From Pseudovirgaria hyperparasitica (Eukaryota), in NCBI GenBank assembly GCA_010093815.1, contig ML996566.1: a DNA stretch of 64,000 bases, one strand, 5' to 3'. Position numbers and translations under genes: made by a program. Positions 1 to 64,000 of the stretch are shown one piece after another. The notes beneath the pieces are model-generated. The model did no database searches. It was not told where the DNA came from and was given only the letters and a program-made list of their open reading frames with translations. Numbering within the stretch: position 1 is the stretch's first letter; every line of letters begins with the position of its first letter.

Positions 1-56
1 GTAGACTCGTTCTTGCTTTCTTTCCTACCTACCTGTGAACCTCTTCGGTCTGCGTA

Positions 57-2171
57 ATGCCTTCCAAACGTACTCGCGCAGCGTTCGAAGAAGACCTGCA
101 AGCTCAACAATCGCCATATGTCTTTTTCGGCACCGCGCTACCTCCGATAGATCCGTCTGTCCGTGACGATGGCTCTTATGTCCCCATATGGAAGCAGACT
201 GCGACTGACGACCAGGGAAGGAGAAGGCTTCACGGTGCGTTCACTGGAGGTTTCAGCGCTGGGTGAGCCTCAACCGAGTCCTCCCTCTACGATGGCATTG
301 TAGACTCATGGACATACAGATACTTCAATACTGTAGGATCAAAGGAAGGATGGACGCCCTCAAACTTCGTCTCTTCACGCCAGAAGCGACACTTGGACGC
401 TGCAACTCCAACTGTACAGCGACCTGAGGATTTCATGGATGAGGAAGACCTTGCCGATGCTGCTGACTCGGAACGCATACATACCTCAAAATCATTTGCG
501 TCAATTGGAGCCACGCCCGCCGAACAAGCTAAGCTGAACCTTGCGCGGGGCTCTGAGGACACAATAGGTGCAAGATTGCTGCAGAAGATGGGCTGGCGCA
601 AGGGCCAGGGGATAGGACCCAAAGTGCGCAGGAAGGCTGATCTTGGCCCTGAAATTGAGGGTGTGGACACAGATGACCTCACTTCATCATCACATTTCTT
701 TGCTCCACCTAATTCGCCGCTGGTTCTAATAATAAGAAAAGAAGACCACAAAGGCTTAGGATTTGGTACGGTGCAAGACAAAGCACTATCAAGGGCAGGT
801 GATCTCCCTGATAACGAGTGGCATGGCTTGCGTGATCCTGTAGACCCAGGGTTGAAGAAGAAACAAAAGCAGTCTCAATCGAAAAAGAGTGGCTTTGGGC
901 TTGGTGTTTTGAATGATACTGGTTCTGATGATGAAGACCCTTATTCGATGGGCCCGCGAATCTCATTCACGTCGGTCTCCAATCGTGACATCAAATCTAA
1001 GAAAGCAGGATCAAAAAAGTCTCCTGCTATCAACGTGCCTCGAGCGGCAACTCAACCATTACTTTCCTCGAAGAACAGGATCGAACGTCAGAAAGCGGTG
1101 ACATGCCAGAAATGTCACGATGGAAAATTACCCCTGCAAGGCTTCCACTTGTCTAAGCACTCTCTCCGACTATCTGGGCCTAGCTTTCCACTCCCACGGA
1201 TACCCCAGGGGTGGTCCTCAAAGATAGAACTGCAAACGGGGGTCAATGGTCCAGGAGTTGTCAAAGAAACGGAGAAAGCCACTCTTGATCCCGTATCGAG
1301 AGCTCGAATTCTTGGGGAGACTCCTCTACCGGGCAAATCGGTATTTGATTTCATGTCTGCTGACGCTAGGAATCGGATAGCATCAGCCTCAGGCAGGACA
1401 AATTTGCCACCTGGACGTGGAGAAAATATTTCCGGAGGCCTGAACAAAACAGTCGAGATGCTCTCGGACCTAATACGACCGCCTCCTGCAGAGGCTGCTG
1501 AAGCGGCTCTAAGAAGATTGGTAGGGGGTTGGAATCCTTACGGAACTGATCAGGACAAGGCACTTCGATATCAAACTTTCTTGGAGATATGCACGAGTCC
1601 AAAACTAGGCTTGCCAGATCAGCCAAAGGGAATGTCGAAAAAGGACTGGATAGGCGAGTTGGAAGAGTTTGCACATGCTGCCCAGGTCTTCAAGCCTGTC
1701 ACAGGTATGATGGCTTCTCGTTTTACAGCTGCATCTAGCCACTCTACTGCGAATGCACCCGAACAAGTTAGTCAGGTAAGCGGAACCCTTACGAAGAGCA
1801 ACGGGGCGCAGGAAGCTGCAAGAGCCGGGATGTTTGGTCCATTGACAAGAAGTATACATCAATTCTATCCGACAAGACTGCTTTGCAAGCGATTTGGAGT
1901 ACCGCCCCCGAATCTTGCTTCAGGAGACAAACCATCAGAGCCCGTGAACAACCCAATAAGTACAAGTGGCATGGGCGTTCAAGACTTTCCTTCCCAGTCA
2001 CGAGATTCGACATTGATCGTAAAGACATCAGATGCATACACTGCAAACCCAGTTTCCTTAGCATCCACACAGCCCGCTGTGCCGCCGGTCGTAGACGCTG
2101 AGTCGAATACAGCCCTTGAGGAGAGTCGTGCTGCCCAAGAGATATTTGATGCCATATTCAACAGTGGCTAA
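57..2171 (+). CDS. G-patch domain protein (GPATCH1/DUF1604 family, splicing-associated), 2 exons
   Basis: Exon 1 (57-262) ends [14 protein letters not shown]. Intron 263-319 (GTGAGC...CAG). Exon 2 continues [13 protein letters not shown], which is the DUF1604 signature. G-patch motif [19 protein letters not shown]-terminal [13 protein letters not shown]. Confidence 0.9.
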
Positions 2172-3086
2172 TAGATTCTACGATGTACGCCAAAACGGAT
2201 CGCATAGTTAGGTCGTCGTCTGATGTAACTGTATAGCAACAATAAATCTCCATCTGAAAGGCTAAAAGACGAACGTGCATCCTTCATCTTCTATCCCAAC
2301 ACCTTCCGAGGTTGAACAGCGATAGATACAACCTTGGCCAGAATCTTCGAACTAGTCACTACGCACTACAGTGCGAATGCTGCGTCCGCTTCAGAAATGC
2401 GAGCACAACATCAGTGACGGCGCATGCGGTTGCATATGGCCTGCGCCCAGACGAGATGCTTCTGAGAGAAGTTAATTCGTATACAACCTGAGGCTTGTGG
2501 TACTTAGACGAAATAAAGTATGACACAGATGGCTCGCGGAAGATTTAAACGTAGAAGATCTTGGTTACGAAGGCAGTCAAACGACCTGGCGCTGCTTAGG
2601 CCCTAGATTTGGTTTGAAGGGTTTTTGTATGCAACAATGTATGAATAAGTCGCTTCGGTAGAAATACACGTAATCCGCACTGTTTGCAATATATCCTCAG
2701 ATTGAACCAAAATCTCGCATGTAATGATAAATGCTGTCTCACTATAAGGACTCAGCTTTAACTTTTTACATTTCGAAAGGGAAATCGACTACCGCCTTGC
2801 CGTCTAGATATGGAACTTCTGTCGGAGTTTCAGCCTGTTTTTTGTAAGAGTCGGATGGTTTTCAACTCCTCAAGATCAGTGGCCATTAATTGTATGAATA
2901 CTCGTTTCGGTCTGAAGTTGTTGGCCAAGCTCGCTTAGAAGTCCCTAGACTAAGGCTGACTGACGTCTTCCAGTTGTTCGCGTTCGCGCTTGTAACTTAG
3001 GCCTTGTACCATCTATTATTACCCACATAGATCACGAAGTTCTACCTACTGGCGTCGTTGGTGTTCATCGATGTTCGCCCTTCGAG

Positions 3087-4413
3087 ATGCGGTCCGGCCC
3101 GAAATCCCATCTGGGCTGCCGGCAGTGTAAGAAGCGTAAAGTCAAGGTAAGATCTGAAGATCCATGAACAGGCTGAATCAGTCCCCATCGAATTGACTGT
3201 CTCTACTCTGGACTAGTGCGATGAAAAGACCCCAGCTTGTAGTGCTTGCATTAGGCGCCGAGAGGCATGCTCGTACCTGGACGTCACACAACAACATGCA
3301 TCACACGTCAAAGCCTCAACAGCCTCAGCAGCCTCCGAGCAGAGAAGTCAGTGTCCGCCGGAGCCGAGCTGGTATACACCCACACTGGACATTGATCTAA
3401 CACATTACTACCTCATGCACACATGCCGGACCATCATGTTCGACCCACGACGCCGCAGCTTCTGGAGAGAAATCATCTTTCCCCTTTCCTTCGACTCCAC
3501 CGCCCCCGACGAACCTGATCTCACCGTGCTTCACGGCCACCTCGCAACTGCTGCCCTCCATAAGATCGCCGTCGCCAATCCCTCACCATCTCTCCAAGAA
3601 AGGTACATCGCATGTGCCGCTGACCGTCAGTCCAAAGCCGTATCCACCCTGATCCGCATGCTCGACGCGCCCAGCCCTAAGAATGCACCCGCGCTCTTCA
3701 CGCTCTCCGTCCTCGTCACCATCTGGGCATTTGCAAGCCGTAGCCTGCCAGCCGAACTCAACACCATCTCCATCTCTCGCCTTGCACTCCGCGATGGCCA
3801 TGAGCCGCACCCTGAAGCCCAGCACGCATGCCAGCATGACGGCAAGGCAAGCCCACCCACTCTTGTCCCTCATCGCTGGCACCTCGAAAACCTCGTGACC
3901 ATCATCCATGTAACCCAGGGCATCCGCGCGATCACACTAGGCTGCTCTGCGTGGCTCCGCGACCTCTCACCAGAATTCAGTCACATGATGACCATGCCCG
4001 GGCCGCCGGGTCCCGCGACGCCTGACTCTCTTGCCGCGCTCCTCGCGCTCGAGGCTCATGTACGGGCTACCCAACCCGCTCGGGACGTCGAGATGTACAT
4101 AACCGAGATTCGCCGTGTAGAAGTCATGCTCGCCCTACAACTAGACGCAGAAACGCGCGAGAGCCTGTTGGGCTGGCTGGCGGGACTAGACCAGGCATAT
4201 GTGCGAGTGCTTGCGGCTGGAGAGCAGGCAGCGCTGGCGATACTGGCGTTTTGGGCGGGGACTTTTTATACGATGGACGATAGGTGGTGGGCACGTGGAT
4301 GGGCGGTGGGTCTTGTGGAAGAGGTATATGCGGCGGTGGACGAGAAGTGGCGGGTGTATCTGGAGTGGCCGTTGGGTGCTATTGGGAGGCTGGAATTGAG
4401 GGAGATTACTTGA
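3087..4413 (+). CDS. Zn2Cys6 transcription factor (Upc2-like fungal C6 TF), 2 exons
   Basis: Exon 1 encodes KSHLGCRQCKKRKVK. Intron 3147-3216. Exon 2 begins CDEKTPACSACIRRREACSY, in frame with ORF 3415-4413. C-terminus has the typical WW..GW...W..YLEWP pattern. Start codon uncertain. Confidence 0.85.
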
Positions 4414-6745
4414 ACGGCAAGCTAAGGATGGGATCAGATCACTTGCAAAACGCTGTGCTGCGGCTCTGGAAACCGTTGTGGGAGAGATGTTCATCCCCGA
4501 GCCTAGTGCGGTTCGCAGTGGCCACTTGGATGAAGTCTGGGATCCAGTCTTGCTATGACGCCTGTCTAGTATTTCCCGATGTCTATTCAGGGTCCTCAGA
4601 AAATGGACGAGCTCACATGATGAAATCAAGCCGCCGCTCCAGAGTCATTGGCAAGACACGAGATGAGATCTGGGTGCAAATAGTGAAGGCAGGAGTAGAA
4701 AAGTGGTGTGCGGACAAGTAGGATGATGACAGTACGTCAATGAGGACATCAAAGGGGCGACAACCTGTCGTCTTCGTCTCTGAAGGGGCTTCAGACCTGC
4801 TAGTACTCAGTCTCGGAGGACAATAGACTCAGCATTGTTTAAATACCAAACAATGCATCTCGTATAACTGGATGATGAAAGAGATAGAGGTCGGCGTCAA
4901 AAGTTGCGTTGGCTGCGAACTTGATTCTGGCTCCGTTCTTCTCATCGCCCAGGACCTATAGTCGCTCTCGAGGAACTGGCTGATGGATTTATCCTGTTCA
5001 GTGTAGAACTGCCTTCAAACGAGGTGGGCATCTTTTGGGTCAATCCTTTTTCATCAGTCGGTGTGTTATGTTGCCATGCTTATGCTGGCTGAGTAATTTA
5101 GGGTCAACGAAGATTGACCTATCAGTCGTATGATTATAATCTTGAGGCAACCCCTAGATTGGCTGTCTGCTAGAGATCAGTGACGCGTGCTTCAACATCT
5201 CGATATAAACACAACTGTTACCCTTGGGCATGTGACTCCGCCATAGAGTCTCTGTGGTGTATTTTATAGAGGTGGTATTCAGTACAACATAAAGCTCAGG
5301 TCCGCTCCAAGTCCCTTGTTGCATACCTTATGACAACAGGGACAGCATAAACTAACGGTGGGTACTACATTGGTGGCAGATAACACAGTCCACATCAGTA
5401 TGATAGTATTCTCCACTGATCACCATCCAGCGGGTAATGTCTCTGTAGACAAAGTGAGATGAGAGGTGAGCCGGTCCTAGCCCTTGTTTCAAAATCCGTC
5501 GTTACTGAAGCAAATCACCATAGATATTGCACGGTGAATTTGATATGTCCAAATAAATGTTGTCGTACTGGAGAAGATCACCGGAGCCTAGCTTTAGAGG
5601 CTCGACCACTAGGCCTATGTTATTGTGGTCACGTCGCGTCCCATTTTTCGTACCGCTTGCACATTCTATCACCAATACATGAGGCAGGCTTGTTGCAAGC
5701 GAAGATACTCGGGCTTGTTGGATGTGATCTAGTGTGATGTGGTGCGTAAGACGTTGGTGATCTTGACAGACGAGTTGGACGAATTGTTGCGACGTCGAGT
5801 AAGACGTTCCGGAACGGATGCTTCAGCCAAGCCTTCCTACCTAGCCCGACAGAGTCTGCTTACGTACACAAGCAACATCACGCCAAGCCCAATTCTGTGG
5901 CTTGAACTCCTTCACATCTGTCTCATCAACCCCCTGGCGCCACCATATTGAGAGCCTGTCACTTAGTTACACCCGAAGATCCATTTGTTCCTTCCCAGTG
6001 ATAAAACAAACCACATGACCGTACTTTGGATCGTCGCAGGGATTCCCCGGCTCAACTTCCTCTCGGAGCTGCTCCCTGACGCGTCAATGGCAATCAGTAG
6101 ATTCGGCAGAGCTGACAACATTGATCATCGTAGGCTCTGAGACATGGCTGCATCTTCAGGCCAAGACAATACGTTCTTCTCTGGCCTTGTCTGTCCCGAG
6201 ATTGTCCATCACTACTCCTCTCAGAGCTGTGTAGGAGCATAACACAGCTAGGACAGCTTCCCAGAACATCTTACGTTCCGAGATAGGTGTCTCAAGCTTT
6301 TTTATGTACCAAATATGCTTTCTGAAATTATCCTGACATGTTTTACTCGCCCATTCTGCATATCCTGCTACCTATGCACACACAGACTGAGGTACACGGC
6401 GGTGGCACCTAAACGCTGTTCATGCCGCACTATGGACAAGGGTTGACGTGTCTAATTAAAGCAACATACAATGTACTTCCCGCCAGACTATTTGATATCG
6501 AATCTCCGTGCCCATATTTTCAGAAACTCTAGCTTCACGACTTCCAGCTCATCGGGCTCTTTTTTATTTTCTCTACGATTCCTCTCTCTGGTAGAGATAC
6601 GTTATTTCAAATTTCCCTGGAGGAGGTCTTGTATCGTCTTTTTTAAAATTATCCCTTCAGTTTGATATCGCAGGTCGACTTTTTCAAATCACATTCTTCA
6701 TACTACAGCCTTCGATTAGGAATATACAAACCGCTAATACTAATA

Positions 6746-8094
6746 ATGGCTACCGAGATTCCAGCAGCAAAGCCTGTATGTGGTGGTGGTGGAATTAATG
6801 GAAGCGAGGAGGATTTCGATATTTCTCTGCACATTGCTGCAATCTGTAAGACAACTGTGATATACACCCACATTGTTTCTCACACTAATTGACATCAGTC
6901 TTGGTTCTTGGTGCGAGCGTGTTCGGCGCAGGATTTCCGGTCATGGCGAAGAAGGTCCGGTGGATGAGAATCCCGCCAAAGGTCTTCTTCTTCTGCAAGC
7001 ATTTCGGAACCGGAGTACTAATTGCAACTGCTTTTGTCCACGTGAGTCTTTTCTCTCGAATATCGATCTCCAAAGACTGATACCGCCCTTCCCAGCTCCT
7101 CCCCACCGCATTTCTATCTCTTTCGAACCCCTGTCTTCCGGATATTTTCATAAAGAACTACCCTCCAATGCCTGGTGTTATCATGATGGCTTCACTCTTC
7201 ATCTTGTTCGTCATCGAGATGTGGCTTAATGCCAAAACTGGCGGCCACAACCACGGCGGGCCAACCGGCCAAAACTTCATTCCTTCCGAGCACTCCGTGT
7301 CTGACCCCTACACACTTCAGCCTCCGAGCCGGCCCTTCACCCGTGCCGACAGCTATAGCTCCGAGCACACGCTCCACGGCGACGACAAAGATGACAAAAT
7401 CACCACCGTCCGCGAGTACCCCGCCGAGCACAGAGACAGCTCCGAAATGCCCCCCTGGTTCGTCGTCTTCTACGAGCAATACATCCGCCAGCGCGACGAA
7501 ATGCTCACCGTCCTCCACCGCGCCACTCCATTCACATCCCACAAGCACGACCTGCCAGTTCCATCCGACCCCGAAGCCCTCGACCCCACCGCCACCGACC
7601 CGCAGGTCCTGCGGAAGATGTCCCTCAACATCACCCTTCTCGAAGGCGGCATCCTGTTCCACTCCGTCTTCGTCGGCATGACCGTCTCCATCACCACCAC
7701 CGGCTTCGTCGTCCTCCTGATCGCCATCCTCTTCCACCAGATGTTCGAGGGCCTCGGGCTCGGCTCGCGCATCGCCGCGGTGCCGTACGCAAAGGGCAGT
7801 TGGCGCCCCTGGATCCTCGTCGTTGCATTCGGCACCACCGCGCCCATCGGGCAGGCGATTGGCCTTGCGAGCCGGGGAAGCTATGATCCGGATAGCGCGC
7901 TAGGGCTGATTATCGTGGGTGTGTTCAATGCTATTTCGTCTGGGCTGCTGGTTTATGCCTCGTTGGTGGATCTTCTTGCCGAGGACTTCTTGTCTGAGGA
8001 GGCGAGGCTGTTGTCGTATGCGGAGAAGTGCTGGGCGTTTGTGTATGTGTTGTTGGGCGCGGTTGGGATGAGTGTTGTTGGTGTGTTCGCTTGA
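6746..8094 (+). CDS. ZIP family zinc/iron transporter, 3 exons
   Basis: Motifs KHFGTGVLIATAFVHLLP, LEGGILFHSVFVG and FHQMFEGLGLG, plus multiple TM helices. Introns approx 6846-6897 and 7042-7095. Confidence 0.92.
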
Positions 8095-8466
8095 GTGAGT
8101 GTGGGTGAGAACAGGCAGGGGTTGGGCGTGCTTGGGGATGGATGTGCAGCGGTGCGGGCGGTCAATCTATGCATTCATCAATCCATCCATCCATTCACCT
8201 ACCTCTTTTCCCCTTCCTGTATATTGACACTGTACACTCAATCGCTTTCATCATTTTCAAATTCTTGCAGGGCATTGATCTGAGGCTAAAAAGGCCACAA
8301 GCTACAGTCTAACCGGCATACATCCATCTATCGAGCCCTCCAACAACTCCTCCATTAAAACAAAAAATCCCCACAATCTAAACATAACCCATTCCCTTCT
8401 CTCATCCCTCCCGCCCTCTTTCCCACGAGATTTCTACCCCCAACTCTCATAATACTCTTCATGACC

Positions 8467-8565
8467 GGTCGCTTAGCTCAGTTGGTTAGAGCGTGGTGCT
8501 AATACAATCCCTTGCGGATGCTGTGAAAAACGCCAAGGTCGCGAGTTCGACCCTCGTAGTGACCA
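8467..8565 (+). tRNA. tRNA-Ile (anticodon AAT) with 25-nt intron (8505-8529)
   Basis: GGTCGCT acceptor stem pairs with AGTGACC. D-arm TAGCTCAGTTGGTTAGAGC. Anticodon stem TGGTG/CGCCA with loop CT-AAT-A[intron]A. T-arm GCGAG-TTCGACC-CTCGT. T-run about 20 nt downstream. Confidence 0.93.
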
Positions 8566-9097
8566 AGCCCCTACAATATCTCACCTTTTTTTGTGGGCAA
8601 TCTATGCAGAAATGACAGATTTTTTTTCTGGGGGGGCACACTCTTGTGTCGTCGTATTGTGCGTGCGGTGTGGGTACGGTGTGGGTCGAGAAAAAGCTTG
8701 GGCCAGGAGAAGGAGGGGGTGGTACTGTAGTACGTACTGTAGTGGTGGTGGAGACGGGTGCAGAGTTTTATTGTGTAATTATGGACACGTACATTTCGTG
8801 TGATATAGGTAGAATTCATTGATAACCAACTATCGGGCATGTATGATTATATCCCGTTTCTACCGTAGACATGTTAGAAACTTTAGCGTTTAGATAAGTA
8901 AATAAGCGAGTGATACATACGTACTAATTATAGGCGGGCTGAACTAGGTACGTAGGTACATGTTCTTTCTATCTACCATTTAACCCATCAATCTCGATCG
9001 TATCAGACGTAAGAAAGCAACCGGGATCCATCCACCTATCTTTGATATGTGATCCTCTACCGGATATAATGTGATTGAGCTGGATTTTTTCTTCCGT

Positions 9098-9178
9098 GGC
9101 AACCTGGCTGAGTGGTTATAGCGTTAGACTAGAAATCTAATTCCTTCGGGAGCACAGGTTCGAATCCTGTGGTTGTCG
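9098..9178 (+). tRNA. tRNA-Ser (anticodon AGA)
   Basis: GGCAACC/GGTTGTC acceptor stem. A-box TGGCTGAGTGG. Anticodon arm TTAGA-CT-AGA-AA-TCTAA. Long variable arm TTCC-TTCG-GGAG. B-box GGTTCGAATCC. Poly-T Pol III terminator immediately after. Confidence 0.95.
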
Positions 9179-9724
9179 TTTTTTACTGTTTAGCATGGCG
9201 TGGGAGGCGTGGGTTCAGACTTTTGGGGGAGTTTTGATAGTAATTAGTGTTGGTAGGGTGCTTTCTTTCTGCGTTGTGGATTGAGGACAGGGAAATGTTC
9301 AGGTATTGGATAATAGGGCGCAAGGAGGAGCTGGGAAAGATTTGGTTTTATGGACTTGGCGTGATTACATGCGATGAGCGAAGAGTGAGAGGGAGGGTTA
9401 TTTGATGTTCTTCTTAGGGTGCCTTCGTGCGGAAGATTGAGGAGAATGTCTAGCTGTGCGATGAACGAGCAATTCGTATTTGACTAGCACGAAGCTAGTA
9501 TTGCATAGAGTCTGATCAATCCCAAATCACACAAGACAAGGACAAGCTATGCTCCGACTTGGAGCTAAGAAACGCCTTCTAAAAGTGGTTATCCGGAACG
9601 CACTCGCATGTGTGAGAGAAGGTAGAGAATTGTCTGAGCTTAAGCCCGGGATATCATAAAGCAATGCAAAAGATTGTAAGAATGCGTAAATCGTACCATT
9701 CCTGATGCATGTGTGCCCCCTTGC

Positions 9725-11557
9725 CTAAAAGCTGGACTGAGGCTGGACTGGCTTGCCGTACGGACTTACAGCCAAGTCGTCTTCATCTTCGTCTGTCCGC
9801 TCAGGTTCATGTGTCCCTCGCATCTCCTTTTGCCTTAGCTCCCAGCTACCCATGCGTGTGTGCTCTCGTCCGCCGTTCGTCGCACCTGCGATGACGGCTG
9901 GCTGAGGCATGATCAGATCAGCATCGCTCGCCATCTTTGCTGATCCTTTATATCCGCCAGCATTACTGTGGCGGCGTGAGTTGCGCTGCATGCGGATACC
10001 ACCGAACGCGAATGCTGCCACAGCAATCAAAGCGAGAACAACAAGTGTTACGATGGCTCCGATGACGCCTGCAACGGCTGGAGAAAGTGCCGAAGACGGT
10101 TTCGGAGGTTGTGTTGTGGTGTGGTAATCGTAAAAGGGGCAGAAGACGGCACTGCTACTCCCACACGCTGTGCACCAATCACCAGGCTTACTTGTCATTA
10201 TACCGCTCATGTAGCTTTCGAAGTCCACCCAGCTTATCTCTGCCGTACTGGGGCCACGGTGGAAGATTGGGTAACTGCGTAGGTCGTAGCCCTCGTTGCT
10301 CGTGCCGTTGCGGAAGTAAAATGCCACCCATAGATCCTCGCGCGCGGGGAATCCAGTGTCATTAGCAGTGCCCATGGAATATAGCTCGAATACCATACTG
10401 CTACCGTACTCGGGCAAGCCATAGAATTGAGAGTTTCGTTCGGCGATTGCAGCTAGCGAGGAGAAGCCAATGAAAGGCTCATGGTCGCCGAACAGTAGAT
10501 TAAGTTTATAGTTAACACCACGTGTTTCGATATTCTGCTGCAAAAGACCCAAGACTTGTGCTGCAAGGGTACGACCAGGTATCGCACGAATGCCATTGTC
10601 GACATCTGAGTCACCATAAAATGCCCACTGCTGCTGCGATGCAAGCGCACGAATGCGCTCATAATCACCAGTGAAGGATGTGTCTTCGGCAGAGAAGAGA
10701 GCCTGGGTACCATTGTCGTGATTATAGCGATAATTTAAGTACTCGTAGATGTTCCATGCGTTACCATAGTCCCTATTGAAAGAGTATCAGTACAAACTCA
10801 CATGGATTGTAGATCCTTGACCAATATCTTTCGACTCTTACCTTTGGACAGACGTCAAAACGTCCTCTCCCATGGCCGCCCCAGCAATACTTGAGAATAG
10901 ACCCCTAGTCCGCTGTTGAATGTCCTTGAACTCAGTGCTATTAAAATAATTGAACATAGACAAGGCGTGATTGTCGCAACCAAGAGCTCCAGCCAGATAT
11001 ATCGAATGAGGCTCCATGGATGAGTACGTCCGGATCTGTGCGTATTGATACCCATTCAAGGGGTAATTAAGGTATGAACCGTTCGCCAATACTGATTCCG
11101 TACCACCAGGAAGAGCAGCAAAGGTGGCATTAGTCGAGGAGTTCACAGCAAAGGTAGGTTCGTACGGAGGAAAGAGTCCCTGCATGAAAGCCTGAGCCGA
11201 AGCATATGTGTGCTGCCCTTCTGGTGCCATGACTAGAACCTGCTCGTCATTGACTATGTCGTAATCAATGTCGACTATATGATTGACGGCGATTGTGTCA
11301 TTGCCGTCTCCGCCGGTTGTCGTTAGGTAGCGATTTCGAAAGAAGTCGCCAGCAATATGAAGTTGCTGAGCACCAAGAGAGGTGAGCTCTCTCACACCGG
11401 AGCCAAGAAGACTCGGCAAGCGCTCGCCGGCACGAGTGAAGACCACGGTGCCATGGACCCTCATGTCAAGATCCTGTGTCTGTACCAGAAGCGCAGTAGA
11501 GGCTAGAACAGCCAACCGCGACATAGACAGAGACATGGTGAGGATAGCCACTGGCAT
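9725..11557 (-). CDS. Histidine acid phosphatase-fold type I membrane protein (catalytic His absent), 2 exons
   Basis: Signal peptide. VVFTRAGERLP sits at the RHGxRxP position, followed by LTSLGAQQL. YPLNGYQY motif, WCTAC...FC, then a C-terminal TM helix and GYKGSAKMASDAD tail. Intron approx 10841-10774. Start codon uncertain (several ATGs). Confidence 0.8.
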
Positions 11558-12434
11558 GGCAGCAGACGAATCAAAGGATATCAGTGAAGAGGACGCTCCA
11601 GCTTACCTTGAAATCAAGGCCGCAGCCAGGTACCGTTAAGTACACAGCCATAGTAGAGCTTCGAGCTTGGCTAACCCAGGCTTCACGAGGGCGCGGGAGC
11701 GATGATAGGTGCATTGTGCCTTGTAGCGTCATTCCTGCATGGTGGATGATAGTCCCGGGCATTATCTACGATACGAGAGCTGGATATTAGCTCTATCCGG
11801 ATCCATGCAAGCCTCGCGCGCGGGGTAGCTTGCTCGAGCTTCATTGTCTAGCCTCGCTGCATTAAATCGCACAAGTACCGTGAACTGGGTAGTCGTGGGC
11901 GCAGCTGATCACGACGACAGTTCTCATTGAGTCGCGCAGCATTTCCTGAGCTGTGCAAGGTCGTGAGCTCGGTGCCGACCGTTGGTTCCTGGAAGCAGAG
12001 ACGGACAGAACACAGAGGCTGGGAGAGAAGCTTACGACGGTAGCGCCGAGTGAATTGACCGAGTGAGAAGACACGGGTAGCAGCACGAGCCTTAGCCTTC
12101 GGTATGACTGCAGGTCTTGCACATGCCGAGATAGATCATGATCGTGATATCGATGTTGATGTTTCCGCAGTCAAGTCCACGGTCTACTACTGATGTTCAC
12201 CATCTACTACTGATGTTCGAAGCACAGAGCAGAAAGCCCTCTCTCCAGCTCGGCGTAACCCCGCTAGAATAGCTAAATATATATGACTAGGCCGTAAGCA
12301 GCTATACAGATTTCTACGGAGCAAGTGCAATTTGGAGCAGTCGTGCACGCGGTTCGTTTGTTCAATTTCTAGTTTTCCACTCAACAGAGTCTTGCATCTT
12401 AGACTGCAAGTACCTACTCTCAAGTCTATGACAC

Positions 12435-14008
12435 ATGGAGTTTCTGGTGCGTCTCGTGCAGGTACACGAAGCCTTTCGCGAGGCCGAGCTTCGCGCTCTT
12501 GCCGAGCTTACTGGCATTCATCTTGAAATACTAGAATACAGAGCAGACGTAGGTTGGTCGTGACGGCTTCAAAGCCAATGGATATGCTAATTCATGCTAG
12601 AGTCCCTTTTGCGTTGTTCGTCTTGACTCAGTCTCATCGGCAAGGGCTCTGATTTCTCGTGCCATCATAGCTCATGGCATATACGAGCTTTGGGGACACG
12701 GCAAAAATTACGAGTCTTTACACGAGGATGTCAAATCTCGCTCTGCCCATTTCTGGAAATTGTACGAAACGGTCTCTTTCAGATTTAAAGTTGAATCATA
12801 CCAAGGGAAACGTAGCTCAAGCGAGCATCGCCAGATCATTAATTCCTTTGAATATGTGGGCTTCAAAGGTCCCATTATGATGACAGGCGCAGATCAGAGT
12901 TTCATGGTTTTCGAGGAATATAACCTCACTGAATCTAAGCCCAAGAATTTGTGGTTTGGTAGACTTGTAGGCAAAAGTGATCGAGAGGCTATCACAAAGT
13001 ATGATTTGAAGAAACGAAACTATATATCGACGACATCTATGGACGCTGAATTGGCGCTCGTCACCGCAAATCTGGCTCTAGCAGCTCCTGGGAAGATTTT
13101 CTTTGATCCGTTCATGGGTACGGGCGGATTTCCTGTTGCATGTGCACACTACGGCGCACACGTTTTAGGAAGCGATATCGATGGTCGTTCAATTCGTGGG
13201 AAAGGGGGAAAGCAATCTGTACTTGGGAACTTCCAGCAGTATCACCTCACCTCATATTACGTGGATGGCTGGACCAGTGATTTGACCAACACTCCGCTCC
13301 GCGTTAGGACTGGTCAATCAGGGCGACGCGGAACCTTGGACGGCATAGTTTGTGACCCGCCATATGGTGTAAGAGAGGGCCTGAAAGTTCTCGGAAGAAG
13401 GGACGGTCGTGAAAATGATGGGCCCGTCGTTGTGGACGGAGAGCTAGCCCATAAGTAAGATTTTACGTGCCATTCGTGTCTTGGCTCGACTAACGTGTCC
13501 ATAGTCGTGATGGTTTTATTTTTCCTAAACGACCGTATAGCTTCGATGCAATGTTGGAAGATATTTGCGATTTCGCGGCATTAATGCTCGTTGATGGAGG
13601 TCGACTGTCGATGTGGATGCCGACAGCAAATGAGGATGACAAGCATCTTTCCATACCATCCCACCCTTGTCTATTCCTAGTCAGCGAGTGCATACAACCG
13701 TTCAATAGGTGTAAGTCAAGTGTTTCACTGATATGATCTGCAAACTGATGCTCTTCAAGGGTCCAGGAGACTACTCACGTATCAGCGTTTGAAGGGCAGC
13801 GACACTGTAGAGTGGCAGCCCAAAGTCAGAGAGGGTCCGAATGGGCGTGCTCATGCGAGTGATCTCAACGAGTTTCGAAAAAAGGTATGTCTTCAAAATC
13901 CAAAGCTCAAGAATCTTGTTTTTAACATGTTAACCATCACAGTATTTTGAGGGTTTTCGTGAGTTTGACTACAACGGACAACCTAAACAGAAATCGAGAC
14001 GAGGATGA
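12435..14008 (+). CDS. TRM11: tRNA (guanine-10-N2)-methyltransferase catalytic subunit, 5 exons
   Basis: N-term MEFLVRLVQVHEAFREAEL. Motifs YDLKKRNYISTTSMDAEL, FDPFMGTG, GSDIDGR and IVCDPPYGVREG. Introns approx 12549-12602, 13455-13504, 13711-13759, 13885-13942. Confidence 0.93.
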
Positions 14009-15397
14009 TGATCCACCCCTAGTCACTCAATCTACCCAACTTTATCATATAGGATGACTCTGGAATGCCATAAACCCAATCAGCCATCGTAATCAGCTCA
14101 TTTGGATTTTCGTTAGCTCCTAGCGTCTAGGCCGCTCAAGTCAGTTTTGCCCACACATCTATGAGCTGAGTTCGCGTGCTCGATATAAATGACTAATCTG
14201 GAACAGCCGTACTTCTCGTAGCGTCACCATCAATTGCGGCGGGAGAACCAAAGCTCAAATAACAACGACACTAGCACCGATAGTGAATTCATCTTCGTCG
14301 TTTGCTTATCAGCATCCTTGTATAGCTTAGACTACGGCGCAAAACGCAGTCTAGTTGCAAGCAGCGCACTATAATCGGTCACTCCATGTCGATTGTCGCG
14401 ATCACAAGTCTGTCAGATGAGACCGAGGTCACAAAACCTTCCAGAAAACCTCTCTACTTTCCTGGAAGGATGTGAAGCTCTTGCTACGACCTTGACACCA
14501 GCACCTACTGGAGCATCGTTGGAGCTGGAGATCAGCAACCGATTCACAAATCCCAATACTCTAACAATTCTACTCACGAGATCGTGGATCACTGCAGGTG
14601 GTTTCATGCGAAACAAACATTGTACAGATAGCCGTTGATGTTCCTGAGCACGATGGCTTTTGCAACAATGTGCCACTTCGAAGACTATGGTCTACCGTAA
14701 CCATAACAAGTACGCAGGTCCTAGTCCCGATATGCTTATTTTGCTCCAAGTGACGGCATGAGTATAACTGTGGCTAAGGCGTGCAGCTGTAAGGCGTGTA
14801 CAACTTTTCAAGCTCCTACAGAGTGACTATGGTTACTGGATGATCCTGATATTCCTACGGGATGATTCTATCTATTGACCCTAAGAGGATTCAGGTGTCT
14901 AGTGTGTCTTCAGGTTAATGTCAGGCGAGCAGTATTGTCGACCTAAGGCCAGCGATTATCCAAAGCAAGGTTCTCAAGCTTTAACGACTTCACAAAGAGC
15001 CAGATACTGGGCAATACATAAGATATAATGTTCTCACTGACAAGCACGACTAATCAGCAGGGTCGTGCCTCTACTTCTACGACATTGCACCTCCCTAAAA
15101 ACTAGAGCGGGTTATACACCTACTCACTGTAGAAGGTTTGCACTTGGTGGGAAAGAGCTTCCTAGCCCATGGTAATGAACCCTCTGTAGCACAATGCGGT
15201 CTTCTAGCTCATCGTCTTCATAATGAACCTTAACATATTCTACATCAATATTCGGCTTCTTCAGCTCCGGCAACTCTCTTTCTTTTACAAACTACCTGAA
15301 ACATCTTATAAGACATATTGAAACCCCGCCAATTTGCATTCTGCCACGCCCCCCTTCGCTCTTAGTCGGTTCGACATTCACTTCTGCCTCACCAGTC

Positions 15398-16945
15398 ATG
15401 AGGGCCTCTCAATCTAAGGATTCCGAAGGACATTCGAGGCCAGATGGGCATCAATTGTATGACCGTCCGATGTCGCAAGGGGCTCATGATAACGACACAT
15501 CGACTTCAGACAACATAGACGTTACCGCCCGTGCGCGGGAAGAGGCGACTTGTCACCGTGATGGGATCTGCGAAGGCAAGAAAGCTGCTGAGGAATATCA
15601 TACTGCTCTAAGATATACAAGCGGACAAGCATCGACCACCTCTGACGCTGGACCTTCGAATATCTTCGAAAGTATCATTGAGCATGGCCCGAATATTCTT
15701 GAAGATGATAAGGGTGGAGTTGAAAGCGAGCATGAGACAATCGATGCTGAGACATTTACGAGGTCTAATACATTCACACCCAGATACGGAGAGCAGCCGT
15801 TGGATAGTATTCAATCAAATACTAGAAAGCGGACGAGACAAAGTCCACATGTGGGCCGATATTACCATCGGAAGCCCCTTGAACAGGACGCGCATATCGA
15901 TTCGTACTTTTCTACCTTTCCTGGTATGACTTCTCCAGGCTCAGTTTCAGCCGATGTCGCACTTGTGAGAAACATTCCTCGCATGCAAGGCGCAGGAGCA
16001 GGCATGATGGCAGTGAAATGCATCGCAACCGGAACACGGATCATGACAGAGGCCCCGGTTTTCACATACGGCATACCTCCAACCGGACTGACGAAGAGCA
16101 ACCAGTCGATATGGATAGATAGATTTGAACATGAGCTTACGAGCGAGTGGAAATTGTTTTCTCACTTATACAATGCTTTTCCAAACATGGGTAGGAAGTA
16201 TGGGACTTTTCATACCAACTCCCTGCCCCTAGGCACGAAGTCCGATGATCCTTGGGGTATGTTTCCTGCCTTCGCACGTCTCAACCACAGCTGCCAAGCC
16301 AATGCTTTCCAATATTGGAACACGGAGCGGCAAGTATACACCCTTCACGCAGTCCGTGACATCGATGCGGGTGAAGAGATAACGATTAGCTATGATAATG
16401 CTCTCAAAATCCGCCAAGACCGGCGAAGAAGATTATGGGGCGCGGCAAGATTCCAGTGCACTTGTCCAAAATGCGATACCCACCCTGATGAGTTCTCGTT
16501 GAGCGATGAGCAGATCATTTCTATCAATACTATCTTCGAAACAGTCATGCGTCATCTGGATGGTCTTCCCAGTCCCCCTTCGGGAGAGATGAGTAAGTAT
16601 TACACATCTGCGGAGTGCCTTCGACTTCTCTTCATAGCCCATGAAATCATTGCAAAGGAGGGACTCGATGGCCTTCCCCTCTTGAAGGCTTCTGAACTCT
16701 CAATGCTTGTGGCAAGAAAAAGCAAGGACCCTGCCAGGACCAGAAAGTTCGCGGAGCGACAAGCAACCATATGGCTGATCCTGACGGGCGACGATAGCAG
16801 CGACTTCAAACTTTACAAGTCAATTGCCAAGAATCCAAGGAAGCACTTCAAGTTCGGGCTGCGCGGCTTTTTCAAAAGCAGTCGGCCTCCGCCGAATATC
16901 AAAAGTAGTCAATCGGATAGGTGGTTGTTTCGAAAGCTGGGTTGA
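15398..16945 (+). CDS. SET-domain lysine methyltransferase (SMYD/Set5-like) with low-complexity N-terminus
   Basis: 515-aa single ORF. GAGMMAVKCIATGTRIMTE, ARLNHSCQAN, HAVRDIDAGEEITISY and post-SET FQCTCPKC. Confidence 0.88.
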   Translation: MRASQSKDSEGHSRPDGHQLYDRPMSQGAHDNDTSTSDNIDVTARAREEATCHRDGICEGKKAAEEYHTALRYTSGQASTTSDAGPSNIFESIIEHGPNILEDDKGGVESEHETIDAETFTRSNTFTPRYGEQPLDSIQSNTRKRTRQSPHVGRYYHRKPLEQDAHIDSYFSTFPGMTSPGSVSADVALVRNIPRMQGAGAGMMAVKCIATGTRIMTEAPVFTYGIPPTGLTKSNQSIWIDRFEHELTSEWKLFSHLYNAFPNMGRKYGTFHTNSLPLGTKSDDPWGMFPAFARLNHSCQANAFQYWNTERQVYTLHAVRDIDAGEEITISYDNALKIRQDRRRRLWGAARFQCTCPKCDTHPDEFSLSDEQIISINTIFETVMRHLDGLPSPPSGEMSKYYTSAECLRLLFIAHEIIAKEGLDGLPLLKASELSMLVARKSKDPARTRKFAERQATIWLILTGDDSSDFKLYKSIAKNPRKHFKFGLRGFFKSSRPPPNIKSSQSDRWLFRKLG

Positions 16946-17723
16946 TTGGACTGTGCACGGGCGTCCACATTCGCTGCATATTCATGGATAGGCATTTGCC
17001 AGAGGCATGACATTCTTATATCTTGCATCGACGCGCTGTCTTGCTACCTCGTGCCTAAATGGTCTTTCTTTATAGTGCCCTCAAAAATTGCAACTAATGA
17101 TATCTGTGTGTGAAACATATGTTGAAGACGAGCCAGAACAAGAAGTTCCGTAGTCGTAAAGACTGTGATTGAGCACGAACTATGCAGCCTGCCGTCAGCT
17201 GTCACCTCACCGCCTGGTCACAAGTCCTGGCAAGCGCCCATTTGCAGCCTTACATTGTAGAGGCATTGTAACGAATAAAGAGCCGCCTGACAATGCAGGA
17301 ATAGTAGTAGCTGGTGTCCGACATAGGTAACTTTAGAGCGACTTGACGTGATGACAAGGTAAGCAGAGTGACAGTGTAGAGTATCGTGTTCTTACACTCG
17401 GCATCGAATGAACACCCAAGAGGCTATCGGAGCACTCTATCATTATTGATCAGCCGTCCAATTACAGAGTTCAGCCAAGCTATTGACCCCTCCCAAACCC
17501 AAAACGGACAAGTCACATACCGACCTGGTGGTTGGTGTTGTGACTTGGAATGGAATATTCCTCGGTCTGATTCGTTCCACAATAAGACCGAGATACACTG
17601 TGCCGCAAACCTGGTCGAATTTTCTCTATCCTACTTTTCTTGCCTCTTGCGCCTCCGAGGGAGATCCAGTCAGGTAAGGGACATCCATGGTCATCTTTGC
17701 TTACGAGCATCGCGAACACCAAA

Positions 17724-19475
17724 ATGACTGAGAAGGGAGGCTATGAAGAGGCCACAACTCCAGAACCAGCCAATCTCGTCGACGACATGGAGGACGGCAG
17801 CCAGGGCTCGCTCCGCGGCTTTACCCATTCCACATCACAGGACTTGCTAGACATGAAGCGTATGGGAAAAGCTCAACAGCTCATTGTGAGAGCCTCGCCT
17901 CCCGCTGCATCTGCCCCATACTCATATCTTACAGCGTTATTTTCGCACCATCTCAGCCGTGGCATTCGTCAGCCTGGCGACAGTCTCATGGGAACTGAAT
18001 ATCTTGTAGGTTTTCGAGGGTAGTTCAACTTTTCTTGGCTTACCGTGTGCAGCTTCGTCAATCAAGGCTTACGAGATGGAGGGCGTGCTGGTCTTATGTA
18101 CTCACAAATCTGGTGCTTCGTGCTCTTCGGTCCCGTATATCTTTCGCTGGCGGAAATGGCTTCTATGGCCCCCATAGCCGGTAGCCAGTATCATTGGGTC
18201 TCTGAATTCGCTCCTGCTGGTATACAGAAGCCATTGAGCTACATCACCGGCTGGACGTCTACTCTAGCCTGGCAGGCTGGGAATACGGTTGGTGTGTTCC
18301 TCGTTGGTACGCTCATTCAGACTATCATTGCGCTGAATGACCTCGACTATGCACCACAGCCTTATCAGAGCTCGCTGCTCGTCTGGGCAGCCATTGTGAT
18401 CACATATCTCGGAAGTGTGTATGGCATGAGGTGGATGTCAAAGTCATCCATTATTATTTTCGTGCTTCACTTCGCACTTTACCCCTGTTTTCTAGTGCCA
18501 GTGTGGCTTAAAGCACCAAAAGCTACGTCACACCAGGTATGGCTCGAATTCTCCAATCTCGGAGGATGGCAGAACATGACATTGGCTATATTTATCGGTC
18601 AGCTCTCGAGCATTACTGTTCTGGCAGGTATAGACAACGTTGTGCATGTGGCGGAGGAGGTTCAAGGTAATCGTCCATGGTCACCCAATGCGAAGAAGTT
18701 TACTAATGTGCATCTAGATGCATCCAAAACAGTCCCCCGCGCCATGCTCATCACATACCTAGTGAACTGGCTTACCGGCTTCCCAGCGCTCATCACCCTT
18801 GTTTATGCTCTCCCGGACCTCGATACAGCCCTGCTTGACCCCTCCGGATACCCCTTGGTCTTTGTCCTGAGACAGATCATGTCTACCCCAGTCCTGACCG
18901 CCTTCCTCGTTGCCATGGTCTTAATCTTCACCTGCAGCAACATTACATATCTCGTCGGCACGACTCGTGACCTCTTCGCCTTTGCCCGTGACAACGGCTT
19001 GCCCTTTTCCGCGTGGCTCTCTCACGTAAACAAGAACAACCACGTACCTGAACACGCCGTGCGCGCCTCTTCCGTCTTCGCTGTGCTCCTATCACTGATC
19101 TACATTGGCTCACCCGTCGCTTTCTACGCTATCACATCCCTATTCACCGTCGCCATCTTCCAATGCTACATCTTCTCCATCGGCTGCGTGCTGTACCGTC
19201 GTATCTATCTCCCAGGCACACTGCCGCCCGCCAGATTTTCGCTTGGAAAATGGGGCGTACCGACCAATTGCGTGGCGCTGTTCTTCTCAACTTGGGCGTT
19301 CTTTTGGGCGTTCTGGCCACAGACAACGCCGTTCGAGGCCAGTGCATTCAACTGGGCGAGTGTGATCTTCGTGGCGGTCGTGTTGTTGGCCAGTGTGTGG
19401 TATGTCTTCAAAGGGAGGCATCAATATAACGGACCGGTAACGGAGGTAAAGCGCTTAGGGCCCGAGCAGGAGTGA
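17724..19475 (+). CDS. APC-superfamily amino acid/GABA/choline permease (ACT family), 4 exons
   Basis: Motifs SLAEMASMAPIAGSQYHWVSEFAP, HVAEEV, RDLFAFARDNGLPFS and FSLGKWG; about 12 TM. Introns near 17886, 18006 and 18667-18717. Confidence 0.92.
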
Positions 19476-20775
19476 CTGGGTTGCAAGACATATCGAACGT
19501 GGAGGTCCTACTCTTGGACCTGCGTTTTCACATGGCTGGTCTGCATATTGAGGTCGGCGCCTGACCATTGCGCTCTTTTCGGCACACCACTTTCCGACAA
19601 CATACATAAGCCTTTCTACGTAGCGCACTCTCGAATCCTTGTATCTTCCGTCATCTATAGAGCCTCGTCATACCATTCCTGTACAGCCTGATCCTGTGGC
19701 TTGTAAGATACCTTGTGCATACGGGATACGTTGACCGTATTCCGCACGGGCGTGTGGTTGAAAATGTTTTCACGTTATAGATCACTAGAAATGCATTCAG
19801 ACGATCAAAAAATATACAGTGATATCTATTCTGTCAGTATCATTTCGCTTGTGGTGCATGTCTTACGTTTTGTCATCCACGCGTAGACGGACGTATACCA
19901 GGGCATATCTAGTGTTGATCATGACAGGTTGTTCTTCTTGATACTCCTGACGTAACTTTTTCGGAATTTTCACTACCATGCCTTTCGTTGTGGTTGAGAT
20001 TGTGCTTGTGGGATAAAAATTTCTACAGAACGTCTGTGGCTGTGAGCTAGTTTCTCGTGAGACTTGAAGAATTTTCTTTGCAGCAGTATTCTAGAAGTAT
20101 GACGTTCTGGTGGCTATTGTCACTAAAGAGGTAGAAGTGTTTGTGATGCGTAAGATAGCGAGAAGGTGAGCAAAAGGGGTTTGCGTGGAATAGTGTGTGG
20201 TGCTGTTTGGTATATTCTCAGCTGTGTCCTTTTGCGGTAGCTATTTGGTGTATATTTTGAAAAGAACTTAATTGTACCATCTATTCTATCTCGACATGCG
20301 TATGACCCGGTTGCAGCTCGGACTTGGTCCTTGTCGAGCTGGCGTGTGGACTTCTTCTAGACGCGCATATCCTATAACAGACTTCTCACTCTGGTAACCT
20401 GGGCATCTATGTAATGCCTCATCGAAGCAGGTCGACAATTTTGCAAATAAATCTTTCATCCGCTAGAAGTAGAATGATATATAATGTCGATATAAGTTCA
20501 AGGCAGGTCCCTTCATTGGTCAGTCTGACGAAAATTGAGAGACTCATATGTCGAATGGTGAGACCCTGATACAGCCTGCGGTCAGTCAGTAAAGAACAAG
20601 GGGCTCGGCACAAAGAACTGGACATTCGTCGGATGACTCTTACTGTCAAAGGAATAGATACCCGATGAACTTCGGGTAAGATAGGAAATACACGTACCTC
20701 TTATCGCCTTGTGTCAATGAGACTAGAAAGCATTAATTCGTGGGGATCTATTATGTAACTTTCTGCTTTATGCCT

Positions 20776-21527
20776 TCACGCCAATAACTTAGCGCCCTGA
20801 GAAGCGGCCATATATTGCCCACCACAATGTTTGACCATGACTCCCACCGATAATTGCTCTTCTTCTCCCTGCACGTGAACTGGGAAGTAAGCTAAGTGAT
20901 CAAAGCCAAGATGTGTATACAGCTGTTGTCCGAGTGGACTACTGAGAATGGTGACAGGAACTTCATGCTTATGCGCCAAATTCATCCCCCAACGGCAATG
21001 TTGAGAACCAGCACCACATCGCTGGAAGTCCGGGTGCGTTCCCAGAATACGGAGATGAATTTGTTGGTCACCATAGACATGGTCGAAATACTCAGTCTTC
21101 GCCTTTAAGGTGGCATTGTCGAATGCGTCCATCCGTTTGGGATCGGCATCTCGGCGAGGAGCGCATTTGACTGGATTGCACGTCAAACCTGGAAATATAT
21201 TGTGCAGGTCATGGTTTCACAAGACATACCAACATCCGTAAAAGTGCTGGTTTTTTCATAGTGCAGTTCCCATACAGCGAGTGCTATTGGCCGCTCATAC
21301 TCCTTGCCTTTGATCTTGACCGGTGTGGTGACAACGTTTATACAAACGCCTTTTTCCTTCAGCATAGACTCACACATCTCACGCGTGGCCTTATAGTGGT
21401 CTTCTGGATAGTCCTTGCGGCGCGGAAAGCGGTAGTCCCACTGCGGATCCGCAGGAAAGGCGGCACACATGATGGTGGCTAGATGATCGAGATCCTCATC
21501 CGTGGCAGTGCGGAGATTCAGATGCAT
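20776..21527 (-). CDS. GNAT family N-acetyltransferase, 2 exons
   Basis: AAFPADPQWDYRFP. Acetyl-CoA binding motif LGTHPDFQRCGAG. SSPLGQQLYTHLGF. Intron 21229-21189 joins the two ORF-track frames. Confidence 0.88.
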
Positions 21528-22242
21528 GCTGATGTGTTTGAGGCTAGGAACCAGAGATCCTGGAAGAGAGACTTGAACGCTGAGGGACCGCCGAATGAGC
21601 TGTATTTTACATTGAGGGTGGCGGACAGCGACGTTGACAACTCATCCATGTGTGCTCAGCTGTTTTCCTGGCATTGTAAACCATGCAATTTGTCCCATGT
21701 TCTAGACAAAGTCCCCGTTCGTTGGAAGTTTTGATGCCGTTTACCTGATCGGGACCAGCGTGAAATGCGGCGTGAAGGATGCGATACACATTGCAGGCGA
21801 GCCCGATCTATCGGGGCCGGCTAGGCGCGTTTTATTACTCACTAGCGCAGTTGAAATTAAAGCGTCCTAGAACGTATTCCATATAGCATATCTATTTAAA
21901 GTCATAGCGTAAATTACGAGTCTGGAGCATACCAGATCTTTACCACTTCACGCTTAGTATCTTTCAACTAGCGCTGGGTAGGTGCCTAACTAAGCACGAA
22001 ACGGGATGACGTGGCTATGTTAGTATATTACATGATACATAACGTGATTAGCGTCAGCGTTACCCGACTGAGTAAATCTGCCAGGGTTGTTATCGCCTAT
22101 TCCCCGTTTCCAGCACATTTCATTTGTCCATTTGCCATTCCCAACTCACACACGCACATCTTCATGACTTCTGCCCCTGAAGGACCCTTTTCGCATCCGT
22201 TGTTCATTGATCAAGCATGTGCCGTACACCCGAGACATAGCC

Positions 22243-25034
22243 ATGGCCACTTCAATGGCCATTGGAAGGCTTATCACTCCCTGGGATCAAGCCGCCTCCG
22301 AGCTGGGCCAAACCCACGATGCTCATGACATGACCGCTCTCCAACAGGACAAACGCCCGAGGAGCCAGCTGAGATATACTGCATCAACTCCATCGGATTT
22401 GCCGTCGTCGCTCCCGTGTCGACGCCTCTCAGCTGCTGCTACTGAAGCGGCCCATGCAGACGGCCATATTGCGGCTCCGGCTACGCCTTTGTCGGAGCTA
22501 CAGGCCGGTTACCAAATCCAGATCCATCACCGTTCGCCCTACGCAAAGCCTTCGCTCCACCACATCCACCATGCCGGATTCCGATATTCTGACCACACAG
22601 CATCGTCATGTGCTCATGGTTGTGCTGACCTTGAGAAATACGTTCCACAGCATGGGCCGGCAAACCATGCCACCGAGGGGTCTCCAGTAAATGCCTCCAT
22701 TAGAAACGCTAGCCTCCACTCCCGCCTTCGAGACACCACCACTTCCTTGGACGGCTATATTGATGATCCTCGCGCAAGCCATGATCATGTACGCCAAGAA
22801 GTAAATACATCATCTGCCCCAGAAGTACAAGACGCTCACGGCACACAATGCCCTTTGATAGGATACAGGGATGTATCAGATAAAGACGCACAAGACATCC
22901 GTATTCCAAGTTCAGACATATATCTTCATCAAGCGCGAACAAATGGATCTAGCACATCCGCTAATACAGGGTCGGGCCTTGCCGAGATTCACGCCATACG
23001 ACCCTTTGTCTCCACTTTTAAAGGTTCAGGGTGTGTTGGATCTCCGCAACGAGATACAGATAGCTCAACGACACATCATCATGCACAAGTCTCTGGATTT
23101 CTTAATGATGTGTCGTACAAGGGCGTGCTGCCGTCTGATAGAGCATGCCTTGTCAATACATCATCACCTTTAGATGCACGGCAGAAGCCTAGAGGTATCA
23201 AACCCGGCAAAACTTCGACCCAGGTGGAACAACTCGTCTTGAAAACCGCTATAGATGGCCAAGCCGCGATCCATGTACCTCCAAGAGATTCTCGCTCTTC
23301 TAGTGGCGCTTCGCCATTTGTATCACGAAGTCTATCTCAGTCAGCATCGGCCAATAGCACGTCAAGCCTGACACCCAGGGCAGCGACAAATAATGGCCTC
23401 GCAGTGTCCATAGTCCCCAAACGTACACACAAGAAATTTCTCTCTCCCGGCTCCGTAGGTCTCTTGCTATCTTAGTAGTGCGAACATAAACTGATCGAGT
23501 CAAGATTGTCAAGCACGAGTACATGCAGAATGATCCAGGTCAGGTTCAAGGACTAAATCTGGTGTGGGCTGCATCTGCACGACCAAGTAAGCGGCTCAGC
23601 GAGGAGCAAAAGGCACAGAGAAAGAAGAAAAAGGAGACCGGAACATGCCCCAGATGCAAGAAGCTTAAGCGGGTGGTAAATTAAACTACTGCGATTGGTC
23701 GAGATACTTTACTGACATAGCGATAGTGCGAAGAATATCGTGCCAACCTGTATCTGCCGTGTGTGTACTGCATGACTTCCAAGCCCAAAAGTATCACAGA
23801 AACCTGCCAACTTGTGGCCAATCTGCTCGAGATCAAGTTTTTTCGACTGGGACCCCCTACCGATAACTCCTCACATCCGCTCAATTTCTTTCGACACCGC
23901 TCGAACGTATTTAATGTTACGAATGATCCCTTAGCCGAAACTCTCAATATAGAGCTTACGCAAGATGTGGGCTGTTCACTCCATCTCAAGGTCTCACGCT
24001 TCGCCGCAGACCCTAATGATAAGCTTGCATATGAGGGCAACACGCGAGGTGTTCCATATCGGCTTGAGATGCCTCCATATTGCATTGGCGATATCGCTGC
24101 GGCAGAGAGAAGCATAGTACAGTACATGATACAGGCCAAAGGCAGCTACTTCCTGCAATTTCTTGACAAGTCCAATTCATTGTTGCGTATGACTTTTGAC
24201 ATCATCTGTAAAAGACCCATGACGTCCCTAGTTCATAAGGCAATGGACATCTGGGCCGCTACGAGACTGATCGAACGAACTTGGAAACTTTGTGGCACAG
24301 AGACATTTGGTATACATCCAACCAACAGAGACGATGATCCGTGGATCGGACACGTTCCTGTAACACCTATAATGGACCAGCAGCTTGATCAAGTCGTAAT
24401 TCAGAAAATATTGCGACCGCGTCGAGGTATATTGCTACGAGAGCTGAAGTTGAGAATGTATAGCGATGACTTGCGCAAGAAGAACATGTTCGATATCTAT
24501 CTTACCCTTCTCATACTTCTTAATAACGCAGAAATGCACTTGGCGGGTGAAAGAGAGTTTGCTCTGCGATACGGGTTTGGAGTAAGTACAGAGTCGAGTT
24601 CTACGCATTACGGGATCTAAAAGCGTCACTTTAGGGGAGATATGGACCTTTCGGCAAATACAGAGATGCGCAGGAGCAGTTCCATGCTGCTCGTACTATG
24701 CTGGGTCACTTCCATTATATCTGTCGCGCTAATGACATATTCGATATGACTCCAGACTACTTGTCTAAACATCTAGCTTTGACAACCATGGAGGTACAAT
24801 ACTTAGCATGGCTGAAAACCTATGTGAAGACCGAAAGTAAGATGGCTTTGATCATCTTTGGCGGCAGTACACAAAGCTAACACTAAATCTGCAGAAGTGA
24901 ATATGGCTCTCATCCGGGAGCAAGATCAATACGAGACCACGGGATACTGGTTTCATCAGATGTTCGACAAGCAATGGAAGCCTGGCACAGGTTACATCAA
25001 AGAAATCGTCGAGAAGGGTGCCGTTGTACGATGA
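22243..25034 (+). CDS. Zn-cluster-like transcription factor with internal, non-canonical Cys6 motif, about 5 exons
   Basis: Spliced motif CPRCKKLKRV|CEEYRANLYLPCVYCMTSKPKSITETC, preceded by basic KAQRKKKKE. Downstream domain with PPYCI, PVTPIMDQQLD and C-terminal YWFHQMFDKQWKP. Introns approx 23455-23504, 23676-23726, 24582-24634, 24837-24894. Start codon uncertain. Confidence 0.75.
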
Positions 25035-25233
25035 CACTACATATAGAACGACAATTTAGTCTTGTGGAATATGTGAAGGGAGTGTTGAGCTATTGAGTGA
25101 GAAACATCAAACGACCGATATACCTCGAGGCAACATATAGCACTCGCATAACTGGGTCTGCATAACATGCGTCTGTCTGGATATGACAACAACGCCGAGA
25201 TCAACCCGACCTGATCGATATGTGACAGTATCC

Positions 25234-26711
25234 TCAAGAGCAAGTCGACTTATGTCCAATGACACGGTCTTTTTCTGTGTCTTCGGGTCGCATACGCCAC
25301 TGAGCTCTCGCACGCCTCACTGAGTCCCCGTACACAAGGTGCCATTCTCTTGCCAACTCTTCAGGTGTATCCCAAGCCCTTTCTTCGTTCCTGACCCAAA
25401 GTCGCAGGATATGGCGTCTATGGTCTCCGACTTCAGCATCGGTGAAAGCATTCCGACCGTGGAGCACGCCCAAATTGTTGTATAGGAGCATATCGCCAGG
25501 TTTGAGAGACATGGTGATCCCAGTCTCCTCGGCGACGTAATGGATCATATCCAAGGCCTCTGCTTGCTCTTCACTCATGGCCGGAAGGCTCTGAGACAAG
25601 GGGTAATGCTCTGACCCCGTAATCTTCTGTCGACTGAAACAGAAGAAGGGACCGTGTTCTTTCTCCCCAAAGAGAATGGGCCTAGCATGCCAGACCTCAG
25701 GTGGCTTATCTCTATTATGAAAGTCAATCATGATGATATAAGTTTCGGCAAAGATCAGACACTTACTTATCGTAGACCCAGATGGGTGCCGCGAGTGTGT
25801 TCACCATGTCAGGGCGACTTGCCGCAATTCTATTGTAGACTGTGGCCGAGGAAGCAAGTGTGGACTCTCCACCATTGGCCGCACTATCTTGGATATACAT
25901 GCAAAGTATATCACAGACATCGTTGTGATATGGTAGGATTCCACCAGTGAAAGTCGGAGTACGTTTGCTACACTTTCCAAACTTGAACCCCATGTCGACC
26001 AGATGGGCTGTACACTATTAGCGCCCAAAAGCACTGCTAGGACACTACTCACTGAGCATGTTTCCAAACCTATCCTGACAGCCCCTTTGCTCTCCGATGT
26101 GGCTTGCAATTCCAGCAAACAGCAAGACGTTATCGGTGGCAGAGTAATTTTCAGGATTAAGCCCTCGCAAGATAGTGATACCACGACCAGAGTGGAGATC
26201 CTTGGATATCTGTTCCAATTGAGCACCATACTTGGGTAGCGGAAATAGCTCCTTTGACATCTGATCAGGGCCGTTATTGCCTGGGAGATCTATTATTGTA
26301 GTCAATTGGGTACTCCAGTAACAGACTGCGCGAAGCCGACGTACCTTTGAAGTACTGGAGGGCCGCCTCGACCTCTGCAATCTCATCTTTGGTTAGTTCG
26401 GTGATGAGAGCATCGACTCCCCCGATATCTCTTCCATACCAGACCCTAGGTCCGGTAATCGCACGGGGAAAGCCTTTGGGCAGCGGCTCATTCACATCTC
26501 GAGTTGCCTCAAGACGCTTTACTCGCGCCTCGAAATCAGCTCTATCGGGCTCAAACTTGATAGATGGTCGAACAACTTCGATAGAGTCCTCGGGGGCTTG
26601 CTTTGACTTCATGACTTGGTCTTGAGGAAGCGATGCAAAATAATGACCGCGTAGTCCAATGGACATCTCCGGCGCGGGGGAAGGAGACAAGAGCATGGTT
26701 TCGGGAGCCAT
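25234..26711 (-). CDS. TauD/TfdA (clavaminate synthase-like) 2-oxoglutarate-Fe(II) dioxygenase, about 4 exons
   Basis: HxD motif ILPYHNDVCD. GGESTLAS. Distal His in LKPGDMLLYNNLGVLHGRNAF, then RHILRLW. N-term LPKGFPRAITGPRVW. Pieces lie in ORFs 26274-26828, 25801-26229, 25763-25993 and 25234-25731. Confidence 0.9.
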
Positions 26712-27481
26712 GGTGAAATAGCAATAAACTATGAATGTGCTAGTATCACGTTCTAAAGTCGTGACTGGAGGTTTTGGTGTGGAAGGCTTTGCTATGACTT
26801 GCAAGAACGATGGACCGCTCCGACTCAATGCTCATTTATATACTTTTGAATGAGACTCGACTCTCCTAGACTTCACCGTGGCCCCACAAACTACCCCTCC
26901 TTGCTTCTCTGTCATTTAGGCCGGCCTAGTAGTAGATATGGTGTTCGGAATCTTGTCCTACCCAATAGGCGAACAAGGAATCTATTTCCAACACCTCATC
27001 GCTAGGGGTTTCATGCACCCACAATGCAGAGCAAATCAACAAACACATGGACAGCCCGGAGGCACCGAACTATCATGTTGCTTCGTTATACGAATCCCGA
27101 CATGTGAGCTAACGAGACATATCATCTCATGATAAATCGTGTGTTCCACTGCAAACGAAGTCGAATCTAGTAAACGGATCTATGCTGCTGTGACCCTGGC
27201 TCTGATCTCCACATACTCCAGATCAATGATGAAGCTACCTAATCATAGAGCACCTAGACTCATGATTGGTGTTACCTTGGGTCAAAGGATCTCGGACCCT
27301 TGAGATGGTGACAGAAGTTTGTTGGGATGTAGTCGCCATGTCTGGCCGACAGCTCTGAATCTTGTCAGTATATTAACATGTCTATTGGTCCACCCGCAGA
27401 AGAATTTGGCTCGATGCATCAAACTCAAGCACTGAGGCCCTCCCATGTCAACAGTTTCCAAGTCGCAATCACAAGACCACG

Positions 27482-29298
27482 ATGGACTTAGCAGCATCCG
27501 ATGTTGACTTGCTATGCCAACCCACAGGTGCATTTGTCGATATCGAGGACTACCTTCATCGAATCAACACCGTCACAGAAGGACCGAAAGACCAAAGTTT
27601 GCTACGTGCTTTCGATGTTGACAGCAACTCTCCACTCCACCAGAGCCGTCAAAATGGAGAACACAACGGCCGTTGGCGACTCGACGGCATCGACTGCCAG
27701 GGCACCCAAATCTATATTGTCCCTCTCTTCATCCACCACCCAGCCCCCAAACGCATCGATTTGTTCATCCCGCCCCAGCATCGCTACTCACCTGGACTCC
27801 GTGAATCCCTCGATGCCGCATGGGCATTCTGCATCCGCGACTCACGGGTCAACACTCTTGGCATCGCTGAGTATGTTATTACTGCGCTTGAACACTGGAC
27901 TAATGCTATCGGGCCGGATGCCGTGGAGCGGTTATGGACCGACGCTCCGTTTGGCAGTCGATTGGTGCTTGACCGTATCTCCGCCAGTGTCTTCGACACA
28001 ACGATAAGATTCGTCAAAGAATTTGACGTTGAGCGGCAGATGCTTTCGTTTGTACAGCTACAGTCCATGTGGAAGCTGCCCCACCAGGATATCCCTGACC
28101 CAATCAGCTTGGACGAGCTACGGCTGCTCGGACAGCTGCATGATACCGTATCTTTAGTCATGCTACCAACGAGTGTAGGAGGTAAAAAGGCAATATTCAA
28201 GAGTTCATTACATGACGTCAAGTACATGTATCATGAGCTGAAGTTGCTGCTGACTATGCGGCCACATGTGAATGTGATGTCAAAGCCTTGGCACCTTGTC
28301 ACTGTCAAAGATCGGTACGGTGGTGATGACAAGACTGTTGGCTTCATCCTTCCATTCTATGAGCAGGGAAACTTAGCAGATATAGTAAGCTACAGGAAAG
28401 GTTTAGGCACCCTCGAACTGAAAGATCAGTTCCGATGGGCAATGCAGATTGTTGTGGCACTCAGACATGTTAAGACAGGACCGGCGAAGTTTTACTCCGA
28501 ACTCAAAGCGGACAACTTGCTACTTGACAACGACGATAATGTGGTACTCATAGACTTTGAGCAGATGGGTTCGTATCAGAATACTACCCATGTCACTAGC
28601 TGACTGTACTAGGAAACTGGGCCACATACAGTGCCCCTGAGATCCACTACGTCGAGTACTGCAAGCGCCTCAGCAAGTCGCCACATGTGCCAGCTGCGGA
28701 GCAGAAACGATACAAAGCAATACTAGAGAGCCATGTCGGTCTCACCCAAGATCCAGATCCGACATACGATAATCCTGTCAATGGATACTATACTGCTTGG
28801 ACAACTCTGACTCCTGAAGAACAAGAAGCTGCTGAAGTGTTCTCTCTTGGTATGGCTCTTTGGTGTATCTTTGAAGGCTGTGCCGATACGCGGAACTCCG
28901 TACTCAAAGCATTCAGATATGACTCAGAGCAAGAGTTTCCAGAGTTTTGGAGGTCTCCTAACGCAATCAGGAAGTTGATTTACGACTGTACACAAGGATT
29001 CAGGAATAGTGACCTAGGCAGAACACGAATAATCCGGATCAACGACAAGGTATATCCGAGAGGACGCAGCGGCGTCAATGGTGAGCCAACCGGGACCGCG
29101 CTAGAGGCGGCAGTCGCGGCTCAGCAAATGTGGAAAGAACGAGTCGCAGCCATGGAGACCTTCTTAGACGCGAAGGCAAGATGGAAGAGAGGCGAGCGCA
29201 ACAGGGGTGATGAGCAATTGCTAGGCTTCATGAATCGGCCAAAGCTGCAAGAAGTCCAGCACAGACTGTTTGAGATTCAGGCTGGTATTTCCCAGTAG
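27482..29298 (+). CDS. Fungal protein-kinase-like protein with atypical catalytic loop, 2 exons
   Basis: AIFK (beta3 Lys), YHELK (alphaC Glu), FYSELKADNLLL, VLIDFEQ. Intron 28569-28612, then GNWATYSAPE and EVFSLGMALWCIFEG. Confidence 0.85.
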
Positions 29299-29340
29299 TA
29301 CCACATAGATCATAATTCCTGGTTCAACGCAATAGTCAGC

Positions 29341-29972
29341 TCAACTCTTCACTTTGAATGGTAAACCCTCCATCTCCTCCTTCGTCCAGTACAACATCAT
29401 GTTTTCTGCCTTTAACATTTGTACCTCCTCATCCATATGCCGCCAGAGCACCTCTCCAAACCCGTCCATCTGCCTCTTGATCTCCACCAGGTCGACTTCG
29501 ATCTTTTCCTCCCTAGCCCATGCCTTCAAGTACTCGTGTAGCGTATCAAGTCCTGTGTGAATCTCGCGATGCTGCGCATAGATCTCTGGCCTAGTCTTGC
29601 AACCCTTCTGATCTATAGACGGCTCGGAGAAGTCCGGTCTAAACACCGGCATCTTCATGCCAAGCTTTGGAAACACATGCTCTTCTTCCAACGCATGATG
29701 CCTGTCAAGCGCGGCGCACCACTCTAGAAATTTGCCGACATAGGCGCCTGGAGTGATGTCGCTGGGGAGCCTTCCAGCATTGCAGATGCTGAGGAGCTCG
29801 GTCCAGGTCTGGCGAAAGCCTTCGTGCTGCACGGGGGGTGGTGAGTGCCGGTGTGCATCACAGGATCTCGGGGCGCGGGACCTACGAAAGCGTCCATGCC
29901 GACCGCCATTTTGTTGAACAGACGGTATTCATAGCTGGTCAGGTCTTGCGGGGCTTGTGCAAAAGTCGCCAT
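29341..29972 (-). CDS. Hemerythrin/HHE cation-binding domain protein, 2 exons
   Basis: MDAF|HEGFRQTW; HHALEEEHVFPKL; QHREIH; LWRHMDEEV. Intron approx 29882-29829. Confidence 0.9.
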
Positions 29973-32100
29973 ACCCTTGAGGCGGGATGTTTGTATTTTG
30001 TGCAGTCATGTTTTAAGCTGCCAGAATTGCTGTTGATATAGTTGTGATTTCCCAAATAGGCTAGATCCGGAACATCATGGCGGATTGTGGAGAATTGTTC
30101 GCAGCGATATGGTTGGCAGAGAAAATGAACGAGCGTGGCACAGTGGGAGACAGGGAAGCCCTTGTCTTCGGGGCTGTAAGTGAGGGACGGGAAGACAGGG
30201 GCCGAAATGGACATGGGTGCGATGATCCCCCGGTCAACGCTTCTCTCCTCACTTGAAATCATACATGCAGGTATGATTATAGCCCTGTCGAGTGCATGAG
30301 ATTTGCATCTTCGGATTGGAAGACCTGGGAGTGCTCAATGTTGGCGAGTCTTGGGACGCGGGAGAGTAAAAAGAGACCCCAGGATCATGATCACGACTCA
30401 GAGTACCAGTCAAACAGAGTTGCCTGCTGATCGCAAGAGCTGATTCATATTGGCTGCACGAAAATACATATGCACTGGTGCTGTGAGACGTGCGTTGATC
30501 TCTCCGCATTACAGCACGCTTCGATATGCAACTTCTCTGACTCGCATACTTACAACGTCGTACAGTAGCGTGCATCCATTCCGCTTGACATAGAAGAGTG
30601 TGATGGCAGAGATTGGGATTTTCATGCAAGCCAGAAGCAAGTCAAGCTCGACCGCTCAAAACTCCTACCAATCAAGTCAATCTAAAGGTGTTCGGAGATA
30701 GCTCCTAAGCCTTTGAGCCATTCAATGAGGCTCTGTTTAGATTCCTTGCTTATAATGGCTTACTATCAGTATTTCAGACTTTCCAAGTGGGTCTCAGTCA
30801 GATACCTGGGTGCCCAAAGCCAAGCCCATACACCACTTTTCTACCTTCTTAGGCTTATCTATTTTACACATATGGATAGGCATTTAGAGGACTCTAACTT
30901 CGATTAATCTAATATCACTGGCGGAGAGGTAAGGAGGTCAATCTCAGGTGTTGTAGTGAGACGAGACCAGGATGCAACTTTAGGTGCCGCTCGTTCCTTA
31001 TGATATCTGTGCTCTGATAGTTATGGACCTTAAAAATGAGGTTTATGCTTTTAAGAGCGGCCAAGTCGGTGTTTAGTTGTCACAGCTGTTTATAGAGAGT
31101 ATTACCACAAGTATTATCCTGGACCCACTAAAGATGAATGTGTAATTGATAACAGCGACCGTAATGCCACAGTGATCCTGATAGAACGTGCCCGGATTTC
31201 AACGGCTGATGATTCATCTGTCAGGTTGTAACTTTCGTCGATGTGAACCTGACTAACAAGATGGTATGAATGCGTATATCCTCAGATCTCTTAGCTACGG
31301 TGCGTTTGAGTCTTATGGCTGATCACTTAGGACGAACTCGTCTTGATACTGTGGAAGTATTGACTCATCTAACTAACTGGGACTTGACTGATGTTTGGTC
31401 GAAGGCATAGTCTACGATACGTCCAGAATCGAGATAACTTTGATTTCTTCACGCTTCTGTCGGTTCATAGCTCCGACGCCCCTCAATACAGCGATCCTAT
31501 ACTCCTGAGCGGCATTGTCTAGACAGGGCCGGGAAGTGTTGAAACATCGACGATACTAATGCTGAGGTTATGAAGGTGATCATGACAACGACCTTTAATC
31601 TACTTATAAACACTATTTATATCTGTCAGCTTATAGGCTCAACTATCTTCTCAGTGCAGCAGCAGTGTCGACGACTCCTTTTCACATAACCTATAGATGA
31701 AGATGGGCTGGCACTGGGCGCGTGCGTCCTTTACGCCTATTACATGCATATGTTTCTCACTTCTCATTCTCTACACTACGAATCAGCTAAATATATCCAA
31801 ATCATCTATGTGATGATCCTTATTCCGATGTCGACGTGATTCGCAAAACTGTCGTGGGTTGGCGAAGAATTCTTATCGCTTGGCTGTGGCGCTGGTGCAC
31901 GTGCACATCTTAGCATTCCAAGGATTACGCAAGTCATACTAGAGCTTAATCAAGGTTAGTCCGCCTGCTGCTGCCTTGCGATCTTCCATGTTCACGTTGT
32001 TCATTCGACATCTGTGCGAAGCCCACGAATGCAACTTGGTGATTGCCTGCTGCTCGTGCCACCTTGCCGATATGATGGCAATACTTAAGGCCGACTCATC

Positions 32101-34359
32101 ATGTTCGACTTTAGCCCCGATGATAAGAAAAAGTTCTACGAGGACCTAGAAAACTTGGATAAGACCGACAGTGAGCGCGAAGACGAAGGCCATTTAGAAT
32201 CGATACGACTCTTGAGGGGTAGTCCAACGCATTTGTCAACTTCTCGTGGATCTTTTACTGGCCGTCGAGTCGCTAGAACGTTGACGGCGTTCGATCAGAA
32301 TGCTCACAGAGCAATTTCGCGTGAAAGCAGTTCTAGACATTTCCCACTCTCCCTTATTCGATCACAGTCGGAACCTCAGCCTATGCAACCTCAGATATCG
32401 CTGAGTCATCCTCGAGAGAAGTCTGTCTCCTTCCGGCATCTTGGTTTGAAGAAGAGTGCCTCAAGCTCTTCGTTGTCTTCGAGAGAAATGGCGCCTGCAT
32501 CCAAGTCAATTCATGAAAAAGGCAAAGGGAAGAAGCGTTCGAGGCCGACGCAGGAAATCCAGCTAGCACAAATATTTCAGGGCCTCGTTTTCTTTTTTGT
32601 ACCAAACAACACTCACAATAATGCGCGTAGAATGAGAATTGAACTGGCACAGAAGAGAGGCGCAATCTGGGCAAAAGAATGGTCCACGGCTCAGATCACC
32701 CATGTTATCGCTGATAAAGACGTCAAATATGCTTGGCTTCTAAGCCACCTTAATTTGACTGAGATTCCAGTATGTAATATGTGATATCAAAATCTGCATT
32801 AGACTGACTGGATATGGTAGTCCAATATATCCGTTGTTTCGGAGCACTTCATACCCGATTCCATCGCTGCAGGGCTGCAGGATCCTGCGAGACCTCGGTA
32901 CAGAATCGAAGGTCAAGTTGTCCAACCACCGAATCGTACTGCAGTAGAACTGCCTGCGGAATCAGACAGATCACTGCAAGTCAAGCCTGCAAAGAAGGAT
33001 GTCTCACTCACTGGTCCAGACACCCAATCTACAGTCGTGGCCAGCAGCATCGGTACTGCAGTTCTACATGACGCCTTAAATGATTCAACTCGAGCAAGCA
33101 AAAGTAACAGGAATCAGGCGCAGTACAACGATGAATTAGCTCAGGTGATCAAGGAAACTAAACCCTTTGCCCATCTTCCGCTTTCTGACGAGTCCGATGA
33201 CGCGGGGGCTGACCAGCCTGACGATTTAGACCACGAAGAAGGCCCACCTAGGAAAGCACCCAGACTCGATATTGCAAGTGAGGCCTCGGTCGACAAGTGG
33301 CAAAAGTCATTTCAGTGCATGCACAAGAATGAGGGTAACCTGGAGAGACAAAATCCTAATGCATATACTATAGGCATTCTGTCAGAAATGGCTCAGTATT
33401 ATGACAATGGTCATGACGACTTCAGACTCATGTCATATCGGCGAGCTGTTGCGTCTCTGCAGAAGTGTGATACGCTGATTACAACCAAGGATCAGGCTCT
33501 TAAACTTGGCCGAGTTGGCCCAAGTATTGCAGAGAAAATTGAAGAGATTGTGACAACTAAGGGACTTCGCAAACTCGAAAATGCAAAATCTGATCCTCGC
33601 GAGGTCGCAATCCAACTGTTTCTAAGGGTCTACGGATGTGGCAAGGCTTTGGCTGAGGAATGGTATGCAAAGGGATATCGAACTTTAGAAGACCTCGAAA
33701 AAGAGAAGCTTACGAGCAATCAACGCATCGGGGTCGATCATTACGAAGACTTCAACACCCGCATACCACGTGCGGAAGTAGAAGCTCATGGAAAAGTTGT
33801 AATGGATGCTTTGGAAGTAGTCGCTCCTGGGTACAAAGCAACGATCATGGGTTCCTATAGACGTGGCACAAAAGACTGTGGAGACATTGACATGCTCATC
33901 ACGAAAGAGAACACCGCCGTCGAAACCGTCGCAACAGTCGTATTTGAGCAGCTTGTTCCGTACCTCACAGAAACCGGGTTTCTTGTCGCAAGTCTCGCAA
34001 CGCCACACGCCAATGGAGGCACTAAATGGCATGGGGCATCGTTGCTACCGGCATCATCCCTTCCGTCTGGCTCAAAACCCCTATGGCGCCGTATAGACTT
34101 CCTCGTTGTGCCAGAGTCGGAGATGGGTGCCGCACTCCTGTACTTCACCGGAGATGATATATTCAACCGTAGTATGAGGTTACTTGCCAGCAAGAAAAAG
34201 ATGCGCTTGAACCAGCGTGGGCTATACAAAGATGTCATCCGAGGACCAAACCGGGAGAGACTTACAGAAGGCACGCTTGTTGAAGGAAAAAGCGAGCAGG
34301 GTATCTTCGAGGCCTTAGGCGTACCCTATAGGCCTCCCCATCATCGCATCTGCGGATAG
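32101..34359 (+). CDS. POL4: DNA polymerase X family (Pol lambda/Pol4) with N-terminal BRCT domain, 2 exons
   Basis: BRCT-like IFQGLVFFF...THVIAD. Intron 32770-32820. Nucleotidyltransferase GSYRRGTKDCGDIDMLIT, RRIDFL, AALLYFTG and NRSMR. Confidence 0.92.
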
Positions 34360-34415
34360 GGTAATTTTCAGAATCTGTATTCGTTTGGAAGTATTATCAC
34401 CACAACTGTATACTT

Positions 34416-34453
34416 ATCTCTTGAGGCATGAGGAATCTCTTGAGGCATGAGGA
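34416..34453. repeat. Perfect 19-bp tandem duplication (ATCTCTTGAGGCATGAGGA x2)
   Basis: Two adjacent identical copies between the convergent POL4 and D-aminopeptidase 3' ends. Confidence 0.9.
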
Positions 34454-34579
34454 CTTAGCGGATTGATACCAAATTATACAGTCTCATCATGTCAAAGACA
34501 TGGACGTGCTATACTTACTATTGGTTCCATGTCGCCCAAATGGAACAACCTCACCGTACAATTCAATCTACGCGGCGTG

Positions 34580-36202
34580 CTAAATTCTCTTGAACTCTAA
34601 TTTCCTCGCAAGCCAACATCCAATCGTCACACCCTCCACATCTCCGTTCTCATGGCGATGAACTACAATTGTCCAATCTCCAGGTGCTGGCGCGTCCATA
34701 CCACGTGGACACGCCATTAACCATACGTCTTCGCCCAAATAGCGCATCAAATGCGGCGGTCCCCGCCCCATGAAGCCGTCAAAGCTCGCATACAATATCC
34801 CACCCTCGCCCACGAACTCAACAGTACTCCCAATCTCATCACATCGGTAAGAGCCCTGTACGCGCGCTAGGTTGGGATCTGGGACGCCGGTGGGAGATTG
34901 CTTGATGCGCCGGGCGGCGGCAGTGAAGTTTGCCATAGGGCGAAATATGTGGAGTGTATCTGCAACGATGCTTGCGTGGATACCGGTGGATTGTGCAGTG
35001 GTATTGGAAGTTAACGGGATTGTTTCCGACCCTCCTATCATGGAGATCGTGATGCTGCTTTCATTGGAGACGATGACGATGCTAAGCTTGCTTTCGTCAT
35101 CCAAATAAGCCCCGGCCCACAACTCGGATGGCTTGATCGATGCTGGCTTCACGACTTCGGGTTTGGCGAGGAGTTTACCCATCACATACTCTGATGCAGT
35201 GACAGCATTCGCCATGTGATTTTGCATGACGACGATGGATAGCCGATGGGACGGTGCATATAAACGATTTAGTTTGTAGCCGCGCAGACCACCGCTGTGG
35301 CCAATAACAGGTACGTCTTGCACGTCCCAGTGAACCAGACCCATTCTATAGCCTGACTTGCCACCAGACTTAAAAGGGACTGTTGTACCTGCTGATTGCG
35401 CCCAGCTTGATGACTGCGTCCAGTGCTGGTCAAAGTACTTTTCGTATGCGATCATATCCTCGAGTGATGCAACGATGCCAGCGTCACCGGCCCATTCGAT
35501 ATTGTTCTCCGCTGGCAAGTAGCCTCGTAGCTCATCACCTTCGTAGCCAGTGCCAGGGCCCGGTCGTTTCGAGGCATCGGGAATCAGTTTTGCAGTCTTC
35601 ATACCGGCTCGTTCGAAGACTCGCTCTGCGATGAGATCACCGATTTCTCTTCCCGTCACCCTTTCGATAAGTCTGGCAAGTATGTTGAAATTTGTGTTAG
35701 CATAGGAATATCCGTTGCCTGGCTCGAATTGGAACGACTTAAGAGCATCGAGCGCCAGAGTATTGTGCTTTGATATGGAGTAATGTGTTACTGGTCTGGC
35801 TCCGAAGAGCGTGCCTAGCGCCCAGTAGTCACGAATACCGGATTGATTGTCGCACAGATGGTCGACAGTCAGCCCAGTATCTTTTACGATGCCAGGGTGG
35901 AGAAGGGTGCTCATCTCGAGCTGCACCCGCTTCTTGAACTCGCCCTTGGCTACCATCTCCGATGGCGGGTTCTCATTCAAATCATGGAGAGTTGCACAAA
36001 GCATCTGTTTCGAAATTGAACATATGGGTAAAGGTGTTGTTGATTCCATTAGAACGCCCTTGTCCATGTCGGCGTAACCCCATACATAAGTGTCGACGAG
36101 TTCTCCATCTTTAAGCACTGCTGCAGCCCCTCCAGGTCCGCGGAATCGACCCGACATGTCAATGAGGGCCTGCCTCACTGCTTGTGGTGTGATTGAGACC
36201 AT
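34580..36202 (-). CDS. D-stereospecific aminopeptidase (peptidase S12, beta-lactamase fold with C-terminal DAP-type domains), intronless
   Basis: SxxK CSISKQM, YxN YSYANTN, GHSGG, QSGIRDYW, and C-terminal PRGMDAPAPGDW resembling the DAP domain-C loop. ATG taken at 36202 (MVSITP). Confidence 0.88.
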   Translation of the reverse strand: MVSITPQAVRQALIDMSGRFRGPGGAAAVLKDGELVDTYVWGYADMDKGVLMESTTPLPICSISKQMLCATLHDLNENPPSEMVAKGEFKKRVQLEMSTLLHPGIVKDTGLTVDHLCDNQSGIRDYWALGTLFGARPVTHYSISKHNTLALDALKSFQFEPGNGYSYANTNFNILARLIERVTGREIGDLIAERVFERAGMKTAKLIPDASKRPGPGTGYEGDELRGYLPAENNIEWAGDAGIVASLEDMIAYEKYFDQHWTQSSSWAQSAGTTVPFKSGGKSGYRMGLVHWDVQDVPVIGHSGGLRGYKLNRLYAPSHRLSIVVMQNHMANAVTASEYVMGKLLAKPEVVKPASIKPSELWAGAYLDDESKLSIVIVSNESSITISMIGGSETIPLTSNTTAQSTGIHASIVADTLHIFRPMANFTAAARRIKQSPTGVPDPNLARVQGSYRCDEIGSTVEFVGEGGILYASFDGFMGRGPPHLMRYLGEDVWLMACPRGMDAPAPGDWTIVVHRHENGDVEGVTIGCWLARKLEFKRI

Positions 36203-36750
36203 CTTCAGACTAGTGAATGTCGGACAGTACACAGTCGCGGGGTAACTATTGAACAGATTAGGGGGAGATATGTGAAGAAGACGATATAGCGATAGAACCA
36301 GACAGCCAACAATCGCAAGTTATCGCATGTTCGCTCTCGTTGTTAGCCACCAGAGAAGTGAGGTTCGGAGTGAGGGGCAAGGTTACAGTGGTGGGGAGGG
36401 CAACATGGTGCTTTGTATGCGGAGTCCGGTCTTGGCGAAAAGAAGCTGCAGGATATCTGAAAGAGAGACATCACGTCCAGCGGAGGACTGGAGTGAACAT
36501 AGAAAAATCTTCCACACCCAGAATCTCCCATGATGGGTCGATGTTGCTTCCCAAATCAAGAGGCAATCTGGTAACCCAGCGCTGGCTTCGACCATGAAAC
36601 GCGTAAGAATGTTCCGCTACCGAGTGGTGTTATTCTCCGGACACCCGTTTTTGGCGTGTCCAGGAAATTGTGTTACACGCTGATGATTTGCTATGATGTT
36701 TGCTCCTCCGTTACTGCTACTACTCATCACTCGTGCTCAAACCTGCGAGA

Positions 36751-37206
36751 ATGCTCGGGCATGAACAGTATAGATCAGCCGGCGGCGACTACGAATTCCG
36801 TGCTGTTGCTGCGCGCTTGCCCCCAGCCGTATTCGAAAGCGAGGATGAACGCGTGATGTTTCTGAGTAAGTTTTTATTTGGGTTGATGATTGTTCTCCTG
36901 ACTGAAGTAGACAACCTCCGCATGCTGCACCCGGACAACTTTGCAGATATACACTTTGTACAACCACGAATCGAAAAGGGCGAGAAGGTCATGGGATGCT
37001 ACGTCTCGGTTGTAACGATATCTGAAAAGGGCGCCCACAAGTTCCTCATGACATCTGGACCTCATACCATACCTTTAGGAGGTACAGAGGATGGAGCGTC
37101 ATTAAAAACATGCTTCGGACAGCTGGCTGAGAAGGCGGAGATCAGGGTTGGGAGGAAGTTTCGAAAGCATATGGAGGGCGACGGCTCAAGCTGTGCGGCC
37201 CAGTGA
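36751..37206 (+). CDS. Hypothetical small protein ending in a CaaX box (CAAQ), 2 exons
   Basis: ATG 36751. Canonical 45-nt intron 36866-36910 (GTAAGT...CTGAC...TAG). C-terminus RKFRKHMEGDGSSCAAQ-stop. Confidence 0.6.
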   Translation: MLGHEQYRSAGGDYEFRAVAARLPPAVFESEDERVMFLSKFLFGLMIVLLTEVDNLRMLHPDNFADIHFVQPRIEKGEKVMGCYVSVVTISEKGAHKFLMTSGPHTIPLGGTEDGASLKTCFGQLAEKAEIRVGRKFRKHMEGDGSSCAAQ

Positions 37207-37517
37207 TACATTTACAGCACCATGTAACCATTATAGATTGGAACATATCGTATATGCTTGTTGGCTCCAGTCTCCAGATAGAAAATAACACTGGAGTCTG
37301 AAGCTCTGATTGACACTACGTACTTGACTATCTTCTGATCCATGCAGCGCGCTAAACCATAAACTGATTAGACGCACCTTGGACGTGGAGCTGTCGGCGC
37401 GTCGCATCGCATTTGCAGTGACGGTCTCTATAAACCGACAACTTTCACCGACCATTACCACCTCTCCGCTTCTCTTGCTCTGGATATGCACCGGCAGATC
37501 TATGCGCCATCACGAAC

Positions 37518-40500
37518 ATGCATTTCGTCAAGCCTTTATGGTTAACGCACCCAGGCATGTCTGCCCTGAAGCCTCCGAACTTCTCATGCTCCTCCACAGA
37601 ATTGTGTCGCACAGTTGACTCTATATTTGCTAACCTGACTCTTGCGTAGGTGAACTCAGAGACTTTGATGTATACAGTTGTCACGTCTCGCCCGATGGAA
37701 ACAGACTAGTCACAGCTGCTGGAGGTAAGCGCGACCTTCACGGAGCCTTCTTTAGCATCGTCTAACGCGCCAGTGCAGATGGGTTCGTCCGGGTCTGGTC
37801 TACTGAAGCCATATACAAGTCGCATGATCCGGAGTATACCAAACCGAAGCAGCTCGCTGCAATCAGTCACCATTCTGGCACAATCCATACAGTACGATTC
37901 TCGGGGAATGGGAAATATCTAGCGTCTGGGGCAGACGACAAGATTGTCTGTGTATACGTTCTTGATCCGAACCCTCCAACACATGGTTCAACGTTTGGTA
38001 AGGTCCCTCTGTATGTAAGTTTTAGGTTTAGCTAACGATCTGGCACAGGCTCGAATGAACCACCACCAGTCGAGAATTGGAGGGTCCTTCGACGCCTCAT
38101 TGGGCATGACAACGATGTACAAGATCTTGGTTGGTCGGAAGACTCGTCGATCTTGGTATCGGTTGGACTAGATTCGAAAATTGTAATCTGGTCAGGGCAT
38201 ACTTTCGAAAAACTGAAGACTCTATCAAACCACCAAAGTCACGTCAAGGGTATTACATTCGATCCCGCGAACAAATACTTTGCTACAGCTAGCGACGACC
38301 GCACAATCAAGGTCTTCCGATTCACATCCCCTCCTCCGCATGCCACCGCTCAAGACCAGGTCAACAATTTCATCCAAGAGACCACCATAATCGCCCCATT
38401 CGCCGCTTCACCTCTTACCACATACTTCCGTCGATGCTCTTGGTCACCGGAAGGGAATCATATCGCCGCAGCGAATGCCGTTAACGGGCCTGTCAGCTCG
38501 GTGGCCATCATAAGCCGAGGTAGCTGGGACAGCGACATAAATCTCATAGGACACGAAGGGCCTGTTGAAGTATGTGCTTTCTCTCCAAGATTGTTCTATC
38601 GTGAACCGCTTGGGCCGCAACATATCGATGCACAAGGCCGGCCAACACTACAGTCTGTGACAGTTGTCGCCTGTGCAGGCCAAGATAAGACGCTCAGCAT
38701 CTGGAATACAAGTTTTGCGAGACCATTTACCGTGACTGCAGAAATAGCAAATAAAGCGATATCCGACTTGGCTTGGGCACCGGATGGAGAAACACTATTC
38801 GTCACAAGTTTGGATGGAAGCATTATGGCAGTAATATTCGAGAAGGGAGAATTGGGATATCCGGCGTCCCTCTCGGAGAATGAAAAGTCGCTTTCTAAAT
38901 TTGGTGCTGGTAGAAGGGTCGGTCTGATTGAGAGCACAGATGCACTTCTCCTAGAAGAGAGTAGCAAAGCTGGAGAAGACAAGGCTGTGCAAGGGCGAAT
39001 GGGTGAGCTTATGGGAGATGCTGGAGCGGCTGCTGCAACGGCAGGAAACAATGGCACCGTACCCCCGGCGAAGACGAACGGCATAGTACCCGTGACAAAT
39101 GGAACAGCCCCAGAAGCAGCAGCAGCAGCTCCACCACCACCACCACCAACAGATCCTAAGGTCGAGCGATTAAAGACTCGGGTAACATATGTCAATGGAA
39201 AGAAGCGGATCCAGCCAATGCTTATATCTTCCGCCTCAGGCTTAGCCGAATCATCCCTTCCTCAAACAAAACTAGTTTCTGCAGCTGCACAAGGACTTCG
39301 AAACGACGCACCCCACAGTGTCTTGGATCTGTCGAAGCCTTACGACGGTCTGCCTAAAGGTGGCCTTCCTGCTATGCTATTCGGTAACAAACGGAAATTT
39401 GCAGAAATCGAGGGTGACGATGATCGAAGGGTTGAAAAGAGAATAGCGAGTGGTGTACGAAATGGCGCGGCTCCTATTGTTATCAACGGGACAGATGGCC
39501 TTACACCTCCTAACTCAGTTTCACGAAATGACGGTCAAGATGTCCCTAGTGTACTGAGGCCTGCTATTCTTAATCCAGCTATATCGATGAGCCAAGTCCG
39601 ACTAGCTATACCTATGGTCAGGAGTACTATAGTGAGGACCATGGATGGTAGTGACCCAGAGAAGACTTCGGATGACACAATAATTCTGGAGGCTCGAAAC
39701 GCGGCCGGACCCTCGAGAACTGGTAGAACACAGGATCGGGATCCTGCGAGGATAAATTGCACGAGAAAGAACCAGTCAATATGGCAAGACTATCTGCCGA
39801 GATCAGTCCTCCTCGTTACCGGAAACTTGAATTTCTGGGCCGCAGCTTGTGAAGATGGGTCCATATACACCTGGACACCCGCAGGCCGGCGACTGCTAAA
39901 CGCCATAGTCCTTGAAGCGCAACCAGTGATCATGGATTGCAGGGGGTGGTATTTAATGTGCGTAACAGCTGTGGGCATTTGCCATGTCTGGAACATAAAA
40001 ACACAAGCATCGCCACATCCTCCTGTTTCTCTTGCCCCTATTTTGGACATTGCTGTTGCAGCACAAGGACCGCATCTCACTACGGCACCCGGTATAGTCT
40101 TCGCTCGCATGAACTCTGCTGGTAGAATCATAGTCGCAATGTCAAATGGCGACGGCTATACTTACTCTCCGACAATGTTTACCTGGCAACGACTATCAGA
40201 AGCTTGGTGGGCTGTTGGTAGCCAGTACTGGAACACAACAGACTCGTCGATGAGCAATATTCAGAACTCGAAAGATAAATCGAAGGCCGCTAATGACAAC
40301 GATGAGGTTTCGATAGAAAACATTTCTGCTGGGATCATACCTCAATTGGAAAGGAATACGACGAATCACACTCTCTTACGTGGGCGTGCTTTCTATCTAC
40401 AGCGTCTTATCAAAGCACTACTCTCTGCGGAAGGTTATGAGGGATTCGAAGCAAGCGTATCCATTGCACATCTTGAGAATCGGGTTGCGGCCGCTCTGAC

Positions 40501-40875
40501 CCTGGGTGCAAAGGAAGAATTCAAGATATATCTCCTCATGTATGCCAAGCGACTCGGTGCTGAGGGCTTGAGGGGCAAGGTGGAAGAGCTTCTGCGGACA
40601 TTGGTTGGGTCCTTGTTGAGCGATGAAGAAGATGACGATGATTCAAAAGCGAATGCCGAGAAGGATGAGATCTGCGGCTGGAAGAGAGAAGACATCTTGA
40701 AGGATGTCGTTCTTATTCTCGGTAAGCCTAAAATCCATACTGCCAAGTCTCGTCATTTATTAACCTTACTCCAGGCAAATACAGAGACCTCCAACGCGTG
40801 ACAACGGAATATGCATCTTTCCTTAACATGATGCATGAAAAGCCTGAAGGCCAGGCAATGATTACGGACTCCTAG
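37518..40875 (+). CDS. HIR1: HIR complex histone chaperone Hir1/HIRA (WD40 + HIRA domain), 5 exons
   Basis: MHFVKPLWLTHP|GELRDFDVYSCHVSPDG. WD repeats HQSHVKGITFDPANKYFATASDD, TTYFRRCSWSP, B-motif GKKRIQP and SIAHLENR. Introns 37555-37649 (GC-AG), approx 37725-37778, 37998-38048, 40722-40774. Confidence 0.95.
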
Positions 40876-41247
40876 GTGGAGTGTGGGCACTATAGCACGG
40901 CGTTTGGTATTTACACCTCAACGTTTCCTATTGTATGGTTCATTATCAAGTCTGCGGGCTTGGTGGGCGTATCAGTCCCAAGGACGCCACTGCGCAGGCG
41001 TCTGCATTGTATAAAACTTTCCGGCTTGCCGAAGCATTGTAGAAGTATTGAATCTCGTGGATCTGTGTGCTGCACTTCAATTGATCGTATTGATCAAATC
41101 TTCCTATCTACTCTAGATCCGACAGACGCTACCCCACCCCAGTCAATGGCTTGGCCCACGCGTCCGCAGCTGCGCCACAATGTCCCTCCTTCCGCAAGCT
41201 CATATGAACTGCCTCCTCCTGTCTTTCTACATCAGGCAACGTAGAAA

Positions 41248-41701
41248 ATGGGCAATTGCTGCGGCTCTCAATCCAAAGATGCCTTCACTGGCGAAGGCCG
41301 CACTCTAGGCTCCGCGCCTCCTCCGAAACCGAAAGCCTCCATCCCTGCAGCCGCAACCACAGCACCGAAGCCTACAACTAAAGGGGCAGGACGAGCGACA
41401 GGTGGCAGCGCGGGTGGACTGGAGGCGGGGGATCCGAGAGGGGCAGCGGCAGCAGCAGCAGAGGTAACGTCACTATCTGAACCAAGAGGCTTGCAAGAAA
41501 GGTCTTGAGCGCATGGCTGATGATGGCGTGTGTGTGAATGTACAGGCGCGAGCGAACAAAGCCAGCGGTTCAGGCCCGCTAGCGCAGAAATTGCAAGAGC
41601 AGAAGAAGCAGACGAGAACGGCGACGCTGGAGCAAGTTAGTCGGGAGAATCGCCAGGCGAGAGACGCAGATGCGGTGGCGGATGCGAGGCACTACAATTG
41701 A
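41248..41701 (+). CDS. Small N-acylated protein, SVIP-like (small VCP/p97-interacting protein family), 2 exons
   Basis: MGNCCGS myristoylation/palmitoylation start, GEGRTLG, RGAAAAAAE|ARANK (VIM-like) and GPLAQKLQEQKKQ. Intron 41464-41545. Confidence 0.7.
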
Positions 41702-42470
41702 GAAGGAGTCATGAAATAGGGTTGATGACGGAGTCTACATGCGGCTGTGACACAAAAGTCTTCTTTGCAAGACTGTGGGAAAGAGGTTGACTTATGTGCA
41801 TTTTTTGGGATAGCGAGCGCTGCATTTTTGGGAGAAGAGCTATGAGGTTGGATCTTCCCCGTGCGTGGCATGTGCGAGTTGGGCATGTCATCTTCTTGCA
41901 TGACCGTGGATGTTTTAACATTACGATTAGATTTACAGGTTGCGCCGAAAGCTATCATTGAGCTCTTTAGCATGCATTTACAAGAATATATGAATGCGAC
42001 CTTTCCTATCTTCCTTCGATTGACACCTTCTCGTGACTTCACATATCTGTGGAGTAGATAGATGCATATGTATCATAGCACTCAAACTCAATAAGAACAG
42101 TATCGGCAAGTATAGAAACGTAGGACAGTCAACCGGTCCCAAATGGGGAAACCATATCAATGCAGCATAGCCTAGGCTAGCTGACATGAAGTCTTGTTAT
42201 ATAAGCTAATTTCGGTGTTGCCGGTAGGGAATGCTAAATAGAACTCAGAGCTCTGTATGCCCGTGGATATGGATACGACTAAACCGAGGATTACATCTCA
42301 CAACCAGTGGAAAGTTTATGCCTGAGATGTCCAAGGCATGAGTTTTGCTACTTGGTCAACAAGTTAGACCGAGCTACATCGCATTTGTCTTAGCTCTGAG
42401 TGGTCTGTGCTCACTAGCGCGAAAGGGTGAAAATTGTATATAAGGTCGCTCTCCCTCTGAACCTCTTTCT

Positions 42471-42655
42471 CCATCATCAGTAGGGCAATTTCTTAATTGC
42501 CTCGTGGCTCCTCTTAGGAGGCTTGCTGAGGGTAATCCTTATTTTCTATGGACTATCTTCCGTTCCCGGCCCCGTAGATGAACGCACTCGACTTTCCTAC
42601 CAACTGCGCGTATTCCCTTTAGATGGATCGGAGTTGTGGGTTGGCTGCGACAAAC
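42471..42655 (+). ncRNA. Candidate box H/ACA snoRNA
   Basis: TATATAAG at 42437. Structured 5' region. H box AGATGA at 42576-42581. Hairpin closed by CGCA/TGCG with ACA at 42650-42652 directly after it. No ORF in the region. Ends are estimates. Confidence 0.4.
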
Positions 42656-43397
42656 CCTCGTTGAAAATTTTCTTCGCGTCTTTTAGCTAAGCGAACGAAC
42701 ACCAACAGATTCTCGATAATGACGGTTCTTGCTACGCCTTAAATTTATCAGAACATAGTCTTTATCATAATAGTGGCCAACGACGGATCCGATAAGCTCA
42801 TGCGCCTGAACGGTCTGATCTGGCCTACACTCGTGAAGCAGAGCTCATATTTGCGCCCGCATAATTTTTGGGCTATCGATTGTGCACTTGCTTCCCCAAT
42901 CAGGGTCTGAATCCGTGGTCATCTGGAGTACACTCTACTTTCCGTAATAAGACGGTTGCAAGACTAATTGCATAACTTGGCTAAGGTTTATGCAAGCGCA
43001 TACGTTGCGGACAAGGCTCAAAATCTGGCCAGGTCGTTCATTCCTCACCAGCGCCTTTTCAAGACAGGTCGCGATAATGAGAGTTCCTCAGTACTTTGAT
43101 CGTGTTGTGCACCATCTCAAATTTATTGGATACATTATTTGGCTTTGCAGTATTTCGTTAGGATGGCGCACCAGCTCCATTTATCATCGACCGCGGTCAG
43201 AAATCAAATGGCACAGTTTGAGAATGTCTTACTCGCTGTAGTATTCAGAGCTGTTCTTATATGATTGCATATATATTATGCACAAAGTATTCGAGTGGTG
43301 TATCCCGCAGTGGTCACAATGAAGGACACTACTACACCTCGCGCTCGAACGTTCTTCTGCTTTGCAATTGTTTCACCTAATCCATCCGACAGCTCGT

Positions 43398-44155
43398 CTA
43401 GTAGAGACGCTTTGGTGGGGACATGGACGCCTTGATAACCAAGGAGCCCACGTTCTGCCAGCCCTTCTTCAAGAGAGAGACCAGGTAGTTGATGGCCAAC
43501 ATGATGTTTCCGATGAGCTCATCCTCGCCCATGCCAACGTTGCCGACACTGGTGCCGAGGCAAAGAACCTTCTTCAGCTGAAACTTGATGGTGGACTTGA
43601 CCTCAGTGATCTTGGTAGCGAGGTCTTCGGCGTGAGAGACAGGCGTGGGGAATTTACCAGCTGCAATACGATCAGTATACCTTAAGGAAAACAGATTGTG
43701 GAGAGTGTATACCCTTGGAAAGACCAGGACCAAGGAGACGAGGGATCTGCTTTATGAGGGTGTCGGAAGCGATGAAGGCATCGTACTTGCGAGCAAGCTT
43801 CTTGATGAGCTTCTTGTTCTTGTTGAGCTTCTTCAAGTCGTCTGAGGACATGGCATCGACACCATGGTGCTTCGCACGATCGATATCGTGCTGGTCACCA
43901 AGGATGCAGACGGACATGCCGGGACGAGGGACGGATGGGAGCTTGATGGTTCCGGAGAAACGCTTGTCACGCTGGGGATCATAGTTCTTCAAGCCGATCT
44001 GGAGTTCGACAGTTTCTACAGGCTTCTCATTAGTCTTGAACAAATGCCAGCGTGAGATAGAATGTACCAAGAAAGTTGCGCTTCTTCTCGTTGTTGGAGT
44101 AGTCAAGGAGTTCCTTGACGTTTGTACGCACGCCAGCTACTGTGATTTTCGACAT
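43398..44155 (-). CDS. RPL1: 60S ribosomal protein uL1 (L1/L10a), 3 exons
   Basis: [10 protein letters not shown]...[51 protein letters not shown]...SMSPPKRLY. Confidence 0.97.
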
Positions 44156-44479
44156 CTTGAAAGTTGTCTCCCAATAGATTTCTCTTTGGTGAACAGTAGG
44201 TGTGAGTTGCTAAACAGAGGAAGAAAATCTATGCGACAAGTTCTCTTAGTGGTGGGCTTTCGCTTACTTTGCACTAGGCCTAGATAGATTAGCTTCCTGT
44301 GGCTCCACAACTAGGTTACTCCATAGATGACTCCAACGACCTACGTCTATCAAAGTTTCGAGACTCGTTCATCACTAGTACTCGGAATGATAACAATACC
44401 GGCTGTATCAAGCTAAACAATCTGCAGTGTATTCTTGATAAAATTGTGACTCGAGGGATTTAATATGAGCTTCTGTCAT

Positions 44480-44508
44480 CATTCGACATTCGATATTCGA
44501 CATTCGAC
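44480..44508. repeat. Heptamer tandem repeat (CATTCGA)x4, one variant
   Basis: cattcga cattcga tattcga cattcga c, between the RPL1 promoter and the 3' end of the neighbouring gene. Confidence 0.8.
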
Positions 44509-44561
44509 AGCTATCAAGCAAGTTCTGTATAGTACCTATATTGGCTCATTTTGGCACGCTA

Positions 44562-46683
44562 TCAGTCAGTCGTACCGTGCCGCTTGAATTGCTTGCTGAT
44601 CGCATCAAATATACGACGCGTTAGGGGCCGGTACAGGATACGTCCCTCCATCGTGCCACTGGCGAAGCTAAATATCATAAGAGCGAAGATTGATGTACCA
44701 AGGATAACTCCAAACCAGATCCAATATTGCTTTACCGTAAAGTCTGCATTGACGAATTCTGACCCAAAATAGGCCGTCATAAGACTGACAGGCATAAAGA
44801 GTAGGGTCACCTTGGCAAGCAGAAGTGTAATACGTGTTAGACGTTCAACGGAGAACGATTCTTTGATCGCGATGAGATTAAAGTTCTGACAAACTGATTA
44901 GCCTCTCCGCAGTATCGAAATCAGATGACTTACCATCATGACTAGAGACTCTTTTTGGTCCAGACATTCCTGCATCTCGCTCAATGCATACAGCCGAATC
45001 GCCGTCCTCAATCTTGCAAACCGAACCTTCGCCGCAGAGCTCAATGACACACCGAGCAGACTTTCAGCTTCCATTATTTGGTGGCGAGATGACTGCAATG
45101 AATCCAGTCCTGATGCTATGTGCGAATTCTTCATGGACGCTAGTGTCGCCTCTTGCTTCTCCAACACACGTTCTATGAGAAGTTCGTAACTCTGGTAGAG
45201 CCGTTTCAGGACAGCTAATTGTCTGCCGATATGATGCAACCTATCGATATGGAATAGCTCTGCCTTAACAAGCATTTCTTCCCTCTGAGTGGCGTAAGCT
45301 ATTCGTTATTTAGAAACAGTTTTCCAATCTTACCAATTTATTCAACTCCGCGGCGTAACGATGCTCCCGTCGTGCCACTAGATTGAATGCTGAGAACCAG
45401 TCTTCAAATAAATAGAAAAATAGGAGACCAGGAGCATCAGTAGGCCGGTGTGCCGTCTCCTCCACTGTTTCACCAATGCGCCTTCGAATAGGCAGAATAG
45501 TCATCGCGTTCTCGTGTGATGAATCGTGTACTTTTGAGAGCTGTCGAAAGACGTTGATTAAGTTTCGGCGAATCGTCAGCATAGACCTCATTTCATGAAC
45601 CTCGTAGATCCCATTGTGATAGGGAAATGGGTCTTCTCTGATACTGATGACGGTTTCTATACGAATGAGCCATCGTCTTAGACTAGATGAATGGACATAC
45701 TATCGACAGTCAAGATTAGCCACGTCCAGACCCGGATTCCCTCCGGTAAGTCTTTCGACTCTGAGTTTTCCGCTACGCGATCTCGCGATACGGAGGTTAT
45801 AGGGTACAGTGAGTTGTACCCAATACATACAAAGCGCCTACCCCAGTCCACTGTTGACCAGTGCCACACGTCTAGCATTTGTGTTAAGTAAATAGATTCA
45901 CACTGACATGGTATGACACACATTACTCACCATGTGCTATTTGGTAGTGGTTCTCCACCTGGGTCAACTGCTCCGGCTCTCCTAAGATTGAATGCTCAAC
46001 AGATTCAATTCCATCGAGACTTTTCTCAAGGTCTACTGATGTCTCTTTGGAGGATTTTCGGGGGTTCAGTCGCCGTATCAGACTCGAGTGGCTTTTTCCG
46101 ACATTTGGCTTTGCAACTCGTATTGGATCCGTAACCATAACAGCAAGGAGCCGTGGTGAGAAGTCATACACTTTAGCAATGTTCTGTATCTATCAGCTGT
46201 GAACGCAACTGGGATGAACATGCATAGGGCAAAGAGAGAATTCGCTCTTCGAAGATACCACAGAGCCACGTACGTGTAAAGTGTCTTTCTGCTTATACGG
46301 CATCCAAATATTTCTAGGAATGTCAACTCTCCAATCTTGCATTCATGTCGTACTGCTTACATCCATCGGGTATGTAGCGAAGGTGGTCTCTGTGGTCATG
46401 TTAGATATTCACTGTAAGTAGAACGGCGATGAGGACTAACAGGAGCATCGAGTATATCTGCAATGTCGTTCGAGTTCAGATTTGAAGCGCAATAAGCTTC
46501 GTCGTCTCCAAAATCTACGACCAGATTTTTCGTGTCAGGATTACGAACGTCAAGGTCAAAGCGTTCATAGTTCTTAGGATCATCGAAATCCTTGAAGCGC
46601 TGGCGGATTCTTAGGTTTTCGATATCTTGGTAATAGTCGGGTAAGGCCCCTGAAAGAGACTCTGGTTCTAGACTCGCTTCCAT
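44562..46683 (-). CDS. CorA-like transmembrane-domain protein (fungal family), multi-exon
   Basis: In-order ORF fragments (WHWSTVDWGRRFVCIGYNSL, GLLFFYLFEDW, LHHIGRQLAVLKRLYQSY) end in two C-terminal TM helices: LLAKVTLLFMPVSLMTAYFGSEF...YWIWFGVI. Exact exon structure not resolved. Confidence 0.75.
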
Positions 46684-47332
46684 AGATACAAGTGCACAGC
46701 AGAGGAAAATGTAGCATTTATTTATTCGTAAGTGGCGTCGGCTTGATAACTATAGTTTTCTTTACCAGCGATGTACGCGAATTGGTCTATAGGCATAACC
46801 ATGTGATCTATTCGAAGTCCTCGTATGTTGGCACGAGCTCATGTCTCAGTCCGACTGACCAACAGCCCCACGTATGTGACGACCACAAGCTAAACGTTTG
46901 GTACTTTTGCAATCACAAGTTCATATATTATGTTCACAGGGTACTCTGGGAACATAAGTGCAATTTTGGCTGTCTGGAAATAGTCCACGAGATCTGTTGT
47001 GAGTTTAGCTTAGTTGCACACGGGATGTCGGAACGCCTGGCTGAGATCTAACCAGAGCAATGAAAAGCTGCGAGGGATCAACATGCTTATTTGAAGATCA
47101 TCTAACGCACTCTGCCGCGTTTGAGAGCGCTGACTGATTTGTTAGATTGTTGTTTTGTAATAGAAGACTAACCGCGACACGCGATTTGAGCGACAGTCTA
47201 ATTAGTCCCCAGAGGACCCTGCTCCTCGAGGTTTAGCGATCCTACGCCGTCCAGAATATATATGCGAGGTCAATATCACATCGTACTAAAGCTACTGACC
47301 TTTAGATTTCATATTTCATGTGCTGATAAGCC

Positions 47333-48076
47333 ATGAGCTCCATTTACAGTACGATTTGGATACCAAGAATGCACTCTTCAGAAGAGATATGGAAAGGTCT
47401 GGTCCTGCGCCAGAAAGAATATCGACTTGGAGCACTACAAGCATCTCCCCAGTGTTTCGCATCTTCGTATGATCGTGAAGTAGCATTCGAGCACGACGTG
47501 TGGGACACACGACTGAGAAATCCTCTTGCCGAAACACTGGTAGCGGTCAGGCCAGGAGATAAATCGGGCAGACTCGCCGACCAGGCAGAAGTCATCCTTT
47601 ACCAGCCATGGCTCGGAACAATCGTTCTCACAGGTCCTATGGAAGGCCACAATTCGGTCGATCCCTTGGTGAAGGGCAACAGTGTCGTTGCATCAGCGGT
47701 CGACAGTCCTAATGAGACTATGCAAGACGCCACAGCAAAGGGGGAAGACTCAGTACCTCATTATCAGCTGAACGCAATATACGTCTCTCCGTCTGATAGA
47801 GGCCTTGGAATTGGCAAGTTGCTTATTGATGCCGCGATCGAGCGCGTTGTGTCTAAAGAACAGGATGCTCAAATCGCTCGCATCACTCTGATCGTTGACT
47901 ATTATAATCATGCTGCACGAAGGCTGTACGAGAGGTGTGGATTTCAGGTTATACGTCGATACTTCTTCGATGATCCGAGACTGACTAAACACGATGAGGA
48001 TCCACCTGAGCAAACAGAAGCGGCCGTCATGGAAAGGATCATGGAGCTCCAGGCGGCCATTGATAAGGTGTATTAA
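47333..48076 (+). CDS. GNAT family N-acetyltransferase
   Basis: RLGALQASPQCFASSYDRE; motif A IYVSPSDRGLGIGKLLI; NHAARRLYERCGF. Confidence 0.88.
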   Translation: MSSIYSTIWIPRMHSSEEIWKGLVLRQKEYRLGALQASPQCFASSYDREVAFEHDVWDTRLRNPLAETLVAVRPGDKSGRLADQAEVILYQPWLGTIVLTGPMEGHNSVDPLVKGNSVVASAVDSPNETMQDATAKGEDSVPHYQLNAIYVSPSDRGLGIGKLLIDAAIERVVSKEQDAQIARITLIVDYYNHAARRLYERCGFQVIRRYFFDDPRLTKHDEDPPEQTEAAVMERIMELQAAIDKVY

Positions 48077-48777
48077 ACAAGTAGAGGGACACGTTGCGCG
48101 GATGCAATGAAAAGTCTAGATGGTGGCAGTGTAGGGTGGCGATTTGGGGTAAGACACATGGTGTGGCCCTGTCACGCCGAGGGATAGATCTGGCTTATCG
48201 ATTGTTGGTAGGGGGCTGTTATTTGCGCTGTGCTCTGCTGCCTGCATTCGGTGACCCACCAGACCAAACGATTAACATCCGGATACTGTGTCTTCATGAA
48301 CAGGCGGAAGTCTATACGAAGCCATAAAAGTCGCAGAAGTATCAGCGAAGAAGGAAATATCAGATGCCACTTCAGCTCCAGTAAATTTTTGTGTTACGCT
48401 GAAGTCGTAAAGTCACGAGCCTTTTCATAGTCGTAGAGCGGTAGCGGTAGCGGTGGACACGAAATTTTGCCGCATTGGTTCTGGCTCGCTAAAGGTGTCT
48501 TTGCTGCACCTTCACTCTTACTCCCTCCACCTCAATCCTCCCCAATACCAACACGACCATCCCGGGAACGTCTTCTCTACATCTCAATCAATAACGCCTC
48601 TACTTGCTCGCTGAGTGTAAGTCACCTCTGCTATACTGCTGCACCATGGAGGCGCTTAGCCGCCTGCCATAGCAGCGGCTTATCTGCATCCTCCATCCAA
48701 CCCACCGCGGTCATGTCCCAGCCAACAGCGCCAAACGCTCTATACCTCTTCGCATACTATTCACTCGGCATCTTTGA

Positions 48778-49608
<831 letters not shown>

Positions 49609-50432
49609 AGCGACTGAAACAACGAAAGCATGCACGAGCAACATCCCAGCGTTCACGCACTGGGCCGTGCTTTAATGTCCCTACCATCCGTTACGACCTT
49701 CCATTCTTCCATGTACGTCTCACAGCGGATCAATGACGAAATTCAGTTTCCCGGAGTCATTACACTGGGCTACTGGGGGCCTTCACAAATGGGCAACGAA
49801 AAAAGGCCTGTCTCACACATACAAATTTGACATATCTCTCTCTCTATTCTGCTCTAGCCTCCTCTTCCTCGAATCTTGGTGTCCTCGCGAGGCTGTGGTT
49901 GTACACCCGGGTCTGCTTTCGTGACGCGTTGTTTTTGTTCAGGCGTGGCCTTACCATCATTTTGCCCAAATAGTTCCGCTTTGGTCTCGGTGAAATGCGA
50001 GGCGGACGGAATTGGTGTTGATGGGTAGTTCTCTCGCCATAGACGGGTTAGTTCAAGTAGTTATTTGTGCGTTTTGCTCTGCACTGTGCCCAATGCTGAG
50101 TGCGCCGTGTTTCTCATCGCTTTGCACCGCGACCCTGATCCGCCCAACGTATTCACAGAGACATGGGACTTTACACAACTAAGTGCCGTATATATTTCAG
50201 TTGTAACGGATGCAATAATTAACGCAGCAAATCCATTGGTTCGTTCAAAGCTCAGTTCCGCAATTTCATCCACCTAGCGAGTATCGCCATACATATATAT
50301 TCATGCCTGAAACGTCCTCAACGCCGCTAACATGCATTTCAAATTCCATATAGTCAGGTTTGGGCAATACCATAATATACCCGGCATGTCGATCCTCCAT
50401 AAGTATCCAACCTCTTGGCTTGTTCTTGACAC

Positions 50433-52100
50433 TTAGGCTGGAGCTGGGGCGACAGGGCTAGCGGCAGGTGCTGAAGCTGGTGTCGCAGAGGCAGGTGCCG
50501 ACGAAGTGGCAGCAGCTGCAGCAGGCTGTGGAAGCAATCCCTTCATATGCCAGAGATCAATCAGCGGCTGCATCGGCTCCATCTCCTTGTCGCCCAACAA
50601 GCCAAAGAGCTTTCCGACATTGATAAAGTGGATGAAGCAGGTGTTGAGTTCCTTGTACGCTCCGATGTGCCAGAATGGATCCAGCCAATGGCCGTGGTAC
50701 AAGTGAGCATAGCAGCGCATCATCTGTCTGTAGATGGATTTGATGTCGCCCTCAAAACTCTCTGGAAAGCCAGAGGATTTACCAAGCCAGTCGCGGCCTA
50801 CATCTGCAGGGTTAGCCCGAGGCTGTACACCTGCACCTGCGTTGGCAATATTGCCAGGTGCGAATGTACTACTATAATTCGAGGTCTCGGTCGGGAATAT
50901 GTTTGGGTCGCTGATCTTTCCGATGATCCACTTCTGCACAAGGTTCATGTACTGAATTGCAGGGATTTTAATGGGCTTCTTTTGCTGGTCCAGCCAGGTG
51001 TAGGTGTGACTAAAGCTCGTTAACACGGGGAAGACAACTTGGCATGATGGAAGTGCTCGTACCCAGAGGCTGACATAGTCGGACAGACATTAGGGTTGCA
51101 GATTGGAATACCAGTCCTTTCATCGGCAAGTTTGATGATATCAATCATCTGCTCGAGAAGTCTATACTGTTCAACAACTGTGGACCGATCAGCTATTGTT
51201 CTCCTGGGTATAATTGATGCAAACCTTGATGAGCGAGCCACTCTCCTTCTTCAACAAGGATGGGCTTGGCTGCCAGTGTCATGAAGTTCCCCTTCACGAT
51301 CAAGTTCGAATACTCGTCCCGAAAAAAAAAAGCTGGCTTGTTGCGGGTAGGTGCTTCGGAACCTTGAGCATCAGCAGATAAAGACGACGATAGCGAAGGC
51401 GATTGTGGTACTGCGGGGACCGAAGGGGCCATTGACGAATTTGGACTGTATGGAGTAGGCGACGGTGATTGTTGTCCGTTCTTGTTTTGCTGCTGATTTC
51501 CTTTGTTTGATTGACGACCAAAACCCCGGCTTTCATTGCAGGCGACGTCAGCATACTGGCCATATGAGGGAAGGGTAACGTTGCGAAGACGGTGCATTAG
51601 ACTTTCAGAAGACGGTGTAGGCTCAAGAGGAGATGCAGGCTCGGGAGAGGGAGCCAGCCTTGGGCTGTTGGCTTCAAGCAGCTTCAAGATCTTTCTATGT
51701 GGCTTGCTCCATGACGAGGGCATATTGAAATATTGAAGAGAAGAGTAGAATGAAAGAAGTACAGTCCCTCCTCTGTGACATTGGTGTTGCCCACGTGGAG
51801 AAGCGCAGCAGGTCATTTAAAAGTAGAGGGCAACCCTGGAGCAAAGGGAGCCCTCCAAAGTGGAAGGTATGATCCTTTCCGTGGACATTCTTATGTCAAG
51901 TGGGGCCAGAGTGAATGTATACAAGGCCGTGTATAGAAGGGACAATTTATGGATGTGATGCGCAAGATACAACAAGATGAGTGGGGGACAAGCTTTATGA
52001 GGAGCATTGATTGAGGAAGGCCAAAACATGAGACGCAACGCTAGACAAATATCAATAAGGGGATGTCTACTTACACACTTGAGAAGAACGACGACGCCAT
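50433..52100 (-). CDS. MOB2: Mob2-type NDR/Cbk1 kinase activator (Mob1/phocein family), 4 exons
   Basis: Exon 1 MASSFFSSV (52100-52075) is spliced in phase to RGFGRQ. IVKGNFMTLAAKP, EWLAHQ, CPTMSA, IPAIQY and CYAHLYHGHW...LNTCFIHF. Confidence 0.9.
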
Positions 52101-52626
52101 ACTTGGATGTTCGGTCTTGCGGCGGCGCGTCTACGTATGTACAAGATCCGATAAGAGCAAGCAGACTACGCTTATCAGGAACTCTGGATAGAATAGCCCT
52201 GGAGGAGACCAAACAAGGTGCTAATACTGCGTGGGCGAAGGATGCAGATGGGAAATAGGGAGAGAATAATAGTGGCACAGGGGGTTGTCGTTGCAATTGC
52301 CATTTGCGCTTGCTGTTTCAGCTCAAGGGAGGTTTCAATTATTCCGCAGAAGGCGCTAACCCAATGTGGCTGCTCGCGCGCGCAGTCGGAATTCGAACTT
52401 GACCTCAGCTTGCTTTTACCTCGCGAGCTCTTAAGTATATATAATACTGTCACTCACCTCAACTGCGGAGTCAGCACTTGTCGTGTGTTCAGCTTAAACT
52501 CTACTCCATCTCCCTATCCTCACAACCTCTTTCTCTACGAAGTTGCTGCAAAGCTTTTCCCAGGAATACACTTGCGCGTTCCTCCAACCATCGCGACTAC
52601 CTCGCGTCTACATTCCAGCAGCAGCC

Positions 52627-54170
52627 ATGAGCGACTCCGGAGATAACCATGATCTAGCTCAGTCAGTTGAGGCTGGAAACAATATTGAAGACGGCAATGT
52701 TCAGCAGTCTCACGGGGCTGAAGATGGTACCGCACTGGACAACAGCGAAGACGACATAGGCAACGACGAGGATCTGTTCGGCGATGATGATGATGGGAAC
52801 GACGAAATCGCAGCTTCTTCGTAAGCTCTAATTGAATTCGTATACCACTGTCGGACCTATACTAACCAAAGTCCCAGCAATAACATAGTCGAGACTCAGG
52901 ACGTTGATTCTCCAGACGACGACCTGCACAAATACGCTCGCGGCGGAAGTGAGGAGAGCCCGCAGGATGAAAACGAGGAGATCCAACAAGCAGTCATCGA
53001 ATTGCAACTACCACGCCACAAGATACCAGAGGGCCATGATCAAGAGGTACGTTATGCTCCCTGTAAATTGTATGTCTGTCGGCTCACATTGTATAGCTCT
53101 ACCTCTTGAAAGTTGCCCGCTTCCTTGCAATGCAACATGCTGCTTGGGATCATCTGCGCTTCCAGCCTCCGACGACAGATCACCATTCGGCCGGTCCGCC
53201 TTCGGATACCTTCTCCGCCTACAACACCGCCATGACAACTATACGATGGCGTGTCTCACCTTCGGACAGGAAAGAGCTACAGTCCAACGCACGTCTTTTG
53301 CGGTGGTCGGATGGGTCGTTGACTCTTCAGCTAGCTTCCGATCCGCTGAATCAATACGAGATCGAAGGCAACGCTCTAGCACCTCCACAGCGCAATCCTC
53401 CCAAGCCGACACCTACTAGCCTGAAGGGCATTAAGGGCAAGACAGCAGCAACTGGTTACAACGTCAATCAGGACTCATTTACTTACCTGGTTTCTCCTTA
53501 CTTGTCTCAGGGAGTCATGCGCACGACCAACAAAATCACTGCGGGCCTTACCATCCAACCGACGGCAAACACTGTAGACGAAGCTCGCGAGAAGTTAGAG
53601 AAGAACATCGCAATGCACGGCAAGGGAGAGTTTGGACTTGGTGCCAGCATGAAGGTTGAGAATATCGGAGAAGATCCAGAGATGGAGAAGCGCAGGGCCG
53701 AAGCTGCGGAGAGAGAGAAGACCAAGATGGCGAGGTCTAGAGAGAAGCAGGTCATACGGGAGCAAGAACGCTCAAACCGCCGATTTCAACAGTCTGGTAT
53801 TGGTCGGTCGAATTTGGGCCTGTCGGTTGGTGGACTGGAGGGTGAAGGTCGTTCGAGTGGCAAGGGCGCAAGCCGAGCCAAGCCCAGAAGGAGACGCGAC
53901 GACTACAGCGACGATGAGGAATATGGCGGTCGACGATACACCAAGGAGGACGACTATGACGAGGAAGATGACTTTATCGCAGGCAGTGATGAAGAGGAAG
54001 AGGTCGCCGATGACGATGATCCAGACGATGGTATCATGGATCGAGCCTCGCCGAAAAGGTCGCGTGCCGGCAAGGACCAAGCCGACGATGAAGATGATGA
54101 CGAAGTCACCACAACTTCGAGGCACAAGAGACGGCGCGTAGTGGATGAGGATGATGATGATGATGAGTAG
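52627..54170 (+). CDS. LEO1: Paf1 complex subunit Leo1, 3 exons
   Basis: Acidic N-term with DLFGD. Leo1 domain TIRWR...SNARLLRWSDGSLTLQ. Acidic/basic C-terminus. Introns approx 52822-52878 and 53047-53096. Confidence 0.9.
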
Positions 54171-54784
54171 GAATTGGCAGACGTATTGTAGACCAGGCCA
54201 AGGATCAAATGGGCTTCAGTTGCTCTGAATATTATAGCATAGTACGTATGGCGTTTCGAAATCAGAGTGGGTTGATATTGCCAAGATACCTCGACTATCC
54301 TGCCACAAGTTTGAGTAGGCATCCCGACAGACACGGACATATCTGCTCTTAAGAAGCGGAAGATGCACACTGTACATAACATATCGCGAGATGCAAAACA
54401 TAATGTAAAACATCTGCTGTCGATATTGGGAGCGTCTCCCGCGTGGCGCACATACCTTTGTGCATGTCTTGCCCTGCCCAGCTCTACTATGACGTACGAA
54501 GCGATGTGTAAGTAGGCATTGAATGTAACACACTGTACCACTGGACGACAGTATATGTGAGTAGCATGGAGAAATCCTAGACTGTAGACTACTAAAAGCC
54601 TGAGGTAGGTGGCATTGGGTTGATATTACGACATTATCATTATATATAACATCCATAACATCCACAACATCTCCCCTCTCACCTTCTTCTAGCCTCTTCC
54701 ACTATTCCTCCCCGCGCCCACAAAAGAAAAAAAACTTTTTTCGACCGACAACAACAACCTTACCTTCGGAACCCCCCCCCCCTT

Positions 54785-56588
54785 TCACAAATCCTTTGTC
54801 AACTCCTCGCTCTCACGAATCCACTCCTCCAGCTTGGCCCGATCCCTGGGCACAAAGCGACACTTGAACTTCTTCGGCTCCATGGTCAGACTAGTCGGGA
54901 TCGCATTCGCCTCGAGGCAGTCGAGCACGGGGCGATTCCGCGGATCGACGGCCTCAGACATATCAAACGCACTAATCAGGCGGACAAACGCAGTGTACAG
55001 CTGACGATTAGCAAGATGCGAGCCGATGCACATACGACTGCCCGCACCAAAGCCAAAATGCGGGGTCCCCGCGCCGTCGGGAACATCCATGAAGCGGTCC
55101 GGGTTGAAGACGTACGGGTCTTCAAAGTGAGTGGGGTCGTAGTCGGCGGCGTAGGCGTTCATGTAGAAGGTTGTGTTTGCGGGGATGACGGCGTCGCGCC
55201 AGGTGATGGGTTTTGTGCTGACGCGCGGCAGGCAGATGGGCAGGACGGTCCAGAAGCGGAGGGTTTCCTTGACGAACGCGGTGATGTAGGGGATTTTTTC
55301 CTCGTGCAGGCAGCGGTGCCAGGCGTCGTTGTTGGGATAGGCTTTGCGGATTTCGGCAAGGGCGCGGGCTTGGATGGCCTGGCCCGTTGAGGAGGCGAGG
55401 GTGCCGATGGCCATGATAATGTTGCCTGGTACGGTGTCTAGGCCGGCGGAGACCATAGTGAGGCCGATGGACATGATTTCGGCTATGGTGGGGAGGTTAG
55501 TATGGGGTTGTTGTTAGGGGATAGGATGACGAGGACGTACCGTCGTTGAGCTTGGCTTCGGGATCCTTGATGATGTTCCCGGAGATGCACGGCTTGTCTG
55601 TCCCATTCGCAATGTTTTCTTTAAGCATGCGGAGGAGCTTATTCATGTATTTTGCTCTGCGAGCGCGGTATTCACCGGCGGCGCTGTTCTGGCGGGACCA
55701 GAGTCGCATGAGGGGAATGTAGTCTTGCCAGTTGTTACTAGTAGAGCGGAAGTTTGACACCTCGCGCTCGACGTGCACGATCTCCCTCAGCAGCGTGTCG
55801 TCAATAGTACCTGTGATTCGGAAGCCGTAGTTGAGAGTCAGGCTGGTGTTTAGGGCGAAGCGCTGGAAGTAAGGGTGCGGGTCAATTTCGATGGTACCGC
55901 CCTTGGAGTCCTTCAGCATCTCCTTGATTGAGACAGTAGATTCAAGATCGATGATGGGCATGTATGTCTCGACGGCCGGACGGTTGAGAGCTGTGGCAGC
56001 GGCCCTTCGCCGAGCCTTGCACGACTCGTCCCATGGCGAGGTACCGATTGTGAAGCCCTCCGAGGAGGAGACAACGGTGTGGAAGGTGTGCAACTTCGGC
56101 CGGGAGATGAGAGCAGACTGGTTCGTGATCCACAGGTGTTTGACAGACTCGAAGTCGTTTGCGAAGACGATGCGCTGGTGGTAGGTTAGCCCCTGAGAGC
56201 GCCTCTGCTGCTGAGCATGTCCACAGTCATGGTACAACAACAATAACAGCAGTACAGTAAAGGGGTAGTATAATGCTCTACCAAGCTCTTTTCACGACAT
56301 CTGTTCACGTGCTCACCATATAGACGTCTGCAAATTGAAGGGTGACGTTCGGAGGAGAGGGAAACTTACCTTGTTACCGAGGCGCACCTGGAACACAGGA
56401 CCAAACTTCTCGACCCAGCTCTGTGCAACTTTTGGGTGTGCGGTGCCCATCTGTAGCAGATTTCCAAACAACGGAACACCCGGAATCTCGGGTATGCCCT
56501 TGATCTTGGGCATGTCCGTGTGGTTCACATATCGCCATAGGGCGTATATGACAGCCACAATGGCGAAGCTAGCGACTTCGTAGGCCAT
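54785..56588 (-). CDS. Cytochrome P450 CYP504 family (phenylacetate 2-hydroxylase / 3-hydroxyphenylacetate 6-hydroxylase-like), 3 exons
   Basis: TDMPKIKGIPEIPGVPLFGNL, VVSSSEGFTIGTSPWDESCK, MVSAGLDT, KETLR and heme motif FGFGAGSRMCIG. PhacA and PhacB cannot be distinguished by eye. Confidence 0.92.
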
Positions 56589-57333
56589 GGCGACGAATAC
56601 CTCCAACACTCAGCAAAGAAAAGACAATGGGGCAAAGGCGGAATGAAAGGTGTTAAGGGTGGACAAGGAACCTTGGGGAGGGAGGTCAAGTCGTAGGTTA
56701 GGGGATGCACGAGTACGACGTTAGCACGGAGGAGGAGGCAAGATTCAAGTTGTTATATTTTCTCCGGTAGTGCATCTGTGAATTCTGCGCCAAAGAGCCA
56801 CAGAGTCGAGTGCCGGCACTTTGTAGTGAGAATGGCCGTGAGAATGGCCGTGAGGGTGAAGGAGAACGGAATAATGCGTCCTCGATGGTGTATTATCATC
56901 CATTATTCATTACCTTGGTAAATAGAGGAGGGACAGGGGCTGTGACGTGACAGCGACTGCGCATAGGGGCCTGTCGAATGCGCACCTGCAGCCGCTTCTG
57001 CATTGGGCTTTCCCCGCATGAACGATCGTCGCTGCTGTCATTGCTGTTGTTGTGTCACCGCTTTTCCCCTGTTGCTGTTGGGCGCAATGCGGGGTCGGGC
57101 GAACCTCGGTCTGGGGTTCAACGGTCATCATCCGCACCTCTTGATCAGGCAGGGTAGAGACTGCCCCTATATGGACAGGAAGTGCGAGTGCGGAACCTAC
57201 CCGCATATCGGCAGTTGGTCATGTTGACGACCTGATATCACTACCTGCAGGAGTCCATCGCGCAGCGAATTAGAGTGCAACTCTTCGGTTATGATACACC
57301 TCAACGCGGGAGCCAGGATGCATCGCATCGTGT

Positions 57334-58687
57334 CTACTTTGCAATGCGGATTGCAGCTTCTATCGTCCCGCGACATTCACCAAACCCTACTAGCCCATCT
57401 TGATCCGTCCCACATACTCCGTGTATCGTCACTTCGTCTCCGTCCCGCAGGAACGTTCGCACTTCCATACCCGCCAGTCCAATGTCTTTCTTTCCATTCT
57501 CGTTCTGCTCCAACAGACTGCCTCGAGAATTTACTTCCTTGCCACTGATAGTTCCTGATCCCAGTAGGTCTCCTACTTTCATCGGACATCCTGTTATCGA
57601 GTGGTGTGCCAGCATCTGAGGGAACGAGAACAGAAGGTTTCGAGATGTGGTCTTGGTAATGGTGGTTGTAGTTCCCGAGTCGGCTGTAGCATGTTAGCCG
57701 TCTAGCAAAAAGACTCACGACGCCCTGCCTACTTGTAAGATCCACTTGCAGCTGGATGTCCGGTATGCTGTTTGGATTCTTCTCTTTGAGGTAGGGCAGC
57801 ACTTCGGCATCATTCTCCAGGCCCTTACCGAGGAATGGCGCCAGAGCGTCCATTGTCACAACCCATGGGCTTATCGTTGTTCCAAAGTTCTTCGCGTTGA
57901 ACGGTCCCAAGGGAACGTATTCCCAAGCCTGAATGTCTCTTGCAGACCAGTCGTTCATCAAAACCACTCCAAAAAGGCTATCTTGTGCCTCGTCAATCGG
58001 TATGGGTTCCCCCATCTTGTTGGCCTTGGTGACAAAGGCCCCAAGCTCCAGTTCCATGTCAAGCTTGCGGCATGCTGAAAATACAGGTATCTTTGGGTCT
58101 GCAGCTGGGTTCTCCAGAATCTGACCGTTCGGTCTCCTTATAGGCGTCCCCGATACCACGACCGAGGAAGCTCTGCCATGATAGCCTACTGGCAAGTGTT
58201 TGTAGTTTGGCTGCAGAGCATTTTCTGGCCCTCGAAACATTACGCCTACATTATATGCATGATTCAGGCCAGCGTAGAAGTCTGTGTAGTCTCCTATCTT
58301 AAACGGAAGGTGTGTCTTTACATCTTTCAGGGGTATGAGTGAACTCTTTTGCGCCTCACTATTTAGCTTCAAAACGTCTGGAAAAGTTGTATCTTCGGCG
58401 AACACGGTCTGTATGTATGTACGCACAGTCGCGCGAACAGGTCGGCCAAGGGCGGCAAAGGCATTCAGCGTGGGCTCGGAGAAGACTGCTTGGTGAGCCT
58501 GGATGGAGGAGAGTTTGGAGAAGCCATTGCTGGCCGCGAAGGCTTCGAGATCAAGTGCGTGATCGCCGACCGCGACCGCGACACGGGGTTTCTGCGAGTC
58601 GGTTGTGGAGATGATGCCAAAGGGGATATTTGCGAGGGAGAAGTGTGAGCCGCGAGGAATGCTGAACCAGGATCGAAGGGAGGACAT
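57334..58687 (-). CDS. fahA: Fumarylacetoacetate hydrolase, 2 exons
   Basis: HFSLANIPFG, IGDYTDFY, LPVGYHGRASS, DMELE, NDWSARDIQ, GPFNAKNF, QMLAHH and GDLLGSGTISG. Confidence 0.95.
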
Positions 58688-59244
58688 GCTTAGAGGATGA
58701 GGTGGGAATCAATCCGAGCACCACATCGCAAGTGTAAATTCTGAGTCTGGACAAGCTAAGCAGCGGGAGCTGTATGAGACGACGCGGCAAGCGACGGCGC
58801 GCCACATCGGATTTTACAGGAGACGGGCTAATTCCGCCGTGGGGTCCGGGCCAAAAAAAAGAAAGCGGTTTTCGTCGGCAGGGAATGCAGGGAAACAGGG
58901 CTGGGACCCTCTTTGTCCAACATTCCGAAAGCCGGTGCGGAAGCTTAACGCTGCCTGTCCTCTCTGGCATTATTACGTGTTTGCACAACCTGAGCTGAAG
59001 CGGCTATCCAAGGACAACGTTATAGCAATCATGATAATTACTCCGGACGCTCCCAGGATACCCTCACAAGCCACCTACTACGACCCGAATAAGGCCCTAC
59101 CCTCGAAAACCAAAGCCGATTCCATACAACGCGTCATTCACAACATCATCCGCTCCAGAGACCCTAAAGTCAAGCCGACTCATATCAAACTGACGGTTAG
59201 AAATCTTACTGAGTTTGGGAACCCTGATTACTGCGACGAGCACG
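58688..59244. promoter_or_regulatory. Divergent fahA/hmgA intergenic promoter with several CGG/CCG triplets
   Basis: Head-to-head genes about 560 bp apart. A CGG/CCG-rich stretch at 58795-58940 is compatible with Zn2Cys6 sites (inference). Confidence 0.5.
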
Positions 59245-60645
59245 ATGCCTTCCACTCAATTCGTCATCAAAGAAAAATATCGATACCAGAATGGCTTCAA
59301 CTCTTACCATGAGTACGTCCCGATCGGATGTTAGTCATGTATCCAAGCTTATACCCCTTATAGATCAGAGGCCATAGAGGGTGCTCTTCCGATAGGGACC
59401 AATTCGCCTCAGAAACCTCCGTATGGTCTTTACGCAGAGAAGCTTTCAGGCACAGCCTTCACAGCTCCACGGCACGAGAATCAGCAGTCATGGCTGTACC
59501 GTATACTTCCTGCCTCGAATCACAGTCCTTTCGAACCCCGAGAATCGTCAAGTTCAAAAACAGATCAAGAGCCAAGCGCACAAGAGAAGTTCTTCCAAAT
59601 ACCCAATCAGCTGCGATGGGACCCCTTCGATATGGATGATACCGTAGACTGGGTCAATTCGCTACACCTCGTTGCCGGCGCAGGAGACCCAGTAATGAAG
59701 ACAGGTCTAGGAGTATTTATTTTCGCAGCTGGCAAGGACATGGACTCTCATGAAGCATTCTACTCCGCAGATGGTGACTTCCTCATTGTCCTCCAGCACG
59801 GCGTCCTCGACATCCAGACCGAACTTGGCAGACTTCTCGTACGGCCCAACGAAATCTGCGTTATCCCCCGTGGCATAAGATACCGCGTCACCCTCCCCTC
59901 AGGCCCGGTGCGTGGCTACATCCTCGAACTCTACCAAGGCCACTTCACCCTTCCCGAACTCGGACCAATCGGCAGCAACTGCCTCGCCAACGCGCGCGAT
60001 TTCCAAGCACCCACAGCCTTCTTCGACGAAGACACGTCCTCGTCCTGGACGCTCCTCTCCAAATTTGCAGGCCGCCTCTTCGCCGCAAAGCAGAACCACA
60101 CGCCCTTCGACGTGGTCGCCTGGCACGGACTGTACTATCCGTACAAGTACGACCTGGGCCGCTTCAACACCATCGGCTCCATCTCCTTCGACCACCCTGA
60201 CCCCAGCATCTTCACCGTGCTGACCGCGCAGTCCGACCACCCGGGCACTGCCGTTGCCGACTTTGTCATCTTCCCCCCGCGATGGCTCGTCGGCGAAGAT
60301 ACGTTCCGTCCACCGTGGTACCACCGCAACACCATGTCCGAATTCATGGGCTTAATCGGCGGCCAATACGACGCCAAGGAGGGAGGCGGCTTCCAGCCTG
60401 CTGGCGCATCCCTGCATAACGTCATGAGCGCGCACGGCCCGGACGCGAGCACGCATGAAAAGGCCTCGAATGCAGAGCTCAAGCCCGTCAAGGTGGGCGA
60501 GGGCAGCATGGCGTTCATGTTTGAGAGCGCGCTGATGGTCGGCGTCACGGAGTGGGGTCTGAAGCAGTGCGCAAAGGTCCAGGCGGACTACTCGGAGCAT
60601 AGCTGGGGCGCGCTGAAGCCGCATTTCAAGAGACCAAGCAATTAA
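59245..60645 (+). CDS. hmgA: Homogentisate 1,2-dioxygenase, 2 exons
   Basis: [32 protein letters not shown]...[47 protein letters not shown]. Intron 59313-59363. Confidence 0.96.
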
Positions 60646-61105
60646 CTAAGTAGTAGAGTTTGATATGCGAGAAATGCAGTTGGCGTATGGCTTCTGTATG
60701 AAAATAATAAAAATATGAATGAACGAATGCGGACAGGGCAGATGGCTATCATGGACTGTGGGAATAAGTGGACATCGAATATCAAGCACACCTGTTGTTT
60801 ACAATACAATACGACGATAGAATGTACATTCATATCACAATCCATATTAGCATCCCTGATCTCTATCATGTTCTATCACGACTTGGCACGGCACCTGCAC
60901 CGACACGTCGAGATAAGCATGTTCTCCGAATCGCGTAGCATTTTATTATTCCATGTGTCTTTTTAGTTTACCAGATACTATCTATCTAATATCTGCATAT
61001 TCTCATGCTAGAGATATAGAGTAAACACTAACGACTACTCTTTCTCTGAAATTTTCACTTTCTTAGATTGTTTTTCGTGACTCCTTTATGAGACTTATTC
61101 GCTAC

Positions 61106-62341
61106 CTATGGAATGGGTTCTATCTTCCCACTCTCCGGATTATTTTGATCAAGTCTAAGACCCATACTTTGTGAGAGAGATAGAATACAGTAGGATACTA
61201 TATAGCATTAGTAGACGCTCTATACACCCTGAATGACACTTAAATCCTACCAATACTCATTGTGTTCGTTGACCCTAATAGTGGGTCGCCATATGCTAAT
61301 AAACGAACTCCACTCCAGGTGTAAGTATGATGGAGGGCTATATCACTCTTTAAGTAGGTGTAATATCAGAATAAAGTTATATGGGATCAAGAATGGAACA
61401 CATCTGAACTTACTTGGTTGGCGTAGTGATTCTAGTAGTATCTGTAGGAATAAAGAACTTAAAGTCGATTTGGAGATATGATCCAAGTCCAACTGGTCTA
61501 TCGGGGTAGTCTCAGTCTCTTCCTCGGCCTCTACGCTACCGGGGTAACTACCTGGAACGGAATCTGACGGATCGGAGTCTGACGGATCGGAATCTAAAAG
61601 ATCACTAATGAGACGCCGGGAATCCTTTGGGCGTTTATTCCAGTTATCCCCACACCATGAGATTATGACCCGATGCCTACTGCGCCGTTTTTGGTTGGAA
61701 CGATTGATGAATAATTCCTCATTGTCGTCCCTGCAAAAGAACAGCTCACCTTGGTCCTCTGAACCGGTCACTGGATCCACCCAAGTCTGGAATACTGCTG
61801 GAAGCTCAGAGTTGAGTAGATTGCTGGGAACATGCCCTCCGGGAAATGAGCTTATCTCCTGAGGGGTGAACACACGAGTCGGAGCTAATTGCCAGCGGCT
61901 GTCGTCACAAAAGATGAGAATCTCCGCCATATGCCAGGGAACTTCTGCTAGTGCGGTAATATCACCCAACGTGTACAGCACGTTGTTCCGGATCTCTTCA
62001 CGTCCGTGTACGAAGATCTCGCCCTGGCTCTGAGCCGGTACTCGTCCAAAGATCCAGTTCCATGCAAACCGAAGGTCTCGCGGGGGTCCACGCTGCCTCA
62101 ACAGGCTCTGGTGAGCTAGACGAGCCATCCGTAGGGATTCGTCAAAGGCAGGTCGGTATTCATATCTAGCACATGATGGATGGAAGGCATAAGTTTGGTG
62201 TACTTGCGAGGAAGAATGAAGCGGATTCCCTCGCGAAAGACTAGAAGTATCACCCACCAGCGGACGGACACGTACAGCTGCTAGCGAACGAGAAGTGAAG
62301 AGTGCTATAAGAAGCGTAAGCGAAAGTATGGAAGAAAACAT
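61106..62341 (-). CDS. Secreted protein with degenerate M35/zincin-like C-terminal domain, 3 exons
   Basis: Signal peptide MFSSILSLTLLIALFTSRSLA. Introns 61413-61338 and 61250-61198 are both phase 1 and give an open frame to TAG at 61108-61106. IFCDDSRW and IISWC motifs. Confidence 0.65.
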
Positions 62342-62485
62342 TATACTTAGAAAGAAGTGTATCGTAAAAGCCCTTTTTTTGAGTATAGAAGGGATTATAG
62401 TAAGGTTATAGAATGCCTAGTAAAATTTAAAGCTTTCGAATGTCACTATAGACCATAAATCGCGCATGCTTTGCCTTAGTATTCT

Positions 62486-62502
62486 ATATATATATATATA
62501 TA
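62486..62502. repeat. (TA)n microsatellite
   Basis: Run of TA dinucleotides upstream of the secreted-protein gene. Confidence 0.85.
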
Positions 62503-62876
62503 GAGACAAGTATATTTTTCTTTCTGTATAGAGCTCGGGTACATATTATGGATATATTTTAGATAGCAGGACAGGGGCAGGGGTCCACCGATCGCCGACG
62601 TACCTCCGCGCGCAATTCCTACAGTACTACTAATATATGTATCCTTAGGTATATTTGCTTTATAGTACTCTGATTATCAGACATAAGTAGTTTGTAATTA
62701 AAGGCGACGTCGTAGAACTATACTATGAAGATGATTGTAGATTAGCGATCAGTGATTATCTTGGACCCCTATTAGGAGTTATTCATGTACACAGCGTGGA
62801 TACAATAATAGGACATCAATAAGGGTCGTTCGCCGCCAAGTCTTCAGAGCGAGACAGGATAAGAGAGATCCATCCG

Positions 62877-63219
62877 TCTGTAACTATGGATTTTAGCGCG
62901 ACTCTTGGCACGCGTTTTTCGCGCATCTTCGCATGGATTCTTGAAACCCCATAATTACTATTCTTAATACCTATATGATTCCTAGAGAAGAATTAGAGAA
63001 GACAGGTCAAATATAGATTTCTCGATTTTTCTTCCTTTATAGACCTTTCAAACTATGAAACGGTCTAAGAAATATTCTTAAATATAAGATAAGTATAACA
63101 GCACCTAACACTATCTTTTATATAGATATATCTAGAGATTTAGATTTTATAACCTAGTAAAAGGAGGATAGTGTTTGCGCGCGACGCGTGCCAGGAGTCG
63201 CGCTGAAAAAAGTTACAGA
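62877..63219. mobile_element. MITE-like (or solo-LTR-like) element with approx 40-bp terminal inverted repeats
   Basis: Left end TCTGTAACT..TTTTAGCGCGACTCTTGGCACGCGT matches the reverse complement of the right end, TCTGTAACT..TTCAGCGCGACTCCTGGCACGCGT. AT-rich non-coding interior. No clear target-site duplication. Confidence 0.65.
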
Positions 63220-63596
63220 ATGTCTTGTCTGGTACACAGCTCGCGACTACTTCAAGATTCATGGTTCAGTCACTCATCAACCAACAAAGTAACAGCTCAT
63301 TTGTAGTGTTCATCCAACCATTCATTGTCTGAATCGAAACTGCACAATCCTTCCTTTGTTACCACAATCCCATATAACGCCTCTCCATCGCATTACTATT
63401 CCCTTTGGCCGAACGCCCTGTGGCCCGCGGGTATCAAGAATGAAAAATTCCAATGCTTATCAGACACTCTATGCGTACGCACGAGAACAGAAAGGATGCA
63501 AAGAAGCACACTAAGTAGCCACTTCCGTAGACGAATTGGCCAGAAGAACATGAGAAACCCCAAATGGAGCCACGTCTAGAATACCCCAGGCTGTTT

Positions 63597-64000
63597 TTAC
63601 AGCACAAATGCAACAACACCAGCAAGCAATGCACCAAAGCCGAAGCTTGTCTTGATCACACTACCAGCACCTTGAGACGGGCTCGGCTCAGAGCCAGTGG
63701 GTGTCGCCGGAGGGTTGTAAGTCGGGGCGCCGGTAGGGGGCGCAGTGCCATTCGGACCAACGACCGACGAAAAACCACCAGAAGGTGAAGGTGAACCGGT
63801 ACCGACAGGGGATGCCGGAGTGCCAGCGGTGAGCATGGTGAAGTTGGCGCAAGTGATACGAGTGCTGTTGGAATAGTGGATCACGATGGAACGGTTGCCA
63901 AAGAAAGCGCCGATGCCCTCCTTGAGCGAGGCGTACTGATCGTCGTACGACGCGGTGAATGATGTGCCGCTCATGGCCCCGTGCTTGCCTGAGAGATCAC
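63597..64000 (-). CDS. GPI-anchored Cu-only superoxide dismutase-like protein (SOD4/5-type), 3' part only
   Basis: DLSGKHG...FFGNRSIVIH...TRITCANF, followed by an S/T/P-rich stalk and a hydrophobic GPI signal (GFGALLAGVVAFVL). The gene continues beyond the window. Confidence 0.85.
   Translation of the reverse strand, partial: DLSGKHGAMSGTSFTASYDDQYASLKEGIGAFFGNRSIVIHYSNSTRITCANFTMLTAGTPASPVGTGSPSPSGGFSSVVGPNGTAPPTGAPTYNPPATPTGSEPSPSQGAGSVIKTSFGFGALLAGVVAFVL

Follow-up and report, generated by a model that had tools for sequence, protein, structure and literature searches.

The block of genes at positions 20776 to 29972 of the 64,000-nucleotide stretch of Pseudovirgaria hyperparasitica DNA analysed here (contig ML996566.1; hereafter the window) harbours a conserved unit composed of a KpeA-type transcription factor (TF) and a FrbJ-like TauD oxygenase, often together with a protein-kinase-fold gene and sometimes with a GNAT acetyltransferase. 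The TF and oxygenase genes have been inherited together and duplicated together, the kinase-fold gene is a frequent third partner, and the GNAT, or an amidase in other lineages, is a recurrent add-on. Searches of open-access papers gave no description of this TF–oxygenase–kinase linkage. Our preferred interpretation, to which we assign a probability of about 45%, is a regulatory module that senses a ligand: the oxygenase would make or destroy the small molecule bound by the TF, and the kinase or pseudokinase would regulate proteins rather than metabolites.

A previous reading of the sequence alone had described five tightly packed genes, which are all intact and whose positions and orientations were confirmed by gene models, Pfam and spliced RNA. 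The features of the region are as follows:

17724-19475, + strand: amino-acid permease (AA_permease_2), neighbour
21527-20776, - strand: GNAT acetyltransferase, 230 aa (exons 21527-21230, 21170-20776), recurrent accessory member
21528-22242: shared promoter region of the divergent GNAT and TF genes, 715 bp
22243-25034, + strand: KpeA-type Zn2Cys6 TF, 859 aa (exons 22243-23454, 23505-23675, 23727-24581, 24635-24836, 24895-25034), core member
26711-25234, - strand: TauD/clavaminate-synthase-like Fe(II)/2-oxoglutarate oxygenase, 440 aa (exons 26711-26345, 26289-26053, 26007-25767, 25711-25234), core member
26712-27481: shared promoter region of the divergent TauD and kinase genes, 770 bp
27482-29298, + strand: protein-kinase-fold gene, 590 aa (exons 27482-28568, 28613-29298), frequent third member
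29972-29341, - strand: hemerythrin (HHE) domain gene, 190 aa, neighbour and non-member

The TF and TauD genes are convergent and lie about 200 bp apart, and 42 bp separate the kinase and hemerythrin genes. Domains were called with Pfam on exons or proteins: TauD matches PF02668 with 102 bits (cut-off 27) and the hemerythrin matches PF01814 (E 4e-8), and the Pkinase and GNAT matches to the block proteins stay below their cut-offs. The RNA evidence consists of spliced contigs from two public runs of one sample. All four TF introns were seen as RNA joints, which also confirm the introns of the kinase, the permease and the hemerythrin (29827-29885 in the latter); the GNAT intron (21171-21229) was placed in the same way, and the GNAT 3' UTR holds a further intron (20575-20696). 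The TF start codon was inferred from RNA contigs whose first positions are 22139 and 22182. No spliced contig from these two runs covers the three predicted TauD introns, and the TauD model was based on homologues with 57-74% identity in the alignment. Co-expression is visible only in part: at the level of contigs, spliced RNA was obtained for GNAT, TF and kinase in this single sample but not for TauD. The description of the block as an island was not confirmed: its GC content (49.4%) equals that of the window, and the supposedly gene-poor left spacer is largely occupied by 3' UTR contigs of the permease and GNAT; spacers of 1.3 and 2.1 kb are not unusual in a genome of this kind. The lack of a PKS, NRPS, terpene synthase or DMATS was borne out, as we noticed no backbone-enzyme ORF when reading the ORF list of the window by eye.

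The evidence for a conserved unit comes from 80 related loci of kinase homologues, 66 of them non-redundant (numbered with the prefix L). TauD is present at 25 of the 66, TF at 21, both at 15 and GNAT at 4, in nine different gene orders and orientations. Twelve of the non-redundant loci have 8 kb or more on each side of the kinase, and of these 12, 10 contain the TF and 7 TauD. This genome of 35.4 Mb has three KpeA-type TFs and five such TauD genes, and by a hand estimate one such gene would be expected in about 0.2-0.3% of random 20-kb windows; the linkage is thus far above chance. In N. cava (KAJ4367025/26/27) and A. lucknowensis (KAL2869467/66/65) the accessions are consecutive, as are the locus tags in Neocucurbitaria VM-36. 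Neither partner was found at 35 of the 66 loci; most of these are short contigs, but L082 and L093 have 8 kb or more on each side. At Sordariomycete-like loci, the kinase and TF are surrounded by housekeeping genes, and TauD is missing from the 10 kb around the kinase. Pairwise distances are correlated between kinase and TauD (rho 0.52, n=29), kinase and TF (0.61, n=23) and, most strongly, TauD and TF (0.78, n=17), each with p 0.001, and the clades match across the three gene trees. Such congruence is also expected from shared descent alone.

The linkage predicted for orthologues elsewhere thus holds for TF, TauD and kinase, and in part for GNAT, but not for the hemerythrin or the permease. 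None of the 80 loci has a hemerythrin gene nearby (41 of the 66 non-redundant ones continue for 1.5 kb or more beyond the 3' end of the kinase gene), and this gene, single-copy in the genome, is absent from the two other modules, C4 and C9. The cluster is real, backbone-less and selectively maintained, but not as a set of five, and the main prop of a hemerythrin-based iron- or oxygen-sensing unit is gone. All three KpeA-type TFs found in this genome converge on a TauD gene, at TF identities of about 22-33%. C4 repeats the window arrangement (GNAT<- ->TF-><-TauD) without a kinase, and C9 has neither kinase nor GNAT but an amidase, so that two of the three modules are kinase-less. GNAT homologues adjoin the TF at L029, L031, L066, L075/L076 and C4. 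A permease of the same family as the one upstream of the block, which had been suggested to supply or export the substrate, lies beside GNAT at L031 and, as seen by eye, at L029. We rejected the window permease as an orthologue of the L031 one, to which it is 30-40% identical as compared with 50% for the best in-genome match, ranking about 11th.

The TF has a low-complexity N-terminus of about 400 aa followed, after about 450 residues and in mid-protein, by the cysteine motif C-x2-C-x6-C-x10-C-x2-C-x11-C, which is split by intron 2 at a junction confirmed by RNA. The Pfam search of the TF gave no Zn_clus match, which is probably explained by the long last loop of the motif. PF27566, named KpeA in the Atlas, is precomputed on seven of seven TF homologues 33-56% identical to the main exon of the window TF, which by homology carries this domain at its C-terminus. 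KpeA of Aspergillus oryzae likewise combines a mid-protein Zn2Cys6 motif after a low-complexity N-terminus with PF27566, as do the orthologues of the window TF. KpeA has been described as a stand-alone global regulator, the descriptions examined making no reference to an oxygenase or kinase, and its deletion alters conidiation genes and kojic acid (PMC11121810). CRG1 of Trichoderma guizhouense, which represses conidiation and has as its A. nidulans orthologue the Zn2Cys6 gene AN4197 (PMC12232718), can be offered as a lead to a further member of the family; both KpeA and CRG1 are set beside the window TF by description. The window TF is a distant relative at the paralogue level, with 26% identity over its main exon to the TF of the Sordariomycete-like loci. 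When a model of the N. cava TF orthologue was compared with known structures, Upc2 ligand-binding domains ranked first and third, with weak scores (Z 7.2 over 167 residues, with rmsd 4.5 A and 10% identity, and Z 6.7, respectively). A Z of 7.2 for a helical domain falls within the tool's 'common arrangement' range, and Foldseek found no match to the TF model at E <= 0.001. The C-terminal region has an extra beta-rich subdomain ahead of the helical part. The sterol-sensing Zn2Cys6 regulators Upc2/Ecm22 are nevertheless the best, though weak, fold match of this domain; the Upc2 gene is not known to lie in a cluster with those for the synthesis of its ligand.

In many modules, the genes for the oxygenase and the kinase have an upstream motif in common. 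GAGCCKC occurs upstream of 11 of 15 TauD genes and of 23 of 45 kinase genes, versus 10 of 80 controls, for a motif picked after the data had been seen, in related loci and with some overlap between TauD and kinase promoters. Among held-out TauD genes of this genome there are five sites at C4 and one at C9, and none at two TF-less TauD paralogues. The motif, present between these genes in most relatives, is absent from both shared promoter regions of the window and unenriched in 10 held-out regions upstream of TF genes (4 sites in 16 kb versus 0.36 per kb). Since GAGGCTC has been reported as a binding site of Crz1 (PMC2873923), GAGCCKC need not mean autoregulation. CCAATCA boxes were found in 22 of 45 kinase promoters versus 11 of 80 controls; the TauD/kinase region of the window has one (27263-27269, - strand) and the GNAT/TF region none.

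In the window TauD, the H-x-D...H iron triad, conserved in 28 of 29 alignment rows, and the 2OG-binding Arg are intact (motifs HND, LHGR and RLW). Among solved structures, 7N7V (E 8e-38) and FrbJ (5EQN; E 5e-31) come closest in sequence; these bacterial Fe/2OG hydroxylases, which have the same triad, stand far ahead of other TauD-family chains as the sole strong structural relatives. We take both to be small-molecule hydroxylases that tailor Streptomyces antibiotics, FrbJ presumably belonging to the FR-900098 cluster and 7N7V being presumably TtnM of tautomycetin. At about 30% identity, they give no substrate for the window enzyme. One could also imagine an oxygen or iron sensor, in which the oxygenase would hydroxylate the TF protein itself, PHD-HIF style, and the kinase and GNAT would add modifications of their own to it. 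The TF-TauD pair indeed shows the tightest co-divergence and is retained without the kinase, and the CCAATCA enrichment and Upc2-like domain would fit; still, we find this idea quite improbable, as the hemerythrin is unlinked and the oxygenase falls in the TauD/CAS fold group. To our knowledge, characterized members of this group act on small molecules, and the protein hydroxylases described so far fall outside it.

Slightly better, but still improbable, is the first option of the sequence-only reading, a backbone-less biosynthetic cluster in which a primary metabolite is hydroxylated and acetylated or phosphorylated to yield a secreted metabolite. It would account for a TF, an oxygenase and an acetyltransferase embedded together, for the patchy distribution of the paralogues, for the very conserved substrate-binding stretch of TauDs in the clade with Glu-type kinases and for the effect of KpeA on kojic acid. 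However, the invariant core includes a single small-molecule enzyme, accessory enzymes differ by lineage, none of 80 selected neighbouring ORFs has a backbone domain, and the Sordariomycete-like pairs sit among housekeeping genes without TauD. The kojic acid cluster (kojA/kojR/kojT) similarly combines a TF and one oxidizing enzyme and lacks a PKS, NRPS or terpene synthase. Unlike that cluster, the module described here has no constant transporter, a recurring protein-kinase-fold gene, and several ancient paralogous copies per genome, often reshuffled.

The kinase-fold protein is specific to fungi and starts with a family-specific domain (approximately residues 55-205) that matches only its own family. 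Its AF2 model (pLDDT 89.5) resembles Csk (Z 21.7, rmsd 2.7 A over 234 residues), and the best 50 fold matches are all ePKs, with no APH or choline kinase among them. K240, E252, N345 and D358 are invariant in 36 of 36 alignment rows, P371 and E372 are conserved in at least 90%, and the window protein keeps D358-F-E. By inspection, the GxGxxG loop is absent throughout the family, the stretch being QLHDTVSLV-like. The catalytic-loop Asp is replaced by Glu340 in the window; among 70 non-redundant rows, 58 have Asp, 9 Glu and 2 Asn, one being not covered. Asp was lost twice, in the Glu clade of the window and in an Asn clade of separate origin (AU test, p 7e-6). Such substitutions cripple ePKs, and the window protein is, judging from its residues, probably a pseudokinase or weak kinase. 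Phosphorylation of a small metabolite, as once proposed, fits poorly with the ePK fold and Glu340, and kinase and GNAT look more like alternatives than successive steps. At all five kinase loci that include a GNAT (window, L029, L031, L066, L076) the kinase is of the non-Asp type, and none of six Asp-type TF+TauD loci long enough to show a GNAT (L041, L052, L056, L067, L085, L106) has one.

RIPK and IRAK kinases are among the fold matches, clustering placed HET-domain ORFs close to 8 of the 80 loci (5 Pfam-confirmed), and L054 contains an NB-ARC/TPR gene. We nonetheless regard a module for non-self recognition or cell death, residing among het and NLR genes, as highly improbable: the RIPK matches are generic ePK matches, the HET genes, abundant in variable regions of these fungi, vary in side and distance, and none lies near the window, C4 or C9 modules in the stretches read.

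A more serious competitor, although in our opinion an unlikely one, is an inducible detoxification or catabolic cluster. Here, the TF would sense a foreign amine, amide or phosphonate-like compound, which TauD would hydroxylate and which the kinase (phosphate, at Asp-type loci) or GNAT (acetyl, at Asp-less loci) would tag, or an amidase cleave, for export. The distribution of GNAT, the independence of the Glu and Asn clades and the FrbJ-like oxygenase all agree with this scheme, as do the amidase genes at L054, L059, L062, L063, L067, L081 and C9, the MFS genes at L029, L031 and L037 and the POT transporter gene at L032. On the other hand, Asp losses were independent only twice, the kinase-less modules are split with regard to GNAT, no transporter is a constant member, and the kinase has an ePK fold, its 50 best fold matches including no APH or choline kinase. 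Moreover, the Glu-type kinases are about 40-53% identical to that of the window across classes, which would hardly be expected of a replaced enzyme.

The ligand-sensing regulatory module that we favour would be small, old in Pezizomycotina and built around a small-molecule signal. The KpeA-type TF would bind a small ligand via its Upc2-like C-terminal domain, and the Fe/2OG oxygenase would hydroxylate this ligand or its precursor, the signal thereby being made or removed, with feedback through the common GAGCCKC site, bound by the TF family or by Crz1. GNAT or the amidase may control whether this compound is N-acylated, in which case it would probably be an amine, amino-acid or amide derivative. 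The kinase would act on a protein, be it the TF, the oxygenase or one further downstream, its version in the window clade being possibly an ATP-binding pseudokinase or a very slow kinase, and the output could be developmental or secondary-metabolic control, as for KpeA and CRG1. We counted against this reading that transporters, amidases and GNAT nearby suit plain detoxification equally, as well as the window without GAGCCKC, the weak Upc2 match, the kinase-less modules, the loci without partners and the lack of a phenotype of the ffkF deletion.

FfkF (AN4196), or NCU03250, is a patchy, fungus-only, unclassified kinase which has been studied alone and whose deletion is viable and without phenotype (PMC3591445). 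By gene order and length, the window kinase family is probably that of FfkF/NCU03250, the window copy differing by its place in the Glu-substituted clade. Family members lie beside Cdc14 at L090, L093, L100 and L108, followed by Pcc1 and WDR5 at L100; NCU03250 (634 aa, no Pfam match) is close by number to NCU03246 (Cdc14), NCU03245 (Pcc1) and NCU03244 (WD repeat), and AN4197, the CRG1 orthologue, is one gene number from ffkF. If this identification is true, deletion strains of AN4196/AN4197 and NCU03250 exist and the idea is directly testable. The module joins three orphan families so far examined singly, namely KpeA-type regulators, an unclassified fungal kinase and FrbJ-like oxygenases; clusters of a protein kinase, a TF and an oxygenase form no recognized class in fungi and are overlooked by backbone-based tools. 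It is tempting, although we lean against it for now, to imagine an unrecognized operon-like signalling system of filamentous ascomycetes, in which a ligand-gated TF, a ligand-forming or -breaking oxygenase and a dedicated kinase would be reshuffled and duplicated as a unit, each paralogous module having its own signal. The kinase would have become an ATP-binding pseudokinase in two or more lineages, where an acetyltransferase would have assumed the role of covalent switch. The ligand itself would represent a novel hormone of fungal development, and FfkF and the conidiation regulators KpeA/CRG1 would act in one pathway. The recurrent coupling of catalytic-Asp loss with GNAT offers a natural experiment in the change from kinase to pseudokinase. 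CRG1 also has an intron adjoining its DNA-binding domain, as does the window TF.

The window corresponds to positions 633074-697073 of contig C2 in the 35.4 Mb P. hyperparasitica assembly (G000), and gene models bear out the five genes claimed by the sequence-only reading, all of which are present and intact. The kinase-like protein is identical to a database entry named Pseudovirgaria hyperparasitica.

Genes of the block in the window, in the order strand, product, length
minus strand, GNAT acetyltransferase, 230 aa
plus strand, KpeA-type Zn2Cys6 transcription factor (TF), 859 aa
minus strand, TauD oxygenase, 440 aa
plus strand, kinase-like protein, 590 aa
minus strand, hemerythrin, 190 aa

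GT..AG joints were found at 4/4 TF introns, and also at introns of the kinase, hemerythrin, permease and GNAT genes, in contigs from two public runs of one sample; these runs are not on record as RNA, and the joints appeared once the contigs were aligned. An initial GNAT model with an intron at 21189-21229 was replaced on this RNA joint evidence. The GNAT 3' UTR carries an intron at 20575-20696 (window 20277-20696), and the GNAT and permease transcript 3' ends meet, a single contig spanning both in run X2. No TauD splicing was seen in the two runs, where contigs cross the gene unspliced, which is not evidence of TauD silence. Unspliced RNA-derived contigs cover the whole TauD gene (window 24895-28567), with the adjacent TF and kinase introns spliced; one reading is antisense overlap by plus-strand transcripts of the TF 3' and kinase 5' regions, the other a low TauD level in this sample. 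The block had been described as an island with the upstream permease as a possible substrate transporter. Since it has the GC of the window and ordinary spacers, with no signal of a compositional island or of RIP-eroded borders, the first idea is unsupported. Permease membership is not supported either.

The kinase family has one copy in G000. KpeA-type TFs are three, each converging on a TauD gene of the same subfamily.

TF and TauD modules of G000
window: with kinase and GNAT
C9:782-786 kb: with a divergent amidase
C4:1887-1894 kb: with a divergent GNAT and without kinase

The C4 module repeats the window layout through the divergent GNAT, the kinase being missing, and its TF shares just ~22% identity with the closest relatives among those compared. 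Two more TauD genes of the subfamily stand in G000 without a KpeA-type TF. From the three pairs, the single kinase and the two TF-less TauD genes, it follows that TF and TauD are the oldest core, often joined by the kinase as a third member, with a GNAT or amidase added on. An Amidohydro_2 gene adjoins the C4 GNAT (G000:C4:1894295-1895367, locus L026). Among unlinked paralogues of the GNAT in the window, the nearest (43% identity) lies at G000:C3:1144750-1147619 (loci L020 and L021) and converges on a different kinase-like gene with weak Pkinase and Kdo matches, a second GNAT/kinase-like pairing.

Metagenome contigs scanned with the kinase alignment yielded 125 confirmed relatives. Among the best 80 of these 125, profile searches found TauD at 28, TF at 26 and GNAT at 5 loci. 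Hemerythrin, proposed as part of a co-regulated module, was found at 0/80 of these loci and is ruled out as a member; none lies at the C4 or C9 module of G000 either. The expectation of conserved linkage thus held for TF, TauD and kinase, in few loci for GNAT, and failed for hemerythrin. Once loci with kinases of 95% identity or more were merged, 66 were left, many on short contigs, with TauD at 25, TF at 21, both at 15, either at 31 and GNAT at 4. Where at least 8 kb was available on both sides (n=12 non-redundant loci), TF was present at 10, TauD at 7, GNAT at 2 and neither TF nor TauD at 2. The 15 three-gene loci show nine orders or orientations, which argues for selection for linkage rather than passive synteny. 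In named genomes the trio of kinase, TauD and TF is numbered consecutively, by accession in Neocucurbitaria cava and Aspergillus lucknowensis and by locus tag in Neocucurbitaria sp. VM-36. Pairwise gene distances correlate (rho 0.52, 0.61 and 0.78; n 29, 23 and 17; p 0.001) and the gene trees have clades in common, both also expected from shared descent alone.

The kinase model is confident (pLDDT 89.5), with a clear ePK fold and a family-specific N-terminal domain that matched no known fold, a result showing neither absence nor novelty. A scan of 185,579 prokaryote genomes gave 26 pattern matches to the family, 0 confirmed. In the alignment the kinase retains the Lys, Glu, Asn and DFG Asp and is without a Gly-rich loop. 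The residue at the catalytic-loop Asp position, in 70 non-redundant rows, is Asp in 58, Glu in 9 (the window copy among them), Asn in 2 and uncovered in 1. Glu- and Asn-type kinases form two distinct, well-supported clades in a tree that omits 25 Asp-type rows, and a tree joining them was rejected (p-AU 7e-6). The kinase loci that carry a GNAT, five in number (window, L029, L031; L066, L076), all fall within these clades, and GNAT was found at 0/6 Asp-type TF and TauD loci with enough room, relaxed thresholds included. This sequence comparison is suggestive of Asp loss going with GNAT gain, a pairing seen in two independent events only, with three named Glu-type genomes outside the GNAT count. 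There is no clear sister relationship between the GNATs of one clade and those of the other, GNAT occurs also at the kinase-less C4 module, and against solved structures it gave a single weak match. Inducible detoxification, with the kinase and GNAT adding phosphate or acetyl tags, is a possible but unlikely role of the module.

The TF has six Cys in mid-protein, the last loop being long, and PF27566 (named KpeA) forms the C-terminal domain in 7/7 TF homologues. KpeA of A. oryzae influences conidiation genes and kojic acid (PMC11121810). The C-terminal domain of the N. cava orthologue gave a confident structure model, for which a fold search placed Upc2 ligand-binding domains first and third, at Z 7.2 and 6.7 only; the putative Upc2-like fold is a lead, and the TF is probably ligand-binding. 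In Foldseek the TF model had no match at E <= 0.001. Complex prediction for the N. cava kinase and TF C-terminal domain, run without alignments, scored 0.00, evidence neither way. Two of the loci, L029 (2640-3209) and L031 (3523-4125), have in common an ORF of ~190-200 aa with no Pfam family between GNAT and TF, either a gene of its own or a TF 5' exon.

The TauD iron triad is intact in 28/29 rows, the lone exception being a database model that skips that stretch. Compared by sequence with solved structures, TauD has only 7N7V and FrbJ as strong relatives, both of which we take to be small-molecule hydroxylases; HIF-like protein hydroxylation by this oxygenase is hardly probable. The 185,579 prokaryote genomes contained TauD relatives at 2 loci, with uninformative neighbours. 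An oxygenase-like fragment without Pfam match lies 5' of a Glu-type kinase, at a place where one might expect TauD (L038:512-877; L054), and presumably resembles AsaB/CmcJ-type oxygenases.

A word search of the 700 bases upstream returned CCAATCA and GAGCCKC. The latter occurs in 11/15 TauD and 23/45 kinase regions versus 10/80 roughly defined control promoters, having been chosen from the same data in related loci; CCAATCA occurs in 6/15 and 22/45 versus 11/80. Held-out GAGCCKC sites number five before the C4 TauD and one before the C9 TauD; the two TauD genes without a TF are preceded by none. There is none in the window's own TauD/kinase spacer, and no enrichment upstream of TF genes in 10 roughly placed windows. 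Because a published Aspergillus Crz1 site reads GAGGCTC (PMC2873923), either Crz1 or the KpeA-type TF itself may recognise GAGCCKC.

Alongside the linkage, co-duplication, fold and motif status observed, we infer a ligand, targets and an output for the module. The best fit, at a probability of roughly 0.45, is a sensing loop in which the oxygenase would make or remove the ligand of the TF, the TF or Crz1 would drive the oxygenase and kinase genes, and the kinase or pseudokinase would tune the response at the protein level. It fits best because the TF and oxygenase pair is invariant, the kinase is of protein type and the N-acyl enzymes are interchangeable.

The absence of a biosynthetic backbone, already proposed, was upheld: in 80 chosen neighbouring ORFs (75 metagenome, 5 G000), Pfam gave no match to a PKS, NRPS, terpene synthase or prenyltransferase. 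Recurrent neighbours in this set are amidases, HET domains, and MFS and POT transporters. A secreted product (the biosynthesis option of the sequence-only reading) is improbable, and non-self recognition very improbable. HET-domain genes lie near 8/80 loci (L031, L032/L033, L034, L039, L041, L065, L085), and an NB-ARC/TPR gene adjoins one kinase (L054).

At Sordariomycete-like loci, Pfam identified Cdc14, Pcc1 and WDR5 near the kinase, in the order of NCU03246, NCU03245 and NCU03244 beside NCU03250. In N. crassa these three genes lie beside NCU03250, of 634 aa and no Pfam family (PMC6838226), which is listed as orthologue of A. nidulans FfkF (AN4196; PMC3591445). FfkF is described as an unclassified kinase of patchy distribution whose deletion gave no phenotype (PMC3591445; PMC5307856). 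The Zn2Cys6 conidiation repressor CRG1 has AN4197 as named orthologue (PMC12232718), and in one data set NCU03250 has very low expression (RPKM 0.05-1.6; PMC4399147). The FfkF/NCU03250 and CRG1/AN4197 identifications are candidates based on gene order. NCU07745, the named CRG1 orthologue, adjoins NCU07746, a non-module gene, so gene numbering in Neurospora does not link CRG1/AN4197 with NCU03250. There was no match in 12/36 supplement files of PMC5307856, whose remaining files may bear on the AN4194-AN4198 neighbourhood.

Each module family is already known singly. Linkage of the module genes was not found, by title or abstract of the papers listed, in searches of open-access full text, a scope with subscription papers (the original KpeA paper included) outside it, nor in the sections covered of PMC7232168, PMC10888127 and PMC12394161; the literature search found no paper for TtnM/FrbJ. 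We group the module with backbone-less TF-enzyme clusters; less probably, it would be an operon-like signalling system of a new kind.

The region lies between a SET-domain gene and the gene for DNA polymerase lambda (window 15227-16945 and 32089-34359). One long ORF at window 34580-36319 encodes a D-aminopeptidase with Beta-lactamase and DAP_B domains (E 3e-62), a bacterial-type enzyme in a fungus. By eye, an additional GNAT-like ORF lies at window 47330-48076, and translations of window 54785-60645 presumably represent a phenylacetate 2-hydroxylase-like P450, a fumarylacetoacetate hydrolase and a homogentisate dioxygenase, which we take to be an aromatic catabolism cluster.
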